From a plasmid: 64,000 nucleotides of DNA. The notes beneath the pieces were generated by a model, which was not told where the DNA came from, made no database searches, and saw only the letters and a list, made by a program, of their open reading frames with translations. Every line of letters starts with the position of its first letter. Within the stretch, counting starts at the first letter, position 1. Both the position numbers and the translations under genes were made by a program. Location of the stretch: NCBI RefSeq assembly GCF_055900595.2, contig NZ_JBVWEU010000002.1; one strand, written 5' to 3'. Positions 1 to 64,000 of the stretch are shown here, piece by piece.

Positions 1-138
1 CAACCCAAAGTGGAAGCCATTATTGATTTCATCAATGCCAGCCAGCAACAAGGCAAACAGGCCAGCGGACTGATTACTTCACCGCAAACCATAAAAGCAG
101 CCCTGGCACATCAGAGCGGAACATGGATAACCCTTTAA
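1..138 (+). CDS. 3' end (46 codons) of an ORF that starts upstream of the window; product unknown
   Basis: Frame 1 is open from base 1 to TAA at 136-138 (...SGLITSPQTIKAALAHQSGTWITL*). It ends 16 nt before the next co-oriented gene. The fragment has no diagnostic motif. Confidence 0.35.
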   Translation, partial: QPKVEAIIDFINASQQQGKQASGLITSPQTIKAALAHQSGTWITL

Positions 139-154
139 TTCTCTGGAGAACACA

Positions 155-544
155 ATGACTACAACACTTTTAGCCGTTAACGGAACGCTGATGCGCGGTC
201 TGGAACTCAACCCAAATATGCAAAAAGCTGGCGGTATTTTTGTCCGTGAAGACCGAACTGACGCCCATTACCGGTTATGGAGTATTAATGATCGTCATCC
301 CGGAATGATCCGCGTGAATGAAGGAGGAGCACACGTAGACGTAGAAATCTGGCAACTGCCTCTGGCCAGTTTTGCCGAACTGTTAATGAACGAACCCGAA
401 GGCCTGACCATTGGAAAAATCAAACTTGCCGATGGTAGCGAAGTACTGGGCGTACTGGCAGAAAGCTGGCTGACTGAAGGCCAGAAGGAGATTACAGCAC
501 TGGGGGGCTGGCGCAAATACACCGGGAATTTTCACACGATGTAA
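155..544 (+). CDS. Stand-alone allophanate-hydrolase C-terminal-domain-like protein (gamma-glutamylcyclotransferase-like fold), 129 aa
   Basis: The pattern LAVNGTLMRG..YRLW..PGMIR..VEIWQLP..IGKIKLADGSEVLGVL..GGWRKY matches my recollection of the ~130-aa C-terminal domain of allophanate hydrolases. No amidase domain is present in this ORF. Confidence 0.6.
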   Translation: MTTTLLAVNGTLMRGLELNPNMQKAGGIFVREDRTDAHYRLWSINDRHPGMIRVNEGGAHVDVEIWQLPLASFAELLMNEPEGLTIGKIKLADGSEVLGVLAESWLTEGQKEITALGGWRKYTGNFHTM

Positions 545-569
545 CGCGCATTTATAAAGGAAACATATT

Positions 570-1790
570 ATGCGTAAAGAAGATAATATGAATACGGCAT
601 CAGGATTGCGTATTACCATGATTTTGCTGGGTATTGCCGTCACACCTGTGCTGTTGTCATCCTCAAGCCTCGGCAATCAACTTTCCAGTGGTAGTTTAAT
701 TAGCGTCGTACTATTAGGCGGCGTCATTCTGACCTTACTTTCAGCCATCACCATTAGTGTGGGAGAAAAAGCCCGCCTGCCAACATACGGTATTGTGAAA
801 TATTCATTTGGCGAAAAAGGGGCCATCGCCATTAATATTTTGATGGCTATAAGTCTGTTCGGCTGGATTGCCGTTACCGCTAATATGTTTGGTCATTCGG
901 TGCATGACTTACTGGCGCAGAATGGGATTGAAGCGCCACTGGCACTGTTAGTGGCAGCTGGTTGTGTCATTTTTGTCGCCTCTACGGCCTTTGGTTTTTC
1001 CATTCTGGGCAAAGTTGCCCAGGTCGCCGTGCCGGTTATCGCACTGGTGCTGTGTTATATACTCTATGTGGCAACCCATACCGAAGTATCAGCGCCAGCA
1101 GCGATAGCGGAGATGAGTACAGGTGTCGCCGTTTCCACCGTTGTTGGCACTATTATTGTGCTGGTTGCTACACTTCCCGACTTCGGTAGTTTTGTACATA
1201 ACCGAAAACATGCTCTGATTGCCGCAGGTATGACGTTTCTGGTTGCCTACCCTCTGCTATACTGGGCGGGTGCAACGCCGAGTGCCATTAGCGGCCAGGG
1301 CTCTTTACTGAATGCTATGGCAGTATTCGGTGCGGTTATGCCTGCAGCACTGTTGCTGATATTCGCCTGCGTCACCGGTAATGCGGGCAATATGTTCCAG
1401 GGGACGTTGGTAGTTTCCACACTGCTTAGCCGCTTTCCCAAATGGCAGATTACCGTTGCGCTGGGTATCCTTTCCGCCATCGTAGGCAGTATGGATATTA
1501 TGGCGTGGTTTATTCCGTTTCTGCTGTTCCTGGGTATCGCGACTCCCCCAGTTGCCGGAATTTATATCGCTGACTTTTTCCTTTATCGCCGTAATGGCTA
1601 TCAAGAGTCGGTGTTAACTCAGGAGTCACAGGTTAAAGTACTGACATTCGCTGCATGGATCACAGGCACAGCGGTTGGCTTTATGACCGTAAAAGGCTTA
1701 TTCACCCTGACGACGATCCCTTCAGTTGACTCCATTCTGGTGGCATGTATCGCGTATGCGATTCTCAGTCGGGCAAGTCAACACCGCTAA
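570..1790 (+). CDS. NCS1-family purine/cytosine-type permease (CodB-like), 406 aa
   Basis: Polytopic membrane protein with about 12 hydrophobic segments. Its size and G/A-rich TM pattern resemble CodB-type permeases. An AAGGA Shine-Dalgarno lies 8 nt upstream of the ATG. Confidence 0.7.
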   Translation: MRKEDNMNTASGLRITMILLGIAVTPVLLSSSSLGNQLSSGSLISVVLLGGVILTLLSAITISVGEKARLPTYGIVKYSFGEKGAIAINILMAISLFGWIAVTANMFGHSVHDLLAQNGIEAPLALLVAAGCVIFVASTAFGFSILGKVAQVAVPVIALVLCYILYVATHTEVSAPAAIAEMSTGVAVSTVVGTIIVLVATLPDFGSFVHNRKHALIAAGMTFLVAYPLLYWAGATPSAISGQGSLLNAMAVFGAVMPAALLLIFACVTGNAGNMFQGTLVVSTLLSRFPKWQITVALGILSAIVGSMDIMAWFIPFLLFLGIATPPVAGIYIADFFLYRRNGYQESVLTQESQVKVLTFAAWITGTAVGFMTVKGLFTLTTIPSVDSILVACIAYAILSRASQHR

Positions 1791-1818
1791 TTCCTGGGTA
1801 TACTCAGGCAATGATTAC

Positions 1819-1842
1819 GGCTGAATCTGGAGAGATTCAGCC
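1819..1842 (+). terminator. Perfect 10-bp hairpin between the permease and LysR genes (possible terminator or attenuator)
   Basis: GGCTGAATCT-GGAG-AGATTCAGCC. Only a weak T-run follows, so function is uncertain. Confidence 0.3.
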
Positions 1843-1867
1843 ACTTTACCACTGACCAGGGAGCCTT

Positions 1868-2758
1868 ATGTTCATCTCAGACGAAACGATTCGAATTATT
1901 CATCTGGTCGCCAGACACCAGAACATCACCACCGCAGCCGAACAGTTAAATAAAGTCCCTTCTACTATCAGTTACACCCTGAAGAAAGCGGAAGAAACCC
2001 TGGGCGTTGAACTGTTCATTCGTAAGGGACGATATATTGAATTATCTCCGGCGGGGAGTTACTTCATCGAACATAGCAAAAATATTCTCCGCGATCTGGA
2101 TGCATTAAAGCGCAACACAGTGCTGATTCACGATGGTATTGAGCGTGAACTGACAATTGCGGTGAACAATATTATACCTGGTGATTTTCTGGTGTCATTT
2201 ATTCAAGATTTTGAACGGCAATTCACATCAACAACACTGACGGTAGATATTGAAGTATACAACGGCTGCTGGGATGCGCTGTACAGTAAACGTGCTGATC
2301 TGGTCTACGGTGCTCCTCATGCAGTACCAAGCAGTGAAGGCATCATTAGCGAACCGGTCGGACAAATAGAATGGGATTTTGTCGTCAGCCCACTTCATCC
2401 ACTGGCAGTGAAGCGGAATCCATTAGAAAATAGTGAATTGCGTCATTATCCTGCGGTTTGTATCCGGGATACCTCCGTTAACTTCCCCCCAATGCAAGCC
2501 TGGTTGTTGGAAGGACAAAAACCTATTTTTGTTCCTGACTTCGCCATGGCAATCAGCTTAATAGAACAAAACGTCGGTATTGGTTATATTCCACATCATC
2601 TGGCATTGCCGTTATTGAACAGAGGTAAATTGCTTAAAAAGCCAATGCGCGAACATAAACACGCCACCAAGTTATTTCTTGCCGCTCGTTCCGATGGTAT
2701 AGGAAAAGCCTGTCTGTGGTGCATGTCGTATTTAAGAAATAAGCAATTCATGGCGTAA
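1868..2758 (+). CDS. LysR-family transcriptional regulator (AllS-like)
   Basis: N-terminal winged HTH (ITTAAEQLNKVPSTISYTLKKAEETLGVELFIR) followed by a LysR substrate-binding domain pattern; 296 aa. Confidence 0.85.
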   Translation: MFISDETIRIIHLVARHQNITTAAEQLNKVPSTISYTLKKAEETLGVELFIRKGRYIELSPAGSYFIEHSKNILRDLDALKRNTVLIHDGIERELTIAVNNIIPGDFLVSFIQDFERQFTSTTLTVDIEVYNGCWDALYSKRADLVYGAPHAVPSSEGIISEPVGQIEWDFVVSPLHPLAVKRNPLENSELRHYPAVCIRDTSVNFPPMQAWLLEGQKPIFVPDFAMAISLIEQNVGIGYIPHHLALPLLNRGKLLKKPMREHKHATKLFLAARSDGIGKACLWCMSYLRNKQFMA

Positions 2759-3191
2759 TACCATCAATACAGTGATATTGCCAGGCTCTTCCAGGGTTAT
2801 ACTGAATGCAATGATCCGAAAGGATGATGAATGGATTGATTCATACCACAAGTTTTCATTTTGACATCCTCCACGCCCTAAGGACGAGGGGTCCTGCTTC
2901 AACGGGCGGCATCCGTCATCCGCCAATACATTGAATAGCAGCAGACACCTGGTTAGGTGGAAAACAGCGCCTTATATCCCCGCTGAAGGACGGGGTTTTA
3001 CGGTGCACGGATAAAAGGAGCATGAATGATGGAGTATGTAGAAGTATCGGAGAAAATTTGATATTCTTCTTGATAAAATGAGATTTTCTGCACATATAAG
3101 CATACAGGAGATTCATAGTACAAAAATAAAAAATCATAATAATAAACTTAAATTGACATAACTATAATCAACTTTGAACAGGAATATATTA

Positions 3192-3581
3192 ATGATAAAA
3201 CAAAAGGTATTTTTCTCAGGTACTGTACTAGCTATTTTTTTATCTCTCAGCAACGTATCTTTGGCTTCCGGCCTGGATAAAAACATGCAGTCTCTTGCCA
3301 AAAGTATGAGTATTCTACAATCTTCCAATGATAAATCATCACTATTAAATGCTCTTGAAATGATGGATAAATCTGTAGATTCTTCTATGAATATTATTCC
3401 TGAAAAGATAGATGTTAATGATAAAGTTTCTGTAGATAATTATAAGGAAGAGTTAAAAAAACTACAACATGAAATCAATATTGCAAAAAAGAAAGTTGAG
3501 GACGGGAATATAGAATCATTACGTGAGTCTCTGGATAAAATGAACGATATAAAACTTGAAGGTCACCGAAAATTCAGATGA
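3192..3581 (+). CDS. Cytochrome b562-family periplasmic protein (signal peptide plus four-helix bundle)
   Basis: Signal peptide MIKQKVFFSGTVLAIFLSLSNVSLA|S. The mature N-terminus LDKNMQSL and C-terminus GHRKFR parallel CybC (LEDNMETL ... HQKYR), including the Met and His haem ligands. The ATG at 3192 is preferred over the TTG at 3174. The gene is strongly AT-rich. Confidence 0.65.
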   Translation: MIKQKVFFSGTVLAIFLSLSNVSLASGLDKNMQSLAKSMSILQSSNDKSSLLNALEMMDKSVDSSMNIIPEKIDVNDKVSVDNYKEELKKLQHEINIAKKKVEDGNIESLRESLDKMNDIKLEGHRKFR

Positions 3582-3832
3582 TCTACAAAAATAAATTTTA
3601 ATATTTAAATACGGCAATATATTTTATCATGTATTGCCGTCTTGGCGTATTCTTTCCGTTCCATTCAATTGCATCTGGCATAACAAGAGAAATAGTAGAC
3701 TCCTCATTACTGCTGTTGTATAACTGCGCACCATAATCTGCTAGACTGGCCCCCTGAATCTCCAGACAACCAATATCACTTAAATAAGTGATAGTCTTAA
3801 TACTAGTTTTTAGACTAGTCATTGGAGAGCAG

Positions 3833-4198
3833 ATGATTGATGTCTTAGGACCGGAGAAACGCAGACGGCGTACTACACAGGAAAAGATCGCTATTGTTCA
3901 GCAGAGTTTTGAACCGGGAATGACGGTCTCCCTTGTAGCCCGGCAACACGGTGTGGCAGCCAGCCAGCTATTTCTCTGGCGCAAGCAATACCAGGAGGGA
4001 AGTCTTACTGCTGTGGCCGCAGGAGAGCAGGTCGTTCCTGCCTCTGAACTTGCTGCTGCCATGAAGCAGATTAAAGAACTCCAGCGCCTGCTCGGCAAAA
4101 AAACGATGGAAAATGAACTCCTTAAAGAAGCCGTTGAATATGGGCGTGCAAAAAAGTGGATAGCGCACGCGCCCTTATTGCCCGGGGATGGGGAGTAA
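3833..4198 (+). CDS. insC: IS2 OrfA (InsC)
   Basis: [53 protein letters not shown]... is recognised as IS2 InsC. Confidence 0.9.
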
Positions 4199-4820
4199 GC
4201 TTAGTCAGCCGTTGTCTCCGGGTGTCGCGTGCGCAGTTGCACGTCATTCTCAGACGAACCGATGACTGGAAAGATGGTCGCCGCAGCCGTCACTCCGATA
4301 ATACGGATGTGCTTCTCCGTATACACCATGTTATCGGAGAGCTGCCCACGTATGGTTATCGTCGGGTATGGGCGCTGCTTCGCAGACAGGCCGAACTTGA
4401 TGGTATGCCTGCGATCAATGCCAAACGTGTTTACCGGATCATGCGCCAGAATGCGCTGTTGCTTGAGCGAAAAACCGCTGTACCGCCATCGAAGCGGGCA
4501 CATACTGGCAAAGTGGCCGTGAAAGAAAGCAATCAACGATGGTGCTCTGACGGGTTCGAGTTCCGCTGTGATAACGGAGAAAAACTGCGAGTCACGTTCG
4601 CGCTGGACTGCTGTGACCGTGAGGCACTGTACTGGGCGGTCACTACGGGCGGCTTCGACAGTGAAACAGTACAGGACGTCATGCCAGGAGCGGTGGAACG
4701 CCGCTTCGGCAACGAGCTTCCGGCGTCTCCAGTAGAGTGGCTGACGGATAATGGTTCATGCTACCGGGCTAATGAAACACGGCAGTTTGCCCGGATGTTG
4801 GGGCTTGAACCGAAGAACAC
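4156..4820 (+). pseudogene. insD: IS2 OrfB (InsD), truncated after ...[11 protein letters not shown]
   Basis: The DDE transposase sequence is recognised up to the break. About the last 80 codons are missing. Confidence 0.85.
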
Positions 4821-5292
4821 AGAGTTGAGTGCGTCTATCCTGGAGAACGTTGCTGTTGTGCCTCAAAAAGCCGTTCTGGTGCAGGGAACTATTCGTGATA
4901 ATATTCTGTATGGAACCGATGACATTCTTCCCGATGATGAACTGTTTTGCATCCTGAATTCATTAGGGTTAATTAAAGAGGACTGCGGAGAACATTTCCT
5001 TGCTTTCCTAGACCGGGATATTAATCCTCTGGGTAGTGGTTTGAGTGGTGGAGAGATCCAGCGATTATGCATAGCCCGCGCCCTAGCCCGTAAGAAAAAG
5101 ATTATCGTACTTGATGAACCCACGGCCTCTATTGGCGAAGAACTCGCGATAAAGATCATTACCTATATCCGGCAGCATTGCCCTACCGTTATTATTACAA
5201 CTCATAATCCACGAATTCTGGAGCTCGCCGATCATTTTTTTGATGGTATGTCAAAGTCTTGCGTCATTGCTGGAGAAGGCAGAGACCAATAA
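4821..5292 (+). pseudogene. C-terminal half of an ABC-transporter ATP-binding domain, fused in frame to the truncated insD
   Basis: Q-loop ([16 protein letters not shown]), signature LSGGEIQR, Walker B IIVLDEPT and H-loop TTHN are present. Walker A and the membrane domain are absent. Confidence 0.75.
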
Positions 5293-5323
5293 ACCACACA
5301 CGTTAATTCATTTATATCTAATC

Positions 5324-5937
5324 GGGGTTGTACGCCGGAAACGCCGAAATTTCCGATACAGCGAATTTGTTGATTTTTGAAGCATGTTTGGAAGGTTTTG
5401 ACGTGTACGTTTATGGTGCAGTAAGTGAGAATTTATTCGTACCAGCCATATGATACGTTACGGGCAGTGATTTTTCGCGCTAGACAGCTATTTGGGGTTT
5501 GGGGAGTAGTGGAACTCAAAAGGCGGTTAAGCGGTTCAATTGAATGGTCAATAACAGGTAAATCAATCTGTTGAGATCAACAACGTCGTTTGTTCCGCAA
5601 ACGGCCAGGATGAGTAAAGCCAACTTGGCCCCCCCCAAAACAGATAGCCAAGAACGCAGATTCACGATGTAAATTGGCTGGTTGATTTTTGGCTATTTAA
5701 AATGACCGCTTAACGGCGGTTATTGTTCCACTGAGCCTCAAACCCCGAAACCTGGATTTTTCCGCGACCAGTAACGGCGTGGGTTGTCACATAAACGACC
5801 GATTGAGTGACTGTCACTGAAACAACGATTTCTGCATCAGATTTCGTCACATAACCCGTCACCTATTCAACGTCATGCAAATCTGTCAATTACTGGCTTT
5901 GGTTACGGAATTTTCTAGGTTTTCGGCTTAGAACCCC
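5324..5937. mobile_element. Outer miniature element bounded by Tn3-family-type 38-bp inverted repeats (614 bp, no ORF of 60 aa or more)
   Basis: 5324-5361 GGGGTTGTACGCCGGAAACGCCGAAATTTCCGATACAG versus the complement of 5900-5937 GGGGTTCTAAGCCGAAAACCTAGAAAATTCCGTAACCA (28/37 identical). The GGGG ends face outward. No 5-bp target duplication was found. Confidence 0.5.
5494..5746. mobile_element. Inner miniature element bounded by Tn3/gamma-delta-type 38-bp inverted repeats (253 bp, no ORF)
   Basis: 5494-5531 GGGGTTTGGGGAGTAGTGGAACTCAAAAGGCGGTTAAG versus the complement of 5709-5746 GGGGTTTGAGGCTCAGTGGAACAATAACCGCCGTTAAG. Both resemble the Tn3 IR GGGGTCTGACGCTCAGTGGAACGAAAACTCACGTTAAG as I recall it. 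Confidence 0.6.
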
Positions 5938-5969
5938 AAATAGTCTTAACGTGGTTTATTTTCCGAATT

Positions 5970-6248
5970 TCAAGCGCCCCCCTGGATGAGCGTGATGATT
6001 ACTGGCGGACCTTTGACGTTCCAGCAAATTCCCCTGTTCCACATAGGTTTCCAGATATGACCGGTTATTTTCACGTTCGGTGTACGTGTTACAGCTGCAT
6101 TATCAATATCATCAGGGATAAAATTGTAAGATCGTGGAAAATGTTTATTCATAGCCCGGATGATGGCTGTCTGTGCATCCTTTGTTCGGGCGCGGTGTTT
6201 CCATTCACGCCAGCCATCCACCTCAGAAATAATAACAGTAATCATCAA
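5970..6248 (-). CDS. Hypothetical protein, 92 aa, downstream of and co-oriented with the ProQ/FinO-domain gene
   Basis: ORF with a GAGG Shine-Dalgarno 5-6 nt upstream of ATGATG. No family is recognised. Confidence 0.55.
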   Translation of the reverse strand: MMITVIISEVDGWREWKHRARTKDAQTAIIRAMNKHFPRSYNFIPDDIDNAAVTRTPNVKITGHIWKPMWNRGICWNVKGPPVIITLIQGGA

Positions 6249-6302
6249 AACCTCGTGTCGTTACTCAATTTTGATTCCATAGCGGGACAGCATTTCACAT
6301 AA

Positions 6303-6968
6303 TTATGCCCCGTTATGAATGCAGGCGTCCTTCAAATTGCTGTCCGGTGTGACAGTTTTCGATGGTTGGTTGCAACGAGCATCTTCTGTCTCTTTCATCC
6401 TGGCGTTATAACGCTGCGTGTGTTTTTCAAGTTTTGCCTGCGCATACAGCGCTTCTTCCTCCGTTACAGTTCCATGAACTTTGCCATCCAGACCATAACG
6501 CGGAGTACCTGCGACTGATATACGCTGCAGATATTTGTAACCGCCAGTAATCATCCTTACAGCACAATTCCATTCTTTTACAGTTAGTCCACACTCAGGA
6601 CTGGCCGAAATAAAAGCCATGACATCCTTTGAGATGCCTATTTTAAATGCATGATATCCCCCCTCTTCAGCCCGTAACTGAGGGAATGTTTTTTTAACAC
6701 AGTCCAGACTGTGTCGGATAAACTCATGATTCCATCTATTGTTCTTCTTTTTTTTCTTCTTCTTACGTCCTGTTTTTTTCTGTTGTTCCGGGGAACCGGC
6801 CACTGTGGCTGGTATTTCAGGAGGTAATGAGTCGGTTTTAAATTCCATTACTGGCGCTGGTTTTATATCATCAGGAACTGCCTGTACAGCATCATCCTGA
6901 TGAGAAAGAATTCGTCTTTTTTTCTTAATAATAACAACAGGTGACGGTTTCTTTGTAACACTGCCCAT
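6303..6968 (-). CDS. ProQ/FinO-domain RNA-binding protein with a Lys-rich, low-complexity N-terminal region
   Basis: The C-terminal part FPQLR..YHAFKIGISKDVMAFI..GLTVKEWNCAVRMITGGYKYLQRISVAGTPRYGLDGKVHGTVTEEEALYAQAKLEK follows the ProQ/FinO N-terminal-domain pattern (FP..F..PLKIGI..DL....LSK..LR.AL..YT.S.RYL....G..R.DLDG...G.VT.E). The start at 6968 (GAGGTG SD) is preferred over the ATG at 7004. Confidence 0.75.
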   Translation of the reverse strand: MGSVTKKPSPVVIIKKKRRILSHQDDAVQAVPDDIKPAPVMEFKTDSLPPEIPATVAGSPEQQKKTGRKKKKKKKNNRWNHEFIRHSLDCVKKTFPQLRAEEGGYHAFKIGISKDVMAFISASPECGLTVKEWNCAVRMITGGYKYLQRISVAGTPRYGLDGKVHGTVTEEEALYAQAKLEKHTQRYNARMKETEDARCNQPSKTVTPDSNLKDACIHNGA

Positions 6969-7070
6969 ATACACACCTCTGCGTATCGTTAATATATAAT
7001 GCACGACATACAGATAGTATATATCTGAGTCGGTAAAGTCACCAACAGAAGAATAATAACATGTATTTCA

Positions 7071-7349
7071 TTACTGTTCGCGAATTATCACTCTGGATTC
7101 CTTCCTGGTGACATAAGTACAGTTATCAGGTACATCTTCCATAATAAAAGACATTGCCCCGATTTTAACATTACTTCCGATTTTCACATTTAACCCAATA
7201 ATACATGTATGGGCACCAATATCGACATTATCACCAATAACAATATAGTTTTCCCTACTGTCAGAAACCTTTTCACCAATGGTTGTATTCTGCCGTATAA
7301 TGACATTCTCACCGATATCAACATTACCATGAATGACGATTCCTGCATG
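7071..7349 (-). pseudogene. Hexapeptide-repeat (LbH) acetyltransferase, C-terminal fragment (serine-acetyltransferase/WcaB-like)
   Basis: Minus-strand translation from 7340 reads IVIHGNVDIGENVIIRQNTTIGEKVSDSRENYIVIGDNVDIGAHTCIIGLNVKIGSNVKIGAMSFIMEDVPDNCTYVTRKESRVIIREQ*. It abuts the IS1 IRR at 7350. The N-terminal half is at 22358-22678. Confidence 0.8.
7341..7349. repeat. Target-site duplication TCCTGCATG, left copy
   Basis: The identical 9-mer, in the same orientation, occurs at 22358-22366 immediately outside the other IS1 IRR. Confidence 0.85.
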
Positions 7350-7630
7350 GGTAATGACTCCAACTTATTGATAGTGTTTTATGTTCAGATAATGCCCGAT
7401 GACTTTGTCATGCAGCTCCACCGATTTTGAGAACGACAGCGACTTCCGTCCCAGCCGTGCCAGGTGCTGCCTCAGGTTCAGGTTATGCCGCTCAATTCGC
7501 TGCGTATATCGCTTGCTGATTACGTGCAGCTTTCCCTTCAGGCGGGATTCATACAGCGGCCAGCCATCCGTCATCCATATCACCACGTCAAAGGGTGACA
7601 GCAGGCTCATAAGACGCCCCAGCGTCGCCA
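7350..7630 (-). mobile_element. IS1 fragment (IRR plus the 3' part of insB, 281 bp)
   Basis: The sequence and encoded ...[88 protein letters not shown] match IS1 InsB. Similarity stops at 7630. Confidence 0.9.
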
Positions 7631-8486
<856 letters not shown>

Positions 8487-8741
8487 TAATTACACTGTGG
8501 GTTGACGCCGGAAGAATCAGAGAACAGATACCGTTCTTACTGTAAAACGTGGCTAATATTAATTGAGCACTGCAGTGTTCAGAGCACAAAGAAGAAAAAA
8601 GATGTGTGCGAATGCCTGTAATGTGTTAAAAGAATGTTCCGCGTTTCCGGTACGCTTTTCGTAACTAACAATGCAGGGTGACGTAACGCTGGTTGTGCCG
8701 GAAACGCGTCCCTCCCCCTATCTTTCCTGTTTGGATTTGCC

Positions 8742-8900
8742 CCTATATTTCTGGATTATCCGACAAAACCGGCGTGAAGTATTACTCTCGTCGCCCAGCA
8801 CCATAAGGATAACGCCCATAAAATCATGAAACTTTTCTTCCAGATTGGATACAATCAGGCCGAAACGGTGATGAATATTATCCAAATCTGATGGTTCGTA
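8742..8900 (-). mobile_element. IS2-group right-end remnant (terminal repeat plus the last codons of a transposase)
   Basis: TGGATTTGCCCCTATATTTC at 8742 equals the IS2 IRR complement for 20 nt. The minus strand reads ..YPYGAGRRE.YFTPVLSDNPEI*, resembling the IS2 InsD C-terminus (..LGYRSPREY..LSDNRCLEI*). Confidence 0.5.
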
Positions 8901-9095
8901 GCGTTTTCAGCCCCCAGATTCTGAGTTGCCTGTAGGGATGATTTCAATTCCCGATTTGTCTATCGCATAGAGAAAAAGAATTTCATTTCTGTTCACCAGA
9001 ACCCATGTAACCCACTCCAATTCGTTATTTATCTCACTGATTGCCCTTCATTTATCTCATTGATGCACCGAAAGGTAAAACTGCCATCCGGTGCA

Positions 9096-10025
9096 TCACG
9101 CTCGATGCATCAAATCCTGATAAATCCCCGTCAGTATTCCTTGTAAGCTAAATTCTCTTTTTATCCACTGAGTGACTTGACCGCTTGCCGAATGCCTGGT
9201 TGCCAACAGCATTCGTGAATCCTGACGTGGGTTGTGGATCTGCCGTGTCACCAGCAATGACTTTTCCATCGCTTCACGCACCATATAGTCTGGCAGAAAA
9301 CCGATTCCCTCCCCCAAGATCTGGCACTGAAGCTTAGTATTAAAGTCGGGAACCAGAATCGACTCTTGCCCGTGTAACAGCCAGCCGACTTTTTTGTTTA
9401 TAGTGTTTGCAGTGTCTTCCACCATGATGTTCGGGTACAGACGTAACTGACTCTCAGAAATGGGCTCAGGAATAAACGCCAGCGGATGAGCCGGAGAAAT
9501 CGCGAACAACCAACGAATCATGCCGATTTCAATGTAATCAATTCCACCACCGTCCAGTAACGTATCGGGCGCGCCAATGGCGATATCAGCCTGGTTATTA
9601 ATGAGTGAATCCCAGACGCCATTATACACCTCTGTAGTAATAGCTATCTGGCAGGTTGGAAAGTGTTCCCTGAGCACTTGCAGAAGCCGAGCTGTATGCT
9701 GAGGGGTATACAACAGTTGATTAATACAAATGCGCACCCGGGATTTAATTCCCTGAGCGATGGCATCAACTCTACGTATGATGGAGTGGTAATCGTTGAG
9801 CAGGTCAGTTGCTTTGCAAAAAAGGTAGTGCCCGGGCTCGGTCAGCTCAATGCTACGGGTAGTTCGGGTAAAAAGCACCACGTCAAGCCCCATTTCCATA
9901 CGCTTGATAGTGTAACTAATTGCCGATGTGGTTAAGCCCAGTTCCTTCGCCGCCTTGCTGAAACTTCTATAGCGGGCAGCCATAGTAAATGCCAGTAAGT
10001 TTTCTTCCGTAAATATTGAATTCAT
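9096..10025 (-). CDS. LysR-family transcriptional regulator (YahB/AllS-like), divergent from the ankyrin-to-carbamate-kinase operon
   Basis: MNSIFTEENLLAFTMAARYRSFSKAAKELGLTTSAISYTIKRMEMGLDVVLFTR is the HTH, followed by a LysR effector domain. The start at 10025 has a GAGGAAAG SD. The longer ORF to 10154 is rejected. Confidence 0.85.
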   Translation of the reverse strand: MNSIFTEENLLAFTMAARYRSFSKAAKELGLTTSAISYTIKRMEMGLDVVLFTRTTRSIELTEPGHYLFCKATDLLNDYHSIIRRVDAIAQGIKSRVRICINQLLYTPQHTARLLQVLREHFPTCQIAITTEVYNGVWDSLINNQADIAIGAPDTLLDGGGIDYIEIGMIRWLFAISPAHPLAFIPEPISESQLRLYPNIMVEDTANTINKKVGWLLHGQESILVPDFNTKLQCQILGEGIGFLPDYMVREAMEKSLLVTRQIHNPRQDSRMLLATRHSASGQVTQWIKREFSLQGILTGIYQDLMHRA

Positions 10026-10412
10026 CTTTCTTTCCTCTGGCGACAATACACATACACAACATGATGATTGTTGAATGTATTTGTAATTCTTATAACCGAC
10101 AATCAGTTTTGAAAAAACTAACACCGTATTTACATTTAATTTGAAGGAAATCACACATCTGAATTTTAATTACAGGCAGCTATCCGTGCTGCAGACCACC
10201 TTTATTTATATGACTGCGGATTAATGGCTAAAATATCCCCAGCTATAATAGAAATATTGCACTATATCACACTCTCTTATTATTGTTAATTTTGTTTCAA
10301 TAATTCATGGTCTAATGATGAGTAAATTTTAAATGGATGGTGCTCTATGCATTCTGTTGCTATTCTTGGCTTGTTATATTTGTAAAATCTTAAAAAGAGC
10401 AGGAGATCGATT

Positions 10413-11018
10413 ATGTCCAATAAAGAACTCATTACAGAATTTCTGCTGGCGGCAGAACAAGGTAATTCCGATGGATTAAAATCATGCCTTGATAAAAAGG
10501 TTGATATTAATGCGACTAACCGCGAGGGGCGTACTGCAATTATTATTGCCAGTCTGAATAAACATTATGACTGCGTTTCTTTATTGATTTCCGCAGGTGC
10601 TGATATTAATAAACAAGATCAAACTTGTTTTAATCCCTTCCTGATTGGCTGCCTGAATAATGATTTAACACTGTTGCGTACGGTATTACCGGCTAACCCC
10701 GACCTTAATTGCCTAACCCGTTTTGGCGGTGTTGGTATTACACCTGCCTGCGAAAAAGGCCATGTCGAGATTGTACGTGAATTGCTGATGCGTACTGATA
10801 TCAATGTCAACCATACTAATTTTGTTGGCTGGACGCCGCTCCTAGAGGCCATCGTGCTGAATGACGGCGGTGAAAAGCAGCAGGAGATCGTCAAACTGTT
10901 GCTTGAGCATGGCGCAAACCCGCACATGACGGATAAATACGGTAAAACCCCGCTGGAGCTGGCGCGAGAAAAAGGCTACCACAAAATTGCCGAGTTGCTG
11001 ATTTCGGCTGGAGCCTGA
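10413..11018 (+). CDS. Ankyrin-repeat protein (YahD-like), 201 aa
   Basis: Repeated G.TALI.A...GH...V.LLI.AGADIN and TPL..A motifs; GGAG SD. The length matches E. coli K-12 YahD as I recall it. Confidence 0.85.
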   Translation: MSNKELITEFLLAAEQGNSDGLKSCLDKKVDINATNREGRTAIIIASLNKHYDCVSLLISAGADINKQDQTCFNPFLIGCLNNDLTLLRTVLPANPDLNCLTRFGGVGITPACEKGHVEIVRELLMRTDINVNHTNFVGWTPLLEAIVLNDGGEKQQEIVKLLLEHGANPHMTDKYGKTPLELAREKGYHKIAELLISAGA

Positions 11019-11103
11019 CAACAGGAGCACGATTATCGCTATATTATCACGGCAATCTTTTCGGGCACTAACCGCAGACTGCGCGTTTCTCACTTTTCGG
11101 GGA

Positions 11104-11952
11104 ATGGGCCAGGTTGAACAGGTTTTTTCCCATGCGGTAAATCTGTTAATACCTGAACAGCAGCGACTGCTGACGTTACTGAGTGAGGATTGTGATAACG
11201 CACCTAACAGTTGTCGTTTAGCACTGACACATTATGAAGACCTTTTTCACCCCGGTGAACAGGTCAATTTTAGCGGGTCTGGAATAACTGTTGGAAATGA
11301 TAAATGGATAGAAATAACCGGTTGTCAGATGTGGCGAATACCACGGTGGACATCTGATTCAGCAAGCCTTGCCAAAGTCGGCTGGCAGCATTGGGAAGAG
11401 TTTATCCGCCAACAACTAAGAAGCAACGACACATTATTTCTGTACCAGGGTGACAATCCATTTTATCAGGAAATTTCTCGCCAATTACTCAACCGCCGAA
11501 AAAATTTGCTGAAGGCGTTGTGTACAGGAGAAAACATCACTGCGGCAGTCAACCAGTTAATTGGTCTTGGAATAGGGCTGACGCCATCATCGGATGATTA
11601 TTTAGTAGGTTTAAGCACTATTTTATTTATTCAAGGACATCCACTAAGGAAGTATAGATACGATTTCTTAGCAGCATTACAACTTGCAGGAAATAACATA
11701 ACGCTTCTCAGCAAAATAACGTTAGAGGAAGCATTTAATCAGCGTTATCGGGAAAGAGTCGGACGGCTACTGAACCAATTTATTACTGAGCCACAACCCA
11801 TTTCTACGCAATATGTTACTGACATAAAAAATATAGGCTCAAGTTCTGGATGCGACATGCTGTATGGCATGGCGGATGCCTGCGCCCTGAGCCACAGGTC
11901 CGGAGGTAATTATGTCAATCAGGATAGTTGTAAAAAAAAACACGTATTTTGA
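11104..11952 (+). CDS. DUF2877-family protein (YahE/YlbF-like)
   Basis: 282 aa with LIGLGIGLTPSSDDYLVGL and GSSSGCDMLYG motifs typical of DUF2877. It overlaps the next gene by 41 nt. Confidence 0.75.
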   Translation: MGQVEQVFSHAVNLLIPEQQRLLTLLSEDCDNAPNSCRLALTHYEDLFHPGEQVNFSGSGITVGNDKWIEITGCQMWRIPRWTSDSASLAKVGWQHWEEFIRQQLRSNDTLFLYQGDNPFYQEISRQLLNRRKNLLKALCTGENITAAVNQLIGLGIGLTPSSDDYLVGLSTILFIQGHPLRKYRYDFLAALQLAGNNITLLSKITLEEAFNQRYRERVGRLLNQFITEPQPISTQYVTDIKNIGSSSGCDMLYGMADACALSHRSGGNYVNQDSCKKKHVF

Positions 11953-13459
11953 TTCTGTTTCACTGATGTCTATCTCCACGCGCGCAAATAAGCTTGATGG
12001 AGTTGAGCAGGCATTTGTTGCTATGGCGACAGAGATGAATAAGGGGGTGCTGAAGAATCTCGGTCTGCTGACCCCTGAGCTGGAAGAGGCGAAAAGTGGC
12101 GATCTGATGATTGTCATTAAAGGTACCAGCGAGGAGGCGAACGAGCGGACGCTAATAGCGATTGATGAGCTGTTTGCGCATAAAGAACAGGGAGGCCAGC
12201 ACGAAGCACGCTATGCCACGATTGCCAGTGCGAAGAAGCATGCTCCAGAGAGTAATCTGGCGGTGATCTCTGTCAATGGCCTGTTTGCTGCTCGTGAAGC
12301 TCGTCAGGCACTACAAAATAACCTCAATGTTATGCTGTTTTCTGACAACGTCTCTCTTGAGGACGAGCTGGAACTCAAGCATCTGGCACATGAAAAAGGG
12401 TTGTTGATGATGGGGCCTGATTGTGGAACCGCCATCATTAACGGCGCAGCGTTGTGTTTTGGCAATGCAGTGCGTCGCGGCAACATCGGAATCATTGGTG
12501 CCTCCGGTACGGGTAGCCAGGAGCTGAGCGTACGCATTCACGAATTTGGCGGCGGGATTTCCCAGCTGATTGGGACAGGTGGACGCGATATGAGTGAAAA
12601 AATTGGCGGCCTGATGATGCTTGACGCGATTAGCATGCTGGAGGCCGATCCACAAACTGAGATCATTACGCTTATATCCAAACCTCCTGCACCAGCGGTA
12701 GCCCGTAAGGTGCTGGAACGTGCGCGCACCTGTCACAAGCCTGTGGTGGTGTGTTTCCTCGGACGTGAGTCCACCCCTGCGGATGAAGAAGGCCTACAGT
12801 TTGCCCGCGGTACTAAAGAGGCTGCCTTGAAAGCGGTACTGTTGACTGGTGTGAAAAAAGAGAGTCTGGATTTGCATCCGCTCAACTGGCAGCTGATTGA
12901 AGAGGTTCGCTCCCGTCTGACTCCACAACAAAAGTATATCCGTGGCCTGTTCTGTGGTGGCACGTTATGCGATGAAGCGATGTTTACTGCCATGGAAAAA
13001 CTCTCGGATGTGTATAGCAATATTCACCCGAATCCGGCGTTCCGCCTTACAGATCTCAACCGTAGCGTGGCGCATACCTTCCTCGATTTCGGCGATGATT
13101 ATTTTACCAACGGCAAACCACATCCGATGATCGATCCCACCAATCGCATTACCCGGCTCTTGCAGGAAGCACAGGATCCTGAAGTTGGCGTGATCGTGAT
13201 GGACTTCATTCTTGGATTTGGATCACATGAAGATCCGGTTGGAGTGATGCTGGATACAATTGTTGAAGCCAAAGAAATTGCTGCCGCAGACGGTCGCCCG
13301 CTTGAGATCCTCGGCTATGTGCTGGGAACCGACCTTGATACACCGTCGCTGAAAAAACAGTGTCAGATGTTGACCGATGCCGGGGTTATTTGGGCAAGCA
13401 GTAGCACCAACACCGGATTACTGGCACGTGAATTTATATTTAAAGGGGAGGAAGGCTGA
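11912..13459 (+). CDS. FdrA/YahF-like protein (succinyl-CoA-ligase-alpha / NDP-forming acyl-CoA-synthetase fold), 515 aa
   Basis: The N-terminus MSIRIVVKKNTYFDSVSLMSISTRANKLDGVEQAFVAMATEMNKGVLKNLGLLTPELE is near-identical to my recollection of K-12 YahF. CoA-ligase glycine loops IIGASGTGSQE and GTGGRD are present. Confidence 0.85.
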   Translation: MSIRIVVKKNTYFDSVSLMSISTRANKLDGVEQAFVAMATEMNKGVLKNLGLLTPELEEAKSGDLMIVIKGTSEEANERTLIAIDELFAHKEQGGQHEARYATIASAKKHAPESNLAVISVNGLFAAREARQALQNNLNVMLFSDNVSLEDELELKHLAHEKGLLMMGPDCGTAIINGAALCFGNAVRRGNIGIIGASGTGSQELSVRIHEFGGGISQLIGTGGRDMSEKIGGLMMLDAISMLEADPQTEIITLISKPPAPAVARKVLERARTCHKPVVVCFLGRESTPADEEGLQFARGTKEAALKAVLLTGVKKESLDLHPLNWQLIEEVRSRLTPQQKYIRGLFCGGTLCDEAMFTAMEKLSDVYSNIHPNPAFRLTDLNRSVAHTFLDFGDDYFTNGKPHPMIDPTNRITRLLQEAQDPEVGVIVMDFILGFGSHEDPVGVMLDTIVEAKEIAAADGRPLEILGYVLGTDLDTPSLKKQCQMLTDAGVIWASSSTNTGLLAREFIFKGEEG

Positions 13460-14877
13460 TGAGCCAGACACTGTTTAATCAGCCGCTGAACGTTATTAAT
13501 GTCGGTATCGAAATGTTCAGCGATGACATGAAAAAGCAGAATGTACCGGTAACCCAACTTGACTGGACACCGCCAGGCCAAGGAAACATACAAGTGGTAA
13601 CGGCACTGGACGACATTGCCGCTTCACCACTGGCAGACAAAATTGCAGCTGCTAATCAGCTGGCGCTGGAACGCATTATCCAGTCGCATCCTGTGCTAAT
13701 TGGCTATGATCAGGCGATCAACGTCGTGCCGGGTATGACCCGTAACACTATCCTTCACGCCGGGCCGCCAATCCACTGGGAAAAAATGTGCGGCGCAATG
13801 AAGGGCGCAGTAACCGGGGCTCTGGTATTTGAAGGACTGGCGAAAGATCTGGATGATGCCGCCGAACTAGCTGCTTCAGGTGAAATCATCTTCTCTCCGT
13901 GCCACGAACATGACTGTGTCGGCTCAATGGCGGGTGTCACGTCTGCATCGATGTTTATGCACATCGTCGAGAACAAAACCTATGGAAACCGCGCATATAC
14001 CAATATGAGCGAGCAGATGGCAAAGATCCTGCGTATGGGCGCTAACGACCAGAGCGTTATAGAGCGTCTTAACTGGATGCGAGATGTACTGGGACCTATG
14101 TTGCGCGATGCTATGAAGCTGGCGGGCGAAATCGATCTGCACTTGATGTTAGCGCAGGCGCTGCATATGGGCGATGAGTGCCATAACCGCAACAACGCCG
14201 GGACGGCGCTGCTGATTCAGACGCTGACGCCGTGGATTATTCAGACTGGCTACCCTGTTGAGCAGCAGCGTGAGGTGTTCGAGTTTGTCCTCAGTAGTGA
14301 TTACTTCTCAGGACCAACATGGATGGCAATGTGTAAAGCCGCAATGGACGCTGCGCACGGCATTGAATACAGCACCGTGGTGACAACGATGGCACGCAAT
14401 GGTGTTGAGTTCGGTCTTCGTATTAGCGGTTTGCCGGGCCAGTGGTTTACCGGTCCGGCGCAGCAGGTGATTGGGCCGATGTTTGCGGGCTATAAGCTAG
14501 AGGATTCCGGACGTGATATCGGTGATAGTGCAATTACCGAAACCTACGGCGTTGGCGGTTTCGCTATGGCGACGGCACCAGCTATTGTGTCACTGGTGGG
14601 CGGAACAGTTGAGGAAGCTATTGATTTCTCACGTAAAATGAGAGAAATCACTCTCGGAGAAAACCCCAACGTCACCATTCCCCTGCTTGGTTTTATGGGC
14701 GTACCGACCGCTATCGATATTACACGTGTAGGCAGTACAGGCATTCTGCCGGTAATTAACACAGCCATTGCGCACAAAGACGCAGGGATCGGCATGATCG
14801 GCGCAGGAATTGTTCACCCGCCGTTCACTTGTTTTGAAAAGGCGATCCTCAACTGGCGTGACCACTACTGCCAATAA
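13459..14877 (+). CDS. DUF1116-family protein (YahG/YlbE-like), 472 aa
   Basis: Its start overlaps the previous stop (TGATG). Size and position after the FdrA-like gene match yahG/ylbE. Confidence 0.8.
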   Translation: MSQTLFNQPLNVINVGIEMFSDDMKKQNVPVTQLDWTPPGQGNIQVVTALDDIAASPLADKIAAANQLALERIIQSHPVLIGYDQAINVVPGMTRNTILHAGPPIHWEKMCGAMKGAVTGALVFEGLAKDLDDAAELAASGEIIFSPCHEHDCVGSMAGVTSASMFMHIVENKTYGNRAYTNMSEQMAKILRMGANDQSVIERLNWMRDVLGPMLRDAMKLAGEIDLHLMLAQALHMGDECHNRNNAGTALLIQTLTPWIIQTGYPVEQQREVFEFVLSSDYFSGPTWMAMCKAAMDAAHGIEYSTVVTTMARNGVEFGLRISGLPGQWFTGPAQQVIGPMFAGYKLEDSGRDIGDSAITETYGVGGFAMATAPAIVSLVGGTVEEAIDFSRKMREITLGENPNVTIPLLGFMGVPTAIDITRVGSTGILPVINTAIAHKDAGIGMIGAGIVHPPFTCFEKAILNWRDHYCQ

Positions 14878-14989
14878 CAATAACCGGGGCTAACGCAGTT
14901 AGCCCCACAGTAGCGGAAAACGTTGTTTACCTTCAGGGCTGGGCGATCTCCATGATCGCAAACGATGCTTAACCTGTTAAGGAGATTCC

Positions 14990-16540
14990 ATGAACAGCAT
15001 AAAACTAGAATGGAAACGTGGTGACTGGGCGGCTTACTTTGGACTGATGACCAACAATCTGACTAACCTGCTGACAATGATGGGTCTGCTAATTTTTGTC
15101 GTCGGAATCCCTACTGAAATTGTCTATGGACGCATTGCGCCTGCCTTTGGTCTTGCAGTGCTGGCGGCCAGTGTCTGCTACTCCTGGTTTGGTCTACAGA
15201 TGGTGAAGAAAACCGGTCGTAGCGATGTAACGGCGCTGCCGTCTGGACCGAGCGCACCCTCAATCTTTACCGTGACATTCCTGGTGCTGATGCCGGTTTA
15301 TCAGCAAACCAAAGATGCCAACTTTGCTATTCAGATAGGATTGGTGTGGTGCTTTGTCGAAGCGTTGATCCTGGTCGGTGGCTCCTTCCTGGGTGAGACT
15401 ATCCGCAAGATGATCCCGCGTACAGTGCTGCTTTCTTGTCTGTCCGGACTGGGGTTATTACTGCTGGCAATGAACCCGATGCTGCAAGCGTTCGAAGCGC
15501 CGACAGTTTCTTTCATCGTCCTGTTATTGATCTTCATTAACTGGTTCGGTAAGAAGCCGATTTTTCCCCATATTCCTACCGGTTTGCTGTTGCTGATTGC
15601 TGGTACGTCCCTAGCGTGGATATCCGGTTTACAAAGCCCGGAAGACATTAAAGCGTCGATGTCTTCCTTCGGCTTCAACCCGCCGGAAATTCATGTAAGG
15701 AGCTTCCTGCAAGGTTTGCCGCACGCTCTGCCATATCTGGCTTCTGCAGTTCCTTTGGGCCTGGCTAACTACATTTTTGACCTCGAGAACATTGAAAGTG
15801 CGCACGCGGCTGGTGATGAATACAACACCCGTAAGGTCATGATGGCGAACGGCTTTGCCTCCATGCTCGGTTGCATGCTGGGTAATCCGTTCCCGGTAAC
15901 CGTATATGTTGGGCATGCAGGCTGGAAAGCTATGGGCGCTAGTATCTGCTATACCCTCGCATCAGGCATCACTATGTTCCTGGTGCCATTGTTTGGGTTG
16001 GGCGCGTTTATGCTCGCCATTATTCCCATGACTGCTATAGTGCCAATTCTGGTTTTTATCGGTGTGGTAACCGCCAATCAGGTGGTGCGAGAAACTCCTA
16101 AAGTCGAGGTTCCCGTCATTTTCATCTGTCTGTTCCCATGGGTCGCCAACTGGGCATTGACCATCGTTAACAGCGTGATGGGCGCAGCCGGAACATCCGC
16201 TGAGAAACTTGGTAGCGACCTGTTGCACAGCAAAGGCGTCTATTACGATGGACTGATGCATCTGGGAAGCGGTGCACCGCTGGCCAGCATGCTGTGGGGA
16301 TGCATTGCTATCTTTGCCATTATGAATAAGCCGCTGCGCGGGGCGATAGCTGCATCCTTTGGAGCACTGTTATCGCTGTTTGGCGTGATTCACTCCCCAG
16401 CGGTTGGCTTTGCGGAAGGCAGCTCGATTGTGTTTGTTGTGGCCTACCTGATGATGCTTGCTATGTTTGCCCTCAAGCATGTTATTGATAGCCGTGAAAC
16501 AGTGGCTGCGTCTGAGCAGGAAGAGACTAAAACGACCTGA
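14990..16540 (+). CDS. Polytopic permease, NCS2/AzgA-like (xanthine/uracil permease superfamily), 516 aa
   Basis: More than 12 hydrophobic segments, AGGAG SD, embedded between the DUF1116 and carbamate kinase genes. The family call rests on overall pattern only. Confidence 0.65.
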   Translation: MNSIKLEWKRGDWAAYFGLMTNNLTNLLTMMGLLIFVVGIPTEIVYGRIAPAFGLAVLAASVCYSWFGLQMVKKTGRSDVTALPSGPSAPSIFTVTFLVLMPVYQQTKDANFAIQIGLVWCFVEALILVGGSFLGETIRKMIPRTVLLSCLSGLGLLLLAMNPMLQAFEAPTVSFIVLLLIFINWFGKKPIFPHIPTGLLLLIAGTSLAWISGLQSPEDIKASMSSFGFNPPEIHVRSFLQGLPHALPYLASAVPLGLANYIFDLENIESAHAAGDEYNTRKVMMANGFASMLGCMLGNPFPVTVYVGHAGWKAMGASICYTLASGITMFLVPLFGLGAFMLAIIPMTAIVPILVFIGVVTANQVVRETPKVEVPVIFICLFPWVANWALTIVNSVMGAAGTSAEKLGSDLLHSKGVYYDGLMHLGSGAPLASMLWGCIAIFAIMNKPLRGAIAASFGALLSLFGVIHSPAVGFAEGSSIVFVVAYLMMLAMFALKHVIDSRETVAASEQEETKTT

Positions 16541-16566
16541 ATAGCCTGCAAACGGAAGATAATTCT

Positions 16567-17529
16567 ATGAAAGAACTTGTGGTCGTTGCCATTGGTGGCA
16601 ACAGCATTATCAAAGATAACGCCAGCCAGTCGATTGAGCATCAGGCGGAGGCGGTGAAGGCCGTCGCCGATACGGTTCTGGAAATGCTGGCTTCCGATTA
16701 CGACATTGTGCTGACCCACGGCAACGGGCCGCAGGTCGGTCTGGATTTACGCCGCGCGGAGATAGCCCACGAGCGCGAAGGGCTACCCTTAACGCCGCTG
16801 GCGAACTGTGTGGCGGATACGCAAGGCGGCATTGGCTATCTGATCCAGCAGGCGCTGAACAACCGGCTGGCGCCTCACGGCGAGAAAAAAGCCGTCACCG
16901 TGGTGACTCAGGTGGAAGTGGATAAAAACGATCCGGGGTTTGTCCATCCCACCAAGCCCATCGGTGCATTCTTTAGTGAAAACCAGCGTGATGAACTACA
17001 AAAGGCAAACCCTGACTGGCGTTTTGTTGAAGATGCCGGACGGGGCTATCGCCGCGTGGTCGCCTCGCCGGAACCGAAACGTATTGTCGAAGCACCTGCC
17101 ATTAAGACTCTGATCCAGCAAGGCTTTGTGGTGATTGGCGCGGGCGGCGGTGGCATTCCGGTGGTGCGTACTGACGCAGGGGATTACCAAAGCGTGGACG
17201 CGGTTATCGACAAAGATCTCTCTAGCGCGCTACTGGCTCGCGAAATTCACGCCGACATTCTGGTGATCACCACCGGCGTGGAAAAAGTGAGTATTCATTT
17301 TGGGAAACCCAACCAGCATGCACTGGATACAGTGGATGTCCTAACGATGGCCCGTTACATGCAGGAGGGTCACTTCCCGCCTGGGAGTATGTTACCGAAG
17401 ATTCTTGCCAGTCTGGAGTTCCTGGAACGTGGAGGTAAAAGAGTGATTATCACCACGCCTGAATGCCTGTCCGCGGCACTGCGTGGCGAAACAGGCACCC
17501 ATATTATCCACTCCCAAGAGGAGACGTAA
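16567..17529 (+). CDS. Carbamate kinase (YahI/YqeA/ArcC-like), 320 aa
   Basis: VVAIGGNS, THGNGPQVG, GYRRVVASPEP, GGGGIPV and DKDLSSALLA motifs are characteristic of carbamate kinases. Confidence 0.9.
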   Translation: MKELVVVAIGGNSIIKDNASQSIEHQAEAVKAVADTVLEMLASDYDIVLTHGNGPQVGLDLRRAEIAHEREGLPLTPLANCVADTQGGIGYLIQQALNNRLAPHGEKKAVTVVTQVEVDKNDPGFVHPTKPIGAFFSENQRDELQKANPDWRFVEDAGRGYRRVVASPEPKRIVEAPAIKTLIQQGFVVIGAGGGGIPVVRTDAGDYQSVDAVIDKDLSSALLAREIHADILVITTGVEKVSIHFGKPNQHALDTVDVLTMARYMQEGHFPPGSMLPKILASLEFLERGGKRVIITTPECLSAALRGETGTHIIHSQEET

Positions 17530-17699
17530 ATTAAGGAAAGCGACCGCCGCCGTGAATTTTTAATGTTCATTGCAGATTATCGTGGGCTGGAAATGATAAC
17601 GGTTGGGGAGTTATTGTTTAGTTGCTAAAACAGAACGATAACCAACCCCAACCGTTCTCAATTTCGAATACTATCTTTTCCATTTATCTCTGGATAGGC

Positions 17700-18315
17700 T
17701 TTGACGTCGTCCCTACTGAGTAAAATCCCCCTCATCATCCACCTAAAACCGATTGAAAACGGTCATTACTCTTGTGGCAAACAGGCTAAAGCCGTTCACG
17801 ATGCTTCACTTCGCACCTTATCGTAATGAACAATACTGGTATTTCCAGTTCAGTTACGCCTACCCGTCTACCGCATTCTTTGCCCTAACTACGGCATAGT
17901 TCGGGATTATATCAGCTGGCTAAAGCCTTATGCTCATCAGACCACATGACTCATTGAGCATGTTGAGGCGTTACTCAAAATCTTGCCGATTAAACATATT
18001 TCGTAATTTCTTACCCTGCACTAGCATATCATCAATACTATCGACAAACGTCAGTTGCAAATAGAGGTCACAGGGTCTGATTGATGTACTGCCAAGGCCG
18101 GGTCATGAAAGAGTTTGCCCTGTTCAAAGCTCATCGTTACGCACCGTCGTAGCCGATGCGGATACTCATCAATCCTCTGGATAGGTGAGGTGCGTAGTAG
18201 AGAAGCTCGGTCGTTTTTCGTTAATCTGAATCAGTACTGTCAACATATTCAAGTCGTTAATATGGATATGAATACCTCCTTTGACCTAGAGGTACAGATG
18301 CACTACCCCCCAAGC
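17700..18315 (+). pseudogene. ISL3-family transposase remnant A (multiple stops), cut off by an IS100 end
   Basis: Decayed frames show ..CPNYGIV..WLKPYAHQTT.., ..KEFALFKAHRYA.. and LWIGEVRSREA..FF..L....I..VNMDMNTSFDLEVQ.H.P, the ISL3 order of motifs. Confidence 0.5.
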
Positions 18316-18337
18316 TGTCAACGACGGATGAAAAGTG
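18316..18337 (+). repeat. Orphan IS100 terminal inverted repeat (22 bp)
   Basis: TGTCAACGACGGATGAAAAGTG is identical to the first 22 nt of the complete IS100 copy at 20039. Confidence 0.7.
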
Positions 18338-19630
18338 GCTCTTCCGCAACCTGGATGGAGATTTTCATGCCAGTGGACTCATGACCCTCTGCCTGAGTAG
18401 TTCAAATCCGGCTCGACCATACATCTGGCCTTTCAGCATTTTTAGCCAATTTACATGACTTTCGACACCCCCCATTATTCCAGCGACTGCTGATTGCCTC
18501 ACATATAGCCGCAGCATCAGCTGCCATCCTTGCAGCCACGCGCCGAAGTTACCACTTTCTCGTTGCTCTTTTAACCACTCCCTCCATGGGTCCAGAAGTC
18601 CTCACTCTGGAGGCCGGGTTGACATTTCAGGGAATGTTCCTGAACACACCCAGAGACTGTCTGTCACACGTGATAAGCCTGTAATACGGGATAAGCCTGT
18701 AATACGGGATATTTCCCCTGAACCCACATCCCTTGTTATGTAGTGCCATAACCTCTGTCCAACGCTGATGCCGTTTTTGGCGGGTTTGCTGTTTAAGGCG
18801 TTCCGGACGACGGAGCGATGCTACAGGCACAGACAGTACTGGCTTAGGTGATTTCTTTGGTGACAACCCACTGGCAACAAGACGTATCAGAGGCATCTGT
18901 CTGTACATCATTCGTTCAGGCGCATCGCCAATATTTTTTAGCCGGTGCCATCGAGCTGCTATCTGTCTGGCCTGAGGTGCACCTTCACGTGATGCTGTCG
19001 CATAGACTCCGCCACGGTCACATGAGACAACCTGTATTTCCGGATATTTTCTGAACCAGGTCGCCAGCGTACTCTGCTCGCAACCGGGAAGCAGGACGAG
19101 GGGACGGTGAGTATAAAGATTGACGATTAACGTACCGTAATGGTAGCCCCGATGCCACGCCCACTCATCAATACCGACATGAGGCGCGCCTGACTGTTTC
19201 GTCTCCGGGGTATTAATAACCCTGCGAAGAAGAGTATCAGCACTGCAACGGAGCCCCACTGCCGTTGCTGCCTGTTTCCCGGCCTCACCTCCGGCTATTA
19301 ATCCCAGTTGATGTTGTAAATTTTGTAACACCTGTGAAGAATGCTGGGAGTGAACCGGCGAAGGGGGCAAGCGACCCGGCAAAAATTTTACGTGAACAAG
19401 CCGGGTTACGGCAGTACCAGTGGCGGACGGAAAATACAAGCCATAGCGTCTGCCCTGAGCAGGGTAGATGCTGTATCCGGCGCCGACGATAACTATGAAC
19501 AGAGTCGCTACGCTTAAAGCATTCAGGACTTGTGCTGTTTTGCGTTTTCCGTGGAGATGGAGGGTTATACCGTCAGAGCTAATAATTTGTCGACTGCATC
19601 TCCATCCGCAAGGTAACTGTAGAAGTGTCT
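18338..19630 (-). mobile_element. ISL3-family element B (~1.29 kb) with a frameshifted transposase; it abuts the IS1 IRL
   Basis: Ends GGCTCTTCCGCAACCTGGATGGAGAT (18337-) and AGACACTTCT...GCGGATGGAGAT (complement, from 19630). The minus-strand frames carry CPECF..SVHSYRRR..HLP, GIDEWAW..HYGTLIVNL, CDRGG, ARWHRLKN and a C-terminal NWLKMLKGQMYGRAGFELLRQRV. Confidence 0.6.
18673..18708. repeat. Perfect tandem duplication of an 18-bp unit (ATAAGCCTGTAATACGGG x2) inside the ISL3-B transposase pseudogene
   Basis: Read directly from the sequence. It encodes the duplicated IPYYRL. Confidence 0.9.
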
Positions 19631-19685
19631 GGTGATGCTGCCAACTTACTGATTTAGTGTATGATGGTGTTTTTGAGGTGCTCCA

Positions 19686-21992
<2,307 letters not shown>

Positions 21993-22342
21993 CTAAATCG
22001 CGCCAGCGCTGGCTGTTTTACGCGTATGACAGTCTCCGGAAGACGGTTGTTGCGCACGTATTCGGTGAACGCACTATGGCGACGCTGGGGCGTCTTATGA
22101 GCCTGCTGTCACCCTTTGACGTGGTGATATGGATGACGGATGGCTGGCCGCTGTATGAATCCCGCCTGAAGGGAAAGCTGCACGTAATCAGCAAGCGATA
22201 TACGCAGCGAATTGAGCGGCATAACCTGAATCTGAGGCAGCACCTGGCACGGCTGGGACGGAAGTCGCTGTCGTTTTCAAAATCGGTGGAGCTGCATGAC
22301 AAAGTCATCGGGCATTATCTGAACATAAAACACTATCAATAA
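21993..22342 (+). pseudogene. insB: IS1 insB, 3' part separated from its 5' part by IS100
   Basis: Encodes [35 protein letters not shown]...NIKHYQ*. Confidence 0.85.
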
Positions 22343-22357
22343 GTTGGAGTCATTACC

Positions 22358-22366
22358 TCCTGCATG
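22358..22366. repeat. Target-site duplication TCCTGCATG, right copy
   Basis: Identical to 7341-7349. Confidence 0.85.
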
Positions 22367-22678
22367 ATGAGGTAACATGAGGCCTTTACCAATCCGCGCG
22401 CCCAGGCCGATATCACATCCATACCGTTCCATAAGTGCATTTTTTATCTTTATCGCACATTTCCTTTGTTTTTGGTTTCCAGAGATAAACATCTCATTGG
22501 CCAGGCGCCACCACATCAGAAAGCCTCGTTGTCTCTGCAACCCGTTTCTTATCAGGCGGTGTAAGACAAACTTATCCCGCATGATGACTTCGGCTTTCCA
22601 GTATTCTGACAGATTACGACTTTTACCTGACAATAAAAAGGTGGCAATATGAAAATAAGCTAATGGATTTTTCATCAT
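22358..22678 (-). pseudogene. Hexapeptide-repeat acetyltransferase, N-terminal fragment (107 codons)
   Basis: MMKNPLAYFHIATFLL...ALMERYGCDIGLGARIGKGLMLPHHAG, then the IS1 IRR. It continues in frame at 7340 once one 9-mer copy and the transposon are removed. Confidence 0.8.
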
Positions 22679-22781
22679 AAAAACGACCTTAAAGAATAAA
22701 GAAAATATTCTGTATTGTGGAATAAAATAACATAACTATCAGAAATACTTTTAAAGTAATATCAGTCAGCTTTAAAGATAA

Positions 22782-23069
22782 CTATCTCATTCTCTCACTG
22801 GCGAGATTATAAACGTTACTACGTTCACGTTTACCTACCGCGACAACCGCAATAATTAGCATGTCATCAATAACCTGATAGACCAGACGAAACCCCGATG
22901 CGCGAAGTTTGATTTTGTAGCAGTCTTTTAATCCACGCAGTTTTGCGGAAGGAATATGAGGATTTTCGCTGCATTTCTTTAGTTTTTTCGCAAACTGCTG
23001 TTGAATGGATTTATCCAGTTTCAGCCATTCTTTGAGCGCATCATCCCTGAATTTTACTGTATAAGTCAT
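22782..23069 (-). CDS. RelE/ParE-superfamily toxin (StbE/YacB-like)
   Basis: 95 aa, ...KLRGLKDCYKIKLRASGFRLVYQVIDDMLIIAVVAVGKRERSNVY is typical of RelE-family toxins. It overlaps the antitoxin gene by 4 nt. Confidence 0.85.
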   Translation of the reverse strand: MTYTVKFRDDALKEWLKLDKSIQQQFAKKLKKCSENPHIPSAKLRGLKDCYKIKLRASGFRLVYQVIDDMLIIAVVAVGKRERSNVYNLASERMR

Positions 23070-23317
23070 AAATAACTGTCCAGGTCCACATCATGCAGTG
23101 GCTGATTGCTGCGTTCAGTAACCAGTTTCACCAGTTCCTGGTCATCCAGCGCATCAAGCATCCTTTCATAGAGTTCCGCAGGCACACAGTAGAATGCCGG
23201 CTGATTCCGGTTAAGAATGGCGACAGGATAACCATCTCCGGCACTGACTGTAGCCATAGGATTTTTTTTCAGTTCACTGACACTTGCACTGGTGTCAGAC
23301 AGAATGATGTTAGGCAT
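23066..23317 (-). CDS. Phd/YefM-family antitoxin (StbD/YacA-like)
   Basis: 83 aa, ILSDTSASVSELKKNPMATV...PVAILNRNQPAFYCVPAELYE is a Phd/YefM N-terminal pattern. It lies upstream of the toxin. Confidence 0.85.
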   Translation of the reverse strand: MPNIILSDTSASVSELKKNPMATVSAGDGYPVAILNRNQPAFYCVPAELYERMLDALDDQELVKLVTERSNQPLHDVDLDSYL

Positions 23318-23720
23318 AACGTACCTTTGAGACTGTTTAACAAGTCTTAAAGATACCTCTGAAAGGACCGGTTAACAAGTCTGTATTACTCATACTTTTG
23401 CAAATACATTTAATGCTGGTTTTATTGTTCTGATGCCGCGTGAGCGGCATGGAAGGCGGTATAATGTAGCTACATATGGCACAAGAGTAAAACCGCCGAA
23501 GCCCGGCGTAAGCCGGTACTGATTGATAGATTTCACCTTACCCATCCCCGTCCTGCTAAGCCATGCCCGCTGTCAGCCATGAGAGAGCTTATGTGCGCGG
23601 TCGGAGTGGTCCCGACGAGGGTTTACCCGAAGTCGGGGCGTATCTCCGCGTTAGCGGGCCGTTAGGGCCGCTTACGAGCGTGTACACGATACGTCCAGCC
23701 AGAAGACTGACAGCGATGAC

Positions 23721-23743
23721 AACGTAGTTACAACATTCATAAT
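23721..23743 (-). promoter_or_regulatory. Tus-binding Ter site (reads ..GAATGTTGTAACTAC.. on the minus strand)
   Basis: Matches the Ter core GNNNGTTGTAACTA. It is inverted relative to the second site 120 bp away. Confidence 0.65.
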
Positions 23744-23855
23744 TAAAAGCGACTCTGTTCCGGCCCTTTGGGCCGGGGCGGGGCCGCTTTTCAGTTATGA
23801 GGGAGGGGCTTTGTGGTTTCGGTTCTGCGCTGGACCGGGGTTTTCTTGGCGGTTG

Positions 23856-23878
23856 TATTTGAGTGTTGTAACTAAAAT
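23856..23878 (+). promoter_or_regulatory. Tus-binding Ter site (TATTTGAGTGTTGTAACTAAAAT)
   Basis: Matches the TerB-type consensus AATTAGTATGTTGTAACTAAAGT at the GTTGTAACTAAA core. Confidence 0.65.
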
Positions 23879-23939
23879 GGCTCCGGTCGGGGCCCGCCGC
23901 TTGCGGTGGGAGGTGCATATCTGTCTGTCCACAGGACAG

Positions 23940-24200
23940 GCAGTGAATAGGTTTTCTTTTTAAATGAATGTAATTAAGTAGTTTAAAGGAGATATAAACA
24001 GGTGTTTAAAAGATACATTGCACCCTGTAAGACTGGCGGCTGGCGCTTTATGACATGAACGGTTGTAACCTTATGGGGAAGTCCCTTGCAGTTTAATGTG
24101 GATAAGCAAAATTCCCCGTCTGTGAGGCGTGTTTTGTATCGAAAACAGGGGGGGCCGGATGCTCCAGAAGGTGGATGGTGAGGTTGTTTTTTGTATGTGG
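23940..24200. promoter_or_regulatory. IncFII vegetative origin region (oriR), approximate limits
   Basis: Lies 80-340 bp downstream of repA as in R1/R100. It has an AT-rich block at 23950-24020 and a DnaA box at 24097-24105. Confidence 0.5.
24097..24105 (-). promoter_or_regulatory. DnaA box (TTATCCACA on the minus strand)
   Basis: A perfect 9-mer TGTGGATAA on the plus strand. Confidence 0.7.
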
Positions 24201-24280
24201 TGCTGATTTTTTGTGCACTGACGGGCTTCAGGCGTGCGAATGCCTCCGGCGCGTGCCAGATTATTCTGAGGAGGTCACTT

Positions 24281-25138
24281 TCAGGGGGAAGCTGTGGCCA
24301 GCCGGCTGTAATTACGGTTACGTGACAGAATCATGCGCTCCTTCACACGACGCTCCACTTCGCGTTTTACCGCCTCACGATTGGCAGTGAAGCGCCCTTC
24401 TGAGATTTCACGTGTCAGCTGCCGTTTCACCAGGGTGACAATTTCCTGACGTTCCCTGCTTGCATCACGACGCGCACGGGCACGCTTTATTCCCCGGGAC
24501 TTAAGCTCTGTCTGGTAACTGCGGAAACGCTCACGCACAAAACGCCAGGCCTTCGCTATCAGCTCATCCATACTCAGCGCATCCAACCCCTGCTTTTTAC
24601 GCTGTCGGTTTTCCCATTCCACACGACTGCGACGCGCGGCGGCCACCGCATCCTCTGACACATCGAGGGCGGTAAACAGCGACGGTGTGAGTGTGATGTC
24701 GGTCGGAATGTTGCAGCCAATAAGTGGGTCATATTCCGTCTGGTAGGTAATCAACCCCAGCTCTGACAGAAACATCAGGGCACGGGTGGCACGGGTGATG
24801 GAGAGTTTTCCGGCAGCAGACTCCGTCGCCAGTCCGCACTCAATGGCCAGTGTGGTGATGGAGCACTGGACGCGGTTGGCCAGCGGGTCATAGTGGAAAC
24901 ACAGCCCCTGCAGCAGCGCATCAATAGCCCGTCGACGCAGCACCGGTGGCATGCGTCGACGCAGACCACGCGAACGGGCATGCGCCACATGAATGGCGAA
25001 ATCAAAACGGGAAGTGAAGCCCAGCGCCTTTTCCATCAGTTTTTCGCAGAACTTCAGCGTTCCGGCACCTTCACGGGGTGTAAACACCGGATTCGGGTTC
25101 TTTACCTGGCGGTAATACGTTTGTTGAAGATCAGCCAC
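24281..25138 (-). CDS. repA: IncFII replication initiator RepA1 (285 aa from the GTG overlapping the tap stop)
   Basis: ...[63 protein letters not shown]... is recognised as R100/R1 RepA1. The GTGGCTGA overlap with the leader peptide stop fits translational coupling. Confidence 0.9.
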
Positions 25139-25205
25139 ACCATCCTGCACTTACAATGCGCAGAAGGAGTGAGCACAGAAAGAAGTCTTGAACTTTTCCG
25201 GGCAT
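25131..25205 (-). CDS. tap: repA leader peptide Tap/RepA6 (24 aa)
   Basis: [24 protein letters not shown] with a GGGGAG SD. Its stop overlaps the repA start, as described for R1. Confidence 0.7.
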
Positions 25206-25222
25206 ATAGCTATACTCCCCGC

Positions 25223-25315
25223 ATAGCTGAATTGTTGGCTATGCGGTTTTATGGGGCCCCGGTAATCTTTTCGTACTCGCCAAAGTTGAAGAAGATTATC
25301 GGGGTTTTCGCTTTT
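25223..25315 (+). ncRNA. copA: CopA/Inc antisense RNA of the IncFII replicon (~91 nt)
   Basis: Promoter TTGAAC (25188-25193), 17-nt spacer, TATACT (25211-25216). A long bulged stem-loop pairs CCCCGGTAATCTTTTCG with GAAGAAGATTATCGGGG, followed by TTTTCGCTTTT. It is antisense to the repA leader. Confidence 0.75.
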
Positions 25316-25450
25316 CTGGCTCCTGTACATCCACATCAGAACCAGTTCCCTGCCACCTTATGGCGTGGCCAGCCACAAAATTCCTTAAACGATCAGCAAT
25401 CTATCACGCACACCAGAAACAGGCAAGAATGTGATGTCGCTACATTTTAG

Positions 25451-25699
25451 TTAGCTGAAAGCACTCTTCTGCTTTATCAGTTCAGCAATCATCTCAGCCT
25501 GAGTAACACCTTCAGCGTCACACATCTCCTGTAATTGCGCTTTTAACGCAGCAGGAATGAACACTCTGAGTTCTTTATGTGTGGCACGTTTTCTTGCCAG
25601 AGATGCCTGCTGACGTTCTGCAAGCGTCAGAGGATTACCTTTTCGGTATGCTCGCTTTGTACCTGATGAGGAAGTCACTGCATTTTCTGTCTGCGACAT
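25451..25699 (-). CDS. copB: CopB/RepA2 transcriptional repressor of repA
   Basis: 82 aa, [23 protein letters not shown]... is recognised as IncFII CopB. It lies upstream of copA/repA. Confidence 0.85.
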
Positions 25700-25949
25700 C
25701 TCGCCTCCTCAATTCTCAAACAGGGATCGTTTCGCAGAGGATACTACAGTTTTTTGAAATCAGCGACTTGAAAGTTGTGATGATGATCTGTGTTGGCGCA
25801 CAAATCATGTCTGATTACGACCGTTTAATGTGATTTTGATGATGAAATGACTGAAAAACAGGAAATGCCTTAACATGGATGCCGGCCCCGGGCGGGACCG
25901 GCTGTTTCTGGCATGTCGGGTGTCTGCCCCTGAAATACCTCACACTTCC

Positions 25950-25974
25950 GGAAAGCGGGGACTTCCGTCCCCGC
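25950..25974 (-). terminator. Rho-independent terminator downstream of srnB
   Basis: The minus strand reads GCGGGGAC-GGAA-GTCCCCGC followed by TTTCC. Confidence 0.6.
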
Positions 25975-25982
25975 CCGGCAGC

Positions 25983-26189
25983 TTACTTCCGTGCTTCGTA
26001 GGCCAGAGTTACCTGCACCACTGTATTTCCCCTGTGAATATTCAGCTCACATAACCGTTCTCTGAATATCAGTGAAAAACACAACACCGTGGCGCACACG
26101 GCGAGCAGCCCGATAAGGGCATATTTCGTCATAAACTTTGACCTCTCTGCAAAGAAGAGGCTACAATCAGTAGTGTTAAGGTACTTCAT
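25983..26189 (-). CDS. srnB: SrnB (Hok-family membrane toxin of a type I TA system); the Hok-like core starts at the Met at 26132
   Basis: MKYLNTTDCSLF.AERSKFMTKYALIGLLAVCATVLCFSLIFRERLCELNIHRGNTVVQVTLAYEARK is recognised as F-plasmid SrnB. The partner antisense RNA (srnC/sok-type) should lie on the plus strand near 26.16-26.26 kb, but I could not delimit it. Confidence 0.85.
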   Translation of the reverse strand: MKYLNTTDCSLFFAERSKFMTKYALIGLLAVCATVLCFSLIFRERLCELNIHRGNTVVQVTLAYEARK

Positions 26190-26341
26190 GCAGACCTCAC
26201 GAGTTAATGGATTAACGAGTGGGGTCTTCGCATTTCTGGTACCTGCGTCTTGCCTGAACCAGAAAGGCTCAGACACCCGCCGCGATAATACCACATTCCT
26301 GTCTGGTTACGACGATCTCCATGCCCCCGGTTTTTATTGCA

Positions 26342-26416
26342 GAAACGCCGGGAGCGGGGAAAACTTGCTTTTTCCCGTTTCCGGGGTTGGACAACTGAGC
26401 AACGCGAAGGCGTCAG
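26342..26416. repeat. Copy 1 of a ~75-bp structured repeat (partner at 37222-37293)
   Basis: GAAACGCCGGGAG-[hairpin]-TTCCGGGGTTGGACAACTGAGCAACGCGAAGGCGTCAG. It overlaps the stop codon of the DUF2726 gene. Confidence 0.7.
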
Positions 26417-26915
26417 CTACGATGTTCCGGTGACTGCTGATCAGCCCCTGTTGTATTCAGCCATTCTCCGGTCATCTGCAGCAGTTTTCTGGCATCGTGG
26501 CTTCTGAGCAACGGAATACCAGCCTGCCTCAGAACCTCTTCCAGAAGAATATCCCGGCGTCTGCGTTCCGGTCGTAAATGGCTGGCATCATCCAGCTCTA
26601 CTGCTGCAACAATACTGAACGAACGCCGCTCAACGATAACCACATCAACATGCCACTGAGACACCATCCTGAATAACTGCCACCACTGGCGTGATCGTGG
26701 CCGGATATTCCCGTTCAGCTGGACGATATCCGCGACCCGTACCTGCGGACACAGATACCACCGCTGGACAGTATTCGCTCTGCATCACCGGTCCGTATAC
26801 CTGCCGTATGCAATTGCATCAGCAAAGGAGAATGCTGATTTACACTTCTGAGGATAATCCGGATAAGTAACGCTGCAATAATCAGAACAATGAGAATAAA
26901 AATAATCAACTTCAT
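26413..26915 (-). pseudogene. DUF2726-family (restriction-endonuclease-like fold) membrane-anchored protein, disrupted by a frameshift near 26760-26775
   Basis: The N-terminal TM ORF (MKLIIFILIVLIIAALLIRIIL...) ends at 26715. A second frame opens at about 26770 and reads ..WYLCPQVRVADIVQLNG..HVDVVIVERRSFSIVAAVELDDASH..RRRDILLEEVLRQAGIPLLR, the DUF2726 core. Confidence 0.6.
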
Positions 26916-26953
26916 TATTTATCTGCTCCTGGCAATTAATTATTGCTGAATTA

Positions 26954-27163
26954 TTACCTTACATATTTCCATATCTCTTTTGGTATCCTGTCATATAACT
27001 TTCCGGTGATTAATTCCGCTAACCGGTGGTCTGCTGCTGAATTAAATGACTCACGTTCACTGTTTGATAAACTGTCTCTGTTTTTATGAATAATTTTTTC
27101 CAGCGTATTGACTGATGAACATCGCCGTAACTGATACAGCCATTCCTGTTTTGTTTTTGCCAT
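26954..27163 (-). CDS. Hypothetical protein, 69 aa
   Basis: ORF only; no family is recognised. Confidence 0.45.
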   Translation of the reverse strand: MAKTKQEWLYQLRRCSSVNTLEKIIHKNRDSLSNSERESFNSAADHRLAELITGKLYDRIPKEIWKYVR

Positions 27164-27208
27164 TTTTATTCCCGCTGAGAACAGATGAATGATAGGATTG
27201 CCATCGCT

Positions 27209-27670
27209 TTATTTACGGTGCCTCCATATCCAGGGGGGAACCGGATCAGCATCTGACCAGAGCCCACGTTTTTGTTGTCTGGCTTCGTTCTGAAGGACAG
27301 GCAGCACGGGATCTGTGTTGTACTGCTCATATACCCAGGCAGCCCCGGCCCGGACCATAAACTGATTAATATTCATTCCGTCTGGTGCATAAACCTGCCC
27401 GAGAATACGACCATAACGATCTCGCTGAAAATATGTGACGGTAACCGTTTTTCCTGCGACCAGTGATTTCATCATGTCTGTTGACCACCGGCCATAATCC
27501 TGTTTCTTTTCCGGTGCATCAATATTTACCAGCCTGATCCGCACCGCCTTCCGTGAGTCCATGACCTCGATGGTATCACCGTCCAGTACACGAACAACCC
27601 GTCCATGAATATCTGCAGACAATACCGGCCATGAAAAGATAAATAATACCAGTGGAATATATTTCATCAT
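27209..27670 (-). CDS. Secreted staphylococcal-nuclease-like (SNase/thermonuclease) protein
   Basis: Signal peptide MMKYIPLVLFIFSWPVLSA, then VVRVLDGDTIEV, IRLVNIDAPE, RYGRILG and GLW motifs of SNase homologues. A GGAGA SD lies 5 nt before the ATG at 27670. Confidence 0.85.
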   Translation of the reverse strand: MMKYIPLVLFIFSWPVLSADIHGRVVRVLDGDTIEVMDSRKAVRIRLVNIDAPEKKQDYGRWSTDMMKSLVAGKTVTVTYFQRDRYGRILGQVYAPDGMNINQFMVRAGAAWVYEQYNTDPVLPVLQNEARQQKRGLWSDADPVPPWIWRHRK

Positions 27671-27915
27671 GTTATTCTCCATATCAGATAAATGGCACCT
27701 GTATTTCAGGCATCCTGAACATTGCAGCACACAATGAATAACACCTTATTTTGTGAAATAAATCACAAAATATAAAATCACGACTTAATACGGAAAAAAC
27801 TCTGTGCTACTCAGAACTGTCCGGTCATACTGCCCGACCGGATATTAAAAAAAGCAAATCTCATAAACTCCTTTCAGCCTTCTGACTTCTGGTGTAATGA
27901 AGGCTGCTTTTTTCA

Positions 27916-28128
27916 TTACACCCTTCCCCGGCAGCGCCGGTGGCAGTGTTCAGCCTTTTTCCGGGCAAACTGCTGCCAGTCTGTCCGGGGAGCTATGCAG
28001 GCAGCCCGTCGCCATGCTTCTGCCGCTTCCATCCAGCGTCCACTGACCTCCAGAATAACGGCCCGCCCGCCGGCACGCTGGTAACGCCAGACCTGACCGT
28101 TCCGTGAACTGTTTCTGAATCCATTCAT
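27916..28128 (-). CDS. Small Arg/Trp-rich protein, possibly ANR (AraC-negative-regulator)-like; otherwise hypothetical
   Basis: 70-aa ORF. The pattern W.EAAEAWRRAA......W..FARKKAEHC resembles ANR-family proteins as I recall them. Confidence 0.45.
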   Translation of the reverse strand: MNGFRNSSRNGQVWRYQRAGGRAVILEVSGRWMEAAEAWRRAACIAPRTDWQQFARKKAEHCHRRCRGRV

Positions 28129-28263
28129 TTTTCTGCTCCTCCCTTTTAGTCGTCAGTATTATTGTGGTAAATAATTCAGTGGACTGGCTTCCTTTCGGGT
28201 ACGGAAGTTATTTCCTTTTAAGCCTTATTGTTTCAGCCTCCTCACTCTTTCGGGGAGGCCTTT

Positions 28264-28824
28264 TTATTTCTCATCAAGCACGGCCTGAAGTTCTGCCTTT
28301 ATCCGGTTCTGGCGGCGGATTTTATCCAGACGCGCTGCCGCATACGCTTCCTCCTCCTGAGAAATATGCTCCGTCACATACCCTTCCGTGTCATACCGGC
28401 AGGCACCGGCTTTCATGGCACACAGATAGCTTTCTGAACGGGTGATGGCCTTCAGCGCCCTGCGCAGTTTTTTATGCGAGAGCGGGATATTCCGCTGCGC
28501 CACGTCTTCCAGTAACACGTCCCGGATACCGCAGGCCAGAAGCCGGGGCGTGTCACCGTCAAATAATCCCGGCCACCAGGGCTTCAGGGTATTCACGGCC
28601 TCATCCAGTGAGGGCAGGTTCAGATAAATGGACAGCGCCTGTCTAGCCTGCGCTTTTTTTGCCGCCAGCTCTGCTTCCCGGGCCGCTTTCTCGGCCAGTT
28701 TCTGCTTTTTCACCTTCCATTTTGGTGGCGTGGTGACATTGATGATGGTTTTCCGGCTGCGGACAGGCGTCTCTCCTTCTGTTTTCCGCTTCAGTGTCAG
28801 TACCGGTCGTTTCTGCTCTGTCAT
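28264..28824 (-). CDS. finO: FinO fertility-inhibition RNA chaperone (intact, 186 aa)
   Basis: [69 protein letters not shown]... is recognised as FinO. There is no IS3 insertion as in F. Confidence 0.92.
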
Positions 28825-28877
28825 GCTGTGTTCTGCCTCTGACGAATCATCCTTTACGGTCAAAGATACCACACCCT

Positions 28878-29624
28878 TTACAGTGCCAGAACGCCCAGCA
28901 CAGCCAGATGGCAGGCGTAGAAAGTCGGGAAAAAATCCCCGGGCCAGAAACGGGGTAATGATTTCCCTGCACAGGACACCAGGCCAACGGTCAGCACCGT
29001 CATCACAAGGCCGGCCACCGCCGCTGTATCACTGGTGGCAAGGTTAAGCGCAGGAATCACAGTCAGCAGGCATGCAACCAGCACCAGACGTTCCGTTCTG
29101 TCTTCCGCCCGGTACAGCCGGTGACTGACTGCCAGCATCAGCAGCCCGGCAATACCGTAACTGGTGCCGGACAAAGGCCCCCACAGTGCCATCAGGAGAA
29201 TGGCCGCTGCAGTACGCCACAGACTGCGCGTTTCACACCACGTCAGCACCTGTGCCGCAACTGCAAAGGCAAACAGGATATTCCCCTCATACCAGGGAAA
29301 GCCGGCCAGATAATACGCGAACTGGGCAATCACACCCCATCCCCACAGCCGGTTAATGGCCGACTGCCGGATATGCGCATGGCGGGACAGATTCAGCCCC
29401 CACACCAGGGCAAAAAGCGGAAAGGCTCCACGCCCGGCCAGAAACATCCACGTCTGGTCCAGATGCAGAATGCGGTTTGCATGGTCCAGTACCATCAGCA
29501 CCAGTGCCACCGTTTTGATGATATCCCGCTGTCCGGGGGACCAGACCAGCAATGACTGCAACCAGGTATCGGTCCGGGCAGCCAGTGAATCGTTACGTGT
29601 CGTGTTCGTGTTATCCGTTGTCAT
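28878..29624 (-). CDS. traX: TraX pilin N-acetylase
   Basis: 248-aa polytopic protein at the traI-finO position; the sequence is recognised. Confidence 0.9.
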
Positions 29625-29643
29625 CAGCGTTTATCTTCCTGTA

Positions 29644-32600
29644 TCAGTCTCCGCCCAGGGTTTTCTCTTTCTGCAGGTCACGAACCATATCCCGCTCCAT
29701 CTGCTGCAGACGCTCCTGCAGCAGGTTTTCCCGGGCAACCTCGCGGACCGCTTCCCGTTCCCGTTGTGGTTCACGCAGTACACTCTCCGGCAGCGCGGCT
29801 TCCCGTTCAGTTATGGCAGCCCGGTCACGCTCCTGCCCGGCAATTTCCCTGACAGCCAGCTCTGTTTTGCCATCCGGCAGGTCAGGTTTGTTCTCTGCCA
29901 TTTTACGGACAATTTCATCTGCGCGGCGTTCCGTTTCACGGCGGATAGCCTCTTCAGCCTGCCGCTGTGCCAGTACCTCTGCCGTGACCGGTTCGCCATT
30001 TCCGGCACCCGGCTGGACGCTGTTGTCCGGGATATCCCCCCACACGCGGCCACCGGTGATGGCACCGGGATTCCACGGACGGCCTTCACCGGCGATTCTT
30101 ACCACCACACCACTGTCAGGATTATCACGGGCAATCCGGACGCCATCCTGCATATTATCAGCCAGCAGGCTCTCTCCGTTACGGCTGCCCTGCAGGGCCA
30201 CGAACTGCGCATCCCCGCTGCCTTTCACACGGCCTTCACCACTGAATCCCCGCAGCCCGTTTCCGTCATCCGTGGTCAGTGGGTTCAGCCAGATACCTGC
30301 TGACTTGCCGTTACGGTCAAACGCCGGCAGTGCCACATACGGCTGCGGATATTTGCGCCCCGGTGCAATAAACCGTGCAGGACTGTCTCCCCCGGCCAGC
30401 CCCGCCTGACGAAGAACGGCACGGCCTGCCGCCACGTCCCGCAGCTCCCGCGCCGTACTGAACAGCCGCTCTGCATTCATGACCTCCCGGTCCGGTTTCG
30501 GCTCAAACACATCGTGGGCCGTACCTTTCTGTACGGCATTGTTGATGGCATCCGTCCAGCCCTGACGGTTATCGGTGTACACCTGCACATGCTGCTTCAT
30601 ACGCGACAGGGCCACGTAGGCTGACTCAAAGCCGGCCATCAGTTTCCGGTTACCTTCCGTGCCTTCAAGCGCGATGGCAAAGGTTTCACTTGCCCCCTGC
30701 GCACCGTGGGCGGTGATGGCATAAGCCAGGTCAATATGTTGCTCTGCCCGCTCCTGACCGGGGCGAATCACCCGGGTCTGCTGTCCGTCCGACAGCGTGA
30801 CACTGTCACCGGAAACCGCTGTCACCGTCCAGACGCTGTTGGCCACATAGCCGCGCTCCCGATCACTCTTCGTGAAGCGCATCCGGTCACCGGTTCCCAC
30901 CCGGATGGTGTCCGGGGTGTACAGTGTGACGCCTTCAGCCACCGCCTCCCGGGGCGAAATCAGCCGCGTGTTACCTTCCGCATCCTGCAGGGTTATCAGC
31001 CCGTCATCCTTACTGATACCGGCAATCCGGTGATACGCATTATCCACCAGGACAAGTGCGTCCCGATGTGTCTCCCAGGTGGAGAGACGACGCAGTTCTC
31101 CGTCACGTATATTCGCTGTGTTCAGGACAGGCACCATGACCTGCTCTTTGCCCAGCTCACCGGCCTTTTCCCGTGCATCATGAATCATGCTGTTCAGTAC
31201 GCGCCGGTCCTCATTCAGGTGTGTGACAATCAGCGTCTGCTCCCGTGCTTCCGGTGTCCTGCCGGTATAGTCGCGGACAATGGCTTCATACAGTGTCATG
31301 GGGATATCCGGGAAAGCCTCGCCTTTCAGCATCGCCTTCTGCTGCGCTTCTGCCAGTTTCGCTTCCTGGCTGTGACTGAACTCCGTCACGGAGTGCTCCG
31401 GTGCCCATGCGCCCTCCAGACGTGGCACCTGAGACGGTTTCACGCTCTCAAGCCCGGACAGTGCCCTTTCCACATCCCGGTTAATCAGGCTGTATACCGC
31501 CTCCCGCAGTTCCGGCGTCTGACGCACAATCTCCTTCATGATGACCACATCGGCAGCACTGCGCGTCTGCTGGAGACGGAAAGGCTGACCGGGCGCGATG
31601 GCCTGCAGCTGGTCCGTGTCACCGCTGGCCACAGCCCGACCGCCACCGGCCGCAATCAGGGCGTATGCCCGTGCCATGTCGGTATTGCCCACCATTGAGC
31701 TCTCATCGAGCAGGAACAGCGTGTTGCTGAAATCCGGCGTTTCTCCGCTGCGCTGCTGCATCTGCGTGTCATGCAGAAAGGACGCCAGTGTCTGTGCATC
31801 CACGCCGGCGCTGCGCATCTCCCCGACCGCACGGTGCGTGGGGCCCAGCCCAACGACACGGGGACGCTCACTCTCCGGCAGCATGTTCACGGCTGACATC
31901 ACCGCCCGGAACTGTGTGGTCTTACCCACGCCGGCATAGCCCTGCACCACCGTGAAACGGTCGGACGTTTCCAGTATCATGCGGGTGGCGGCACGCTGTC
32001 CTGATGTCAGTTTCTCCATGAGTTCGCCAGGTACTCTCTCCATCAGCGGCGTGACCGCCTCCTTACCTTCGAGAATATGGCGAAGAATGCTCTTTTCTGC
32101 CTCATACGACGCACGGGAAACCAGCAGGCCTGTGCCATAGCCTTTTGCCACATCCACATACAGTAAATCACCGCGTTTTATCTGCGCATTGATTTCCCCT
32201 CCCAGGTCGATAAAACTGGTTCCTTCTGCAGCAAACGACTTCGCCTCTGTCAGCAGGTCCACCATGCTGAAGGCCAGGTTTTTACTTTCCAGCACAGGAA
32301 GGGCCAGATGAATAGCCTGCTGTGCCGGCGTGTGAAGCCCGGCTTTCTGCAGACTGATAGCGGTTTCCAGCAATGTCTCACCGGCACGCGCCTTTATCTG
32401 CTCAGAAACCACCGTAAAGGAGGGATGACGGGCAAGTTTTTCCGCAGTACGGGTTTCATCCAGTGAAGAATACAGCCGGACATCACGACCGCTGCGGGCC
32501 AGACCGTTCAGGGTGGCGTTGTCCATTGCCATCTGTGTGACGGAGGCAAAAACCTTCGCACTGTCGCTGACGGAATGCCCGGGCGTTTCCACCCAGCCGT

Positions 32601-34914
32601 TCTCCAGCTTCAGTGCCGTGAACGGTGAATCAGCCACAGGCAGGGTGGCCGGTTCAGCCCGCCCCGGCACAACAACCGTCATCGCATCTTCACTGACGGA
32701 TGCCACCTGCAGGCGGTCACCGCCGGAGACGCGGAGTCCGGGAATTTTCCCTGTCACCCTCAGACGCTCGCCGTCTGCCACCGGCATTTTTTCCGGCCGG
32801 AACAGCGACCAGCTGCTGTCCAGAGAAGAAATACGCACCACCTGCGTTTCACCCTGCGCATCCCGCAGGGTCAGGCTGTGACTCTGCGCCGTCACCCGGT
32901 CTATCACATAGCGGTCATGACTGCGTGTCTCCGGGTTCCACTGCTCCATCACCATTCCCGGGCGGTACATATCCCGCAGATAACGGCTCCGGCTGTCCAG
33001 CCAGACCGGTGACAGTGCCGTCATGGTCACCTCCTGATGTCCGAGCACGCCCTGTGTTTTCAGCTCACTGCGAATGGCCTGTGTCAGTATGGCCTGTTCC
33101 CGTACCCCGCTGACCTGTGCCACGCTCTCTTCTCCGGCTTTCACGCTGGCCGCAAAATCTCCTGCCAGCCGGGCATAGCGGACATTACGGTCCGGTTCAC
33201 TGATGATGGTGGCCGGTCGCTGTTCTCCCCCCTGCCAGCGATATGTGTTCACCCCGGCATCCTTCATGGCCATCAGCGCACTGCCTGTACCGGTTCGCTG
33301 CCCGCTGTCGGTTATCAGGACCTGTACGTTATGACGTGCGGCACCGTCCAGCAGGGTTAACGTCTCTTTCAGGGAGAGTTTTTCGCCCTGGTCAACGATA
33401 ACAGTACTGCCCGGCGTGAAGGCCATGCCTTCCAGCAACTGACGACGTCCGGTTATCAGCTCACCGGACAGCCGTTCATCCTGCTTCAGGTTCATCTGCG
33501 AGCGACGGTCAGCAGCGATAATCTGCACTTCCCGCCCCTGCTCCCGGGCCATCATGACCAGTTCAGCCACCCGCTCACGCTGCCCGGCTGCACCGCCCTG
33601 CCCGGACACAATGGCCAGCGACGGACGGTCCTGTGCCAGAACACTGACCGCATCGCTGTAACCAGCCGTCCGGGGGACACTTTTCTCCGGATGTACGGTC
33701 ACCCGGTTCTGTTTCATGATGTCACGACTGAGTGCCCGGACGGACAGCTCATCGAGCACATGAATTCCTGATGCGAACAGCCCCTTCTCACGGTCGAGGG
33801 GGATAAGCTGCTCACGACTGATGGTCTCATCGATACCGGCGCGTGCCCGTTCAATCACACCATTTTCCGGCGGCAGTATACCGACCGTTCTGGCCAGCAC
33901 GTCCGTGTACGTAAACTGCACTTTTCGTTCACTTAATCCGGCAATCGCCTGTGTCACCGCCTGCTGCACATCCGGCCCCTCCTGTGAAACAGCCCCGGGC
34001 GCCTGCGTGCGGGTCTCCGCACGCTGATCCGCCGCGTCACGATATGCCCGGATGTCGAACCCGGTTTCCTTCAGCGTCTGCATCCATTCAGCCATTCTGA
34101 CTTCAGGATCGACGTGCTGTTTGGATTTTCGCGTATCCAGTGCCGCCACATCCCGGGATTTCAGCGAGGCATCTTCCCCGACGGCCTCCCGGATTGCCTG
34201 TGAGCGTCCGGAAAAGGCCTCCACCGGTACGCCCGGCATCTCCCACATACCGTGCTTACCCACCACTTCGGTTTCATAGCCCAGCGCCTCAACCTGCTCT
34301 TTCAGTTTTTCCCGGTAGAGCCTGCCAAAGGCAATCTGATTAGCGTACACATTCTCAATGAACCCCGTTTTCCCCACTTTGTCACTGCTCAGTGTCTTCC
34401 ATTCGCCGTTATGCTGCGTGACATTAGCCACCACCGCATGCGTGTGTAACTGTGGTTCCTGATCGCGACTGGTGTCGTGGTTAAACAGTGCCATCACCAG
34501 ATTACCGGTCAGCACCGTTTCTGACTGTCCGTCCGTCATCACCCGTGTGGAGGCCAGCGCCTCCACCTGACGAACAGCAAAGTCCACGGCCTGGTTATGT
34601 GCATCAATCAGGCGCTTATCGCCACCTAACATGGCCATCATGGAGACACTTTTGGGGGCGGAGAAGGTCAGGTCGTAGCCGGGACGATGCCTGTTACTGC
34701 CATCCTGCATGCGGCTTAGATCCGCTCCGTCCGGCAGCCTTCCCTCCAGAAGACGGGTAAAAACATCCTTATCGACACTGCCCTGCAGTCCCAGCTGTTC
34801 AGCCCCCCTGCCGGCCCAGCGTTCTCCCATGCTGCCCAGCACATAGTAATTATCCTTGTCGGTATAATAGTTACCGGCACTTCCGGCCGATCTGACCTGC
34901 GCGATACTCATCAT
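29644..34914 (-). CDS. traI: TraI relaxase / DNA helicase I (1756 aa)
   Basis: [24 protein letters not shown], the His triad HDTSRDQEPQLHTHAVVAN and the helicase Walker A GYAGVGKT are present. It is near-identical to F TraI as recalled. Confidence 0.97.
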   Translation of the reverse strand: MMSIAQVRSAGSAGNYYTDKDNYYVLGSMGERWAGRGAEQLGLQGSVDKDVFTRLLEGRLPDGADLSRMQDGSNRHRPGYDLTFSAPKSVSMMAMLGGDKRLIDAHNQAVDFAVRQVEALASTRVMTDGQSETVLTGNLVMALFNHDTSRDQEPQLHTHAVVANVTQHNGEWKTLSSDKVGKTGFIENVYANQIAFGRLYREKLKEQVEALGYETEVVGKHGMWEMPGVPVEAFSGRSQAIREAVGEDASLKSRDVAALDTRKSKQHVDPEVRMAEWMQTLKETGFDIRAYRDAADQRAETRTQAPGAVSQEGPDVQQAVTQAIAGLSERKVQFTYTDVLARTVGILPPENGVIERARAGIDETISREQLIPLDREKGLFASGIHVLDELSVRALSRDIMKQNRVTVHPEKSVPRTAGYSDAVSVLAQDRPSLAIVSGQGGAAGQRERVAELVMMAREQGREVQIIAADRRSQMNLKQDERLSGELITGRRQLLEGMAFTPGSTVIVDQGEKLSLKETLTLLDGAARHNVQVLITDSGQRTGTGSALMAMKDAGVNTYRWQGGEQRPATIISEPDRNVRYARLAGDFAASVKAGEESVAQVSGVREQAILTQAIRSELKTQGVLGHQEVTMTALSPVWLDSRSRYLRDMYRPGMVMEQWNPETRSHDRYVIDRVTAQSHSLTLRDAQGETQVVRISSLDSSWSLFRPEKMPVADGERLRVTGKIPGLRVSGGDRLQVASVSEDAMTVVVPGRAEPATLPVADSPFTALKLENGWVETPGHSVSDSAKVFASVTQMAMDNATLNGLARSGRDVRLYSSLDETRTAEKLARHPSFTVVSEQIKARAGETLLETAISLQKAGLHTPAQQAIHLALPVLESKNLAFSMVDLLTEAKSFAAEGTSFIDLGGEINAQIKRGDLLYVDVAKGYGTGLLVSRASYEAEKSILRHILEGKEAVTPLMERVPGELMEKLTSGQRAATRMILETSDRFTVVQGYAGVGKTTQFRAVMSAVNMLPESERPRVVGLGPTHRAVGEMRSAGVDAQTLASFLHDTQMQQRSGETPDFSNTLFLLDESSMVGNTDMARAYALIAAGGGRAVASGDTDQLQAIAPGQPFRLQQTRSAADVVIMKEIVRQTPELREAVYSLINRDVERALSGLESVKPSQVPRLEGAWAPEHSVTEFSHSQEAKLAEAQQKAMLKGEAFPDIPMTLYEAIVRDYTGRTPEAREQTLIVTHLNEDRRVLNSMIHDAREKAGELGKEQVMVPVLNTANIRDGELRRLSTWETHRDALVLVDNAYHRIAGISKDDGLITLQDAEGNTRLISPREAVAEGVTLYTPDTIRVGTGDRMRFTKSDRERGYVANSVWTVTAVSGDSVTLSDGQQTRVIRPGQERAEQHIDLAYAITAHGAQGASETFAIALEGTEGNRKLMAGFESAYVALSRMKQHVQVYTDNRQGWTDAINNAVQKGTAHDVFEPKPDREVMNAERLFSTARELRDVAAGRAVLRQAGLAGGDSPARFIAPGRKYPQPYVALPAFDRNGKSAGIWLNPLTTDDGNGLRGFSGEGRVKGSGDAQFVALQGSRNGESLLADNMQDGVRIARDNPDSGVVVRIAGEGRPWNPGAITGGRVWGDIPDNSVQPGAGNGEPVTAEVLAQRQAEEAIRRETERRADEIVRKMAENKPDLPDGKTELAVREIAGQERDRAAITEREAALPESVLREPQREREAVREVARENLLQERLQQMERDMVRDLQKEKTLGGD

Positions 34915-37076
34915 CAGAAATCATCTCCCGGCTCAACATCCTCCCCGCGCTCCCGGTGCACATTAATGTTCACCTCTTCACGACGCTGCATCTGCTGCTG
35001 GATGTCCGGATGATTTTCCTGTTGCCATGCCTCATAAGCGGCCATATCCACCACTTCACCGGATTCACTGATCCCGGGTGGCAGTTGCTGTTCCATCTCT
35101 TCTTCCGGTTTCATTTTCAGCTCCTGCTCGATCCCCCCTGCCGGAACATTCACACCTGAATCTGACTTCTTATCGTTGATGGCAGGAGACACCGGCTGTT
35201 GCGGCTGTTGCGGCTGTTCAGCCTGAGTCACGTCTTCTCCGGAAACAACTTCCGGCACATCCGGTTCGAAGAGGCTGGCCATCTGACGACCTTCTGCTTC
35301 CCTTGCGGCAAGTACGGCACTCAGACGGTTCTCCATTTCCGGGTTGATGTCACGCGGAATAAACTCCGGAGCGACCTTCGGACGTGCCTGATATTTCAGT
35401 GAGAGTTTTACTGCCGGATACGGTCCGGGCAGGGTGACATAACAGGTCAAATCCGGCAGAGACTGAATGTCAGAATAACTGACCAGCGTCTGGCGCTCCA
35501 TATCCTTACCGGTCGATACCCCGTCACGTACCGGATCAGCACCGTAGGAGTACTGCTCGCTGGCTTTCAGGTGCTCTTTCTCACCAATCTCACCGGCAGC
35601 GAACTCTGCAATCTTATGGCTGGGAGAACGGAAAAAGGCACGGGTGTTCATGACGTCAAACAGCGTGGCAGCCGCTTTCTCACCGTAGATATCTTCCAGC
35701 TGGGCATAGGACTGGATACCAAACACATAACAGCCACCGAACTTACGGGCTTCCGGCAGGATCTCCACCAGGTCCGGCAGTTTGTGTAACGTGGGTAGCT
35801 CATCACAGAAAAACCACACACGACGGTTACGGTTTTCTCCCATTGCCAGCAGACCACGAATGGCAATGGACAGCCACATGGAGATCACCGGCTTCAGGGA
35901 GGCATGGGTGTCGGCATTCGACGAGATAAACAGCCAGCCGTTTTTCTGATCTTCCCGGACACCCCGCATCCAGTCACGGATGGTAAAAGACTCACCGTTA
36001 TGCTCAATCCCCTGCAGGTAACGGATGGCTTTCACGTAGTTGGTCAGCACAGCACGGATGGAAATCGCCGTTTTCTCAATTTTCTCTTCCACCAGGTTGG
36101 CCGCCGGTGAATTACGCAGGAAGGTACGCAGTTTTTCGATTTTGATGGAAAGCAGTGTGTCCACCAGTTTGCTGTAGCTGCGGTTGGGGTCATTACGCAT
36201 CAGGTACGCCGCTTCCGCAAAAATGGTACGTCCTGAACCCTGCCAGAACGGGTCCTCTTTTGTGCCCATCGGGATCAGGGTATTTGCCGTATTATCAAAA
36301 TCCGGCTGTGTCAGACACTCCTTCCATAAATCCCAGGCGGCACAGCGGGCATCCAGCGGATTCAGGATCTTATCGATGGAGGGATCATAGTAACTTTTAA
36401 CAAATTCCCCTGAACGGTCATAAATCACCACCATATCACCGCGCTGACGGGCGTAGTTGGCCAGACGACGGATAACTTCCGACTTACCGGCCCCGACCGT
36501 GCCGTGCAGACAGAAGTTCTGGATTTCAGAATCCCGGATAATCGGCAGGTCGCCAATCCGGATATCGGAGTCCTTGCCGTCTTTTTTCAGCATCCGGGCA
36601 ACGTCTTTCGGATTGTCTGTCAGCTGACGACCACCTGTGACTTCATTTTCGCTCTGTTGTTTACCCTGACGCCCCAGAATCCAGGAGACAACAAAGAAGG
36701 TAATCAGGCAAATAACCAGTGCCACAACTGTGGCCAGAACGAATGCGGACCATAGCTGCTCTCCGCACCAGATCATATATTTATCATGCAGTACCTGAGC
36801 AGCATTCATCCGGAAGGTTTTGCCGTAATACTGGATCTCATAGACCGGCTGGGACTTGATTAAATCCCGCATGCCTTCCAGCGTGGTACACCACCAGTAA
36901 ATACAGCCGTTCACAAACGTCTGCCAGCTTATTTTTACCCATAAAACCAGACCAACGAGTATCCAGAAAAAAATAAACAGGCAGTAAAGCATGATATTGG
37001 CGATCTGGCTGAACATGCGGATACGCATGGACGCAATCTGACCGCCCTGGGTCATATCCTTTGCGTTAAAACTCAT
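34914..37076 (-). CDS. traD: TraD type IV coupling protein
   Basis: 720 aa, two N-terminal TM segments, Walker A GTVGAGKS, and a C-terminal QPQQPQQP repeat. Confidence 0.96.
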
Positions 37077-37221
37077 GATGATATTCCGAAGAAAAAAAGT
37101 TAGTCGGACTGATTATTAATGATGAAAAGATTAATAACCGTTAAATTCCGGCTTCGCCGGCAACACTTCACGGTCGCACAAAGAATTTGCACAACCGCTC
37201 AGTGTTTTCATATTTATTTCG

Positions 37222-37293
37222 GAAACGCCGGGGAGAAATAAAATTTATTTTATTTCTTTCCGGGGTTGGACAACGAGCAAAGCGAGGCGTCAG
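37222..37293. repeat. Copy 2 of the ~75-bp structured repeat (partner at 26342-26416)
   Basis: GAAACGCCGGGGAG-[AGAAATAAAA-TTTA-TTTTATTTCT]-TTCCGGGGTTGGACAACGAGCAAAGCGAGGCGTCAG, 36 nt downstream of the traT stop. Confidence 0.7.
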
Positions 37294-37328
37294 TCAGGAG
37301 GCCGGTCAGACCAGCCTCCGGAAGATAA

Positions 37329-38060
37329 TCAGAGAATATTTGCGATTGATTTGGCCAGCTGGTCTTCGAGAACAGGCTTCGCCTCTTCAAATTTCAGGTT
37401 AACCTTGTTCGCATTTGAGACCACACGGGTCTGGTATTTATGCTGGTTACCTGTTTCAGTACTGGTCTGAATTTTCGCACCTGATGTGCCCTGACGCAGG
37501 GCGGCTACATTGTCCGTTGTCACCGTTGCCTTAGTACGCTCTGCAATCTGCACATCCGTGATCATGGTATAGTTCACATCTTCCACCATCGCATCTGCAG
37601 CCATACCCACCAGACCGGCAGCAAGGCCCACACCGAGTGTGGCACCGGCAGAACTGGAATTATATCCGGTGATACCGGCACCTAACGCTGCACCAACTGC
37701 TGCGCCTTCATAACCACGGTTCAGCCATCCCTGAGACTCCCGCAGATCCATCTTATCGGCCTTCAGCACATTCGCCTGAATCCAGTAGTAGGCTTTATCC
37801 GGAGAAGTCACCACCTGATACCCTTTTGCTTTCACAGCATCAGCAATTTTGCCCTGCAGCCCACTCATGTCTTTATCAGACGTGTTTTTGATCTGCAGAA
37901 ATACCGTGCGTTCGCTGGCGGGTTCAAGCCAGATGGTCTCACTCATCTGAGTCTTCACCTCAAGGTTACGCTTCTTGATTGCTGTGCTCATCGCACCACA
38001 CCCTGAAACGGCCAGAGTGGAACTGACCAGTGCAACCATCATCAATTTTTTTGTTTTCAT
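37329..38060 (-). CDS. traT: TraT surface-exclusion / serum-resistance lipoprotein
   Basis: [21 protein letters not shown] lipobox; 243 aa. The upstream extension to 38159 is rejected. Confidence 0.95.
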
Positions 38061-38091
38061 CAAATTACCTTTATTACAAACCACAGTTTTC

Positions 38092-38589
38092 TTATCGCCT
38101 GTCATCATAGTCCTGCCAACAAGTCCCAAAAGTATTTCCTGCTGAATCAAATCCTCCATGCATAGCTAATCCTGTTGCCGGATTAGTACGATAAAAATCC
38201 ACATAATCAAAATTCACATCATCAAAATCCAGATGCAAATCTTCATTAGTTTGTTCATTTACCTGAGATTGCATCCATTCTCTTACACTTACACAACCAC
38301 TAATTCGCCTTAATTCGTATAGTGTACCAATGATAAAAACCATCAGGCTTAATAACGGAGAGAGTAAGGAAGATACTGGCATCAGTATATACCAAACGCC
38401 TTTACTGAATTTAAACTCATCCGACACATGCCGTTTTTTTCGTATTTGAGAAAATAACCATATAAACAATCCCTGCCATAGTACAATAAAGCACAGGATA
38501 AAAACTGTTTCGGCACTCCCCCAATCAGCCAGATAACAGGCAATGAACTGTATCACCGTCACCAGAGCAATATGAGCTAAATTTTTCAT
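38092..38589 (-). CDS. traS: TraS entry-exclusion inner-membrane protein
   Basis: Hydrophobic protein in the traG-traT slot. The ATG at 38589 has a GGGGAG SD 6 nt upstream. Alternative starts are at 38595 and 38607. Confidence 0.85.
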
Positions 38590-38609
38590 TATCATCTCCC
38601 CATACAATA

Positions 38610-41432
38610 TTATTGCTTGTGCTTATCCTGATACTCCTTTGCTCTTTTCATCAGTTCCTGTGGACTGTCAGCCCCGGGCATTCTTTCCTGACCCGATTTT
38701 TCTTCATTATATTTATTATTCTGAGATAATGCCTCTGTTTTATGGTGATTTTGTAGTTCAGAATACTGTCTTCCTACAATATTTTCTTCGCCACGTATGC
38801 TGCTCTGAGTATCTCCGATATTGCCTCTGTATTCTGTGACCATATTATCAACCTGATGTTTTACATCATTACGGATATTACTGTCCTGCGTTCTTTGCTC
38901 AATAATGGCCTGATGCCCCTGATGATCAGCAATAATATCCTGGCTGCCACCCCCCGAAGGTACGCTCTCCATTCCTTTACCGATGTCCCCACGGGATTCA
39001 CGCCAGGCATTATCAACACCAGGCTGCACCTGTTCCTGAACAAAAGACCACGCCATAGCCCGACGGCGTTCTGCAATCTCCGGGGAACTGGTGTTTGTCA
39101 GAATAGCTTCGGCATCCTGCGGCGCGTGTTTCATCACATACTGTGCAAACTGTTGCGACAGGTCTTCACTCATCTGCCCACTCATGCTTTCAGTACGGGA
39201 TGCCATTTCAGCATATTCATGGCTGCGGGTCATATTCGTCGTGTACTGGTCGTAACTCTGTTTTGCTGAGTTCAGGGCTGCAGACAGCTGGTCCACACGG
39301 GAATCGGCATTATTGTCCGTATGGCTGCCGGATTCACTGACCTTGCGACTGGTAAAGTAATCGCTGGCCTCTTTAAAGTCTTGTGTAGCCCTGGCATCGA
39401 TATCATGGCGAGCATCATGGCTGGCCCGTGAACCACTGCTGGCCTGATGCGCATCCTCATCACTCCAGTCAATACTTGCCCGACCACCACCTCTAACACC
39501 TACGCCACCACCAACACCAAGAATTTTAGGTTTAACCCCCCATTCAGCATGAGCATCGCCATACATCCCCGCAGAACCTCTCGTACTTCTTGATGCCAGT
39601 TCTCTTGTCGCCTGCTCATTACTGATATTATGCGCCTTCGCATAGCTTTCCACTGCGCTGCGCATACGGCTGGCCATCATGGAGTCCTGTGCACTCATCG
39701 TGCTGTCAGCACCACCGGTGACAGAATCACTGCTCCCCCGGTTAGAACCAAACTGACTGAGCGAGTTCCAGGCACTGGCAATACTGCTGCTGAACCCATG
39801 CAGGGCGCTTTCTGCTCTGTTCGACGCCTCCCGGGCCATTTCCTGTTGTGCCGCCGCAATCTGACGCGTTGCATTGATACCGACCGGTAAACGGGACATC
39901 GCCCCGCTCGCATCCATCACCATATTACCGTCACGGGTCTGTGTGGCGGTTGCGCCACTGCCGGTCTGGTACATCATCTGACCAAACGACGTGGTGCTGT
40001 TGGTGCTCCAGCTGAATCCGTTCACGTTTTCCGTCTGCATGTTGCCGTAGGAGTAATTACCGTCAACCACACTACCTGCCGCACTGGCAGTCGGGCTGAT
40101 AGCAGAGGAAGCGAAATGGCTGTACACACTGGAAAATCCGGCCCCGAGTCCCCTGACCATCATCCAGGATAATGGCGGGATCATCATGGAAAGATACCCG
40201 GCAGTGGAAGCCAGATCGGAGTATTTCAGCTGTATCTGTGAAATTTCCGAGAGCACCACCGGTGCACCATTCTGCTTCGCATAAAATGTCATGGCGCTGT
40301 TCAGAATGGCGTACAACATTGGCCATGACTGCAACCACATCAGGGCAAACACATAGCCTTTCAGGACGGACAGCGTCAGTTTGTTGAAGACAGCCGCCAG
40401 TACCAGAAGCGGGAAAATACCGATGGCGATCCCCGTCAGGATGGTCTGCGTCATGGGCAGTGTCCGCATCGCCACATGACCGATGGAGACATGTGCCAGA
40501 CGTTGCTTCTCCATCGATGACGTGGTGGCCAGATTCACCAGGCTGGCTGAATCACCATTACGCGCGGCATAACTGGTGATCCCCTCCTTCAGCGCATTGA
40601 TGGTGACATTCTGGCGGATGATCTGGCTGGCTGATTTACTTGAGCCATAGAAGTAACTGTAACTGTCGCCAATCAGCGTACTGAACAACAGGTTCGGATC
40701 AGGGCGTCCACCAAATAGCTGCTGGGCATAATAATGCCAGGTTTTTCCGCCACTCTGTGTATCCAGATTCAGCTTGTCTTTCAGCGAAACCGACGCGTCC
40801 TTACAGGTCACGAAATTATTATTGCTGTCATAAACGCCCCGTAGCGGACTGGGGCGGGAAAAAATCAGCGTGTAGGGATCAGCGGAGGCCATCAGCTCCT
40901 CCAGCGTGTATTTGTGGTTCAGGTAAATATCCCCCATCACGCAGTTCTGCACATAATCCTGGAAAAGATTGGCGATTTCCGGATTGCGGGACAAAAAGTC
41001 GGTGCTTTTTGATACCAGTTCTGCGCCAAACAGCATCCCCGTTTTGCTGTAGGTGACACTGTCCGGTTGCGTGAAGATCATCTCGTAACTGGCCACCATT
41101 GCATGCCCGATACGGGTCGTCAGTGAAAGTGGCATCGCCAGTCCGACCGGCACATTATCCACCCGGTGAACTTTGACCAGGTCACTGTTATCAATAATCT
41201 GCACCGATGTGCGGACATTAACCAGCAGGCTGATAAGCACAAACACGGCCACCCAGCCCAGCAAATCCATCACGTTGTGCCGCTGTACCCACATTACGGC
41301 CACCGCGAGAACAGACAATGTGAGCGCAATTTTTTCAATGGAATCCCACGTCCGGGTCCCCATAAAGGCGGCAATGGCATTCAGGTTATTCCGCAACCAC
41401 TCACCACCGGCAATCACATAAACTTCATTCAC
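38610..41432 (-). CDS. traG: TraG mating-pair stabilisation / pilus assembly protein
   Basis: 940 aa with an N-terminal polytopic domain; position and sequence are as in F. Confidence 0.96.
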   Translation of the reverse strand: MNEVYVIAGGEWLRNNLNAIAAFMGTRTWDSIEKIALTLSVLAVAVMWVQRHNVMDLLGWVAVFVLISLLVNVRTSVQIIDNSDLVKVHRVDNVPVGLAMPLSLTTRIGHAMVASYEMIFTQPDSVTYSKTGMLFGAELVSKSTDFLSRNPEIANLFQDYVQNCVMGDIYLNHKYTLEELMASADPYTLIFSRPSPLRGVYDSNNNFVTCKDASVSLKDKLNLDTQSGGKTWHYYAQQLFGGRPDPNLLFSTLIGDSYSYFYGSSKSASQIIRQNVTINALKEGITSYAARNGDSASLVNLATTSSMEKQRLAHVSIGHVAMRTLPMTQTILTGIAIGIFPLLVLAAVFNKLTLSVLKGYVFALMWLQSWPMLYAILNSAMTFYAKQNGAPVVLSEISQIQLKYSDLASTAGYLSMMIPPLSWMMVRGLGAGFSSVYSHFASSAISPTASAAGSVVDGNYSYGNMQTENVNGFSWSTNSTTSFGQMMYQTGSGATATQTRDGNMVMDASGAMSRLPVGINATRQIAAAQQEMAREASNRAESALHGFSSSIASAWNSLSQFGSNRGSSDSVTGGADSTMSAQDSMMASRMRSAVESYAKAHNISNEQATRELASRSTRGSAGMYGDAHAEWGVKPKILGVGGGVGVRGGGRASIDWSDEDAHQASSGSRASHDARHDIDARATQDFKEASDYFTSRKVSESGSHTDNNADSRVDQLSAALNSAKQSYDQYTTNMTRSHEYAEMASRTESMSGQMSEDLSQQFAQYVMKHAPQDAEAILTNTSSPEIAERRRAMAWSFVQEQVQPGVDNAWRESRGDIGKGMESVPSGGGSQDIIADHQGHQAIIEQRTQDSNIRNDVKHQVDNMVTEYRGNIGDTQSSIRGEENIVGRQYSELQNHHKTEALSQNNKYNEEKSGQERMPGADSPQELMKRAKEYQDKHKQ

Positions 41433-42805
41433 AGCGTGCTCCCTCCGAAGTGATAGTTGTTCTGGTAACGACTGAGCATGCGGGCGGAAAGCTGCTGACG
41501 CATGTAGCTCATCTGACGATCGACGACCAGCAGCGCATCCTGCTGTACCTGCACCTGTGACTGAAACGCCGCAATCTGCCGGGTGGCATCATTCATGTTG
41601 TCGTTAATATGTTCGATAACTGCTTCGTCATAATTTCCTGTGGCCACCATCGCCCGGGCCTGCTGTATCAGCTCCTGAATGTACTGCAGCAGGATGTCGT
41701 AACCGATATAGTCCGTCAGCTGGTAAATCATACTGTTGGAAACACCGAGCATTTGCGGGTCAACCAGGTATTTGAAGACGGGGATGGTGGTACTGGAAAT
41801 AAAGCCTTTTTCCTTGTCATCCAGAGGCGTGTCACTGACCGCCTTGTTCTGAATGCTGGCCAGAAGTTTAGTAATCTGAGACTTCAGTGCATTATCCCGG
41901 CTGATGGTCACCGGTGTGTCTGCCACCACTTTCAGGCATTTATCAGAATCGTTGCAGTGATAAATTTTTGCTGTGCCGCCTTCCATCATGACCCGGATAA
42001 TTGAGCGGTCAGTGGTTCTGGCTGACAAGGGTGTGATTTCGCCGTTAGGACCAAACACCAGTGAGCCGGTCAACGTCATCACAAACTCTTTCAGCTCTTT
42101 GTTGCCGTCAAACATTCTGTTTTTGGAAAGCGCATTCCACATGATGTTGATGTTTTTGGTCACCCGCTCCTTATCCTTGTCGCTGGCTTTATCCCTGACA
42201 CTGTCAGATTTCCCGCCAACGGTACATCCCTGCCGGGAAGCCGCCCAGTCAGCAAAAATATTGCTCTCACCGGCAATGTCCTGACAGACTTTCTGCTGGG
42301 ACACCTGCGTCCGGGGGAAAAGCCCGCCGATAATCCCCTGTGCCGCCTGGCAGGAACTGAGGTTCATACTGTTAATGTCGCTTGCCATTTTCTGCAGGAA
42401 GTCTTTTGCGGTTTTGATTTCCGGCACCGTTGTCTGCAGGGCAAGGTCAAAAAAGTAACCGGCAGCATTGCTCATAATCTGCTTAACAAAACGCTGCAGC
42501 TGCTCGCCATTAATAAAACTGAACGAGCCGAGATAAGCGTCGATGCCGCCACATCCGGCATTGATATCCGGCAGCGTCATGGAAATCAGCTGAACATTTT
42601 TGACCTGAGTACGGGCATACAGGGAGCCACCGTAAGCATAACCGGCGGCCTGCCCCTGCCAGACGCCCGGCTGTGTGGTATTGGAGGCGAAGCCCAGCTT
42701 GTTAAAGAACTGATTCATGTCGCTGTTCACATCCGCTGACGCTGCGGGTGTGACCGTCAGTAAAGCAGCACAAAGAACCAGAAGAGGTTTAATGCGTGGC
42801 ATCAT
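41429..42805 (-). CDS. traH: TraH pilus assembly protein
   Basis: 458 aa with a signal peptide; recognised as F TraH. Confidence 0.96.
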   Translation of the reverse strand: MMPRIKPLLVLCAALLTVTPAASADVNSDMNQFFNKLGFASNTTQPGVWQGQAAGYAYGGSLYARTQVKNVQLISMTLPDINAGCGGIDAYLGSFSFINGEQLQRFVKQIMSNAAGYFFDLALQTTVPEIKTAKDFLQKMASDINSMNLSSCQAAQGIIGGLFPRTQVSQQKVCQDIAGESNIFADWAASRQGCTVGGKSDSVRDKASDKDKERVTKNINIMWNALSKNRMFDGNKELKEFVMTLTGSLVFGPNGEITPLSARTTDRSIIRVMMEGGTAKIYHCNDSDKCLKVVADTPVTISRDNALKSQITKLLASIQNKAVSDTPLDDKEKGFISSTTIPVFKYLVDPQMLGVSNSMIYQLTDYIGYDILLQYIQELIQQARAMVATGNYDEAVIEHINDNMNDATRQIAAFQSQVQVQQDALLVVDRQMSYMRQQLSARMLSRYQNNYHFGGSTL

Positions 42806-43104
42806 TCTTGCCCTCCCTTAATTTGTTCTCCCGGCGCATACGACATTTCAGCAGGAATATCCCGATATTTCCGTCCAGTCCTGCGGCTGTAATATATTTC
42901 AGACACCGAAATCCATCCCACAATTGCCCCCACAAAAAACACAACAGAAACAGAAAAGGTAAGGCACAGCGAAACGACAATTTCTACAGGGCTGGCGGGA
43001 TAAAAAAGCCCCTGATGGATAAAGGGGATATTCAGGCTGACGATTATTCCCGTCGCGATGCCGGATATTCCGGCAATGAGTAACACCACCTGCTTATTTC
43101 GCAC
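42802..43104 (-). CDS. TrbJ/TrbF-slot small inner-membrane transfer protein (100 aa from the GTG; the ORF extends to the ATG at 43197)
   Basis: The GTG at 43104 has a GGAGG SD 8 nt upstream and overlaps the trbB stop (GTGCGAAATAA). Three hydrophobic segments. Only one gene fits between trbB and traH here. Confidence 0.7.
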   Translation of the reverse strand: MRNKQVVLLIAGISGIATGIIVSLNIPFIHQGLFYPASPVEIVVSLCLTFSVSVVFFVGAIVGWISVSEIYYSRRTGRKYRDIPAEMSYAPGEQIKGGQE

Positions 43105-43639
43105 CTTTTTTTCCTCCGTACATCTGCAGAACGGTATCCATCCGCGCCATAAAACCGGCGGCATCCGTTGCCCCCTGTAAAAGCGGTAATGCCTCAAGCG
43201 TGTTGACGTTGACCAGGAAGGTGGTCGGTGTGGCCACCGGGATATTCGGGAAGAAGGTCTGCATCACGTCCGGTGGCACCGGTAATGCTTCCGGAAAGGC
43301 GGTATCCCCCTGACCATCCAGGGTGTAGGGAAAAACGGAAAAGCCGTACTGCTGTGCCAACTGCTTCAGTACCGGGTCAAACTGGTGACAGTAAGGGCAA
43401 TGCCCCTGCATAAACAGCACCACCTTCCAGTCGGCCAGGTTAACCTGCCTGCCGTTGCTGAGGCGGAACCAGCGGGGGGCCGGCTTTTCTGTCCTGGCTG
43501 ACGTGTCTGCTGCCGGTTGTGCAGGCTGCGCGGCCATACCCTGCGGATTCCAGAGTCGCTCTATTTCATCCCGGGTGGAGGCCTGCACACCTGTGGCCAT
43601 CATCAACAAAATGACCGGCAGTAAGTTAGTGAGAGACAT
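43094..43639 (-). CDS. trbB: TrbB thioredoxin-fold disulfide isomerase
   Basis: 181 aa, signal peptide, CPYC active site. Confidence 0.93.
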   Translation of the reverse strand: MSLTNLLPVILLMMATGVQASTRDEIERLWNPQGMAAQPAQPAADTSARTEKPAPRWFRLSNGRQVNLADWKVVLFMQGHCPYCHQFDPVLKQLAQQYGFSVFPYTLDGQGDTAFPEALPVPPDVMQTFFPNIPVATPTTFLVNVNTLEALPLLQGATDAAGFMARMDTVLQMYGGKKGAK

Positions 43640-43910
43640 GTCCGCCCTCCTGCTGCTCTGCCATCATGGCCTGTTGCCTGGCTTCCAGTGCCTCACGCTC
43701 TTCCCGGCTGACACGGGCAATCCATGCATCCAGCACCTGGTATGCGCCGAACAGCACAAGGATGGCCGCAATCAACTCCGCCAGAAAAAAAGCCATCCAG
43801 GGTTTGCTGTAAACAAGACGGGCGACGATATGAAACCAGACACCCAGGGAAAATACCCACATTCCCGTAATATCAAGCCGGGGTAAAGAGAATCTGCGTT
43901 TACTTATCAT
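43626..43910 (-). CDS. traQ: TraQ pilin chaperone
   Basis: 94 aa; position and sequence are as in F. Confidence 0.92.
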   Translation of the reverse strand: MISKRRFSLPRLDITGMWVFSLGVWFHIVARLVYSKPWMAFFLAELIAAILVLFGAYQVLDAWIARVSREEREALEARQQAMMAEQQEGGHVSH

Positions 43911-44028
43911 GTTAAACTCCGGTTATTATTTACATGAGAGTATTTATGTCTGTAATATTCGCGTTTGTGTGATATTAATCAGATCAACCTCATTATTTTG
44001 TATGGTTTTTATTACCGTTTTATATGAC

Positions 44029-44376
44029 TTAGCCTGTCATAAGCCCCCTTATAAAAAACCACATCACTCCGGACCATACTGATGACAACATAATACAGAT
44101 AAATATTCTTCTGAACCCGTCGAAGCTCGTAACGTTCGGTAATGAGCCAATAACCATTGGAACAACCATTGCTGCGCCCTGATTCATAATTGCACCACAC
44201 AGAAACCAGAGACTGGCAGTCAGCACATATAAACACGCGATATTAATAACAAGGAAAACCAGTGAGCTCAGGAGAAACATTTTCCTGTCATTACGCTCAG
44301 AAAAGAAATAACCGGCAATAATGACAAATATTAACAGAACAACACCTGTAAACAGTTTCAAATAATCTTCACTCAT
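44029..44376 (-). CDS. trbA: TrbA inner-membrane protein
   Basis: 115-aa hydrophobic protein in the F trbA slot. Confidence 0.85.
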   Translation of the reverse strand: MSEDYLKLFTGVVLLIFVIIAGYFFSERNDRKMFLLSSLVFLVINIACLYVLTASLWFLCGAIMNQGAAMVVPMVIGSLPNVTSFDGFRRIFICIMLSSVWSGVMWFFIRGLMTG

Positions 44377-44391
44377 AAATCAAATCCGCGA

Positions 44392-45135
44392 TTAAAAATT
44401 GGGTTTAAAATCTTCAGAAACGTTCAGGAATTGTTTTGCCAGGTCGTCCTGCGAAATAAAGCCGTATGATAACGGGCGAACACTGCCCTGTTTCGGGTCA
44501 ACCAGCATCATGGCCGGGAAATATTTCACGCCGAGGCGCTGCGCCTGCCCCTGGTCAGTCCGGGAATCCGGCAACAGCGGATTAATCACACCATCCACGG
44601 AAACGGGAATAACACTCAGACCATAGGTATCCCTGAAGCCATTAATGACCTGCGCCAGCTGCCCGTCGATGGGGTCCTGCCCCCGGTAAAAGAACATGAT
44701 GCCGTAGTGTTCAGCCAGTTTCGCAATGGCCTGTCGCTGCTGCACCTGGTCTGCCGCCAGCTGGTTCCGGACCGTGCCGTTGTAATGGCTGTACTGCAGG
44801 TTATAGTCCAGTTCGGGATGCGCCAGCATGGCTTTTTTGGCGCTCATGGTGAAAAGCCCGGCCTGCTGAGTCCAGTAATTCTGCAGCCGGAAATATTTCA
44901 CAAAATTATCCACGCCGGGATACAGAATGGCTTCGTACAGCGCCCGCTTTGTTGCCGTCTGCAGTGCGGCCAGTTTCTGCATAATGTCCGGCTCCTGACG
45001 GGGGGCTGCAGGTACTGGTTTATTTTCTTTTTCCTTCGGATTTATTTTCTCGTTATACCACTGCCAGCCTGCATCTTTTCCTGACGCCGGAAAAATAAAG
45101 CAGCAGAGTAACAGTGGCAGTAATGCTTTATTCAT
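44392..45135 (-). CDS. traF: TraF thioredoxin-fold pilus assembly protein
   Basis: MNKALLPLLLCCFIFPASGKDAGWQWYNEK... 247 aa, recognised as F TraF. Confidence 0.95.
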   Translation of the reverse strand: MNKALLPLLLCCFIFPASGKDAGWQWYNEKINPKEKENKPVPAAPRQEPDIMQKLAALQTATKRALYEAILYPGVDNFVKYFRLQNYWTQQAGLFTMSAKKAMLAHPELDYNLQYSHYNGTVRNQLAADQVQQRQAIAKLAEHYGIMFFYRGQDPIDGQLAQVINGFRDTYGLSVIPVSVDGVINPLLPDSRTDQGQAQRLGVKYFPAMMLVDPKQGSVRPLSYGFISQDDLAKQFLNVSEDFKPNF

Positions 45136-45355
45136 CTTCATTCCTTTCATCACTTTTTCTTTCATCAGGTTTCTGCAGGTCAGTCAGGGCAGAAAAACAA
45201 AAATACAGAATAAACAGGAGCACACCGGAGTAAAAAATAACGAAAGCAGCAGCAAGTATCTCACCTGCAGTGGTTTCTTTTACCGTATCCCACGACCAGA
45301 TAATTACCGGGGAAATGACAATCGCTGTAATCAAAAGCCGGATGCGTATTCTCAT
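45128..45355 (-). CDS. trbE: TrbE small membrane protein; its 5' end coincides with the edge of the IS block and may be truncated or altered
   Basis: 75-aa ORF in the trbE slot, overlapping the traF start. The A of its ATG is the first base of an IS21-type terminal-repeat-like unit (45355-45392). An in-frame stop lies 3 codons upstream. Confidence 0.75.
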   Translation of the reverse strand: MRIRIRLLITAIVISPVIIWSWDTVKETTAGEILAAAFVIFYSGVLLFILYFCFSALTDLQKPDERKSDERNEDE

Positions 45356-45442
45356 GAAAGGAGATCACTCAATAACTTCCATCGAGATCGGGTAATAACG
45401 GCGTTTTTCAAGGTAGTTGTCGCCTTTTGTAATAAAATTACG

Positions 45443-46348
45443 TTATGCCGCTTCTTTTTCTGGATTCAGATAAACTGCCTGAATGAGTTCCCAGTCACGC
45501 AACTGTTTGCTCCAGCGCTCAGGATGACGTTTGCGAGCTTCGCGATAAACTTTTTTTCTGGCTTCCAGTATTTGTGCGTCAATTCCGCGATGGCGTTCAT
45601 CCGGAGTAACATACTTAATACCGCTGTGCTTGTGTTCCAGGTTGTACCATCGCGTGAACTTGCTTAACCAACTTCTGGCTTCATCTATGGTTCGAAAACC
45701 ATTCTCTGGCCACCATGGACAATACTTAATCGTCCGGAAGAGCGATTCGGAATAAGGGTTATCATTGCTGACCCGGGGACGGGAATAAGAACTTAATACG
45801 CCAAGCGCGTACATTTTTGCCAGTAACGTACAACTGCGCATTGGTCCTCCGTTATCAGAATGAAGCACGAGATTGCGGGATGAACATTTTTCATTCCATA
45901 CAGCACGTTGAAGCAGTTCTGCCGCATACTGCCCAGATTCTTTCGTAAATACTTCGGCAGCAATAATTTTTCGGCTATAAATATCGACGATCATATAGAG
46001 ATAAAAATGCTGCCCCTTAACCCACGATGGGATATAACTAATATCCCAGCTCCACACCTGGTTGGGGGCTACAGCTTTGAGTACTTCAGGCCGCTTATAT
46101 TGGTGTTCACGGGTTCTCCTTGTCAGTTGGTTAGCTGATTTTAATACGCGATAAAAAGTTGATTCTGACGCGATATAAACCCCTCTGTCGGCAAGAGTCG
46201 GAACAATAATATTCGGAGACAATGATGCAAACTCCGGAGAATTGCATACATCAAGTATTCTTAATCTTTCTGTTTCTGACAGTTTATTCCCCGGGGTACG
46301 CCTTGATGCACCTGGTCTCTGATCTGTATGAACCACACCACCCTGCAT
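45443..46348 (-). CDS. IS3-family OrfB (DDE integrase-like catalytic domain)
   Basis: W.WDISYI, LYMIVDIYSRKI, LHSDNGGPM and SYSRPRVSNDNPYSESLFRT motifs of the rve/DDE domain. It is probably expressed as an OrfAB fusion. Confidence 0.85.
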   Translation of the reverse strand: MQGGVVHTDQRPGASRRTPGNKLSETERLRILDVCNSPEFASLSPNIIVPTLADRGVYIASESTFYRVLKSANQLTRRTREHQYKRPEVLKAVAPNQVWSWDISYIPSWVKGQHFYLYMIVDIYSRKIIAAEVFTKESGQYAAELLQRAVWNEKCSSRNLVLHSDNGGPMRSCTLLAKMYALGVLSSYSRPRVSNDNPYSESLFRTIKYCPWWPENGFRTIDEARSWLSKFTRWYNLEHKHSGIKYVTPDERHRGIDAQILEARKKVYREARKRHPERWSKQLRDWELIQAVYLNPEKEAA

Positions 46349-46467
46349 CCAACGTTGAAGTGTTCTGACTGAAATACCAATACACTGGCAGGCTTGTGTT
46401 TTTCTCGCTCCTGAACTGACAGCCTCGCTGACCAGATTAATAATCTTCTGCCGCTCTGGAAGAGGAG

Positions 46468-46980
46468 TCAGCCTTCCTCGCTGTTGTCCCAGAGGGCATT
46501 GAACTTTTCCCTTAACATCAAAAGAGCAGCTGCTTCCGCCAGAGCTTTATCTTTACGGAGAAGTTCTTTTTCCAGTTCCCGTAACTGGGTCTTTGCTTCG
46601 CGTAATTCTTTATCAGCACGGCGACTTTCTGCCATTTTCATTTCATGAGCCTGAATGGATATAGCTCTCCATTCTTTAACTTGCTCAACAAATAACCCCA
46701 TTCTCCGACAATAATCAGCCAGTTCCATTTCAGATAATGTTGCAGTTTCAATTACAACAGAAAATCGTCGCTCCGGTGTCCATTCATTTCCATCGACAGA
46801 AGATATTTTTTCATTTTCAGGTAACAGGCCTTGTTGCACCAGTTCAAGTCTCCATCTTGCTATTACTGAAGGGCTCAGGTCCAGTTTACGAGCAATATGC
46901 CGTATGGACCAACTATAAGGTGGTAATAACCAGGTAACACCTTGTTCTTTTATATCAATTGGTACTGCATGTGCGGGCAT
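46468..46980 (-). CDS. IS3-family OrfA (HTH plus leucine-zipper region)
   Basis: The ATG at 46980 has an AGGAGAG SD. The C-terminal ...LRELEKELLRKDKALAEAAALLMLREKF is typical of IS3-family OrfA. Confidence 0.8.
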   Translation of the reverse strand: MPAHAVPIDIKEQGVTWLLPPYSWSIRHIARKLDLSPSVIARWRLELVQQGLLPENEKISSVDGNEWTPERRFSVVIETATLSEMELADYCRRMGLFVEQVKEWRAISIQAHEMKMAESRRADKELREAKTQLRELEKELLRKDKALAEAAALLMLREKFNALWDNSEEG

Positions 46981-47172
46981 AGTCTCTCTCCTGTGTAAAA
47001 ATCTAGGCGACAACTATGCTGACACAGGGGGATAACATTTGAACAGATCGCTGAATAACATCGATGGAGATCACTTTTGACTCATTTTGTTATTCAGTGA
47101 TCTCCATCAATGTTATTGGAACTTCACAGGTGTGTTGATCTGTATCTTTTGCCATTCCGGTAAAGGATACCT

Positions 47173-48714
47173 ATGCCAACAGTTCCAATTTCTATGAGAA
47201 AACTTAAAGAAATTCTTAGGCTTAAATACGGTGTTGGACTCAGCCATCGACAAATTGGTCGTAGTCTTGCAATCTCCCCTTCCGTTGTATCCAGATATGC
47301 TAATCGGGCGGCTCAACTTGGCATAAAGCAGTGGCCCTTACCTACAGGATGGGATGATACAAAACTAAAACATGCGTTCCTTCAGACCCAGGTTAAGATG
47401 AAGAAGCACTCTCTGCCTGACTGGGCTACAGTACACCGGGAACTGCGTAATAAATGCGTGACGCTGCAGCTACTCTGGGAAGAATACTGTGAGCGTAATC
47501 CAGGCGGTTTTTACAGCTATAACCATTACTGCCGGATGTACCGTGAATGGCTCAAAACCACTTCACCATCAATGCGTCAGGTACATAAAGCTGGCGAAAA
47601 ACTTTTCGTTGATTACTGTGGACCTACCGTTGGCGTTACCGACCCTGAGACCGGAGAAATAAGAACTGCTCAGGTCATCGTAGCTGTTCTCGGGGCATCA
47701 AGTTACACATGGGCAGAGGCCACCTGGTCTCAGCAGCTTGAAGACTGGGTGATGAGTCATGTTCGCTGCTTCCAGTGGTTGGGTGGCGTTCCTGAACTTG
47801 TTGTTCCGGACAATCTGAAAAGCGCCACATCCAGGGCATGTAAGTATGATCCTGACGTTAACCCTACCTACCAGCAGATGCTTGAGCATTATAATGTCGC
47901 AGTTTTGCCTGCGCGGCCACGTAAACCGAAAGATAAAGCCAAAGCTGAAGTTGGCGTTCAGGTTGTTGAACGCTGGATCATGGCCCGAATCAGGCATGAG
48001 ATCTTCTACAGCCTTGCATCGCTTAATCAGCGCATTCGGGAGTTGCTGGAAAGACTGAATAACAAAATAATGCAGAAGTTGGGTTATTCACGTGCAGAAC
48101 TCTTCATCCAGCTTGATAAACCCGCACTGAAGCCTCTTCCTGAAGCCAGTTACAGTTACACCCTGGTGAAGAAAGTCAGAGTTCATGCCGATTACCACGT
48201 GGAAATCGACAAACATTACTACTCGGTTCCATGTTCGCTGTTAGGCCAGCAACTGGAAGCATGGATCTCCGGAGAACTGGTAAGACTCTTCAATCAGGGG
48301 CAGGAGGTTGCTGTGCACCCGCGCAAGCGTACTTATGGCTACAGTACCCGCAACGAGCACATGCCTGAAGCTCATCGACAGCATGCCACCTGGACGCCAG
48401 AGCGTCTTCTGGAATGGGCGGGGCACATAGGCAGTGAAACTCATAGTTATGTGCTTCATATACTGAACTCTCGTCCACATCCGGAACAAAGCTATCGCTT
48501 CTGCCTTGGACTCCTGAACCTTCATAAAAAATACAGTAAAGCCAGACTTAATGCAGCATGTGCAAGAGCTCTGAAAACAAAGGTATGGCGTCTGTCAGGT
48601 ATTAAATCGATCCTGGAAAAAGGTCTGGATAAACAACCTGTTCAGGATCCAAAACCAGATCTGTTATCCACGATGGAACACGAAAACGTACGCGGCAGTG
48701 AGTATTACCACTGA
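47173..48714 (+). CDS. istA: IS21-family IstA transposase (513 aa)
   Basis: N-terminal HTH (LSHRQIGRSLAISPSVVSRY) and a DDE region (..DYCGPTV.., ..PDNLKSA..). Confidence 0.88.
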   Translation: MPTVPISMRKLKEILRLKYGVGLSHRQIGRSLAISPSVVSRYANRAAQLGIKQWPLPTGWDDTKLKHAFLQTQVKMKKHSLPDWATVHRELRNKCVTLQLLWEEYCERNPGGFYSYNHYCRMYREWLKTTSPSMRQVHKAGEKLFVDYCGPTVGVTDPETGEIRTAQVIVAVLGASSYTWAEATWSQQLEDWVMSHVRCFQWLGGVPELVVPDNLKSATSRACKYDPDVNPTYQQMLEHYNVAVLPARPRKPKDKAKAEVGVQVVERWIMARIRHEIFYSLASLNQRIRELLERLNNKIMQKLGYSRAELFIQLDKPALKPLPEASYSYTLVKKVRVHADYHVEIDKHYYSVPCSLLGQQLEAWISGELVRLFNQGQEVAVHPRKRTYGYSTRNEHMPEAHRQHATWTPERLLEWAGHIGSETHSYVLHILNSRPHPEQSYRFCLGLLNLHKKYSKARLNAACARALKTKVWRLSGIKSILEKGLDKQPVQDPKPDLLSTMEHENVRGSEYYH

Positions 48715-48725
48715 TACGGGATCCA

Positions 48726-49475
48726 ATGATGAATCATCTTTACGAACAACTGACCGCACTTAAACTCACCGGCTTCCGTGATGCGCTTAAAAAGCAACTT
48801 GCTCAGCCGGGCACATACCAGGAGCTGGGCTTCGAAGAACGCCTGTCATTACTGACAGCAGAAGAACTAACCTGCCGTGAAAACAGGAAGGCAGAGCGTC
48901 TGATCAAACATGCACGGTTCAGACTTAATGCTGAGTTATCAAAGCTGGATTATCGTAACAATAGAGGGCTGGACAGGGCCCTCATCCGTTCACTCAGTCA
49001 GGGAAACTGGTTAACCCTGAAACAAAATATTTTACTGACCGGGGCCACCGGCAGCGGTAAAACGTTCCTGGCATGTGCACTTGGTCATAATGCCTGCCGA
49101 CAGGGATACAAGGTCTACTATTATCGCCTTAAAGCGCTGATGGAACAGTGCTATCAGGGGCATGCTGATGGAAGATACAGCAAACTTTTGACCAGGCTGA
49201 ATAATAGCGATCTGCTGCTTCTGGATGACTGGGGGCTGGAACCTCTCTCATCAGAACAGCGTAGCGACCTGCTGGAAATAGTGGATCTGATGTACCAACG
49301 AGGCTCAATCATCGTAGTGAGCCAGTTGCCGGTGGAAAACTGGTACAAAATGATCGGAGACTCCACACATGCGGATGCCATCCTAGATCGACTGGTTCAT
49401 GGCAGTATCAAGATCGAACTTAAAGGAGAATCAATGCGGAAAATACAATCTCCGTTGACCGAAGGAGATCAGTGA
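48726..49475 (+). CDS. istB: IS21-family IstB ATPase helper (249 aa)
   Basis: Walker A GATGSGKT and Walker B LLLLDDWG. Confidence 0.88.
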   Translation: MMNHLYEQLTALKLTGFRDALKKQLAQPGTYQELGFEERLSLLTAEELTCRENRKAERLIKHARFRLNAELSKLDYRNNRGLDRALIRSLSQGNWLTLKQNILLTGATGSGKTFLACALGHNACRQGYKVYYYRLKALMEQCYQGHADGRYSKLLTRLNNSDLLLLDDWGLEPLSSEQRSDLLEIVDLMYQRGSIIVVSQLPVENWYKMIGDSTHADAILDRLVHGSIKIELKGESMRKIQSPLTEGDQ

Positions 49476-49634
49476 AGGTAATTTAAAAACGGTTCTGTGA
49501 AAGTGACACGAACCGATCTCCATCGATGTTACTCACCGATCTCCTTCACGGTAATACGCACCGGATAAGAAAATCAATAAAACGGTTCGACGTGAATATG
49601 ACTTTCATCATTTTCCCCGGTTATTTTCCCTACC

Positions 49635-51443
49635 TTACTGTCCTGCCTGTTTCAGCTGGTCAGCAATCTGCTCTTTCACTTTCTGCGTCAGAACACCACT
49701 GTCCGGGATTTTCTGGTTATTCATCAGGTCTTCGTAGAAGTTAGTGAAATCCAGTCTGTCGAACTGAATTTTCTGCAGCTCATCAACCGTAATCCCCCGA
49801 CAGTCAGGATGCTTCGCACTGCCAAAACTGATACGCAGCTGTCCGTTGCGCCCCTGCTGCTGGACTATCTGCGCCAGCTTCGAATCAAACTGACAGTAAC
49901 TGCGTTTTTTCTCCAGGCAGACACCCAGCACTTTCTTCGAACAGAACTCTCCGACACTGACGGTCAGTTTGTTTGATTTTGCTTTAGCCAGGGCTTTTTC
50001 ATCACTGCTGCATTTGGCCAGCCCGATGTCCTGTCCCCAGCCGCTGTCCTTACAGCAGTTGCTGTATCCGGCTGCAGCCTTCTTACAAAATTTCGCCTGA
50101 CCGGTGAAAGCACGGACATCCACCCCGTTCAGCGCCGCAACATCCTTACCTGCTGCGGCCAGTGCCGCCAGCTGAGAAACGGCTTCGGCAAAATCATTAC
50201 TCTTCCCGCTCTGAGCCTTATCGCATTCGCCATCGAGACAGAAGACGTCTCCCCCACAGACCATCACTTTCCCGGATGTTTTTGACTCACAGGAGTACGT
50301 GGCATATTCATGCAGACAGGCACCTTCTTCGGAGTAAAAGGCACACTGGTGTGACACCAGGGTACAGGCTGGATTGTCGGTGTAGGTCTGACAGGTTCCC
50401 TTGTCTGCTGACTGTGTGACATACGTGTCCCGGTATGCCCAGCAGCTCTGGTACATGCTGTATGACTGACCGTCTTTCACCAGCGTCCTGTTCCCGCCAG
50501 CCTCCGTACATTCTGTTTTTGTCAGTTTCCCCAGCTCCTTGCTGAACGGGCAGCTTTCAGACCAGACAACATACGGGGTGTACGAGGCTTTTTTTACCCT
50601 GACAACCAGACGCAGCTTCATTGCCGTATGACGTTTGAATTTTGTATTCCCGACCCGGACGGGGTGAGATGACGTAAAAGCAACACCGGCAGTCAGTGTT
50701 TTCTGTACTGGTGTAAATGAGGCATCTGCTGAGTATTTGGCATTCCAGCTCAGTGGGGTTCCCAGTACTGTAATTGTCATAGGTACACTCTTCTGCAGGT
50801 AAGTACGACTCCAGCTGTAATGCGCATCGACAATTTCACCGGTAACGGGAGAGGTAATGGAGACAACATACTGACCATTCACTTCACGTGCAGGTAGCTG
50901 ACTCATTTCATACTCCAGCGTCCGGGTTTCCCATGTGGTACTCCCCTGCAGCTCCATACGGGCAGTTCGTGTGCAGTACTGCTCCACCTGTAAATCCCGC
51001 TCACAGGTGTAATTCGTGTATTCACTCCGGCTAATCTCCTGCGCACTGCACTGCTGCCCGGTGTTTCCCACAATGCTGTCAGCCCGGTTCACCACATCCC
51101 TGCCGGTCTGGATAAACGGTGCATCCGGTGAAAGAATGTCTTTCGGCTTGTTCATGAATGACTCTGTGATGGTTTTTCCGGTTTCACCGGTCGCCCATTC
51201 CGTGGTGCCGTCATTTTTCAGGCCGCCATCCCCGCCGGCAGTCACGCCACCGTAGTATTTTGTCTCGTCCGGATTCGCGTTATAGCCGGGGATACTCTCC
51301 TGTGGCTTAAAGCCCTGAATACTGCTGCTTCCCTGTCCTTTGATCTGGTGAGCAAAATCAGAGCCGGCCCGGTAATCACTGTTGCTGTCAGCCTGTGCCA
51401 TGCCGGCAACCAGAGCCAGTATCAGAGGTAAAATACGTTTCAT
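49635..51443 (-). CDS. traN: TraN outer-membrane mating-pair stabilisation protein
   Basis: 602 aa, Cys-rich, signal peptide, recognised as F-type TraN. Confidence 0.96.
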   Translation of the reverse strand: MKRILPLILALVAGMAQADSNSDYRAGSDFAHQIKGQGSSSIQGFKPQESIPGYNANPDETKYYGGVTAGGDGGLKNDGTTEWATGETGKTITESFMNKPKDILSPDAPFIQTGRDVVNRADSIVGNTGQQCSAQEISRSEYTNYTCERDLQVEQYCTRTARMELQGSTTWETRTLEYEMSQLPAREVNGQYVVSITSPVTGEIVDAHYSWSRTYLQKSVPMTITVLGTPLSWNAKYSADASFTPVQKTLTAGVAFTSSHPVRVGNTKFKRHTAMKLRLVVRVKKASYTPYVVWSESCPFSKELGKLTKTECTEAGGNRTLVKDGQSYSMYQSCWAYRDTYVTQSADKGTCQTYTDNPACTLVSHQCAFYSEEGACLHEYATYSCESKTSGKVMVCGGDVFCLDGECDKAQSGKSNDFAEAVSQLAALAAAGKDVAALNGVDVRAFTGQAKFCKKAAAGYSNCCKDSGWGQDIGLAKCSSDEKALAKAKSNKLTVSVGEFCSKKVLGVCLEKKRSYCQFDSKLAQIVQQQGRNGQLRISFGSAKHPDCRGITVDELQKIQFDRLDFTNFYEDLMNNQKIPDSGVLTQKVKEQIADQLKQAGQ

Positions 51444-52081
51444 TTCCCGGAATCTCCTTTCCCTGCCAGTAAATCATGAGCCACCTGCCGGCAGTCACCC
51501 GTGGCGGCCACTTTCTCCAGCGCCTGGCCGACCCGCAGGTTTCCCCGGATGATGTCGTATCCCTGACTGCAGAACACCACCAGTGCCGGTACACTGCGAA
51601 TGCCGTACTGTGAAAACAGCGTCGGGTCGATCTGAACACCATCAGTCGCGCCGTCTTTCACCAGGGACAGCACGGCTTCAGCGGTGGTCTTCAGGTCATT
51701 GTTCACCATGCCCCGCAGTGTGGCGGGTATACCGTAGTGCCGGGTTTCGCCCAGCATTCGTTTCAGCCCCTCTTCGGAAATGGAAAACGACACAAAATAC
51801 AGAGCACCCTGCCGGGGTTTCCCGTCCTGCGAAGCCTGCTGTTTACGAACCAGCTCATCCAGGAAATGGTTATCTGAACGCTGAAGGGGGTTTTCCAGCA
51901 CCTGCTTCTCCGCCCAGGCTTTCAGCTGATGGTCAGGTTTTTCACGCAGTTGTCTGCTTAAATTTTCCTGCTGCTTCAGGAACTGGCGGTTTTCAGGAGT
52001 GTTCACGTTTTCTGACGCCATAACCGCCCCGTTCAGCATCATCAGCAGTGCTGCCAGAAATTTCATACTCAGCTTCATCAT
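51440..52081 (-). CDS. trbC: TrbC pilus assembly protein
   Basis: 213 aa with a signal peptide, in the F trbC slot. Confidence 0.93.
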   Translation of the reverse strand: MMKLSMKFLAALLMMLNGAVMASENVNTPENRQFLKQQENLSRQLREKPDHQLKAWAEKQVLENPLQRSDNHFLDELVRKQQASQDGKPRQGALYFVSFSISEEGLKRMLGETRHYGIPATLRGMVNNDLKTTAEAVLSLVKDGATDGVQIDPTLFSQYGIRSVPALVVFCSQGYDIIRGNLRVGQALEKVAATGDCRQVAHDLLAGKGDSGK

Positions 52082-52086
52082 TCACC

Positions 52087-53079
52087 TCACAGGAAGACAC
52101 AGTTACGTTTACGCCACATCAGGTAGCCGAAGTTTTTCTTTGTGTTGGGCGGATTTTTCCCGGTTTCCCAGCGGGTCACGCTGCGCCCGAACGGGTGGCA
52201 CTGTCCGCTGTCCGGATACATATTCACCATCTGGTAACGCCAGCGTTCTTTGGGCAGGATTGGGGACGGATATTCATTACAGACGGCGTTATTTTTCCCG
52301 ATGGTTTCCATAATCATGCCCTGACGGTGCAGCTTGAACGCCATGCGTTCACTGACCAGCAGGGAGGACTGCAACGGACTGGACTCATTACTCACCCAGC
52401 CATTGAACGGGTACATACTTCCCTGCGAACCGGCACACCAGAACAGAACATCGAGAGGCATATTAAAGGCGCTGGCAATCGCATCTGCTGCGCAGGCTCC
52501 CTGTGCTATCGGATTGGCAAAGATGACAGCTTCCGGATTGAGAATGGTGGTCAGGCTGCTGTCCGTCCAGGTGGGGTCGATTTCAGAAAGATAAGCGATA
52601 TCCAGGTCACCACCTTCCAGACAGCCCAGCGATGTGATGATGTTAAGCCAGTACGTCAGCGGGTATTTGTACCAGTGAACGTGATAGAACGCCCCGTTCA
52701 CCTGCTTCTCATCCTTTTTCGCCGTTCCCTGTGCCGTTTTACCAAAAGCCGGCAGGCTGAAGCCCAGGTTAACCATGCATCCCGGTGATCGGGTGACGTC
52801 CGTCAGCGCCATCGGCTCCCAGTAACCAATGGCCAGCCCGATACGCCTGAACAGCGGCGGCGGTGCCGGACAAATCTGAATGGGCATCGACGGGTTCGCC
52901 GTGTCGGGGACCTTACCCTGACTGACTTTGATACTGCCCAGCGAGAGCGGGAAAATACAGCTCCAGCAGATATCCGTGATCGGGTTTACAAAACGCCCCT
53001 CACAGGCAGAATCCGCAGACGCTGCAGGGACATGACCGGCGAGAAGGAATAACATCAGCAGCCACAGGCTTCGCTTCAT
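52087..53079 (-). CDS. traU: TraU pilus assembly / DNA transfer protein
   Basis: 330 aa with a signal peptide, recognised as TraU. Confidence 0.96.
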   Translation of the reverse strand: MKRSLWLLMLFLLAGHVPAASADSACEGRFVNPITDICWSCIFPLSLGSIKVSQGKVPDTANPSMPIQICPAPPPLFRRIGLAIGYWEPMALTDVTRSPGCMVNLGFSLPAFGKTAQGTAKKDEKQVNGAFYHVHWYKYPLTYWLNIITSLGCLEGGDLDIAYLSEIDPTWTDSSLTTILNPEAVIFANPIAQGACAADAIASAFNMPLDVLFWCAGSQGSMYPFNGWVSNESSPLQSSLLVSERMAFKLHRQGMIMETIGKNNAVCNEYPSPILPKERWRYQMVNMYPDSGQCHPFGRSVTRWETGKNPPNTKKNFGYLMWRKRNCVFL

Positions 53080-53708
53080 TTTCTGCCCTCCTCTGCCGGA
53101 ATAAATTCCACCTTCAGGAAGCGATCGCCGGGAACGGCGCTCACCCGTGCCGGGACCTGATCAATGCCGAGGCGCTGGCAGAGCACACCGTTCTGGTCAA
53201 AGTAAACACGGCTGTCCAGAGACTTCTGCATCTCCGGGATACTGCCCTGCACGAGGATAATTTTGCTCTCCAGTGTGGGCGGCGTCTGGCGTTTCATCCA
53301 GGCCACCTGCGCCGGATCATCGCCATTGATGAAATACAGCGTCTGGTTAAAAGGAACATACTGCAGCGGATTCATCACTTCACCCTGACGGGCAAACACC
53401 CGCCCTTCGTTATCCCGGATATCCGCAGCCAGTCTGACGGACGGGTCAAACAACCGGCTGCCGTATTTCTCCGTGCGTCCGATACCGGGCACGGCAGGGG
53501 GCCGCAGACTGTTGCGGATCACCCGCTCCTTAAAGGCATCCATTTTCCGGCCCATCTCACCGGACTGCTCCAGTGCCGTCAGGCGCTGCATGATCACCGT
53601 CAGCATGTCCGGCTCCTTTACCGGCCACAGATCGCCCCAGGTACCAAGATCGGCGGCGGCCACACTCTGCCCCCATATCAGCAGGGCAATCAGCCCCCGG
53701 CATCTCAT
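53076..53708 (-). CDS. traW: TraW pilus assembly protein
   Basis: MRCRGLIALLIWGQSVAAADLGTWGDLWPVKEPDML... 210 aa. The longer ORF to 53822 is rejected. Confidence 0.95.
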   Translation of the reverse strand: MRCRGLIALLIWGQSVAAADLGTWGDLWPVKEPDMLTVIMQRLTALEQSGEMGRKMDAFKERVIRNSLRPPAVPGIGRTEKYGSRLFDPSVRLAADIRDNEGRVFARQGEVMNPLQYVPFNQTLYFINGDDPAQVAWMKRQTPPTLESKIILVQGSIPEMQKSLDSRVYFDQNGVLCQRLGIDQVPARVSAVPGDRFLKVEFIPAEEGRK

Positions 53709-54091
53709 GGCTCCGCCCTCATTCGCCGGGCGATATCCTGCTGGATTTCCCGGGTGATATCCGGAGCCCCCTGTACCACGGCAGGCGACACCAGAATGAC
53801 CGCGTGGTGTTTCTGCTGCCATGCCTGCAGGCTGGCTTCCAGTGCCGTGTTAAAACGCGCTGAAAGGGCTTTTGACTGTACTTCTGACAGTTGTTTCTGA
53901 CTGGCGCTGTCAAAAAACGCATCCACGGTCTGTTTCATGTTGAAGGCGGCAGTCACCGGTGCGTTCAGTCTGACAATGCCGTAACTGATGGCTGCGTTCA
54001 GTAACACCATTGCCAGGCATCCCGGCACCGTCCACCACCAGTGGCTGCGTCGACGGGCTGTAACGTCAGTCGTTTTTTGCGTTGTGGTCAT
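53705..54091 (-). CDS. trbI: TrbI inner-membrane protein
   Basis: 128 aa with one TM segment, in the F trbI slot. Confidence 0.92.
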   Translation of the reverse strand: MTTTQKTTDVTARRRSHWWWTVPGCLAMVLLNAAISYGIVRLNAPVTAAFNMKQTVDAFFDSASQKQLSEVQSKALSARFNTALEASLQAWQQKHHAVILVSPAVVQGAPDITREIQQDIARRMRAEP

Positions 54092-56718
54092 GCAACACTC
54101 CTGTATTTCTCATGTTCTTCCAGCCAGGCTTCCAGCGAAGCCATCTCCGGCCCTGACTTCTTCCACGCCAGCTGCCACACCGCCTCATGAATACTCAGCC
54201 CCTCTTTACGTTTCTGCTGCACAAACTCAAAATCCGGGCCGTCAGAGCTGTACATGGCGCGGCTTAACGGGTCCACAAACAGGCGGTGCCAGGAGGAATG
54301 GTTTTCCACCTGCAGCAGGAAGGAACTGAACCACTGATCTTTGGCCGCACCGAACTTACCAATCATGTCACGCTGCAGTGGCAGGAACTGGTCCGGATAC
54401 AGCTGGTTGTATTTCGCGAACTCCTTCGCACTCTGTTTGAGGATAATTTTGTAGGAGGAGTTACCCCATGCTGCACGGGCCGCACTGGAGGCCTTGTCAG
54501 AGTCAAAGTCGACGATGTTCTGTGTGATGGTGATATAGGCACCGGTATGACGGCGGGCGGTACGGTAGCCTTTCTCAATAAATTCACCGACCTTGTGATT
54601 TTTGAAGTCCAGCAGACGCCAGCCTTCATCAATGACGTTCAGTTTCTTGAGGTTACGCGGCGTGCGGTACATCCGGTTCTCAATGTAAATGATAAGGCTG
54701 AACATCACCGCAACCAGCAGGGATGGACGGTCTTCCAGTCCGCCCAGCTCCAGCACCACCATTTTCGCATCATCCCGCAGGGACGGCTCATCGGAGTTGA
54801 AATACTGGCCATAAGTGCCGTTAGCAGTGTACTGGTCAAGCAGCACAATCATTTCGTCCAGACGGCTGCGGATGGTCGGTGATTCGGCATACTGCTCGCT
54901 GTCACTGGCGTTTTTCAGGAAATCCACCACGTCATCAATACGTGCCCTGTTCTCTTTGGCCAGCCATGATGCCCTGACTGCCTGCAGCAGCAGACCTTCA
55001 TGCACTTCATCCAGGTTACCGTTGGGGCTGGCCATCACCGACAGCTGGTCGCGGACACGCTCCGCTGACTGGTCAATATCGGTGATGTTCGCAAACGGGT
55101 TAAAGCGCAGGGTTTCACCGTCCAGATATACGCCCCCCATGTTCTCACACAGGGACTTGTAGCCATCCCCCATGTCGAACACCACGGCAAAGCCCCCGGA
55201 GTCCAGCACGCTGCGGATAAGTGGCTGTATCAGCCCGGTTTTACCGGCCCCGGAGGTGCCACAGACCGCCATGTTATAGTTGGTGTTATTCATCCCCCGG
55301 AAGAAAATATCGATAAACGCCAGCTGGTTACGGTAGGTGGGTGCCAGCAGACCTGCCGGTGTCAGGGGGTTATCCGCCACTAACGGCATCAGGTTGGCCA
55401 CATTAAAGCTCTCTGCGCGCTGTACCACTCCGGCCTCTTTCAGCTGTTTAAACAACCCTTTCCCGGCCATAAAGGGCAGACAGGTCAGGAAATTGCGCAT
55501 GTGGTTAAAGCGCGGTGAAATCAGCTCAAAACCGTTTTTACGGAAGCTGTTCAGGATGTCCTGCTCCACTTCCAGTGCCGTTTCATTATTGTCCTTGCAG
55601 AAGGCTGTGATGTTGAGGAAGTAGGACACGACAGAGGACTGACCGGAGCCCAGCCGCTGACGCAGTTCCCCCCACTCCTTCGCCTCTTTCTCCACGGACG
55701 GAAACCATTTGGCATAGGAGGTCTTCGACTTTTTCTCCAGGTCCATGTACTTCAGGTTGGCTTCGCTGTGGGTTTTCACCTGGTCTTCCACCACCAGAGT
55801 CAGCGTCAGGATGAACGGACAGGAGATGGACAGTTCCGGGTTCAGCAGGTTGCTGTAGTTGTCGGCCATGTTCCACAGGAAGGCGATTTCCGGGTTACGG
55901 GCCAGATGGAAATTCAGGATGCGGGCCGTGCTGTTCCTGCCGTTCTCACGCAGGCCCAGCGTCAGGTAATCAGCCCGGACTTTCAGGTCAAAACTGTCCT
56001 CCACACACTGATAATTCAGATCAGAATACGGGTCCAGCTGACGTCTTTTCGGGTACAGGGAGTCCGGGTTATGGTTAATCATCTCCCCGACAATATCGAT
56101 AAAGGCCTGTGCATCCACCGTCTGTGTGGTGATACTGGCCCCCTGTAACGACGCCCGGATGATTTTCACCAGGTTTTCCATTTCCAGAATGTCGGCCCGG
56201 CTTTTTTTCTTCGAAGGAGAACAGTACGAGATAAACACCCGGTAATGGCGCAGGGTCAGGGGCAGATTCATCCCCTCCGGCAGCGGAAACTGTGTCGCTG
56301 CCGCTTTCATATAATAGGCCCGGGTAATGGCGTTAAACCGTTCAGCCTGTTCACCTGACCAGGAGAACTCACGCAGCCCGTATTCAATCCTGTCACCAAC
56401 CAGCTGACTGGACATCAGATGGATACACAACGGAATACCGCGCGGCAGTTTGGTGCGCAGCATGTGATCGAGGGCCTCCACAATGGACTCATTCGCCCCA
56501 TTGATGGGAATGGCTTCCAGCATAAAGCCCATCGTGGTGTCATTCATGAACAGACCGGATTCCTGGTTGTAATCACGATACGGCAGCAGACGGCTGAACT
56601 GCGGGAAGCTCATTTCGCCCAGCACTTCATTGGCCTTTGCTGATTCGTCAGGCAGTTTCAGTGCTGTGACGAGGGAGTTAACCGCCTGAGTGACGGCCTC
56701 AAGTGGGTTATTACTCAT
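54088..56718 (-). CDS. traC: TraC VirB4-type secretion ATPase
   Basis: 876 aa, Walker A GTSGAGKT, Walker B VVLELG/IDEGW region, recognised as TraC. Confidence 0.97.
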   Translation of the reverse strand: MSNNPLEAVTQAVNSLVTALKLPDESAKANEVLGEMSFPQFSRLLPYRDYNQESGLFMNDTTMGFMLEAIPINGANESIVEALDHMLRTKLPRGIPLCIHLMSSQLVGDRIEYGLREFSWSGEQAERFNAITRAYYMKAAATQFPLPEGMNLPLTLRHYRVFISYCSPSKKKSRADILEMENLVKIIRASLQGASITTQTVDAQAFIDIVGEMINHNPDSLYPKRRQLDPYSDLNYQCVEDSFDLKVRADYLTLGLRENGRNSTARILNFHLARNPEIAFLWNMADNYSNLLNPELSISCPFILTLTLVVEDQVKTHSEANLKYMDLEKKSKTSYAKWFPSVEKEAKEWGELRQRLGSGQSSVVSYFLNITAFCKDNNETALEVEQDILNSFRKNGFELISPRFNHMRNFLTCLPFMAGKGLFKQLKEAGVVQRAESFNVANLMPLVADNPLTPAGLLAPTYRNQLAFIDIFFRGMNNTNYNMAVCGTSGAGKTGLIQPLIRSVLDSGGFAVVFDMGDGYKSLCENMGGVYLDGETLRFNPFANITDIDQSAERVRDQLSVMASPNGNLDEVHEGLLLQAVRASWLAKENRARIDDVVDFLKNASDSEQYAESPTIRSRLDEMIVLLDQYTANGTYGQYFNSDEPSLRDDAKMVVLELGGLEDRPSLLVAVMFSLIIYIENRMYRTPRNLKKLNVIDEGWRLLDFKNHKVGEFIEKGYRTARRHTGAYITITQNIVDFDSDKASSAARAAWGNSSYKIILKQSAKEFAKYNQLYPDQFLPLQRDMIGKFGAAKDQWFSSFLLQVENHSSWHRLFVDPLSRAMYSSDGPDFEFVQQKRKEGLSIHEAVWQLAWKKSGPEMASLEAWLEEHEKYRSVA

Positions 56719-56843
56719 ATGAGTATTCCTTAGTGCGTTTAAAAAAGGAAAATATCAGTCTGTGGCCGTGGATATATCACGCAGTGCCATTCCTGAAACC
56801 ACAGCACAAATAAGAGATGGAGGCTTTTAACAGGAAACCAGGA

Positions 56844-57206
56844 TTAACGTTCCTTTACTGAATGAGCATCATTTAATGCCTGAATTTGTTTTTCGCGAAT
56901 CTTATTGCGCTCATTTTCTCTTACCCGTTTCACCTCTGCCATTTCGTTTCTTTCTCTACACGCTGATGCAAGCTCTTTTGCCTTACCAAGACTTAAAGGT
57001 TCAGGCTGATAATCAGATGTGTCAGACTTAATAGCTTCCTTAAATGCTTCTGCTGCACAGGGGATATCCTGTGTAATCTCTGTCAGTTGTTCTGGTGTTG
57101 CAGGTTGTTGCTCAAGGTAGTCATTGTAAAAAAGACCACATATCAACATAGCCATAACGCCAACAAATATAAAAGCCAGAACAGATTTTAAATATATCGA
57201 CTTCAT
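56844..57206 (-). CDS. Hypothetical membrane-anchored protein (120 aa from the ATG at 57206), traR-traC accessory ORF 3
   Basis: N-terminal TM (SVLAFIFVGVMAMLICGLF) followed by a charged coiled-coil-like C-terminus. An AAGGA SD lies 7 nt upstream. Confidence 0.6.
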   Translation of the reverse strand: MKSIYLKSVLAFIFVGVMAMLICGLFYNDYLEQQPATPEQLTEITQDIPCAAEAFKEAIKSDTSDYQPEPLSLGKAKELASACRERNEMAEVKRVRENERNKIREKQIQALNDAHSVKER

Positions 57207-57233
57207 TTCATTTTCCTTCGAAGCAGTAAGCAC

Positions 57234-57452
57234 TCATTGCCCACCACCATTCAGTGTTTCCATCACGTTGTTCAAAGGTTCATTTGTTTTAACTTCAATA
57301 CATTCCCCTGTATTTCCAAAGCCCCTGCCTCCGTGTGCTTCGATTGTCCGAAGAACCTGCACGCATACGTCCGTATTTGGCATGGGAGTAACATTCCAGC
57401 TTCCGCCACCGTTAATATTTTTTATCAGCACAAGAAAAATAAAGGTATGCAT
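57234..57452 (-). CDS. Hypothetical small protein (72 aa), traR-traC accessory ORF 2
   Basis: ORF abutting ORF 3, Gly-rich (NGGGSW, HGGRGFGNTGEC, NGGGQ). No family is recognised. Confidence 0.5.
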   Translation of the reverse strand: MHTFIFLVLIKNINGGGSWNVTPMPNTDVCVQVLRTIEAHGGRGFGNTGECIEVKTNEPLNNVMETLNGGGQ

Positions 57453-57531
57453 TCTTTATTACCGCCTGTTAAATATTAATCACTGAATATCCCTTCAGTT
57501 AACTTATGAGGTCATAAAACACTGCAGATTC

Positions 57532-58008
57532 TCATTCGGATTTATTCTCTTCAGTAAACTTCCGGATGGTATCCTGTTCACGCTGACGGGTGGCAGACTC
57601 CTGCATTGCATCCACTTTCTCCTGCCAGAGACGCCGGATATCCTGTTCATCCCGACCAGTCAGTTTTTTACCGGACAACAAACGGTTAAGCAGTTCCTGT
57701 CTCGCATCCGGTACGTCTTCAGTCAGACGCATAAGCTGAAGCAGGCTCTGACGGCTGAGGACCATGCGTGATTCCTCCGGTACGCTGTAATAATTAAAAA
57801 TACGACTGAATACCCCACAACAGCAGGCAACGGACAGGCACAGGGATTTCAGATACAGGCCAGAAACACAGAATGTGGCAACACCACAAAGAATAGCTAT
57901 AACTAAAAAGCCCTTACCCAGCGCCATACACAAAGAACCCTGTTTTCTGGATATCCGCTCATGCTCATCCAGAATAAAATCTATTTTTTCATTTTCTGAT
58001 TTATGCAT
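57532..58008 (-). CDS. Hypothetical two-TM membrane protein (158 aa), traR-traC accessory ORF 1
   Basis: Its ATG overlaps the traR stop (ATGCATAA). It has a Cys-rich hydrophobic hairpin (FLVIAILCGVATFCVSGLYLKSLCLSVACCCGVF). Confidence 0.65.
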   Translation of the reverse strand: MHKSENEKIDFILDEHERISRKQGSLCMALGKGFLVIAILCGVATFCVSGLYLKSLCLSVACCCGVFSRIFNYYSVPEESRMVLSRQSLLQLMRLTEDVPDARQELLNRLLSGKKLTGRDEQDIRRLWQEKVDAMQESATRQREQDTIRKFTEENKSE

Positions 58009-58222
58009 AGTGTTTCCTCTGCCTTTCCTGATACGCCTGACATTCAACGCACAACGTCACACCGGGAAATATTTTCCGCCGGGCTTCCGGAATAGGATTT
58101 CCGCATGCTTCACAGAGATAAACAGGAATACCATGAGCATTTATTTTCTGGCGTATCCGGTTTATTCCTGTCATGGTCAGTTGTTCTGTCACTGAATATG
58201 CTTCATCGACTTCATCACTCAC
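58001..58222 (-). CDS. traR: TraR DksA-type zinc-finger protein
   Basis: 73 aa with the C4 finger CEACGNPIPEARRKIFPGVTLCVEC. Confidence 0.93.
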   Translation of the reverse strand: MSDEVDEAYSVTEQLTMTGINRIRQKINAHGIPVYLCEACGNPIPEARRKIFPGVTLCVECQAYQERQRKHYA

Positions 58223-58356
58223 GGAATATTCCTCCCGACATGTTCTGACACGCTACCGCCCATCCCTTTTCACGCACAGGGCACTCGTTTTACAGGCAGA
58301 TTTTGAATACAGAAAGCCCGCCGGCATTGCCGGCTGATATACAACTTCAGGGCCAG

Positions 58357-58872
58357 TTAATTAATACGTGGTTTTCCCCACGCAGACGGTTTAATAACAA
58401 AAAACACGCTGGATGGCTGATGATAAACATCCTGATTATCAATATAAGGCGCTATCCATAATGCTGCCGTCTGCTCACCCGTTCTTAGCGGACGGGGAGG
58501 CGTTACCGGCGCAACTGAACTGACCGGGACAACCGTTTTCACTTCCCGGGCTGCAGTAAACAGCGGGCGAGGTGTCAGCAGTTTCTGCTCCGGAAGTGTC
58601 GTCACCGCAGGTCTGCTGCCGGACGGAGTGGTTGCGGTGATGGTCTGCACCGGCATTGTCCGGAAGTTCCCTTCAGCCAGGCGCGGCAGTGATGCCGCAA
58701 CCGGCTTTGCTTCTGAGGACTGCTCCAGTTTTTTGGCCTTCTCATTGGCCTGCTCCATCGTCATACAGGTATCGGATGTGGTGGCGTTACACTCAAATTC
58801 CGTATTTGTTCCTGCGCAGCCGGAAAGTAATAAGGTTCCCAGCAGAGGAATAAATAAAGAAATCTGTTTCAT
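58357..58872 (-). CDS. traV: TraV outer-membrane lipoprotein
   Basis: 171 aa with the lipobox LLLSGC. Confidence 0.95.
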   Translation of the reverse strand: MKQISLFIPLLGTLLLSGCAGTNTEFECNATTSDTCMTMEQANEKAKKLEQSSEAKPVAASLPRLAEGNFRTMPVQTITATTPSGSRPAVTTLPEQKLLTPRPLFTAAREVKTVVPVSSVAPVTPPRPLRTGEQTAALWIAPYIDNQDVYHQPSSVFFVIKPSAWGKPRIN

Positions 58873-59189
58873 TGCCCTTCTCCTTTTTTATTACTCCCCA
58901 CAACAGCAGAAATTAACTCTGCTGTCAGATTTGTTTTCCCTGCACAGGGATGTCCGGAGACCACTGTATTTCCCGGAGAAGAAAATAAGCTCATCGACAT
59001 TCCCTTCTTCATCACACCGACAGCAGCCATATTAAAATTGTGCGGCAATGATTCAGAACTGAACTCCTTCGGAGCAGGAAGAACTATTTTTGTGGTGCAG
59101 TTACTGAGAACAGCATGCATAAAATCATCTGATACGTTTTTATCCGGCACAACGCGGGCTGTAATAACATTAATATTACGCATGTTCAT
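58869..59189 (-). CDS. TrbD/TrbG-slot protein (106 aa), function unknown
   Basis: A single ORF fills the traP-traV gap. A GGAG SD precedes the ATG at 59189. It contains GHPCAGKT (a G....GKT pattern). Confidence 0.65.
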   Translation of the reverse strand: MNMRNINVITARVVPDKNVSDDFMHAVLSNCTTKIVLPAPKEFSSESLPHNFNMAAVGVMKKGMSMSLFSSPGNTVVSGHPCAGKTNLTAELISAVVGSNKKGEGQ

Positions 59190-59766
59190 TTTTATCTCCG
59201 TTGCCTCTGTTTGTTCGGTCATCAGGGAAATAAACATGGCATTTCCTGATTTTTCCCGGCAGGGAAGCGTCTTCCGTATAAACGTCCTTCAGATATTCAT
59301 CTGCGGTTACCACCCGGATACATTTCATTTTTCCGGGCAGCACCGGATATTTCCCGGTGATCGCTGCCAGCGAGACATACATCAGTGCCAGTGTTGCCCA
59401 TAATGCGGTGACCAGTTGCATCAGTGACCGGTCAGTCTCCCTGACATAATCTGCAGCATCAGCCGCGCGGTAATGGCAGATATCCTGTATTTCTGATCTG
59501 CCTGAAGAATCAGAGGAAGAAAACCAGCATTCACTGACCGGGAACTGTCCGGCAGGTGCTGTTTGTCTTACGAAGTTAATCTCCTTAACCAGTAATTTCC
59601 CCGGCGTGGTGTTGTCCTTCCATAAAACAAACAGAGCCATCAGGGCCATTGTGGCCAGTGGCAGAATGACGGTGTACTTCAGACACCAGAACAGTCCTCG
59701 CAGAACCCGGGCGACAACATACCGGGCGGCATGGCACGCCTGACGGGACGACATATTATTTGCCAT
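59176..59766 (-). CDS. traP: TraP inner-membrane protein
   Basis: 196 aa in the F traP slot. Confidence 0.9.
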   Translation of the reverse strand: MANNMSSRQACHAARYVVARVLRGLFWCLKYTVILPLATMALMALFVLWKDNTTPGKLLVKEINFVRQTAPAGQFPVSECWFSSSDSSGRSEIQDICHYRAADAADYVRETDRSLMQLVTALWATLALMYVSLAAITGKYPVLPGKMKCIRVVTADEYLKDVYTEDASLPGKIRKCHVYFPDDRTNRGNGDKNEHA

Positions 59767-61183
59767 CGTTGCCCCCTCCCTGGCTGCCGGACATAAACTG
59801 CTGCGGATTCAGGTTGCCCAGCTGCTTCAGCATCTGGTCAGTATTAAAGCCGTTAAGATGACTTTCAGCCGATGGCGGAACAGGAACCGGACTTTCCGGA
59901 TTGTCTTCTTCCGCTCTGCTCTGCGTGCGTTCCAGCGCCATCTCTTCCACGGTTTTCAGCTGGAAGCCGTCCTGGAACACCACGGTCACTTCGTTGCCCG
60001 CACCAATCGGTATCACCGGGTGATACTGTTCGGCACGTTTGATGTAGTAGTCACTGAGCGTCTGTGCGGCTTTCGATGCGCCGCCACCGATACCCATTTT
60101 CAGGACATCACCAGCCCCGTAAGCGGCTGTGGCACCCAGCCCGACAGCCGGCTGGGAAGCGCGCTCCATTCCCTGACCGATACCGTCAACAAATCCCGCG
60201 CCCCATGCCCAGCCGAGGATTTTGCCGTTACGCATCACCACTTCGCCCTTGATACCGTTTTTACCCCGGAAGCTGACATGCCCCTTAATCGGCATATCAA
60301 TGGTTTTGCCGTCCTTCAGGCAGCTGATATTGCGGGTGCGTACAATGGCACGTTCACTGGACACATCCCCCCAGGCTTCCAGCCCCACAAAACATCCCGT
60401 TGCGTCATACGTTTTGCTGTTCGGCATTTCCACCAGACCGGTGATACGCAGCTGCATCGGCACCGTGGATTCATTACCGGTGACTGAGGCATTGGCATCC
60501 GCTCCTTCAATCAGCATGGCTTTCGCAAAACTTCCTGACGGAATGTACGGCAGTGATGGTCCCTGTTTTCCCTCATTACGGGTGAACACCTTACGCTGTA
60601 TCCGGTTAGGCACCGGTACAGACTGGTACGTCACCTGCGGTGGTGGCGTGACACCATTACCTGGATAAAACGCCGTCGGCGGTGGAACAGCAACGCTGCC
60701 CTGCGGCGGGAAAGATACGGGTGTGTTTCCTGGCTGTGGTTCGCCTTCCGGGCCGGGCGGTGAGGCTGGCGTCTGCGGTACTGGCTCACCGGTCGCGGTG
60801 ACAGGATTTGCACCCAGGGCTTTCACCTGCTCTGCCAGTGCAGCATTGTCCTGTCCCAGCTTTTCAATACGACGCTGGTCATCACCGCGCTGTTTGTTCA
60901 GGACATCCAGCTCACGACGGATTTCCTCATACTGCTTCTGCATCTGTGCTGCCGTCACCTGCATCTCTGTGGTGGCATGCTGACGCACCTTGTCATCAAA
61001 GGTCGTATCCACCACACCGGTCATATCCGGCACAGGCTCCTGTTCAGCCACGGCTTCACCGTTACCGGACATGTCCACATCAGACAGATACAGTGCCCCA
61101 CCAATCGCGGAGGCTGCACCGACAACCACAATCCCCAGCCACAGGTACTGCTTGCGTTTCACAATGGTATTGATACTGGCCAT
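59756..61183 (-). CDS. traB: TraB (VirB10-like) secretion channel protein
   Basis: 475 aa with a Pro-rich linker, recognised as TraB. Confidence 0.96.
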   Translation of the reverse strand: MASINTIVKRKQYLWLGIVVVGAASAIGGALYLSDVDMSGNGEAVAEQEPVPDMTGVVDTTFDDKVRQHATTEMQVTAAQMQKQYEEIRRELDVLNKQRGDDQRRIEKLGQDNAALAEQVKALGANPVTATGEPVPQTPASPPGPEGEPQPGNTPVSFPPQGSVAVPPPTAFYPGNGVTPPPQVTYQSVPVPNRIQRKVFTRNEGKQGPSLPYIPSGSFAKAMLIEGADANASVTGNESTVPMQLRITGLVEMPNSKTYDATGCFVGLEAWGDVSSERAIVRTRNISCLKDGKTIDMPIKGHVSFRGKNGIKGEVVMRNGKILGWAWGAGFVDGIGQGMERASQPAVGLGATAAYGAGDVLKMGIGGGASKAAQTLSDYYIKRAEQYHPVIPIGAGNEVTVVFQDGFQLKTVEEMALERTQSRAEEDNPESPVPVPPSAESHLNGFNTDQMLKQLGNLNPQQFMSGSQGGGNDGK

Positions 61184-61911
61184 CAGTTGCCCTCCCCGTC
61201 ACGGATGACATACACATCCATGCGCGCACCTGCCAGTAACTGGCTGGCAGGCTGGCTGAACATCACGGCACGGGTTCCCGGCTGCCAGAAATCACTTTCC
61301 CGGATATTCAGGGCAGACAGCGTTTTATTTTCCACGGCAAAGCGGACCATCTTCAGGTGATTCCCCGTCCATACGGCATCTGCCACTGAAGACAGCCCCG
61401 CCGGGGCCTGCAGGGTTTCCTTTGTCACCGGGACCTGATACCAGCCTGCGGGTAATTTTCCGCCACGGACGGCCTGGCTGATGGTCACAAGCAGGGATTC
61501 GTAAGGCGTGGACGTTTCCCACGCACCGGCTTCTTCTCCGGTTCCGCGCAGGTCACTGACCAGCTGAATGGTACGCCCCGCGCCTTCACGGGGAACGGCC
61601 TGAATGGAAAGATTCAGACCACGTTCTGTTTCCAGAATGAACGTAAAGGGCTTTTTGTTGACGGTGGCCACCACCACACCGCCGGAGGCGGTCTGCTCAT
61701 TATTGGTCAGGGCACCATCCAGACTGTTCACGGCGATAATCCGGTCACCGGGAACGGTAAACAGATTCGGGCTGGTATTGCTGATGGCAATACTGGCCTG
61801 ACCACCGTTCACCATTGGCACCACGGTGGGGGCCAGCGTACCTGTACCGGCCATCACGCTGCAGGAAAAAAACAGGCTGCCGAATATTATTGCCGTATTA
61901 TTTTTTCTCAT
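61183..61911 (-). CDS. traK: TraK (VirB9/secretin-like) protein
   Basis: 242 aa with a signal peptide. Confidence 0.95.
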
Positions 61912-62464
61912 CGTCTGTTTCCCCGAAATTATCCAGCCAGGTCACCCCGTTTTCCCGCTTCAGAATAAGGATGTAATGTTTGATATCAGTGAAAGGTTTT
62001 GAATCACCAATCCAGGTTTTAAGCACACCACGAATTTCCACACGGCCATACTGAGGCCAGACACGAACACTGGTCTGGAAAAAGGCTGAGTTCACGTTAT
62101 CGTTTTTAATACGCTTCGCTTCTTCAGCCAGAATAACTTTCATCTGGTTCTGTGCGCCCGGGCGGATATATTGCAGAAGCGCCTGATGTGAGGCATCGAC
62201 GGTTTCTGATGAAACATTCAGACGGAGGGCAATAAATGACAGCGCCATCTGCTGTAAATAAGAGGCGTCGGCACTGTTCTGTGACACGGCAAAGGGAGCA
62301 TTAAATGCCATTGGCGTCACGGCAGTGCGTTGCTCATTCTGAAGACGGTAGTTATTCACCCCCTGAATGACGTTAACAGAGAGGCTGAGAACAATAAGCA
62401 CTGACATAAATATAAAGGCGATGGCCATTACACGACTGGTACTTAAACGGGCACCGTGTTCCAT
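61898..62464 (-). CDS. traE: TraE pilus assembly protein
   Basis: 188 aa with an N-terminal TM segment. Confidence 0.95.
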
Positions 62465-62485
62465 ATAACAATCCTGGTATCAGTT

Positions 62486-62797
62486 CTATTTAATCCACTG
62501 CCGGAAACACGAATCGGGAACATTATGAAAAATACCGCGCAGCAGGGCTGTTGGCATATACCAGTAAATCAGGTCACGTAACCAGGAACTGCCCCGCCCT
62601 TTTTTCAGTTTTTTAATCCCGAAATAAACCAGAACCGCTGCACCAATACCGAACAGATATTTCGATGTTGTGATACCCCAGCCAATACAGATTGCTGCGG
62701 GGATCAGTTCATCCAGTGGCAGGCCAAACCAGCGGCTCTGGTTGGTCAGTGTTTCCGGGAAACGATATTTCTTAAGTTTATTCTCGTCTCCCGACAT
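62486..62797 (-). CDS. traL: TraL (VirB3-like) pilus assembly protein
   Basis: 103-aa ORF in the F traL slot. Confidence 0.92.
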
Positions 62798-62811
62798 CGT
62801 TTTATTTCCTG

Positions 62812-63171
62812 TCAGAGGCCAACGACGGCCATACCCACAGCAATAAATACAGAGATGATGGCAAAACCGGCCAGGAACTTGACGTTTTTGGTCATCATGT
62901 ACATGACAGCACCGACCAGAACTTCAGCCAGAACAACCCATTTAACAACACTGGAGTCCTTACCGAAGGTCGCCTTAACCGTGGTGTTACCGCTTGCCAT
63001 CAGGTCCTGGCCCTGTGCTGCCATTGCCAGTTGCGGGAAGAACATCATCAGAACAGCAGCCGGGATCACAGCGCGAGCCAGGCGAAGCATATTCAGACGA
63101 GTGAATTTAGAAAAAAACGATTTCTTTTTGACGGGCGCAGAAGCACCCTGAACACTTAAAACAGCATTCAT
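62812..63171 (-). CDS. traA: TraA propilin (F-type pilin, [13 protein letters not shown] variant)
   Basis: [51 protein letters not shown]|[27 protein letters not shown]... is recognised. Confidence 0.97.
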
Positions 63172-63203
63172 AAGTTACCTCAATTTCGGATAAATGAATA
63201 AAA

Positions 63204-63599
63204 CTAGAGTGTATTAAATGTTATATCTTCCTCTTTATCTGCCTCCCTGAATATCTCCGAGTTATAAAAATCAGGAAACTTGATCAAATGATCAATAACT
63301 CTGTCTGCAGCCTCATCTGTTTTACACCATCCACTACGATTTTTGGCTGCAATAAGTAGCTGGTTAGTTTCATCATCCAGACGCATTGTCAGATACTTAA
63401 CCAGCGACTTACCATAGATATTCCCTGCCCTGTTAAACTTTGGATAGCGGTGAAGATGATCTTTAAGTCTTATTACTGCCTCAAACGATCGACTTCTTCC
63501 GCTTCTGTTACTTGCCTCAATTAATAGACTTTCCACATCTACAGGTAATTTTAGTTTTACCATCTTACCTGTTGCAGAACGTGTACCAAATCTTTTCAA
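63204..63599 (-). CDS. traY: TraY relaxosome accessory / tra operon activator (131 aa from the TTG start)
   Basis: (M)KRFGTRSATGKMVKLKLPVDVESLLIEASNRSGRSRSFEAVIRLKDHL... A GGGAGG SD lies 5 nt before the TTG at 63599, the start reported for F traY. Confidence 0.93.
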   Translation of the reverse strand: MKRFGTRSATGKMVKLKLPVDVESLLIEASNRSGRSRSFEAVIRLKDHLHRYPKFNRAGNIYGKSLVKYLTMRLDDETNQLLIAAKNRSGWCKTDEAADRVIDHLIKFPDFYNSEIFREADKEEDITFNTL

Positions 63600-63697
63600 T
63601 AACACCTCCCGCTGTTTATCTTCTGGTTACCACTTATGTTTGCAGAATAATCAGAAAAGGTAAATAGACGGAAAGTCTATATTTTATTAACACTTTA

Positions 63698-64000
63698 TTA
63701 ACGCGTATTTATGATACACATAGCCTTCTCGTACAAATAATGAATAAACTTTTTATTGTAGAGTAAGATGATTAACTCATCTTTATTAGAAACAGAGAAG
63801 TAGTCGCATATCAGAGATGCGTGTTTCTTTGATGTGGAGATGGATATTTTTAATATTCTTGCTATAGCATTATGACTGATTCCGGTGCTATATAAGTAAA
63901 AGACATCATTTACATATGATGATACAGAAGAATCATCACTCATTCTTCTGATTATATTTCTGATATCATCACTGACAATCGTTTTTTGATTATAACTGTC
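63698..64000 (-). CDS. traJ: TraJ transfer activator, C-terminal part (the gene runs off the window end)
   Basis: The frame is open to base 64000. A LuxR-type HTH (GISHNAIARILKISISTSKKH) is present. It lies upstream of traY. Confidence 0.85.
   Translation of the reverse strand, partial: DSYNQKTIVSDDIRNIIRRMSDDSSVSSYVNDVFYLYSTGISHNAIARILKISISTSKKHASLICDYFSVSNKDELIILLYNKKFIHYLYEKAMCIINTR

Follow-up and report, generated by a model that had tools for sequence, protein, structure and literature searches.

[quoted passage not shown] The elements are referred to below as A, B and C (Table 1), and the window is the whole stretch of 64,000 nucleotides of plasmid DNA that was analysed. On its sequence B, the inner 253-bp unit, is a genuine and complete TIME. 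Sequence comparison also indicates that the 614-bp outer unit (5324-5937) is not one element: its two ends belong to A and C respectively, and A and C were probably fused by a deletion or recombination event linked to B. Being non-autonomous, A, B and C would all need a transposase supplied in trans. Mobilisation in trans of Tn3-derived miniature elements is in itself already established biology.

Table 1. Coordinates of the elements, of the solo end and of the left flank
Feature	Position	Strand	Remarks
Left context	4816-5323	+	Last 477 bp of ABC-exporter gene, stop at 5292, then 31-bp spacer
Element A, remnant	5324-5493	+	Left 170 bp of 264-bp TIME; left IR 5324-5361, 32-bp core GGGGTTGTACGCCGGAAACGCCGAAATTTCCG
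A res-like remainder	~5403-5458		GTACGTTTA...CGTACCAG
Element B, complete 253-bp TIME	5494-5746	+	Left IR 5494-5531, right IR 5709-5746 (complement), res-like ~5604-5708
Element C, remnant	5747-5937	+	Right ~191 bp of ~204-bp TIME; right IR 5900-5937 (complement), GGGGTTCTAAGCCGAAAACCTAGAAAATTCCGTAACCA
Solo Tn21/IMU-type terminal IR	5944-5982	-	GGGGG(G)CGCTTGAAATTCGGAAAATAAACCACGTTAAG; GGGG tip faces right; 6 bp beyond C

The locus and its plasmid context

The region 5324-5937 is 100% identical to DNA of many E. coli ColV/APEC-type IncF plasmids (NZ_CP026494 pHS13-1-IncF, NC_007675), and the matching records have no annotated feature across it. A sibling plasmid has a Tn1721-like insert that is absent from the window.

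On the left, an IS3-family remnant (3788-4815) interrupts the ABC-exporter gene at 4815/4816, and by Pfam the ORF at 4156-5292 joins rve and HTH_21 to the C-terminal portion of ABC_tran. The DNA from 4816 to 5323 is collinear with L002 2017-2694 (99.6%), and in L002 the ABC-exporter gene is intact and downstream of a lasso-peptide B2 gene.

The initial annotation, made from the sequence of this window only, reported no ORF of 60 aa or more in 5324-5937, and no Tn3-family transposase or resolvase anywhere in the window. Both statements stand. The largest ORF is of 50 aa, and tblastn of the window with four TnpA and three TnpR proteins gave nothing below E=0.3. As the window lacks a transposase, the locus stays inert so long as no helper transposon comes into the cell.

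The terminal repeats

Repeat search found two inverted pairs, 5491-5554 with 5686-5749 (64 nt, 70%) and 5318-5355 with 5906-5943 (38 nt, 76%). The inner and outer IR pairs had earlier been put at 31/41 and 28/37 identical; both pairs are present, but the ungapped figures are 28/38 for the inner and 27/38 for the outer. The pattern GGGGT-N29-TAAG is in the window solely at 5494-5531 (+) and 5709-5746 (-), against a mean of 0.27 matches in shuffled sequence.

For a more general comparison all 394 GGGG-initiated 38-mers on both strands of the window were scored against 16 IRs from other replicons. The panel included the ends of Tn3 and Tn1000, that of Tn3 being the end found in pUC19. The ends of Tn1721, Tn4401 and two unnamed autonomous transposons were read from fetched loci, and the named TIMEs in the panel were IS101, MITESen1, IMU and TIME244 (Table S2, PMC13367494). 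Scores of 28-33/38 were reached at five positions only (5324+, 5494+, 5746-, 5937- and 5982-). The runner-up among the GGGG 38-mers scored 21, and the 50 shuffled windows gave at most 25, a value that all five ends exceed. Four of the five, scoring 29-33, are those described in the initial annotation as GGGG-tipped repeats of Tn3-family type, and as their scores are far above those of the rest of the window and of the shuffles we take them to be real. The inner ends had been likened to those of Tn3 and gamma-delta, and the right IR of B is indeed 31/38 identical to the Tn3 IR. Three TnpA clades, 20-30% identical to each other, are behind the five repeats. In the literature library that was searched, no paper has the exact IR strings.

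The fifth end, 5944-5982, scored 28 and had been missed before. It is 87% identical over 39 nt to the left IR of IMU and 91% over 23 nt to TIME244, and the window has neither a partner for it nor the body of TIME244 or IMU. L003 has the same solo IR in the same backbone, and on the BLR(DE3) chromosome an IR of this type abuts a truncated copy of A. An IS101-like remnant near the solo IR of L003 is absent from the window.

Element B

In a megablast search of 5300-5960 against 72,556 plasmids, 5494-5746 was found alone elsewhere, and the edges of the matches fall on the GGGG tips. A more sensitive search gave 304 plasmid records, 142 of them with at least 80% coverage. The copies are in Escherichia, Klebsiella, Enterobacter, Salmonella and Serratia, at 74-100% identity, and each plasmid that carries B has a single copy. 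Copies with identical tips in L007-L012 (80-97% identity) were read in six distinct flanking contexts, and copies at six or more unrelated sites thus uphold the earlier proposal of the inner unit as a discrete, mobile element.

In L009, a 4.4-kb Klebsiella ColE1-type plasmid, the copy of B interrupts the start of rop and has AAAAC on both sides. Sibling plasmids match the reconstructed empty site as one uninterrupted 500-bp piece (96%), and occupied plasmids match the same query as two pieces spanning 757 bp. A 5-bp duplication together with an empty site is the hallmark of Tn3-family insertion, and this is the one case with an empty site in the search for further copies flanked by 5-bp duplications that the initial annotation had proposed. 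The target duplication is absent at the other five of the six B copies read. In the window B has TATTT on its left, which is A sequence, and GAAAC on its right, which is C sequence.

Among 5426 complete E. coli genomes 187 have relatives of B, nearly always on plasmids, and in 142 of these coverage reaches 80% or more. A scan of genome contigs gave few full copies of B among the matches listed, which were mostly unrelated Tn3-type ends, and yielded the L054 transposon described below.

Elements A and C

At 99.4% identity the segment 5324-5493 matches A[1-170] in L002 2525-2788, an intact copy whose 32-bp IRs are perfect, and the junction of A with the upstream ABC-exporter gene is the same in L002 and in the window. 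The window copy has lost its right 94 bp, including the right IR and a 28-bp motif that resembles site I; the loss of the motif is explained by the position of B, 7 bp upstream. There are further intact copies in L003, L004, L139, L140 and L141. A is found in at least six distinct contexts, with 211 plasmid records having at least 80% coverage, and 522 of the 5426 complete E. coli genomes have relatives (353 with at least 80% coverage), 206 of the places being chromosomal. A clean duplication of 6 bp (TGCTTT) flanks the copy in L140, a plasmid of Serratia marcescens. At four of the six A copies read there is no target duplication, and one more matches at 4/5 positions.

For C the comparison is with the intact copy at L005 2496-2700, to which 5747-5937 is 93.5% identical, and there is a second intact copy at L142 800-1003. 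The window copy lacks ~14 bp at the start of its left IR. C is known from three contexts, and 158 plasmid records match it at 80% coverage or more. The window becomes homologous to the unoccupied backbone of L003 precisely at 5938, one base past the last C of the element. No full empty site for C was found, and the breakpoint at the right junction comes from comparison with L003 alone. No res-like region was detected in C.

Neither of the two C copies read has a target duplication, and none of the three elements in the window has one, in keeping with the earlier report of no 5-bp duplication around either pair of repeats. As duplications are scarce across copies of A, B and C, the evidence from duplications comes from the two clean cases, L009 and L140.

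Parent transposons and res-like cores

The initial annotation had proposed a search for a cognate Tn3-family transposon, and such transposons are present in other replicons: L054 for B, and L013, L014, L111 and Tn4401 for A and C. The A/C-type parent is at L013 9001-13047 on a Proteus terrae plasmid. It is of 4047 bp with tnpA (1015 aa) and a divergent tnpR, and there are relatives of it in L014 (Pantoea stewartii) and L111 (Erwinia mallotivora). The TnpA of the L013 element and that of the blaKPC transposon Tn4401 are 70% identical. The left IR of A agrees with the IR of the L013 transposon at 33/38 positions, and the right IR of C agrees with that of Tn4401 at 30/38 (at 31/33 in the L005 copy).

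The B-type parent is at L054 25-3895 (Citrobacter meridianamericanus), of 3871 bp with tnpA (1000 aa) and a co-directional tnpR (207 aa), and its IRs are 28-29/38 identical to those of B in the window. The nearest named family is ISXc4, at 60%. Relatives of this TnpA at 80% identity or more are in about 37 plasmid records, mostly of Salmonella, Klebsiella, Serratia and Xenorhabdus, and in E. coli there are only fragments of L054-type transposons. The TnpA and TnpR assignments were confirmed by NCBIfam NF033527 and by Pfam PF01526, PF13700 and PF00239. Partial B matches in L015, L016 and L017 (Serratia, Leclercia and Shigella pCP301) were also considered as possible sites of a cognate transposon, and have no adjacent tnpA. 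The 80-bp B matches of the Shigella type are tnpR-side ends of TnL054-type transposons.

A and B also match these transposons beyond the IRs. Positions 81-204 of A align with the tnpA-tnpR intergenic DNA of the L013, L014 and L111 transposons (E 1.6e-9). The blocks common to A and the three autonomous elements are GTACGTTTA...CGTACCAG and a 28-bp motif, TGTCCG-N16-CG(T/G)ACA, beside the start of tnpA. In position and shape this motif appears to resemble site I of the Tn3/gamma-delta res. B 111-253 is collinear with the L054 DNA between tnpR and the right end, upstream of tnpR (77% over 143 bp), and holds the inverted pair TAGCCAAA-N14-TTTGGCTA; B 1-74 aligns with the other end of the same transposon. 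By this homology to the IR and res regions of their parents A and B are both deletion derivatives, with the structure repeat, res-like DNA, repeat, as in IS101 and TIME244 (PMC13367494), and their interiors contain inverted pairs of putative half-sites. The earlier suggestion that these are ORF-less, Tn3-derived miniature elements is well supported by 38-bp IRs, lengths of 204-264 bp, where TIMEs range from 50 to 500 bp, and no homology to TnpA or TnpR.

The 614-bp arrangement

The initial annotation placed the 253-bp unit inside a 614-bp unit. The inner unit is a complete element, but the outer ends are those of two different elements: A and C are 81% identical over 32 bp, which are the IRs, and their cores are unrelated. 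Other copies of the 614-bp unit with flanking duplications had been suggested as a check, but the arrangement was found in one flanking context only, in 70-71 plasmid records with identical flanks, and these are TAATC on one side and AAATA on the other, with no duplication.

We have considered whether A-left, B and C-right could be a functional hybrid, a non-autonomous transposon that uses a transposase of the Tn4401/TnL013 type. Its outer IRs are 30-33/38 identical to those of autonomous transposons of one TnpA clade, and pairs of TIMEs are known to move the DNA between them (PMC4133298; PMC13367494). However the single context and the differing flanks give no sign of movement as a unit, and a functional hybrid is in our view decidedly unlikely.

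A true nested pair, with a 253-bp TIME inserted into a single 361-bp TIME, would account for outer ends that are inverted, GGGG-tipped and of one IR class, and insertion of a TIME into other mobile elements is plausible. However in the intact copies of L002 and L003 the left 170 bp runs into a different right half with a perfect IR, and in L005 and L142 a left IR of its own goes with the right 191 bp. In a nested MITE one would look to the two halves, to an uninterrupted version and to the flanks of the inner element; here the halves are from different elements with unrelated cores, no uninterrupted version was seen, and B has no duplication, TATTT being from one element and GAAAC from the other. 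A synthetic B-free junction query, A[71-170] joined to C[15-114], found no B-free junction: the best 25 full-length matches were all split by 253 bp, and the 74 records with at least 80% coverage compare with the 70-71 that carry the whole structure. We regard a nested pair as very unlikely.

It could also be argued that A-left and C-right are the ends of one full-length transposon of the Tn4401 clade that has lost its interior in situ, as their IR class is that of the autonomous transposons. However the left 170 bp and the right 191 bp correspond at 99.4% and 93.5% to the miniature elements A and C, neither part has remnants of tnpA or tnpR coding sequence, and past the IRs only the res-like block of A matches the L013 transposon, at 64%, all of which makes an in situ deletion extremely improbable. 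Although the region lies between genes and has many inverted repeats, there is next to no likelihood that the repeats are random palindromes, regulatory DNA or a structured RNA, as the IR scores far exceed those of other GGGG 38-mers and of shuffles, the element edges in unrelated plasmids coincide exactly with GGGG tips, there is no Rfam match (best E=0.32), and promoter-like and terminator-like sites are at shuffle expectation.

A possible history of the locus

The reading that we prefer is thus of A and C as separate elements joined by B. A would have inserted just downstream of the ABC-exporter gene and C at AAATA beside the solo IR, and B would have entered A after position 170. Past the TATTT flank intact A continues CTTTGCTGTCCGG, and the GAAAC flank is C positions 15-19; the flank and junction sequences of A and C point to independent insertions that were later bridged by B.

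As B lies at the A/C junction without a duplication, a deletion or recombination linked to B probably brought A and C together. In one possible route B would undergo intramolecular replicative transposition from A into C, deleting the interval. In the other there would be homologous recombination between a copy of B in A and a copy of B in C. By both routes A[171-264], the DNA between and C[1-14] would be lost, and the product would be A-left, B and C-right without a duplication. A single copy of B in its carriers, and no reciprocal junction in the window, favour deletion over inversion: no second A-right, C-left or B copy, which would be the reciprocal product of an inversion, was found in the window. 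Searches for intermediates, with B inside intact A or intact C, found none.

An inversion or end exchange had been suggested earlier from the complementarity of CTATTT and AAATAG. The complementarity is real, and extends to CTATTTGGGGTT (5488-5499) and AACCCCAAATAG (5932-5943), which are perfectly complementary. However the suggestion does not hold up, as both hexamers were there before the insertions: intact copies of A have CTATTT in their interior, and AAATAG is at the unoccupied site of L003. Since both are pre-existing target sequence the pair is not the footprint of an inversion, and we read it as two AT-rich targets that match by coincidence.

With regard to the mode of action, by analogy with the family the cognate TnpA would act in trans, binding the 38-bp IRs, nicking the 3' ends and joining them to a staggered 5-bp target. 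Replication would then give a cointegrate, which may be resolved at the res-like site of the element by the cognate resolvase, or else by host recombination.

Significance

Standard annotation is blind to TIMEs, and the copies that we retrieved are all unannotated or overlapped solely by spurious "hypothetical protein" or "transposase" calls. The locus adds three TIME families, their parent transposons and res-like cores. Relatives of A are in 9.6% and those of B in 3.4% of complete E. coli genomes. The figures for MITESen1 and TIME244 are 2.3% and 0.9% in Enterobacteriaceae, and as the denominators differ the comparison is rough, but by it two of the three families are no less common in E. 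coli than the named TIMEs are in Enterobacteriaceae. Such elements explain rearrangement breakpoints in ColV/APEC virulence plasmids, and are candidates for building composite transposons.

One of these families has its IR class in common with Tn4401, the main vehicle of blaKPC. As A and C, the commonest of the three, carry IRs of the Tn4401 clade, Tn4401 or its 4-kb relatives may mobilise them, and perhaps also the 614-bp hybrid or DNA between two copies, and the pile-up of unrelated Tn3-family ends in the window, in L003, L139 and L111 and on the BLR(DE3) chromosome may be due to real targeting. We think this rather unlikely as a whole. If it were true, A and C would be an unrecognised vehicle for gene movement, and the pile-up would reflect mutual targeting of IR and res DNA and not chance.

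Relation to known elements

The TIME class was defined from Pseudomonas (PMC4133298), and duplications of 5 or 6 bp, a frequent lack of duplications, and TIMEs that bear res have all been described (PMC4133298; PMC13367494). Direct repeats were present in 4 of 18 TIMEs, and their absence from the others was ascribed to recombination between copies (PMC4133298, Table S3). The elements of the window are like that family in that most copies are single and on plasmids, and direct repeats are usually lacking (PMC4133298).

TIME1-4 of Pseudomonas, of 262 bp (PMC4133298), resembles the window elements in size class, in having no ORF and in its 38-bp Tn3-type IRs. The left IR of B differs from the TIME primer IRINEL (GGGGTTTGGGGAGCARTGGAACCAA) by 1 base in L010 and L011, and by 3 in the window copy. 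The TIME copy of pWW0 matches the IRs of B at 89-96% over 28 nt on the left and at 72-87% over 37-39 nt on the right. We considered whether B is a copy of the Pseudomonas TIME1 class and rejected this, as the IRs alone match pWW0 and the cores, at ~54% in global alignment, have no demonstrable homology. TIME1-4 differs from B also in host, Pseudomonas as against Enterobacterales, and in parent, that of B being of the TnL054 type.

A July 2026 survey gives the TIMEs of Enterobacteriaceae as IS101, IMU, MITESen1 and TIME244, large plasmids not having been searched de novo (PMC13367494). IS101 (209 bp, from pSC101, mobilised and resolved by Tn1000/gamma-delta) is like B in being helper-dependent and in its order of IR, res-like DNA and IR. 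Its IRs are of the Tn3 subgroup and 22-26/38 identical to those of B, but there is no similarity past the IR tips. MITESen1 (256 bp, from an IncX1 Salmonella plasmid) is like B in length, in its presence on plasmids of Enterobacteriaceae and in the frequent lack of direct repeats, but its IRs are 17-18/38 identical to those of B and the best core match has E=0.39. TIME244 (MITEEc2) and IMU are of the Tn21 type and share their IR class with the solo IR at 5944-5982, TIME244 having a res-like core. In contrast their IRs are of other classes than those of A, B and C (8-21/38), and the cores are unlike.

Identity of A, B or C with IS101, MITESen1, TIME244, IMU or MITEKpn1 was rejected, as blastn gave matches of 8-28 nt at chance level (E of 0.1 or more). 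The three families thus seem to be unnamed, and are set apart from the named TIMEs of Enterobacteriaceae by sequence, although names may already exist.

Finally, A and C have IRs of the class found in the Tn4401 clade, which includes ISPsy30 and the unnamed 4-kb tnpA-tnpR transposons of Proteus, Pantoea and Erwinia. The difference is that A and C encode nothing.

Clustering of Tn3-type ends

To the right of the three Tn3-family miniature elements (remnant A, complete B and remnant C) the window carries a fifth Tn3-family terminal repeat, of the Tn21/IMU type (IMU being a Tn21-type miniature). It is solitary, is separated from the right end of C by 6 bp, and overlaps the 3' end of a hypothetical ORF at 5970-6248(-). 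The same repeat is present at the same backbone position in L003, a plasmid with an intact copy of A, where about 55 bp lie between it and a remnant resembling IS101, the 209-bp miniature of pSC101. The intact A of L003 is about 1 kb upstream of this remnant, with a colicin E5 module in between, which makes another pile-up at this backbone spot of unrelated Tn3-type miniatures. The loci L139, L111 and L012 are further cases of Tn3-type ends clustering.

Among complete E. coli genomes there are about 206 A-like places on chromosomes. In the BLR(DE3) chromosomal copy of A the first 7 bp are missing, and a solo Tn21-type repeat (TCTTAGCGTGGGAAAATTTCCGAATTCCAAGCTGCCCCC) immediately adjoins it.

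Features in the window and at the compared loci
Feature	Position	Strand	Replicon or host	Detail
Fifth Tn3-family terminal repeat, Tn21/IMU type	window 5944-5982	(-)		GGGGG(G)CGCTTGAAATTCGGAAAATAAACCACGTTAAG
IS3-family remnant	window			HTH_21 and rve domains; orfA 3788-4198
IS101-like remnant	L003 3535-3730		E. coli pSTEC17_183-b	degraded tips
A-family copy	L144 2462-2757		E. coli BLR(DE3) chromosome NZ_CP020368	at 3707.5 kb
A-like copy and Tn1721 terminal repeat	L139 780-1064			3 bp apart
B end and end of A-type autonomous transposon	L111 1-330		Erwinia mallotivora	180 bp apart
Partial A-like end and B copy	L012 805-891 and 1501-1752		Salmonella plasmid	about 600 bp apart
B-family insertion in rop	L009 1501-1752		Klebsiella pneumoniae NZ_CP082804	4.4-kb ColE1-type plasmid

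Flanking regions of the window

On the left of the elements, ORF 4156-5292 is a chimera of an IS3-family transposase remnant and the 3' part of an ABC-exporter gene, with the fusion point at 4815/4816 and the exporter part making up the last ~159 codons. In L002, also a locus with intact A, the exporter gene is intact and lies downstream of a lasso-peptide B2 gene. RefSeq labels the whole stretch 3788-5292 as a frameshifted IS3 transposase, and PLSDB labels it as an ATP-binding cassette protein.

The sibling plasmid pHS13-1-IncF has an 11-kb Tn1721-like tet(A) region with TnAs1-family tnpA and tnpR (L006 24817-35947), which is absent from the matching site of the window at ~24174-24177. Past this site, on the downstream side, identity between the sibling and the window's plasmid falls to 92-96%.

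The B family in other hosts

In NZ_CP082804 the B-family insertion interrupts rop after codon 7, and the annotation places the start of Rop at an internal methionine; copy-number control may therefore be altered in this plasmid. In Erwinia mallotivora ICMP 5705, whose genome also has the A-type autonomous transposon, B-family ends are found at three contig termini (L052, L096 and L111), and in two of these the left repeat matches that of the window at 38/38 positions. This pattern suggests that the B-family repeat is multicopy in this strain and has broken the assembly there.

The B elements of the window and of L007 and L008 form an E. coli subgroup, in which the right repeat diverges from that of other B copies and of the L054 transposon, the parent type of B. 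The window repeat (5709-5746) differs at several positions from the right ends of L009-L012, B copies on other replicons. Compared with the repeat of Tn3, the E. coli subgroup is identical at 31/38 positions for the right repeat and 25/38 for the left.

Follow-up and report, generated by a model that had tools for sequence, protein, structure and literature searches.

The window analysed here, a stretch of 64,000 nucleotides of plasmid DNA, encodes two proteins with a FinO domain, which raises the question of what the second one does and on which RNA it acts. The canonical finO gene (28264-28824, minus strand) is intact and its translation yields 186 aa. About 21.3 kb away lies the gene under study (6303-6968, minus strand), here referred to as the fopA-like gene, which codes for a product of 221 aa. 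A preliminary description of this DNA had correctly recognised the two genes at a distance of about 21 kb, but had stated that neither the function nor the client RNA of the second protein could be inferred. Both turned out to be accessible by homology with the FopA/PcnR clade and by synteny with the IncFIC(FII) replicon of the plasmid itself.

The fopA-like gene and its product

The open reading frame extends from an ATG at 6968 to a stop codon at 6303, with an AGAGG Shine-Dalgarno sequence 7 nt before the ATG. In the HMM check against the ProQ/FinO family (Pfam PF04352), the product scored 49.5 bits (E 4.9e-13), with aa 87-192 matching profile positions 7-108 of 109. This value is above the gathering threshold of 27 bits and confirms the C-terminal domain assigned previously. 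The N-terminal half is indeed rich in Pro and Lys and contains KKTGRKKKKKKKNNRW. The segment coding for poly-Lys (6748-6779, minus strand) holds an A8 run (6748-6755) and an A7 run (6773-6779), both of which are frameshift hot spots.

In the AlphaFold2 model, aa 80-199 (6372-6731, minus strand) form a folded FinO/ProQ domain with pLDDT values of 93-97 and disordered flanks. The N-terminal region of aa 1-79 (6732-6968, minus strand) is predicted to be disordered, with block-mean pLDDT values of 43-68. Helices were modelled at residues 81-94, 112-122, 130-142, 144-150 and 170-199, and strands at 156-158 and 164-167. The predicted domain folds compactly, is mostly helical and contains a beta-hairpin, as in the ProQ/FinO superfamily. 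Two basic stretches, PVVIIKKKRR and KKTGRKKKKKKKNNRW, are found in the disordered N-terminus. KKKRR occupies aa 16-20 and KKTGRKKKKKKKNNR aa 64-78, and both align with basic stretches of YafB/FopA and PcnR. Tyr146 and Arg157 are invariant in a multiple alignment of the window, IncZ, S. diarizonae, YafB, PcnR and FinO sequences. Their counterparts in 5nb9, the N-terminal domain of ProQ, are found at its YL and TR positions. RNA binding has been assigned to these conserved residues of the concave face (Y70/R80 in ProQ, Y146/R157 in FopA; PMC7491321).

Comparison of the product with the characterised FopA of pCol1B9 resulted in 34% identity over 199 aa (E 3e-35, full length). The values obtained for FinO of the plasmid studied here were 33% over 69 aa (E 2e-6, pairwise BLASTP), and the comparison with ProQ 5nb9 also gave an E value of 2e-6. 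Identities in the multiple alignment were 40% to YafB of IncI-gamma/K1 plasmids, 31-32% to PcnR of IncI2 plasmids and 25% to the plasmid's own FinO. Scores against the NCBIfam models for FinO (PRK13754, 34.9 bits) and for the ProQ equivalog (PRK04950, 37.2 bits) are below the respective cutoffs of 136 and 127 bits. The N-terminal region lines up with FopA-clade sequences and not with FinO; a PV(I/V)xxKKxR motif (PVIVVKKRR in PcnR) and a second basic stretch, the latter also described for FopA (PMC7491321), are common to the window protein, FopA, PcnR and other clade members. Judged by its sequence, the product is a FopA/PcnR-type FinO-domain protein, an uncharacterised member of this known clade, and not a duplicate of FinO. 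Since it is just 34-40% identical to FopA/YafB, it represents a separate lineage (IncK2/Z-IncFIC type). Literature searches yielded no described FinO-domain gene for ColV, IncK or IncZ plasmids.

FopA (YafB) of the Salmonella plasmid pCol1B9 (IncI1-type) has the same disordered N-terminus with two basic stretches and a FinO domain with Tyr and Arg (Gerovac et al. 2020, PMC7491321). Both genes are located a few kb downstream of a rep gene controlled by an antisense RNA (in the window after removal of an IS1 element, see below), and this RNA has the same long hairpin, CGCCAA loop and GGGG-plus-U-rich tail. The linked replicons differ: the one in the window is of the IncFII type (copB, CopA, tap), whereas that of FopA features RNAI plus a repZ pseudoknot. 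The upstream genes differ as well, with phd/relE and an acetyltransferase gene here and yacAB, an exonuclease gene and small hypothetical ORFs (yafA region) in the case of FopA. In addition, the window gene is displaced by the 15-kb IS1 composite element and shares its plasmid with FinO. PcnR of IncI2 mcr-1 plasmids is likewise a FinO-domain protein encoded downstream of repA. It represses RepA synthesis and copy number, and needs no antisense RNA for binding to a stem-loop of the repR leader mRNA (PMC8053102). FinO belongs to the same domain family, is also plasmid-borne and, as predicted for the fopA-like protein, acts on a cis-antisense RNA with a terminator hairpin, but its gene is linked to tra instead of rep and its N-terminal region is different. 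Chromosomal ProQ has the FinO-type N-terminal domain with the aligned Tyr and Arg in common with the plasmid-borne fopA-like protein. The latter is devoid of the linker and of the Tudor-like C-terminal domain of ProQ, as is FopA, and a narrow target range is expected for it.

Original gene order of the replication module

The replicon is encoded by repA (24281-25150, minus strand), an IncFII-family initiator gene. The RepA protein is 88% identical to RepA of IncK2/Z plasmids and 94-95% identical to RepA of the IncFIC/FII plasmids L022 and L023. This is the cognate replicon of the fopA-like gene. The antisense RNA CopA, the proposed client, maps to 25223-25313 on the plus strand (Rfam RF00042, 97.9 bits, cutoff 60). 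The copB/repA2 replication regulatory protein gene (25451-25699, minus strand) was assigned to an 82-aa ORF at the position annotated as 'replication regulatory protein RepA' in L022 and L010. A toxin-antitoxin pair on the minus strand (22782-23317) comprises phd/yefM (23066-23317) and relE/parE (22782-23069), which are homologous to annotated genes in L006, L011 and L022. Sok was detected at 26120-26278 (Rfam, 94.5 bits), so that both CopA and a sok-type system, proposed earlier as further antisense systems, are present in the window.

An IS1-bounded composite element of 15,008 bp (7350-22357) lies between the replicon and the fopA-like gene. Its inverted IS1 ends are flanked by an identical 9-bp target duplication, TCCTGCATG, at 7341-7349 and 22358-22366. 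The element splits a serine-acetyltransferase-like (LbH) gene on the minus strand. Its 3' fragment (7071-7349), which matches positions 2784-3062 of the IncK2/Z plasmid L006, is directly upstream of the fopA-like gene, while the 5' fragment is found at 22358-22678, based on blastn against L006 and on the rejoined ORF. Joining 7071-7349 to 22367-22678, with the element excised, restores an acetyltransferase ORF of 196 aa. In the blastn comparison, L006 40-2792 corresponds to window positions 25114-22358 and L006 2784-4208 to 7349-5938; the 9-bp overlap of the two matches is the direct repeat TCCTGCATG. The junction is uninterrupted, with contiguous flanks, in 61 other plasmids, one of which is the IncFIA/FIC plasmid pSTEC506 with a CopA-tap-repA control region, and the module as such is uninterrupted in IncK2/Z and other IncF plasmids.

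These results show that the original order was copB - CopA - tap - repA - ori - phd/relE - acetyltransferase - fopA-like - orf92. Through insertion of the IS1 element into the acetyltransferase gene, the distance between the repA start and the downstream fopA-like gene grew from about 3 kb to about 18 kb, and it is this 15-kb separation from the replicon that made the gene look like an orphan. The gene is a component of the IncFIC(FII) replication module of this plasmid and is neither an orphan nor a stray finO paralogue. Import of the gene as an orphan fragment from an IncK2/Z plasmid was considered and rejected, given the other half of the module at 22358-25114, including the 5' half of the acetyltransferase gene, and the 9-bp IS1 target duplication. 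The import is also contradicted by the poly-Lys segment, which in the ColV plasmid has the three-AAG form of other IncF copies and not that of IncK2/Z.

Transcription into the fopA-like gene from upstream may have been cut by the insertion. No sigma-70-like promoter scoring at least 9/12 was found in the 102-bp intergenic region upstream of the gene, and the total number of promoter-like sites was not above the shuffled expectation. At a relaxed Rfam threshold, the window segment 5000-8000 contained no credible RNA adjoining the gene; a sub-threshold isrC match in this segment falls within IS1.

Proposed role and alternative explanations

In six replicon types, a rep gene under antisense control is followed by a FopA-clade gene 0.8-4.2 kb downstream. 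The linkage was observed in IncI-gamma/K1 (including pCol1B9), IncI2 and IncK2/Z plasmids, and also in S. diarizonae IncFII and K. pneumoniae IncFII(K) plasmids, the latter two with Rfam CopA matches. In every lineage examined, FopA-type genes are linked to rep and not to tra. On these grounds, the fopA-like protein would most likely act as a repressor of copy number, via CopA or the repA leader. Among the candidate clients named in the preliminary description, CopA/repA is the one favoured by replicon synteny and by the likeness of hairpin and tail. The CopA SLII hairpin with its tail and Inc/RNAI have in common a GGCCCC stem base, a CGCCAA loop and a GGGG-plus-U-rich 3' end, with a mean column identity of 78%. 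FopA binds and stabilises Inc and accelerates Inc-repZ pairing 7-fold (PMC9977716), and deletion of pcnR increases the copy number of IncI2 about 10-fold (PMC8053102). In the review PMC9977716, which cites Gerovac 2020, FopA of pCol1B9 is stated not to bind transcripts of pSLT, an IncF plasmid, and CopA-type RNAs are therefore not automatically FopA clients.

With the homologues FopA and PcnR taken as a guide, the CopA terminator hairpin would be gripped at its base, together with the U-rich 3' tail, by the folded FinO domain (aa 80-199, with Tyr146 and Arg157), while the disordered basic N-terminus would help RNA pairing. CopA would be stabilised and its pairing with the repA-mRNA leader sped up. 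Alternatively, the protein may bind a stem-loop of the leader directly, as PcnR does. Either mode would lead to less tap/repA translation and a low copy number. On balance, we lean slightly towards the view that the protein is a FopA/PcnR-type RNA chaperone of the IncFIC(FII) replication module, which holds copy number low via CopA or the repA leader, with orf92 being independent of it. A wider proposal, namely that a single, nearly unchanged FopA-type protein serves two control cassettes, RNAI plus a repZ-type pseudoknot in IncK2/Z and copB/CopA/tap in IncFIC ColV plasmids, is put forward tentatively and seems doubtful at present. Such a protein would recognise the common hairpin and U-tail and not one specific RNA.

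The distribution of the gene bears on whether it is functional at all. The product is 100% identical to the copy of pAPEC-O2-ColV. A tblastn search gave a match in 3,206 of 72,556 plasmid records; the matches listed are mostly I-complex, IncI2 or Klebsiella plasmids, and most E. coli IncF plasmids, with their CopA-type control, carry no FopA-like gene. Poultry-associated E. coli records among the matches include both ColV-type and IncK2/Z-type plasmids. Less likely than a working gene is a relic that has fallen silent or is decaying, still intact in a young ColV lineage but uncoupled by IS1 or not needed by a CopA-type replicon; we consider this rather unlikely. All three uninterrupted IncF plasmids examined (L022, L023, L025) carry a frameshifted or IS91-truncated copy, with 2 nt lost at the A7 run in L022 and 1 nt lost within the A8 run in L025; the gene thus looks dispensable beside a CopA-type replicon. 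Destruction of the upstream acetyltransferase gene, the private deletion in orf92 described below and the lack of a convincing promoter in the upstream intergenic region point in the same direction. As ColV copies are 99-100% identical, their intactness may reflect just recent common descent. Among the ColV, IncZ and IncK2 copies, dN/dS was uninformative with just 2-7 substitutions, and purifying selection cannot be gauged at a divergence of at most 7 substitutions. Against decay, the window copy has a full-length frame with a good Shine-Dalgarno sequence, which has stayed open despite slippage-prone A7/A8 runs. The frame is full length in more than 100 plasmid records at a protein identity of at least 99%, and about 130 complete E. 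coli genomes hold the 1.4-kb segment.

Action mainly in trans, on RNAI/Inc of co-resident IncK/Z/I1 plasmids or on structured chromosomal transcripts, appears distinctly less probable than decay. The protein of IncK2/Z plasmids with RNAI/PK-repZ control is nearly identical, differing over the first 200 residues by 1-4 substitutions and one Lys codon, and the ColV copy could therefore bind RNAI/Inc of a co-resident plasmid. FinO of pSLT regulates RepX of an IncQ plasmid in the same cell (PMC8136791), and some chromosomal RNAs are bound by FopA (PMC7491321, PMC9977716). However, no I-complex RNAI or PK-repZ element was found by Rfam within the window or typed in the ColV plasmids examined, and synteny favours the plasmid's own replicon. 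Very little speaks for a back-up or modulator of FinO that acts on FinP/traJ or other antisense RNAs of the tra region and tunes conjugation. Both proteins have a FinO domain, the window contains AS-traI, AS-traG and AS-pc02 (Rfam), and deletion of pcnR raised IncI2 transfer about 8-fold, but this deletion was not complemented by finO (PMC8053102). The target sets of FinO and FopA in Salmonella do not overlap (PMC8136791, PMC9977716), and the limited similarity to FinO, the FopA-like N-terminus and the linkage to rep given above also argue against such a role.

The reading that we regard as hardly credible is a two-component system of the FinO-domain protein and the product of orf92 (5970-6245, minus strand). 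The earlier report of a co-oriented 92-aa ORF without a recognisable family was accurate in orientation and in the lack of a match (Pfam, NCBIfam, PHROG, PADLOC; no recognisable fold). Its length is probably 91 instead of 92 aa, since ATG at 6245, with GAGG 5 nt upstream, is a likelier start than TTG at 6248. Moreover, orf92 is a deletion variant of a family of proteins of normally 96 aa from enterobacterial plasmids and carries a 5-aa deletion, private to the window copy, in which conserved residues were lost. A weak AcrIE2-like signal was noted upon comparison with this anti-CRISPR protein. A partnership would fit the gap of 54-57 nt and the adjacency of the two genes in ColV, IncZ and some I-complex plasmids. 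In contrast, the IncK2 plasmid pDV10 carries the same FopA-like gene without orf96, and other IncK2 records match just to the same point. No FinO-domain gene was found within 5-6 kb of orf92 homologues (60-79% identity) at 11 plasmid or chromosomal loci (tblastn, E<=1), and two further orf96 loci had no FinO/ProQ Pfam match nearby. Homologues elsewhere follow cysS or sit beside a phage-integrase-family gene, and scans of genome contigs for orf96 relatives found none. The genes of FopA, PcnR and the Klebsiella homologue have differing downstream genes. The suggestion of a partner protein was rejected on these phyletic and neighbourhood grounds, and orf92 is best regarded as an independent small accessory gene that accompanies the fopA-like gene in only some lineages.

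Implications for ColV plasmids and FinO-domain proteins

For annotation, the locus illustrates that insertion of an IS1 composite element can make a gene of a replicon module look like an orphan. ColV-type IncF plasmids rank among the major virulence plasmids of extra-intestinal E. coli in birds and humans, and the setting of their copy number affects virulence-gene dosage and fitness cost. If the fopA-like protein tunes IncFIC(FII) via CopA, the textbook view of IncFII control by CopA/CopB would gain a protein layer. Under the wider proposal of a protein serving both cassettes, FinO would be in charge of transfer and the FopA-like protein of copy number, two FinO-domain chaperones with distinct tasks on a single replicon of the ColV virulence plasmid; the FopA-like protein could also act in trans on the copy number of IncK2/Z/I1 resistance plasmids in the same cell. 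Tuning via CopA would further make FinO and a FopA-like protein on one plasmid a natural system that must discriminate FinP from CopA, directly relevant to the still open matter of RNA selection by FinO domains.

A FopA/PcnR-type protein on a plasmid that also carries finO

The fopA-like gene (221 aa, minus strand) extends from an ATG at 6968, located 7 nt after an AGAGG Shine-Dalgarno sequence, to a stop at 6303. Its product scores 49.5 bits against the Pfam ProQ/FinO family (PF04352, gathering cutoff 27) at residues 87–192, which bears out the RNA-binding domain placed in the C-terminal half by the preliminary description. Scores with the NCBIfam models for ProQ proper (37.2, cutoff 127) and FinO proper (34.9, cutoff 136) are far below the thresholds. 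In the AlphaFold2 model, residues 80–199 are predicted with a pLDDT of 93–97, and residues 1–79 and 200–221 are disordered. Canonical finO is intact on the same plasmid (186 aa, 28264–28824), and Rfam located the two other antisense systems, CopA (25223–25313) and sok (26120–26278). With ORFs, domain, finO, CopA and sok all confirmed, the initial account of these features is correct. Rfam additionally yielded three antisense RNAs of F-like plasmids, AS-pc02 (27834–28019), AS-traI (31989–32065) and AS-traG (40628–40713); FinP and traJ lie beyond the end of the window.

The window belongs to a ColV-type IncF plasmid: a 1.7-kb region shares 99.1% identity with pAPEC-O2-ColV and with many relatives, and the pAPEC-O2-ColV copy of the protein is 100% identical. 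A neighbouring 378-aa ORF (4156–5292) is chimeric, joining an IS-transposase-like N-terminal part to the C-terminal ATPase half of an ABC exporter, and is probably a recombination scar; pAPEC-O2-ColV annotates its counterpart as an 'ATP-binding cassette domain' fragment.

An origin as a FinO duplicate was rejected, as BLASTP against the FinO of this plasmid gave only 33% identity over 69 aa (E 2e-6). Comparison with the characterised FopA of Salmonella pCol1B9 yielded 34% over 199 aa, approximately full length (E 3e-35). In multiple alignments, identities were 45–46% to a homologue linked to an IncFII replicon in S. diarizonae, 40% to YafB of IncI-gamma/K1, 31–32% to PcnR of IncI2 and 31% to an IncFII(K)-linked homologue of K. 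pneumoniae. All share the PVxxxKKxR motif at the N-terminus, another basic stretch and Tyr146/Arg157 of the FinO domain. FopA was defined by the N-terminal motif, second basic stretch and FinO-domain architecture (Gerovac et al., PMC7491321), and the protein has this defining architecture. HMMER, run exhaustively against 1.84 billion cluster representatives, detected only 127 clusters at E ≤ 0.001 (30 at E ≤ 1e-10), and thus a small set of relatives. FopA and PcnR are already published, with homologues in Escherichia, Shigella and Klebsiella noted in 2020; our literature searches found no paper on the IncK2/Z-IncFIC lineage of the gene or its presence on ColV plasmids. We conclude that the protein is a new, uncharacterised member of the FopA/PcnR kind.

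Original gene order and replicon linkage

IncK2/Z plasmids of the I-complex carry the same gene (95–99% protein identity over the first ~200 residues) in the order repA, phd/relE, serine acetyltransferase, ProQ/FinO gene and sometimes orf96, the 96-aa full-length form of the ORF discussed below. The acetyltransferase gene of the window seemed truncated by IS1, as in a stray import of a gene fragment. This was disproved by blastn of an IncZ locus (L006) against the whole window: 25114–22358 corresponds to L006 40–2792 (90.6%) and 7349–5938 to L006 2784–4208 (97.3%), with a 9-bp overlap between both L006 matches. The 9-mer TCCTGCATG is found at 7341–7349 and 22358–22366, directly flanking inverted IS1 termini, and a 196-aa acetyltransferase ORF is regained after removal of 7350–22357 and one repeat copy. 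Therefore, a 15,008-bp IS1-bounded composite element (7350–22357) was inserted into the backbone inside the serine-acetyltransferase-like gene, with a 9-bp target duplication. Its cargo is a cluster of metabolic genes (LysR, ankyrin-repeat, DUF2877, fdrA and DUF1116) together with an istA/istB pair of IS21-like type (20105–21906).

Judged from these alignments, the order before insertion was copB (25451–25699), CopA, tap, repA (24281–25150), phd/relE, acetyltransferase, fopA-like gene and orf92. The junction is uninterrupted in 61 plasmid records, among them pSTEC506 and other IncF plasmids under CopA/tap control. The fopA-like gene is no orphan and belongs, by its synteny, to the plasmid's own replicon module. 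Its poly-Lys segment contains three AAG codons in ColV and other IncF copies versus two in IncK2/Z, which fits a vertical membership in the IncF module.

In six replicon types, FopA-clade genes are located 0.8–4.2 kb downstream of a rep gene under antisense control: IncI-gamma/K1 (including pCol1B9), IncI2, IncK2/Z, an S. diarizonae IncFII plasmid, a K. pneumoniae IncFII(K)/FIB plasmid and, in its pre-insertion order, the IncFIC(FII) replicon of the window. Replicon linkage is a property of the clade. The control RNA is CopA in the IncFII cases and PK-repZ/RNAI in the I-complex cases. The K. pneumoniae example (NZ_CP070560.1, locus positions 4800–5958; 31% identity) is on a KPC plasmid, 1.2 kb downstream of a CopA-tap-repA replicon, with its 3' end overlapped by a DUF2913 gene; literature searches found no paper describing this protein.

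Comparison of window 22358–25700 with the IncK2/Z loci L006/L009 (NZ_CP075654.1) revealed that the IncFIC(FII) and IncK2/Z replicons have a module in common, made up of RepA body, ori, phd/relE, acetyltransferase and fopA-like gene, at 90–99% nucleotide identity. Upstream of repA nt 40, the control cassettes are alternatives, copB-CopA-tap in IncFIC and RNAI/PK-repZ in IncK2/Z; here, copy-control regions have clearly been exchanged as modules.

The downstream ORF

The co-oriented orf92 (91–92 aa, 5970–6245/6248, minus strand) begins 54–57 nt after the fopA-like gene and matches nothing in Pfam, NCBIfam, PHROG or PADLOC, in agreement with its earlier description as lacking a recognisable family. 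Its relatives form a tight family, usually of 96 aa, with identities of 65–98% and an invariant motif of the GHIW(K)P(M)W type; named members are restricted to Enterobacteriaceae (Escherichia, Salmonella, Citrobacter, Klebsiella, Enterobacter, Kluyvera, Kosakonia). A private 15-bp in-frame deletion at 6100–6105, flanked by TGCA microhomology, removed APVLF, including the near-invariant L53 and F54, and is absent from every plasmid record among the matches listed.

The suggestion that this protein could be a partner did not hold. The orf96 family occurs in two other settings (L017:5001-5291, L027/L028:5001-5291, L007, L008, L012-L016). On MPF_I plasmids of Salmonella and Citrobacter it directly follows a plasmid-borne gene for cysteine-tRNA ligase (cysS), whereas in Enterobacter and Klebsiella it converges with a gene of the phage-integrase family (259 aa). 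It is unusual for plasmids to carry aminoacyl-tRNA synthetase genes (cysS, glnS). A FinO-domain gene was found near none of the homologues at 11 loci (tblastn, E ≤ 1), and two further loci gave no FinO/ProQ Pfam hit. The IncK2 plasmid pDV10 lacks orf96, and other IncK2 records match only up to the same point. In these comparisons, orf92 is not a conserved partner of the fopA-like gene.

Candidate client and possible decay

The Inc antisense RNA is bound and stabilised by FopA, which speeds its pairing with repZ 7-fold (PMC9977716, PMC7491321). PcnR represses RepA and binds to a stem-loop of the leader, and copy number rises ~10-fold when it is deleted (PMC8053102). FinO domains recognise a hairpin base with a 3' tail (PMC9674577). 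Stem-loop II of the window CopA shares with IncZ RNAI and pCol1B9 Inc a GGCCCC stem base, a ~19-bp stem, a CGCCAA loop and a GGGG-plus-U-rich 3' end. Because of these roles, this likeness and this mode of recognition, we infer that the protein may bind CopA or the repA leader, which would lower RepA translation and copy number.

Counting against a CopA mechanism, pCol1B9 FopA reportedly binds no transcripts of pSLT (IncF) (PMC9977716). The gene is also dead in all three uninterrupted IncF plasmids examined: a frameshift results from the loss of 2 nt at the A7 run in pSTEC506 (L022:4330-4440) and of 1 nt in the A8 run in pO145-13516 (L025:4330-4440), and the third copy (L023) is truncated at residue 182, adjoining IS91. 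The A8 (6748–6755) and A7 (6773–6779) runs, which code for poly-Lys, are the exact sites of these frameshifts, and the tract acts as a hot spot for slippage. No convincing promoter was found in the intergenic region upstream, and the copies have diverged too little to test for selection. Appreciable weight is therefore given to the gene being a decaying relic, although the frame is open in > 100 ColV records and, of 5,426 complete E. coli genomes, 130 contain the 1.4-kb segment.

The novelty of this FopA/PcnR-type gene is modest and lies in its tie to a CopA-type replicon, its presence on the same plasmid as FinO and the pairing of one protein with two different control cassettes.

Follow-up and report, generated by a model that had tools for sequence, protein, structure and literature searches.

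We analysed a plasmid stretch of 64,000 nucleotides (NCBI RefSeq assembly GCF_055900595.2, contig NZ_JBVWEU010000002.1), hereafter called the window, in which seven genes form a module at positions 9096 to 17529. All seven were confirmed in the list of open reading frames, and their sizes are those given in the initial annotation. A gene for a LysR-type regulator, the orthologue of YahB (9096-10025, minus strand, 309 aa), diverges from six genes on the plus strand. The latter encode an ankyrin-repeat protein (YahD orthologue, 10413-11018, 201 aa), an AllH-like (DUF2877) subunit (YahE orthologue, 11104-11952, 282 aa), an AllF/FdrA-like subunit (YahF orthologue, 11912-13459, 515 aa), an AllG-like (DUF1116) subunit (YahG orthologue, 13459-14877, 472 aa), a membrane transporter whose family has no Pfam model (14990-16540, 516 aa) and a carbamate kinase (YahI orthologue, 16567-17529, 320 aa). 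Both the RefSeq start and the alignment with YahB favour position 10025 as the start of the regulator gene; the reading frame itself stays open to a GTG at 10154 (9096-10154, minus strand).

The coordinates give a 41-nt overlap of the YahE- and YahF-type genes (11912-11952), and the sequence reads TGATG at the junction of the YahF- and YahG-type genes (13457-13461). The tight coupling described in the initial annotation was thus borne out. Every product aligned end to end with its orthologues, internal stops were absent, and the RefSeq annotation puts no pseudogene label on any of the seven genes. The dN/dS ratios against the orthologues ranged from 0.03 to 0.19 across all seven genes, indicating that purifying selection on them was strong up to the time of capture. 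The search for inactivating lesions that could have been missed earlier yielded none, and the seven genes are established as intact, both here and in those annotated copies that were examined. A scan of the module for promoters and terminators gave counts equal to the shuffled expectation.

The domain content of the proteins was then compared with curated models. The regulator contains the Pfam domains HTH_1 and LysR_substrate. AllS, the activator of the allantoin regulon, is its best named match, but the score against the AllS equivalog model (267.6 bits) is under the cut-off of 372, and the sequence comparison does not place the regulator in that family. The ankyrin protein matches Ank_2, Ank and Ank_4 in Pfam; it has no signal peptide visible in the sequence and is predicted to be cytoplasmic. 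The AllF (FdrA), AllG (DUF1116) and AllH (DUF2877) families are encoded together, and all exceed the curated cut-offs: the 282-aa protein matches Pfam AllH (E = 1.2e-22), the 472-aa protein matches Pfam AllG (E = 4e-90), and the 515-aa protein scores 490 bits against NCBIfam FdrA (cut-off, 433) and carries Pfam CoA_binding and Ligase_CoA domains. The GHAG phosphohistidine loop of succinyl-CoA synthetase is absent from the plasmid AllF-like protein, from YahF and from AllF, as judged against a provisional SucD reference sequence. The N-terminal ~45 residues of the AllG-like protein correspond to the C terminus of AllF. This shift of the F/G gene boundary may be a fusion-type sign of AllF-AllG association.

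The kinase scores 629 bits against NCBIfam PRK12352 (cut-off, 266) and 346 bits against the stricter arcC equivalog TIGR00746, slightly under its cut-off of 358. Over its first 600 nt, the kinase gene shares 93-96% identity with E. coli yahI, which indicates that the plasmid gene contains an E. coli yahI-like patch.

The IS1 composite transposon and the end of yahJ

The module lies in a 15-kb segment (7350-22357) that is an IS1 composite transposon, now decaying, on a conjugative IncFII plasmid. The truncated left IS1 (7350-7630, minus strand) was recognised as an inverted self-match to the right IS1, with its terminal repeat facing outward and the end sequence GGTAATGACTCC at 7350. Compared with L011, 626 bp are deleted here, and in plasmid pR2-2 this IS1 copy is full length. 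The right IS1 (19631-22357, plus strand) has a perfect IS1 inverted repeat at 19631 and matches the L011 IS1; it is interrupted by IS100 (20040-21992, with istA/istB annotation) and consists of the pieces 19631-20039 and 21993-22357.

Identical 9-bp target-site duplications, TCCTGCATG, adjoin the segment on the left (7341-7349) and on the right (22358-22366). The insertion splits a serine acetyltransferase (hexapeptide-repeat) gene, one half of which lies at 7071-7349 (minus strand, an incomplete CDS in the RefSeq annotation) and the other at 22358-22678. The reconstructed empty site was 99.8% identical over 401 nt to intact serine acetyltransferase genes in other plasmids, and at least 80% of it was covered by 60 plasmids. 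The carrier plasmids were all predicted to be conjugative (69/69). With the IS1 ends, the duplication and the empty sites elsewhere, the initial view of a transposon on a conjugative plasmid is supported.

Within the transposon, RefSeq annotation of identical sequence marks an IS3-family transposase fragment to the left of the module (7780-8410, plus strand), and a transposase fragment (18102-18309) and a frameshifted ISL3 transposase gene (18365-19586, minus strand) to its right. A chromosomal copy of the module in strain 104 is flanked by the same IS3 fragment and ISL3 remnant.

Directly behind the kinase gene, positions 17530-17562 (plus strand) hold the first 11 codons of yahJ with the start codon mutated to ATT. 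The remnant translates as IKESDRRREFL, compared with MKESNSRREFL in YahJ, and at the nucleotide level, homology with the loci of Citrobacter and E. coli stops at 17559-17563. The initial annotation correctly reported yahC- and yahJ-type genes as missing, but yahJ was cut off and left this remnant; the plasmid module is without yahJ because the gene is truncated. Of the 80 Enterobacterales loci, 77 have YahJ, and two of the other three end right behind the permease or within yahJ. The plasmid copy lacks the downstream YahJ amidohydrolase that characterises a Yah-type cluster.

Relation to known systems, the permease and the spread of the module

BLASTP identities to E. coli YahB (over 308 aa), YahD, YahE, YahF, YahG and YahI were 84, 72, 54, 83, 90 and 93%, respectively. 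Identities to the All proteins were 38-46% (AllS, 39%; AllF, 38%; AllG, 46%; AllK, 39%), and AllH gave no BLASTP match to the plasmid YahE-type protein. Since AllF/G/K identity is this low and AllH is undetectable by BLASTP, the chemistry could differ. Each product is nearer to its Yah counterpart than to the All proteins or to those of a second cluster on the plasmid (38-48%). The proposed orthology with the yah cluster is established by this comparison, and AllS, AllFGH and AllK are paralogues. The module also shows the Yah-type order, in which Ank-AllH-AllF-AllG-...-CK all point one way and the LysR gene diverges from them. The plasmid copy shares six orthologues, in order and orientation, with the E. 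coli locus yahB-yahC/yahD-E-F-G-(yahH)-I-J, and differs from it in having the 516-aa transporter, in lacking yahC and in the reduction of yahJ to 11 codons. The K-12 chromosomal yah genes are still counted among the uncharacterised "y-ome."

With the allFGHK operon, the module shares the three subunit families, the carbamate kinase and an AllS-related LysR regulator. It differs in the order H-F-G (F-G-H in the All type), in the F/G boundary shift of ~45 residues, and in the additional ankyrin gene and dedicated transporter of the Yah type. The module sits between insertion sequences on the plasmid and not in the allECD/allantoin regulon, and its chromosomal orthologues likewise lie away from the all genes. 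The parallel with the All set drawn in the initial annotation holds, but its description of that set's role as merely proposed is outdated: AllFGH was purified and shown in 2024 to be oxamic transcarbamylase, and its genes share an operon with allK, which encodes the carbamate kinase (PMC11326118), and YbcF/AllK is a catabolic carbamate kinase (PMC9843812). Our literature search, which covered the plasmid cluster, DUF1116/DUF2877 and the yah genes, found no work on the function of any Yah-type protein.

A second AllFGH-like/kinase cluster on the same plasmid, also present on the tkt1 island of APEC O1 (PMC3349570), is 42-48% identical to the module and shares with it AllH/F/G-like proteins, a carbamate kinase, a permease and a LysR regulator. 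An isochorismatase-family hydrolase, a protein with an allophanate-hydrolase C-terminal domain and an NCS1 permease are its own, whereas the ankyrin protein and the UraA-fold transporter belong to the module. The module would also follow the logic of the arginine and agmatine deiminase pathways, in which a carbamoyl donor is imported, its carbamoyl group passes to phosphate and the carbamate kinase yields ATP. Those pathways combine a transcarbamylase and a carbamate kinase with a precursor/product antiporter and gain ATP; their transcarbamylases are single-gene enzymes of the ATCase/OTCase fold and their antiporters are of the APC type. The module's putative transcarbamylase, in contrast, is of the unrelated three-subunit AllFGH type.

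We then considered the 516-aa permease, which the initial annotation had called NCS2/AzgA-like. It gave no match in Pfam (to E = 10), in NCBIfam or, with phmmer, in the PDB. None of 42 members of its family matched PF00860 (Xan_ur_permease), the family profile had no match in the PDB, and hhalign gave probabilities of only 3.9% against GhxQ and 0.8% against XanQ; 10 distant members of the permease superfamily had no Pfam transporter domain. On the other hand, an AlphaFold2 model (pLDDT 85, pTM 0.80) has short strands at residues 85-87 and 303-305, at TM3 and TM10 of a 7+7 fold, and Foldseek matched it to SVCT1, BicA, SLC26Dg, UraA, AZG2 and UapA (E = 1e-6 to 5e-4). The model thus predicts a UraA-type 7+7 inverted-repeat fold. 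Members of SLC26/SulP and SLC4 were matched just as strongly as SVCT1, UraA, UapA and AZG2, and since they have the UraA fold in common, the fold is no marker of the NCS2/AzgA family. The initial label therefore stands for the fold and fails for the sequence.

The permease had also been taken for an extra gene inserted before the kinase gene, and the neighbourhood survey refutes this. In all 80 chromosomal Enterobacterales loci, the permease gene follows the AllG-like gene and precedes the kinase gene, and the order LysR<-Ank-(AllH)-AllF-AllG-permease-CK-YahJ is kept. Across phyla, orthologues of the permease share 62-95% identity, and in every case their genes adjoin AllF/G-like genes; such linkage is established in Janthinobacterium, Brevibacillus, Bosea, Pasteurella, Neobacillus and Photobacterium, with a carbamate kinase gene also linked in all of these genera except Photobacterium. 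These comparisons indicate that the permease-bearing cluster is the normal state and that the E. coli chromosomal locus without the permease is the derived form. In that locus, the position of the permease is occupied by an array of REP elements annotated as yahH. The possibility that yahH is a decayed permease gene was rejected, as tblastn and blastn gave only a 93-nt periodic REP-like repeat.

The cluster is chromosomal in many Enterobacterales and also occurs in Beta- and Alphaproteobacteria, Pasteurellaceae, Vibrionaceae and Bacilli. The nearest relatives are loci of the Citrobacter freundii complex, with 85.5% nucleotide identity over window positions 9068-17563. Compared with the clusters of this complex and other Enterobacterales, the proteins are 74-96% identical and the order, permease included, is the same; those clusters are chromosomal and keep yahJ, whereas the plasmid copy is truncated at its end. 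The ankyrin protein is 90-92% identical to its Citrobacter orthologues, and an ankyrin or ankyrin-TPR gene lies beside the module in every phylum examined. The AllH-like protein evolves fastest of the components (26-81% identity). No donor at 99% or higher identity was found among the sampled species, Citrobacter being the best (94-95% for proteins, 85.5% for nucleotides). Within E. coli, the module is present at 99% or higher identity in 141 of 5426 complete genomes, on plasmids and chromosomes; the sequence itself is therefore not new, nor is the module a new kind of system.

Proposed function and competing explanations

The module is probably a captured Yah-type cluster, truncated at its right end, that would import a carbamoyl (ureido) compound and cleave it with phosphate to yield ATP and ammonia. 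The paralogous AllFGH and AllK suggest the type of reaction. The substrate or a derivative would cause the divergent LysR regulator to activate the operon, and the UraA-fold transporter, in the direction of transport that we infer, would bring in an N-carbamoyl (ureido) compound or a heterocyclic precursor. The AllH-, AllF- and AllG-like subunits would form a complex, probably with the ankyrin protein as its assembly factor or modulator, that acts as AllFGH does and converts its substrate and phosphate to carbamoyl phosphate and the de-carbamoylated amine; the carbamate kinase would then convert carbamoyl phosphate and ADP to ATP, NH3 and CO2. Full oxamic transcarbamylase activity requires AllH (PMC11326118), and the AllH-like gene is missing from an Enterobacter/Leclercia/Lelliottia clade, which counts against an AllFGH-like mechanism. 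Without YahJ, moreover, the plasmid pathway may be incomplete unless a chromosomal yahJ or a directly usable substrate compensates.

The conserved neighbours bear on the substrate. YahJ is a Tat-signal amidohydrolase closest to AtzC (2e-43) and cytosine deaminase, and a guanine-deaminase-like CDA enzyme is carried with the module in Bacilli. PucR regulators flank the module in Bosea and Bacilli, and NCS1 permeases are recurrent neighbours. Taken together, these neighbours suggest that the substrate is not oxalurate itself but a compound formed in the breakdown of a purine-, pyrimidine- or triazine-like ring with an amino substituent.

It could be argued that the module is inert cargo, a cryptic, incomplete fragment that hitch-hikes on insertion sequences and ColV/IncF plasmids and confers no phenotype. 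The truncation of yahJ, the decay of the surrounding insertion sequences and the "y-ome" status of the K-12 genes fit this explanation, and since the E. coli copies are all one allele at 99% or higher identity, selection after capture is not measurable. We nevertheless regard it as unlikely, because all seven genes are intact, selection was strong until capture, and the module is kept on plasmids and chromosomes of the 141 complete genomes despite the decay next to it. Distinctly unlikely is that the module encodes another oxamic transcarbamylase and carbamate kinase, together with a dedicated transporter for oxalurate (or oxalurate/oxamate). Such a system would boost the use of nitrogen from allantoin or urate under anaerobic conditions, for example, in the gut of birds, which is rich in uric acid. 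The subunit families and the kinase are identical in type to the All set, AllS is the regulator's best named match, the PucR regulators beside the module in Bosea and Bacilli belong to purine catabolism, and many carrier strains came from chicken, duck or turkey. Identity to AllF/G/K is only 38-46%, however, the AllS score is under the cut-off, and the conserved deaminase-type partners (YahJ and CDA) have no role in oxalurate cleavage. A K-12 allFGH deletion strain, assumed to be yahEFG+, produced zero oxamate (PMC11326118), but this argument is weak because the yah genes were perhaps unexpressed.

Another explanation takes the FdrA-like protein, with its CoA_binding and CoA-ligase domains, as the acyl-CoA synthetase that databases name it, or assumes biosynthetic carbamoylation of an imported amine by carbamoyl phosphate; oxamic transcarbamylase was indeed assayed in vitro in the carbamoylating direction (PMC11326118). 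This is highly improbable, as the sole characterised three-subunit member is a catabolic transcarbamylase and no CoA ligase (PMC11326118), a setting beside genes for a carbamate kinase and for deaminases is typical of catabolic, ATP-yielding pathways, and the conserved neighbourhood contains no gene for use of a CoA thioester.

The plasmid could conceivably supply the transporter missing from the chromosomal yah locus, and the chromosome the Tat-exported YahJ missing from the plasmid copy, so that the transposon re-activates a cryptic ATP-yielding catabolism; we consider this split pathway quite improbable. If it were true, the substrate would be a nitrogen compound, heterocyclic or ureido, that is plentiful in the gut of birds or mammals, and the transporter would be the founding member of a new family of UraA-fold carriers defined by their substrates, carbamoyl compounds.

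The yahD-J genes are long-standing uncharacterised genes of E. coli, and their paralogue AllFGH represents a type of three-subunit transcarbamylase recognised only in 2024. The complete Yah-type module always contains a dedicated transporter and an ankyrin-type protein and usually a deaminase-like amidohydrolase. The K-12 yah locus is a degraded version, the Citrobacter or plasmid version would be the better starting construct, and the list of candidate substrates has become shorter. As an IS1 composite transposon, the module is a mobile metabolic, non-resistance cargo of ColV/IncF plasmids and chromosomal islands in poultry and human E. coli.

Module genes and their Yah and All counterparts

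The seven open reading frames of the module (9096-17529) lie exactly where the initial annotation had placed them. Family models from Pfam and NCBIfam assigned six of the seven. The first two encode a LysR-type regulator (9096-10025 preferred, 309 amino acids, from the RefSeq start and the YahB alignment) and an ankyrin-repeat protein of 201 amino acids. Pfam placed the third product in AllH/DUF2877 (E = 1e-22) and the fifth in AllG/DUF1116 (E = 4e-90). The fourth, an FdrA/AllF protein, scored 490 bits in NCBIfam against a cut-off of 433, and the last is a carbamate kinase, at 629 bits with PRK12352 (cut-off 266). The 516-amino-acid protein had no Pfam or NCBIfam match, even at E = 10. The 41-nucleotide overlap noted earlier is implied by the coordinates, and the TGATG overlap was read directly at 13457-13461. 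The genes are undamaged, as had been claimed, every product aligning with its orthologues over the full length, and dN/dS against the Citrobacter orthologues was 0.03-0.19 for all seven. A perfect GC-rich hairpin (GGGGCTAACGCAGTTAGCCCC, 14886-14906) lies inside the 112-nucleotide spacer that separates the AllG-like gene from the permease gene. The coding strand has no T-run 3' of this hairpin, which may serve in processing or stabilising the mRNA rather than as a terminator.

Using BLASTP against the proteins of an E. coli B chromosome, we found that the plasmid LysR protein was 84% identical to YahB versus 39% to AllS, the AllF-like protein 83% to YahF versus 38% to AllF, the AllG-like protein 90% to YahG versus 46% to AllG, and the carbamate kinase 93% to YahI versus 39% to AllK. 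The ankyrin protein was 72% identical to YahD and has no All paralogue; the AllH-like protein was 54% identical to YahE and gave no BLASTP match to AllH. Parts of yahE-G and yahI were matched in about 4970 complete E. coli chromosomes at about 82% DNA identity, in two pieces that skipped the permease gene. The yah locus that the initial annotation had named is therefore the correct one, by protein identities and DNA matches alike.

The same annotation had called the function of the All counterpart only proposed. That view has been overtaken: purified AllF-AllG-AllH was shown to act as an oxamic transcarbamylase (oxalurate + Pi <-> oxamate + carbamoyl phosphate) (PMC11326118). Its genes share an operon with allK (ybcF), which encodes a catabolic carbamate kinase (PMC11326118, PMC9843812), and DUF1116 and DUF2877 are now named AllG and AllH in Pfam. 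About 45 residues form the C terminus of AllF in the All type and the N terminus of the AllG-like protein in the Yah type (window 13459-13620, compared with the AllF C terminus at 25360-25516 of L003, a piece carrying the AllF gene). AllF has 555 amino acids, and the Yah-type AllG-like protein has 472 versus 419 in AllG. This boundary shift agrees with a physical association of both proteins.

The AllH-like protein evolves fastest by far (26-81% identity versus 64-96% for the other components). An Enterobacter/Leclercia/Lelliottia/Silvania clade lacks its gene (L004, L027, L035, L040-L049 and other loci, ~6926-7033); the ankyrin and AllF-like genes are only ~107 nucleotides apart there, and no AllH-like copy was found within 10 kb. 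In E. coli, AllH is required for the oxamic transcarbamylase to be fully active (PMC11326118).

The kinase gene (16567-17529) is a mosaic, its first 600 nucleotides being 93-96% and its last 300 nucleotides 81% identical to E. coli chromosomal yahI. Elsewhere the module shares 71-83% identity with E. coli and is nearer to Citrobacter, which suggests that the patch in the kinase gene was gained in E. coli by gene conversion.

The permease and the derived chromosomal locus

The initial annotation treated the permease as an extra, inserted gene. Its homologues are unusually conserved (62-95% identical from Enterobacterales through Bacilli). When one genome per species was scanned, 312 relatives were found. 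The best 80 all came from Enterobacterales, including Citrobacter, Serratia, Enterobacter, Leclercia, Lelliottia, Buttiauxella, Trabulsiella and Providencia, and all 80 loci had the order LysR<-Ank-(AllH)-AllF-AllG-permease-CK (CK, carbamate kinase). A YahJ-type amidohydrolase gene came next in 77 of these; two of the other three are contigs that end just past the permease or within yahJ. The permease gene was also linked to the enzyme genes in six distant genera, Janthinobacterium, Brevibacillus, Bosea, Pasteurella, Neobacillus and Photobacterium, with no kinase gene found within 10 kb in Photobacterium. In the E. coli chromosome, the yahG/yahI spacer is a REP-type repeat of 93-nucleotide period annotated as 'yahH', in which no trace of a permease was found. 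The permease is therefore ancestral; the chromosomal E. coli locus is a derived, permease-less form, and the plasmid copy has the normal architecture.

The 'yahH' array stands where other bacteria carry the permease gene and is probably not a real gene. In E. coli B (L002, 10104-10400) it is of REP/BIME type and translates to IAGCGVNALSGLR-like peptides. Between the plasmid and Brevibacillus or Janthinobacterium (window 11912-16540; L007, L009), identity is 77-78% for the AllG-like protein, 71-78% for the permease and 67-73% for the AllF-like protein, unusually high across phyla, which suggests that the module is under strong constraint or has recently passed between phyla.

An AlphaFold2 model of the permease, built from 42 homologues, was confident (pLDDT 85, pTM 0.80), with short strands at residues 85-87 and 303-305. 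A Foldseek search of the PDB returned solely 7+7 inverted-repeat transporters (11-17% identity, E 1e-6 to 5e-4): SVCT1, UraA and UapA of NCS2/NAT, AZG2 of AzgA, BicA, SLC26Dg and prestin of SulP/SLC26, and Band 3 and Bor1 of SLC4. The proposed 'NCS2/AzgA-like' assignment thus holds for the fold but not for sequence membership, as none of the sequence methods tied the permease to a subfamily among these, which leaves its database name, 'xanthine permease', without support. The relatives found with a profile formed 2733 clusters at 50% identity, of which 452 reached E ≤ 1e-30. No Pfam transporter domain was found in ten distant relatives that were sampled, and none of 52 superfamily members scanned matched a Pfam transporter model. 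The transporter belongs to a family without an existing model. Some distant relatives are fused to RCC1-repeat domains (1122 and 1137 amino acids) or to a methyltransferase domain (795 amino acids) (P0211, P0264, P0214).

Transposon carriage and loss of yahJ

Outward-facing IS1 terminal repeats were found at 7350 and 22357, with an identical 9-bp sequence, TCCTGCATG, directly outside both. Beyond the two ends, a hexapeptide-repeat serine acetyltransferase gene is split, with one half on each side. When the halves were fused across a single 9-mer, the resulting 401-nucleotide sequence matched an uninterrupted gene in other plasmids at 99.8% over its full length, and at least 80% of this empty site was covered in 60 plasmids. 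These matches give direct evidence for insertion of the 15-kb segment in the form of an IS1 composite transposon. The plasmid backbone is of IncFII type and carries tra genes. The earlier placement in a transposon on a conjugative plasmid was right. The transposon has decayed: the left IS1 is 626 bp shorter, through an internal deletion (7630/7631), than in the otherwise identical plasmid pR2-2 (L011, 18006-18632), and an IS100 splits the right IS1. This copy can therefore no longer move through its left end. The module lies between a fragment of IS3 and an ISL3 transposase gene with a frameshift.

The module is carried by 69 plasmids in PLSDB (65 from E. coli, 4 from Klebsiella), all predicted conjugative; NC_007675.1, which we take to be pAPEC-O2-ColV, is among them. 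Of 5426 complete E. coli genomes, 141 carried the permease gene at ≥99% identity, in 105 plasmid and 45 chromosomal places; around one of the chromosomal copies, which lies in an island, the IS3 and ISL3 flanks recur. The module sequence itself has therefore long been public. After the tra genes (traX/traI/traD, ~28.9-37.1 kb), two plus-strand open reading frames of 513 and 249 amino acids (47173-49475, +) stand amid a minus-strand block; they look inserted, possibly as an IS element.

Nucleotide homology (85.5%) to a Citrobacter braakii locus spans 9068-17563 and ends 34 nucleotides past the kinase stop codon. The bases after the kinase gene translate to IKESDRRREFL, and YahJ starts MKESNSRREFLSQSGKMVTAAALFG...AHA; thus the captured segment once ran on into yahJ and was then cut off. 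The reported lack of yahC and yahJ is real but not distinctive, as yahJ was truncated and yahC occurs in E. coli alone, outside the canonical cluster. The earlier account was accurate as observation and partly right as interpretation; the features it took as distinctive come down to an ancestral permease and a yahJ truncation.

Predicted pathway and substrate

The module is intact, mobile and uncharacterised, and its pathway is of the AllFGH/carbamate-kinase kind. From paralogy to AllFGH and AllK, its AllH/F/G-like enzymes would most likely split an N-carbamoyl compound with phosphate, and the kinase would most likely turn the carbamoyl phosphate into ATP, NH3 and CO2. We infer that the UraA-fold transporter brings in the substrate; the LysR protein would govern induction. 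An ankyrin component is universal, which fits a scaffolding or assembly role. An ankyrin-TPR fusion of 390-422 amino acids takes the place of the 201-amino-acid protein in Bosea, Photobacterium and Neobacillus (L093 11685-12917, L096 11571-12839 and L095 4399-5571, respectively), 53% identical between Bosea and Photobacterium.

The nearest relatives of YahJ are AtzC (2e-43) and cytosine deaminase, the Bacilli loci carry a guanine-deaminase-like CDA enzyme, and NCS1 permeases and PucR regulators also recur. These neighbours suggest that the substrate derives from a purine-, pyrimidine- or triazine-like ring with an amino substituent. The YahJ N terminus reads as a twin-arginine (Tat) export signal (SRREFL...AHA/AYA; L002 11436-11540, L013 12541-12640), which would imply a periplasmic AtzC/cytosine-deaminase-like amidohydrolase acting upstream or downstream of the cytoplasmic enzymes.

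Oxalurate itself is a less likely substrate, and a second oxalurate system in the module is improbable, because identity to the All proteins is low and a K-12 allFGH deletion strain made no oxamate (PMC11326118), although yah may have been silent under those conditions. It is unlikely that the module is inert cargo, and we give very little credence to a CoA-ligase or biosynthetic role for the enzymes. The module should help in solving yah gene function; to specialists it is no surprise and no new kind of system.

The plasmid also holds the tail of a paralogous cluster (1-2758), which runs on upstream in pR2-2 (L011, 4941-13119). Its genes encode an isochorismatase-family hydrolase, AllH, AllF, AllG, a carbamate kinase, a protein with an allophanate-hydrolase C-terminal domain (~155-544), an NCS1 'cytosine' permease (570-1790) and a LysR regulator (1868-2758). 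From this gene content we speculate that its substrate may be of biuret/allophanate type. In gene content and order the cluster is the same as the tkt1 island of APEC O1 (PMC3349570).

What the first reader, a model, noticed from the sequence alone, without database searches (positions are those of the whole stretch)
37222..37293. A ~75-nt structured element conserved downstream of two unrelated minus-strand genes (traT and the DUF2726 gene), with a swapped internal hairpin
The segments 37222-37293 and 26342-26416 share the frame GAAACGCCGGG(G)AG ... TTCCGGGGTTGGACAAC(T)GAGCAA(A/C)GCG(A)AGGCGTCAG. The central hairpins differ in sequence but sit in equivalent positions: AGAAATAAAA/TTTTATTTCT in one and CGGGGAAAA/TTTTTCCCG in the other.

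In both copies ACGCC near one end can pair with GGCGT near the other, enclosing the hairpin. Read on the minus strand, the strand of the adjacent genes, the element ends ...GGCGTTTC. It starts at or just after the stop codon, overlapping the stop TGA of the DUF2726 ORF and lying 36 nt after traT.

Conserved flanks with a replaced stem look like a selected RNA structure rather than chance. Candidates are a composite terminator, a 3'-UTR stability element or a chaperone (FinO/ProQ-type) binding site. I do not recognise it as a named repeat family.
Basis: seen in the sequence. Interest (0 to 1): 0.5.

Follow-up and report, generated by a model that had tools for sequence, protein, structure and literature searches.

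The report
Antisense-strand hairpin module of F-like plasmids
Two copies of an unnamed ~75-base hairpin module sit at gene-block boundaries of this F-type plasmid, and their base pairing is preserved only on the strand opposite the genes, which is the strand F transfers as single-stranded DNA, so it is probably not the terminator it looks like.

Summary
Segments 37222-37293 and 26342-26416 are the only two copies in the window of a discrete 72-76 nt module.

The module is absent from Rfam. It occurs in about 56% of complete E. coli genomes, almost only on plasmids.

An invariant GGTTGGACAAC and a tail ending GGCGTCAG follow it.

Across 42 distinct variants the stem is kept by compensatory changes. 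There are 63 G.T wobbles and only one A.C on the + strand. The + strand folds better in 42 of 42 variants.

Selection therefore acts on the strand antisense to traT, traD, srnB and repA, which is F's transferred strand. Neither strand has a T-run after the stem. The ACGCC/GGCGT enclosure shows no covariation. FinO RIP-seq in Salmonella did not report it.

The module is a conserved island between about 24 left and 24 right flank classes.

Best guess, at about 0.35: a folded single-strand DNA signal on the transferred strand that helps prime complementary-strand synthesis. Rivals are an antisense RNA structure, an mRNA 3' element and a recombination junction. Function is untested.

The parts
37222..37293 (+). 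Element copy A (72 nt), in the traT-traD spacer. It is 100% identical to plasmid F.
   Evidence: 63.2 bits, E = 2.1e-18
37224..37267 (+). Long hairpin of copy A. AAC (37224-26), G, CCGGGGAGAAATAAAA (37228-43), loop TTTA, TTTTATTTCTTTCCGG (37248-63), G, GTT (37265-67). It has two G.T wobbles on the + strand.
   Evidence: DNA fold -16.5 kcal/mol with z -4.4 on +; -11.9 on -
37264..37274 (+). Invariant single-stranded core GGTTGGACAAC (GTTG-GA-CAAC near-palindrome).
   Evidence: Invariance is partly forced by the search pattern. Copies found without the pattern show only GGTTGAACAAC and CGTTGGACAAC.
37275..37293 (+). Tail of copy A: variable 11 nt (GAGCAAAGCGA) followed by the conserved end GGCGTCAG.
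26342..26416 (+). Element copy B (75 nt), between the DUF2726-fragment ORF and the srnB (hok-like) locus upstream of copB-repA.
   Evidence: (101.6 bits, E = 5.5e-31)
26344..26388 (+). Long hairpin of copy B. AAC, G, CCGGGAGCGGGGAAAA, loop CTTGC, TTTTTCCCGTTTCCGG, G, GTT. It has three G.T wobbles on the + strand.
   Evidence: DNA fold -20.4 on +, z -3.4; -14.7 on -, z -1.75
26385..26416 (+). Core GGTTGGACAAC, then a 13-nt variable tail with a small local stem (CTGA..CGC/GCG..TCAG), ending in GGCGTCAG. The last 4 nt overlap the TGA stop of the upstream ORF on the minus strand.
37299..37321 (-). Neighbour, not part of the element: the traT-proximal hairpin. Its wobble pair favours the minus (mRNA) strand, the opposite polarity to the element.
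   Evidence: for example -19.2 kcal/mol on - against -15.8 on +

Best explanation
SHOWN
- The two segments are copies of a discrete 72-76 nt module confined to F-like plasmid backbones.
- It is a 19-20 bp hairpin. The base (AAC.G.CCGG / CCGG.G.GTT) is conserved in sequence. The upper 12 pairs change freely by compensatory substitution.
- An invariant GGTTGGACAAC and a tail ending GGCGTCAG follow the hairpin.
- Pairing is maintained on the window's + strand only. That strand is antisense to traT, traD, srnB and copB/repA. It has the polarity of the strand that F nicks and transfers as single-stranded DNA.

INFERRED
- The module works as a folded single strand of that polarity, most likely as DNA.
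- I propose it is a protein-recognised hairpin landmark on the incoming transferred strand that stays free of SSB. The same strand is the leading-strand template of the RepFII replicon.
- I propose it helps start complementary-strand synthesis. That would quickly make double-stranded the genes lying 5' of it on that strand: traD-traI at one site, and hok/PLD-copB-repA-oriR at the other.
- As a by-product, its conserved ~75 bp act as a portable patch of homology at which accessory gene blocks are exchanged.
For: Structure:
- 96.9% of cells are paired over 19 pairs in 24 gap-free variants.
- 3 pairs show double changes, and 0 of 500 shuffles reach the observed covariation score.
- Slid controls give 42-72% paired.

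Strand:
- 663 Watson-Crick pairs, 63 G.T and 1 A.C on the + strand across 42 variants.
- The + strand is more stable in 42 of 42 variants with RNA parameters (mean 7.6 kcal/mol) and with DNA parameters (mean 4.1 kcal/mol).

Polarity:
- The F nic sequence 5'-GTGGGGTGT|GGTGC (PMC2504302) lies on the strand opposite the tra genes in NC_002483.
- The transferred strand is the template strand of the leading genes (PMC9849209).

No promoter is needed. The 5' flank on the + strand falls into about 24 unrelated classes, so a conserved + strand promoter is unlikely. No terminator-like site is found on either strand.

Presumptive positive control for the signature:
- The most +-favoured structured stretch of the window is 23590-23850, downstream of oriR, where I recall R1/R100 having their G4-type primase site.
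- pCD1 shows the same asymmetry at the same place.
- Copy B ranks 4th of about 6,400 windows.

Biological need: outside the leading region the F T-strand is converted by repeated priming, at sites and by a mechanism not yet known (preprint 10.64898/2026.01.09.698686).

The sequence-conserved stem base, the conserved G.G mismatch (40 of 42) and the invariant 3' single-stranded core fit recognition by a protein rather than structure alone.
Against: - No priming or binding test was possible.
- There are only 1-3 copies per plasmid, 11 kb apart here, so the module cannot account for continuous conversion.
- No conserved CTG start triplet and no -35/-10 in the stem, unlike the G4-type and Frpo-type signals.
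- The hairpin is small (DNA -15 to -20 kcal/mol). The mining threshold used for ssDNA promoters is below -75 kcal/mol (PMC12672017).
- The element is kept 99-100% identical in plasmids that do not conjugate. These include 616 non-mobilizable PLSDB records and a 92.7-kb plasmid of an O157-lineage strain.
- A few plasmids have lost the hairpin (L029, L147, one slippage deletion).
- Its position right after stop codons, at the ends of gene blocks, is what an mRNA 3' element would show.
- The extreme 63:1 wobble bias is at least as typical of RNA as of DNA.
- Because all backbone genes are co-oriented, 'antisense RNA strand' and 'T-strand' cannot be separated by comparative data.
Confidence: 0.35

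Rival explanations
1. A structure in a + strand (antisense) RNA. Transcripts running antisense to the backbone genes fold into the 20-bp helix. Candidate sources are read-through from the CopA or SrnC promoters, or unmapped antisense promoters near traD. The helix would serve as a processing site (RNase III-like), a stability element or a protein-binding element. That would limit antisense transcription into traT or the accessory genes.
For: - The same strand-specific covariation applies. A 63:1 G.U to A.C ratio is classical for RNA helices.
- + strand RNAs are common on this backbone: CopA, AS-pc02, AS-traI and AS-traG, and a predicted SrnC promoter at 26138-26167.
- A weak TTGCAC-N16/18-CATATT/TATTTA promoter-like site would place a start at the first base of copy A (read from the sequence).
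Against: - There is no conserved promoter. The upstream flank is of about 24 unrelated classes, and the scan finds none.
- There is no T-run, so no defined 3' end.
- No Rfam family maps here, although several antisense RNAs of IncF plasmids are in Rfam and match this window.
- No complementary trans target exists in the window.
Confidence: 0.25
2. One reading: an element of the minus-strand mRNAs. It would be a terminator, insulator or 3'-UTR stabiliser closing traT and the accessory block. It would shield traD and the hok/copB-repA promoters from read-through.
For: - Position. On the gene strand it follows traT (44 loci), DUF2726-like genes (40) and about 25 other genes. It precedes copB (42), PLD (30), traD (23) and srnB (12).
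- RNA-seq of an IncFIIK plasmid shows traS/traT at 231/282 RPKM, against 8 and 7 for the next gene and traD (PMC6286996).
- The minus strand can still form a mismatched hairpin (-13 to -30 kcal/mol).
Against: - Every wobble becomes a C.A mismatch on the mRNA strand, and G.U on that strand is essentially absent (1 of 64). This is the opposite of what selection on the mRNA would give.
- There is no U-tract: the stem is followed by UC(C/U)G and an A-rich stretch.
- In PLD contexts the next gene's SD and start lie 15-38 nt downstream, with no room for a promoter, so transcription must pass through.
- The drop in expression after traT can be explained by the separate traT-proximal hairpin, which does favour the mRNA strand.
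- FinO RIP-seq does not list it.
Confidence: 0.15
3. A recombination or mobility module: a folded-strand recombination site (attC-like) or a miniature mobile element that carries gene blocks in and out of two hot spots of the F backbone.
For: - Edges are sharp (RAAACG... ...GTCAG), with about 24 x 24 flank classes in 42 combinations. Identical element sequences lie between at least 5 unrelated flank pairs.
- In L007 a 2.4-kb block of five ORFs is bracketed by two direct copies, where L004-type plasmids have a single copy.
- Accessory genes are inserted on either side of copy A in other plasmids.
- As with attC, it follows gene ends, the folded strand is the antisense strand, and the base carries AAC/GTT. 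GTCCAAC also fits RYYYAAC on the gene strand (read from the sequence).
Against: - No integrase or transposase is associated with it.
- There are no target duplications and no terminal inverted repeats beyond ACGCC.
- The R' box (GTTRRRY) is not complementary to R'' beyond 3 bp.
- There is no unpaired central spacer and there are no extrahelical bases.
- Flank-to-hairpin and flank-to-tail linkage is equally partial on both sides, so there is no defined crossover point.
- RecA recombination at a conserved 75-bp island explains the mosaicism.
Confidence: 0.08
4. A functionless relic of an old ~110-nt duplication, kept by hitch-hiking.
For: - There are only two sites per backbone.
- Weak similarity extends about 30 nt beyond the right edge.
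- The hairpin can be lost.
Against: - Compensatory changes and one-sided wobble bias across 42 variants.
- Near-identity of the element between unrelated flanks.
- Presence in 3,034 of 5,426 complete E. coli genomes.
Confidence: 0.05

Closest known systems
Single-strand initiation signals of plasmids (ssi): the G4-type primase site downstream of oriR in R1/R100, phiX174-type primosome assembly sites, and Frpo/ssDNA promoters of the F leading region
   Same: These are cis-acting hairpins that work only in one strand of single-stranded plasmid DNA. The strand is the same as here: the T-strand, which is also the leading-strand template. The presumed G-site region of this window shows the same +-favoured folding asymmetry.
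   Different: - The element is one 20-bp hairpin plus a short tail (72-76 nt). The G4-type site has three hairpins, and the Frpo stem-loop is about 330 nt.
- It has no conserved CTG and no -35/-10.
- It lies outside the leading region.
- No activity has been tested.
Intrinsic terminators and 3' stabilising stem-loops (for example the hairpin directly after traT)
   Same: It lies just after stop codons, at the ends of transcription units. It is a stable hairpin. Expression drops after traT.
   Different: There is no U-tract. The pairing is optimised on the antisense strand. The true traT-proximal hairpin has the opposite polarity.
Integron attC sites
   Same: - A gene-end location.
- Structure rather than sequence is conserved in the central stem.
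- The folded strand is the one antisense to the genes.
- AAC/GTT triplets lie at the base.
- It is found at junctions of exchangeable gene blocks.
   Different: - No integrase.
- No complementary 7-bp R boxes.
- No unpaired spacer or extrahelical bases.
- An additional invariant 3' tail.
- Only 1-3 copies per replicon.
REP/BIME extragenic palindromes
   Same: These are short extragenic imperfect palindromes at gene ends, with compensatory evolution.
   Different: The element is plasmid-only (4,725 of 4,754 places), in fixed orientation and low copy number. It has no GTAG head and no RAYT transposase.
FinP/traJ stem-loops and other FinO/ProQ ligands
   Same: A structured RNA-like hairpin on an F-like plasmid.
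   Different: It has no terminator-type 3' U tail, and it is not among the RNAs recovered with FinO (PMC8136791).

Membership tests
Rho-independent (intrinsic) terminator | A G+C-rich hairpin immediately followed by a U/T-rich tract on the transcribed strand | tested here: not met
   The scans call no terminator at either copy. After the stem the + strand reads GGACAAC. The - strand reads TC(C/T)G followed by an A-rich stretch.
Rho-independent (intrinsic) terminator | Stem pairing maintained on the mRNA strand | tested here: not met
   63 G.T against 1 A.C on the antisense strand. The mRNA-strand fold is weaker in 42 of 42 variants.
Any described RNA family (Rfam 15) | A match to a covariance model at or near the gathering score | tested here: not met
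   Nothing at the gathering threshold. Only chance-level hits at E <= 10.
FinO/ProQ ligand | A terminator-type hairpin with a 3' U tail, and recovery with the protein in vivo | tested here: not met
   There is no U tail. FinO RIP-seq in Salmonella/pSLT lists FinP, traJ, RepX and repA only (PMC8136791). Binding itself was not testable here.
Frpo-type ssDNA promoter | A long stem-loop (hundreds of nt) that rebuilds -35 and -10 boxes, placed upstream of leading-region genes | tested here: not met
   The stem is 19-20 bp with no conserved hexamers. The location is the traT-traD spacer and upstream of the RepFII replicon, not the leading region.
G4-type primase site / primosome assembly site (ssi) | A strand-specific hairpin in single-stranded DNA | tested here: met
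   The strand is the same as that of the presumed G-site region.
G4-type primase site / primosome assembly site (ssi) | Orientation-specific priming of complementary-strand synthesis (M13 plaque assay; dependence on DnaG or PriA), and a conserved CTG start for the G4 type | not testable with these tools
   CTG is present 3' of the hairpin only in the B-type tail (ACAACTGAG). It is absent in the A-type and in GACGCC-type tails.
Integron attC site | Complementary R''(RYYYAAC)/R'(GTTRRRY) boxes, L boxes with extrahelical bases, an unpaired central spacer and an associated IntI integrase | tested here: not met
   Only AAC/GTT pair. GTCCAAC fits R'', but the R' position reads GTTTCYN. The stem is continuous apart from one G.G mismatch. 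No integrase appears among the neighbours.
Miniature transposable element (MITE) | Terminal inverted repeats and target-site duplications | tested here: not met
   The flanks next to both edges are unrelated, with no duplicated bases. The only shared inverted motif is a sub-terminal ACGCC/GGCGT.
REP/BIME | Many chromosomal copies, a GTAG head and both orientations | tested here: not met
   29 chromosomal places against 4,725 plasmid places, median 1 per genome. Orientation relative to neighbouring genes is constant.

The most novel reading that the evidence does not exclude
The module may be a folded-single-strand recombination site, analogous in logic to attC but with no known recombinase. 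In this reading, F-like plasmids insert and swap accessory gene blocks through it at two fixed backbone positions, after traT and in front of the RepFII replicon, using the transferred strand during conjugation. The sharp edges, the 24 x 24 flank mosaic, the block bracketed by two copies in L007 and the antisense-strand folding do not exclude this.
Probability: 0.07. Interest if true: 0.85.

Novelty: new variant of a known kind. Interest (0 to 1): 0.5.

Why it matters
F-like plasmids are the main carriers of resistance and virulence genes in Enterobacteriaceae. How their transferred strand is primed and converted to duplex DNA outside the leading region is still an open question (preprint 10.64898/2026.01.09.698686).

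This module is very widespread and unnamed, and its pairing is selected on the transferred strand only. That makes it a concrete candidate cis-signal, testable by a handful of stem mutations.

Whatever its function, it marks two recombination-prone junctions of the F backbone. It is a caution against annotating gene-end hairpins as terminators without checking which strand the wobble pairs favour.

Tried and rejected
- Loop-tail pseudoknot (loop CUUGC with GCAA, CUGGC with GCCA). Complementarity is no better than with shuffled loop/tail partners (p = 0.145).
- ACGCC/GGCGT enclosing helix. It is invariant on both sides, shows no covariation, and competes with the hairpin base.
- A trans target for the invariant GGTTGGACAAC. 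Only the two elements themselves match; 9 near-matches were found against 18.7 expected.
- A pseudo-nic site for TraI (GGGGT-TGG against GGGGTGT|GG). I judge it unlikely: by my alignment the element differs at G142', one of the bases that PMC2504302 describes as forming the specificity interaction.
- Further or divergent copies in the window. None were found with the covariance model, filters off.
- Phage relatives. None.
- Decay test in an old non-conjugative RepFII plasmid. pCD1 has no copy at all, and copies in other non-conjugative plasmids are 99-100% identical, so the test is uninformative.
- A defined crossover point inside the element. Linkage of hairpin and tail to either flank is equally partial.
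- Conserved + strand promoter or ssDNA promoter hexamers. None is consistent across flank classes.
- Older literature on traT terminators and the ssi map of F/R100 (Jalajakumari 1987, Ham 1989, Nomura 1991, Frost 1994). These papers are not held in the library. No paper in the library describes the element.

Caveat: 142 of the about 150 loci were collected with the pattern CCGGGGTTGGACAAC-N8-18-GGCGTCAG. Invariance of those bases is therefore partly imposed. The stem statistics are not affected.

Full report
**Context**

The window is an F-like (IncF) plasmid segment. The following all read on the minus strand:
- traG, traS, traT, traD, traI, traX and finO;
- SNase-like, Hha-like and DUF2726-fragment genes;
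- the Hok/Gef-family srnB locus;
- copB and repA.

CopA and several antisense RNAs known from IncF plasmids lie on the plus strand.

Copy A of the element (37222-37293) lies between the traT stop (37329) and the traD start (37076). It is 100% identical to plasmid F.

Copy B (26342-26416) lies between a truncated DUF2726 ORF and the srnB/copB/repA replicon module. The ORF's TGA stop sits in the element's last four bases.

Yes.
- The 17-mer core occurs exactly twice, against 0.18 expected.
- A covariance model built from relatives finds these two copies and nothing else in 64 kb. The E-values are 5.5e-31 and 2.1e-18, with filters off.
- Similarity fades about 30 nt beyond the right end, so at most about 110 nt are shared.

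**Distribution**

- BLAST against PLSDB finds the traT-side region in 4,371 plasmids. Almost all are Escherichia, Klebsiella, Salmonella and Shigella F-type plasmids.
- Among complete E. coli genomes, 3,034 of 5,426 carry it. There are 4,725 places on plasmids and 29 on chromosomes, with a median of one per genome.
- Phage records have none.
Together with the other loci fetched, these gave 42 distinct full-length variants.

**Anatomy**

Read on the plus strand the module is, in order:
- R-AAAC-G-CCGG, then 12 variable bases;
- a loop of 4-5 bases;
- 12 variable bases, then CCGG-G-GTT;
- GGACAAC;
- 11-13 variable bases;
- GGCGTCAG.

The hairpin is therefore 19-20 bp.

Results on 24 gap-free variants:
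- 96.9% of cells pair, against 42-72% when the partner is slid.
- Three pairs show changes on both sides, for example A-U to G-C in 9 sequences at one pair.
- No shuffle out of 500 reaches the covariation score.

One stem position runs through G.T, G-C, A-T and C-G in different lineages.

The G.G mismatch near the base is kept in 40 of 42 variants. Where it changes, it becomes a pair: C-G in L133, and G-C in L103 and L031. The enclosure uses the same bases, never varies and shows no covariation.

A loop-tail pseudoknot was tested and rejected.

**Which strand?**

This is the main new result.
- Across the 42 variants the stems hold 663 Watson-Crick pairs, 63 G.T pairs and one A.C, counted on the plus strand. 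On the minus (mRNA) strand the 63 would be C.A mismatches.
- The plus strand folds better in 42 of 42 variants. The mean difference is 7.6 kcal/mol with RNA parameters and 4.1 kcal/mol with DNA parameters.
- A 63-fold bias is, in my judgement, far beyond any plausible mutational strand asymmetry. Deamination of the non-template strand would also push the other way.
- The small hairpin directly after traT (37299-37321) has the opposite polarity, with its wobble pair favouring the mRNA strand. The spacer therefore holds one hairpin for each strand.

**What is the plus strand?**

- In plasmid F the sequence cleaved by TraI, 5'-GTGGGGTGT|GGTGC (PMC2504302), lies on the strand opposite the tra genes.
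- The transferred strand is the template strand of the leading genes (PMC9849209).
- The window's plus strand is therefore the T-strand. oriT itself is not within the window, so this step is an inference from F.
- By established knowledge of R1-type unidirectional replication, the same strand is also the leading-strand template.

A scan of the whole window for strand-asymmetric folding gave two results.
- It puts 23590-23850 first. This stretch is downstream of the DnaA box and oriR and next to a Ter-like site. It is the position where, from memory, R1/R100 carry their G4-type primase site.
- It puts copy B fourth of about 6,400 windows.

pCD1, another RepFII replicon, shows the same asymmetry downstream of repA but has no copy of the element. 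If that stretch is the primase site, a known single-strand DNA signal on this strand gives the same signature. The signature alone cannot separate DNA from RNA.

**Context across plasmids**

The element is a conserved island.
- BLAST matches to copy B break exactly at its two edges (query 43-151, 1-117, 41-117, 44-117).
- In about 150 loci the flanks fall into about 24 left and 24 right classes in 42 combinations. Identical element sequences sit between five or more unrelated flank pairs.

On the gene strand it follows:
- traT (44 loci);
- DUF2726-like genes (40);
- about 25 other genes.

It precedes:
- copB (42 loci);
- a PLD-family gene (30);
- a 281-aa ORF upstream of traD (24);
- traD (23);
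- srnB (12).

Further context:
- In PLD contexts the next gene's Shine-Dalgarno sequence and start lie only 15-38 nt downstream.
- In L007 a five-ORF block is bracketed by two direct but diverged copies, where L004-type plasmids have one.
- Other plasmids carry an extra gene on one or the other side of copy A.
- A few plasmids have lost the hairpin but kept the 3' half.
- Linkage of the hairpin and the tail to either flank is partial and similar on both sides, so no fixed crossover point is visible.

**What it is not**

- It is not an intrinsic terminator on either strand, because there is no T-run.
- It matches no Rfam family.
- It is not a reported FinO ligand (PMC8136791).
- It is not a MITE, because it has no terminal repeats or target duplications.
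- It is not an attC site in the strict sense.

RNA-seq of an IncFIIK plasmid shows a roughly 35-fold drop after traT (PMC6286996). The mRNA-strand hairpin next to traT can account for that drop.

**Most likely mechanism**

- Shown: a discrete module whose hairpin is selected on the antisense/T strand, with a sequence-conserved base and 3' core that suggest protein recognition.
- Inferred (about 0.35): it acts as folded single-stranded DNA on the transferred strand. It would be a landmark that helps prime complementary-strand synthesis toward traD-traI and toward hok/PLD-copB-repA-oriR.

Two points fit this reading.
- No promoter is conserved upstream on the plus strand.
- A recent preprint concludes that the T-strand is repeatedly primed outside the leading region, at unknown sites (10.64898/2026.01.09.698686).

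Several points count against it.
- Copy number is low.
- The hairpin is small.
- It lacks the features of known ssi classes.
- It is retained in non-conjugative plasmids.

Rivals:
- a plus-strand RNA structure (0.25);
- a recombination or cassette junction (0.08);
- a functionless relic (0.05).

**Novelty**

I found no description of the element in Rfam or in the searchable literature. Older papers on the traT terminator region and on the ssi map of F and R100 could not be read, so part of copy A may have been drawn as a 'stem-loop' before.

To my knowledge the following are new:
- recognition of the two sites as one family;
- the covariation;
- the antisense/T-strand polarity;
- the role as a mosaic junction.

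Noticed in passing
window 23590-23850 (+): The most strongly +-favoured and most stable folded stretch of the window (single-strand DNA fold -59.8 kcal/mol, z -4.3). It lies downstream of oriR, where from memory R1/R100 have their G4-type primase site. pCD1 shows the same asymmetry about 520 nt downstream of repA (L155 5696-5770).
   Followed up: partly
window 23861-23877 and 24098-24106: GTGTTGTAACTAAAA resembles the Tus-binding Ter consensus. TGTGGATAA is a DnaA box. Together they mark the oriR/terminus region of the RepFII replicon.
   Followed up: no
window 26120-26278 (-) and 26138-26167 (+): The Rfam 'sok' model matches the same strand as the Hok/Gef-family srnB ORF, although Sok is by definition antisense to hok. 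The promoter-like site for the antisense RNA (TTGACC-18-TACAAT) is on the + strand.
   Followed up: no
window 37299-37321 (-): The hairpin directly after traT is more stable on the mRNA strand through a U.G pair, but it also lacks a U-tract. How traT transcripts end is therefore not obvious from the sequence.
   Followed up: partly
window 26413-26667 (-): The DUF2726 ORF is a fragment: 84 aa covering profile positions 54-110 of 126. A full-length 202-aa homologue lies in L007 (4113-4721).
   Followed up: partly
window 37131-37211 (-) and 37100-37192 (-): A 26-aa ORF (MKTLSGCANSLCDREVLPAKPEFNGY) starts 11 nt after copy A, in the traD leader. A 30-aa ORF shares its first 15 residues with the mechanically called start of the 281-aa ORF that other plasmids carry between the element and traD.
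   Followed up: no
L029 (Salmonella pHL21A) 1480-1530; L147; one metagenome locus: The long hairpin is deleted while GGACAAC...GGCGTCAG is kept. One case is a clean deletion between TTTC direct repeats, which suggests replication slippage across the hairpin.
   Followed up: partly
L007 2973-3047 and 5494-5568; L103 1821-1895 and about 4253-4327: Two direct but diverged copies of the element bracket a block of accessory ORFs about 2.4 kb long, between a DsbA-like gene and the PLD-copB-repA module.
   Followed up: partly
window 26954-27163, 27209-27730, 27834-28019: Hha-family and SNase-family genes, and the Rfam antisense RNA AS-pc02 (178 bits), lie between finO and copy B. AS-traI and AS-traG also match within the tra genes.
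   Followed up: no
L008, L012, L013, L018, L019, L022-L025 (genome contigs): F-plasmid-like contigs carrying the element are filed under Streptomyces, Clostridium, Lachnospiraceae, Acinetobacter, Microbacterium and Nanosynbacter assemblies. This is most likely contamination or mis-binning.
   Followed up: no
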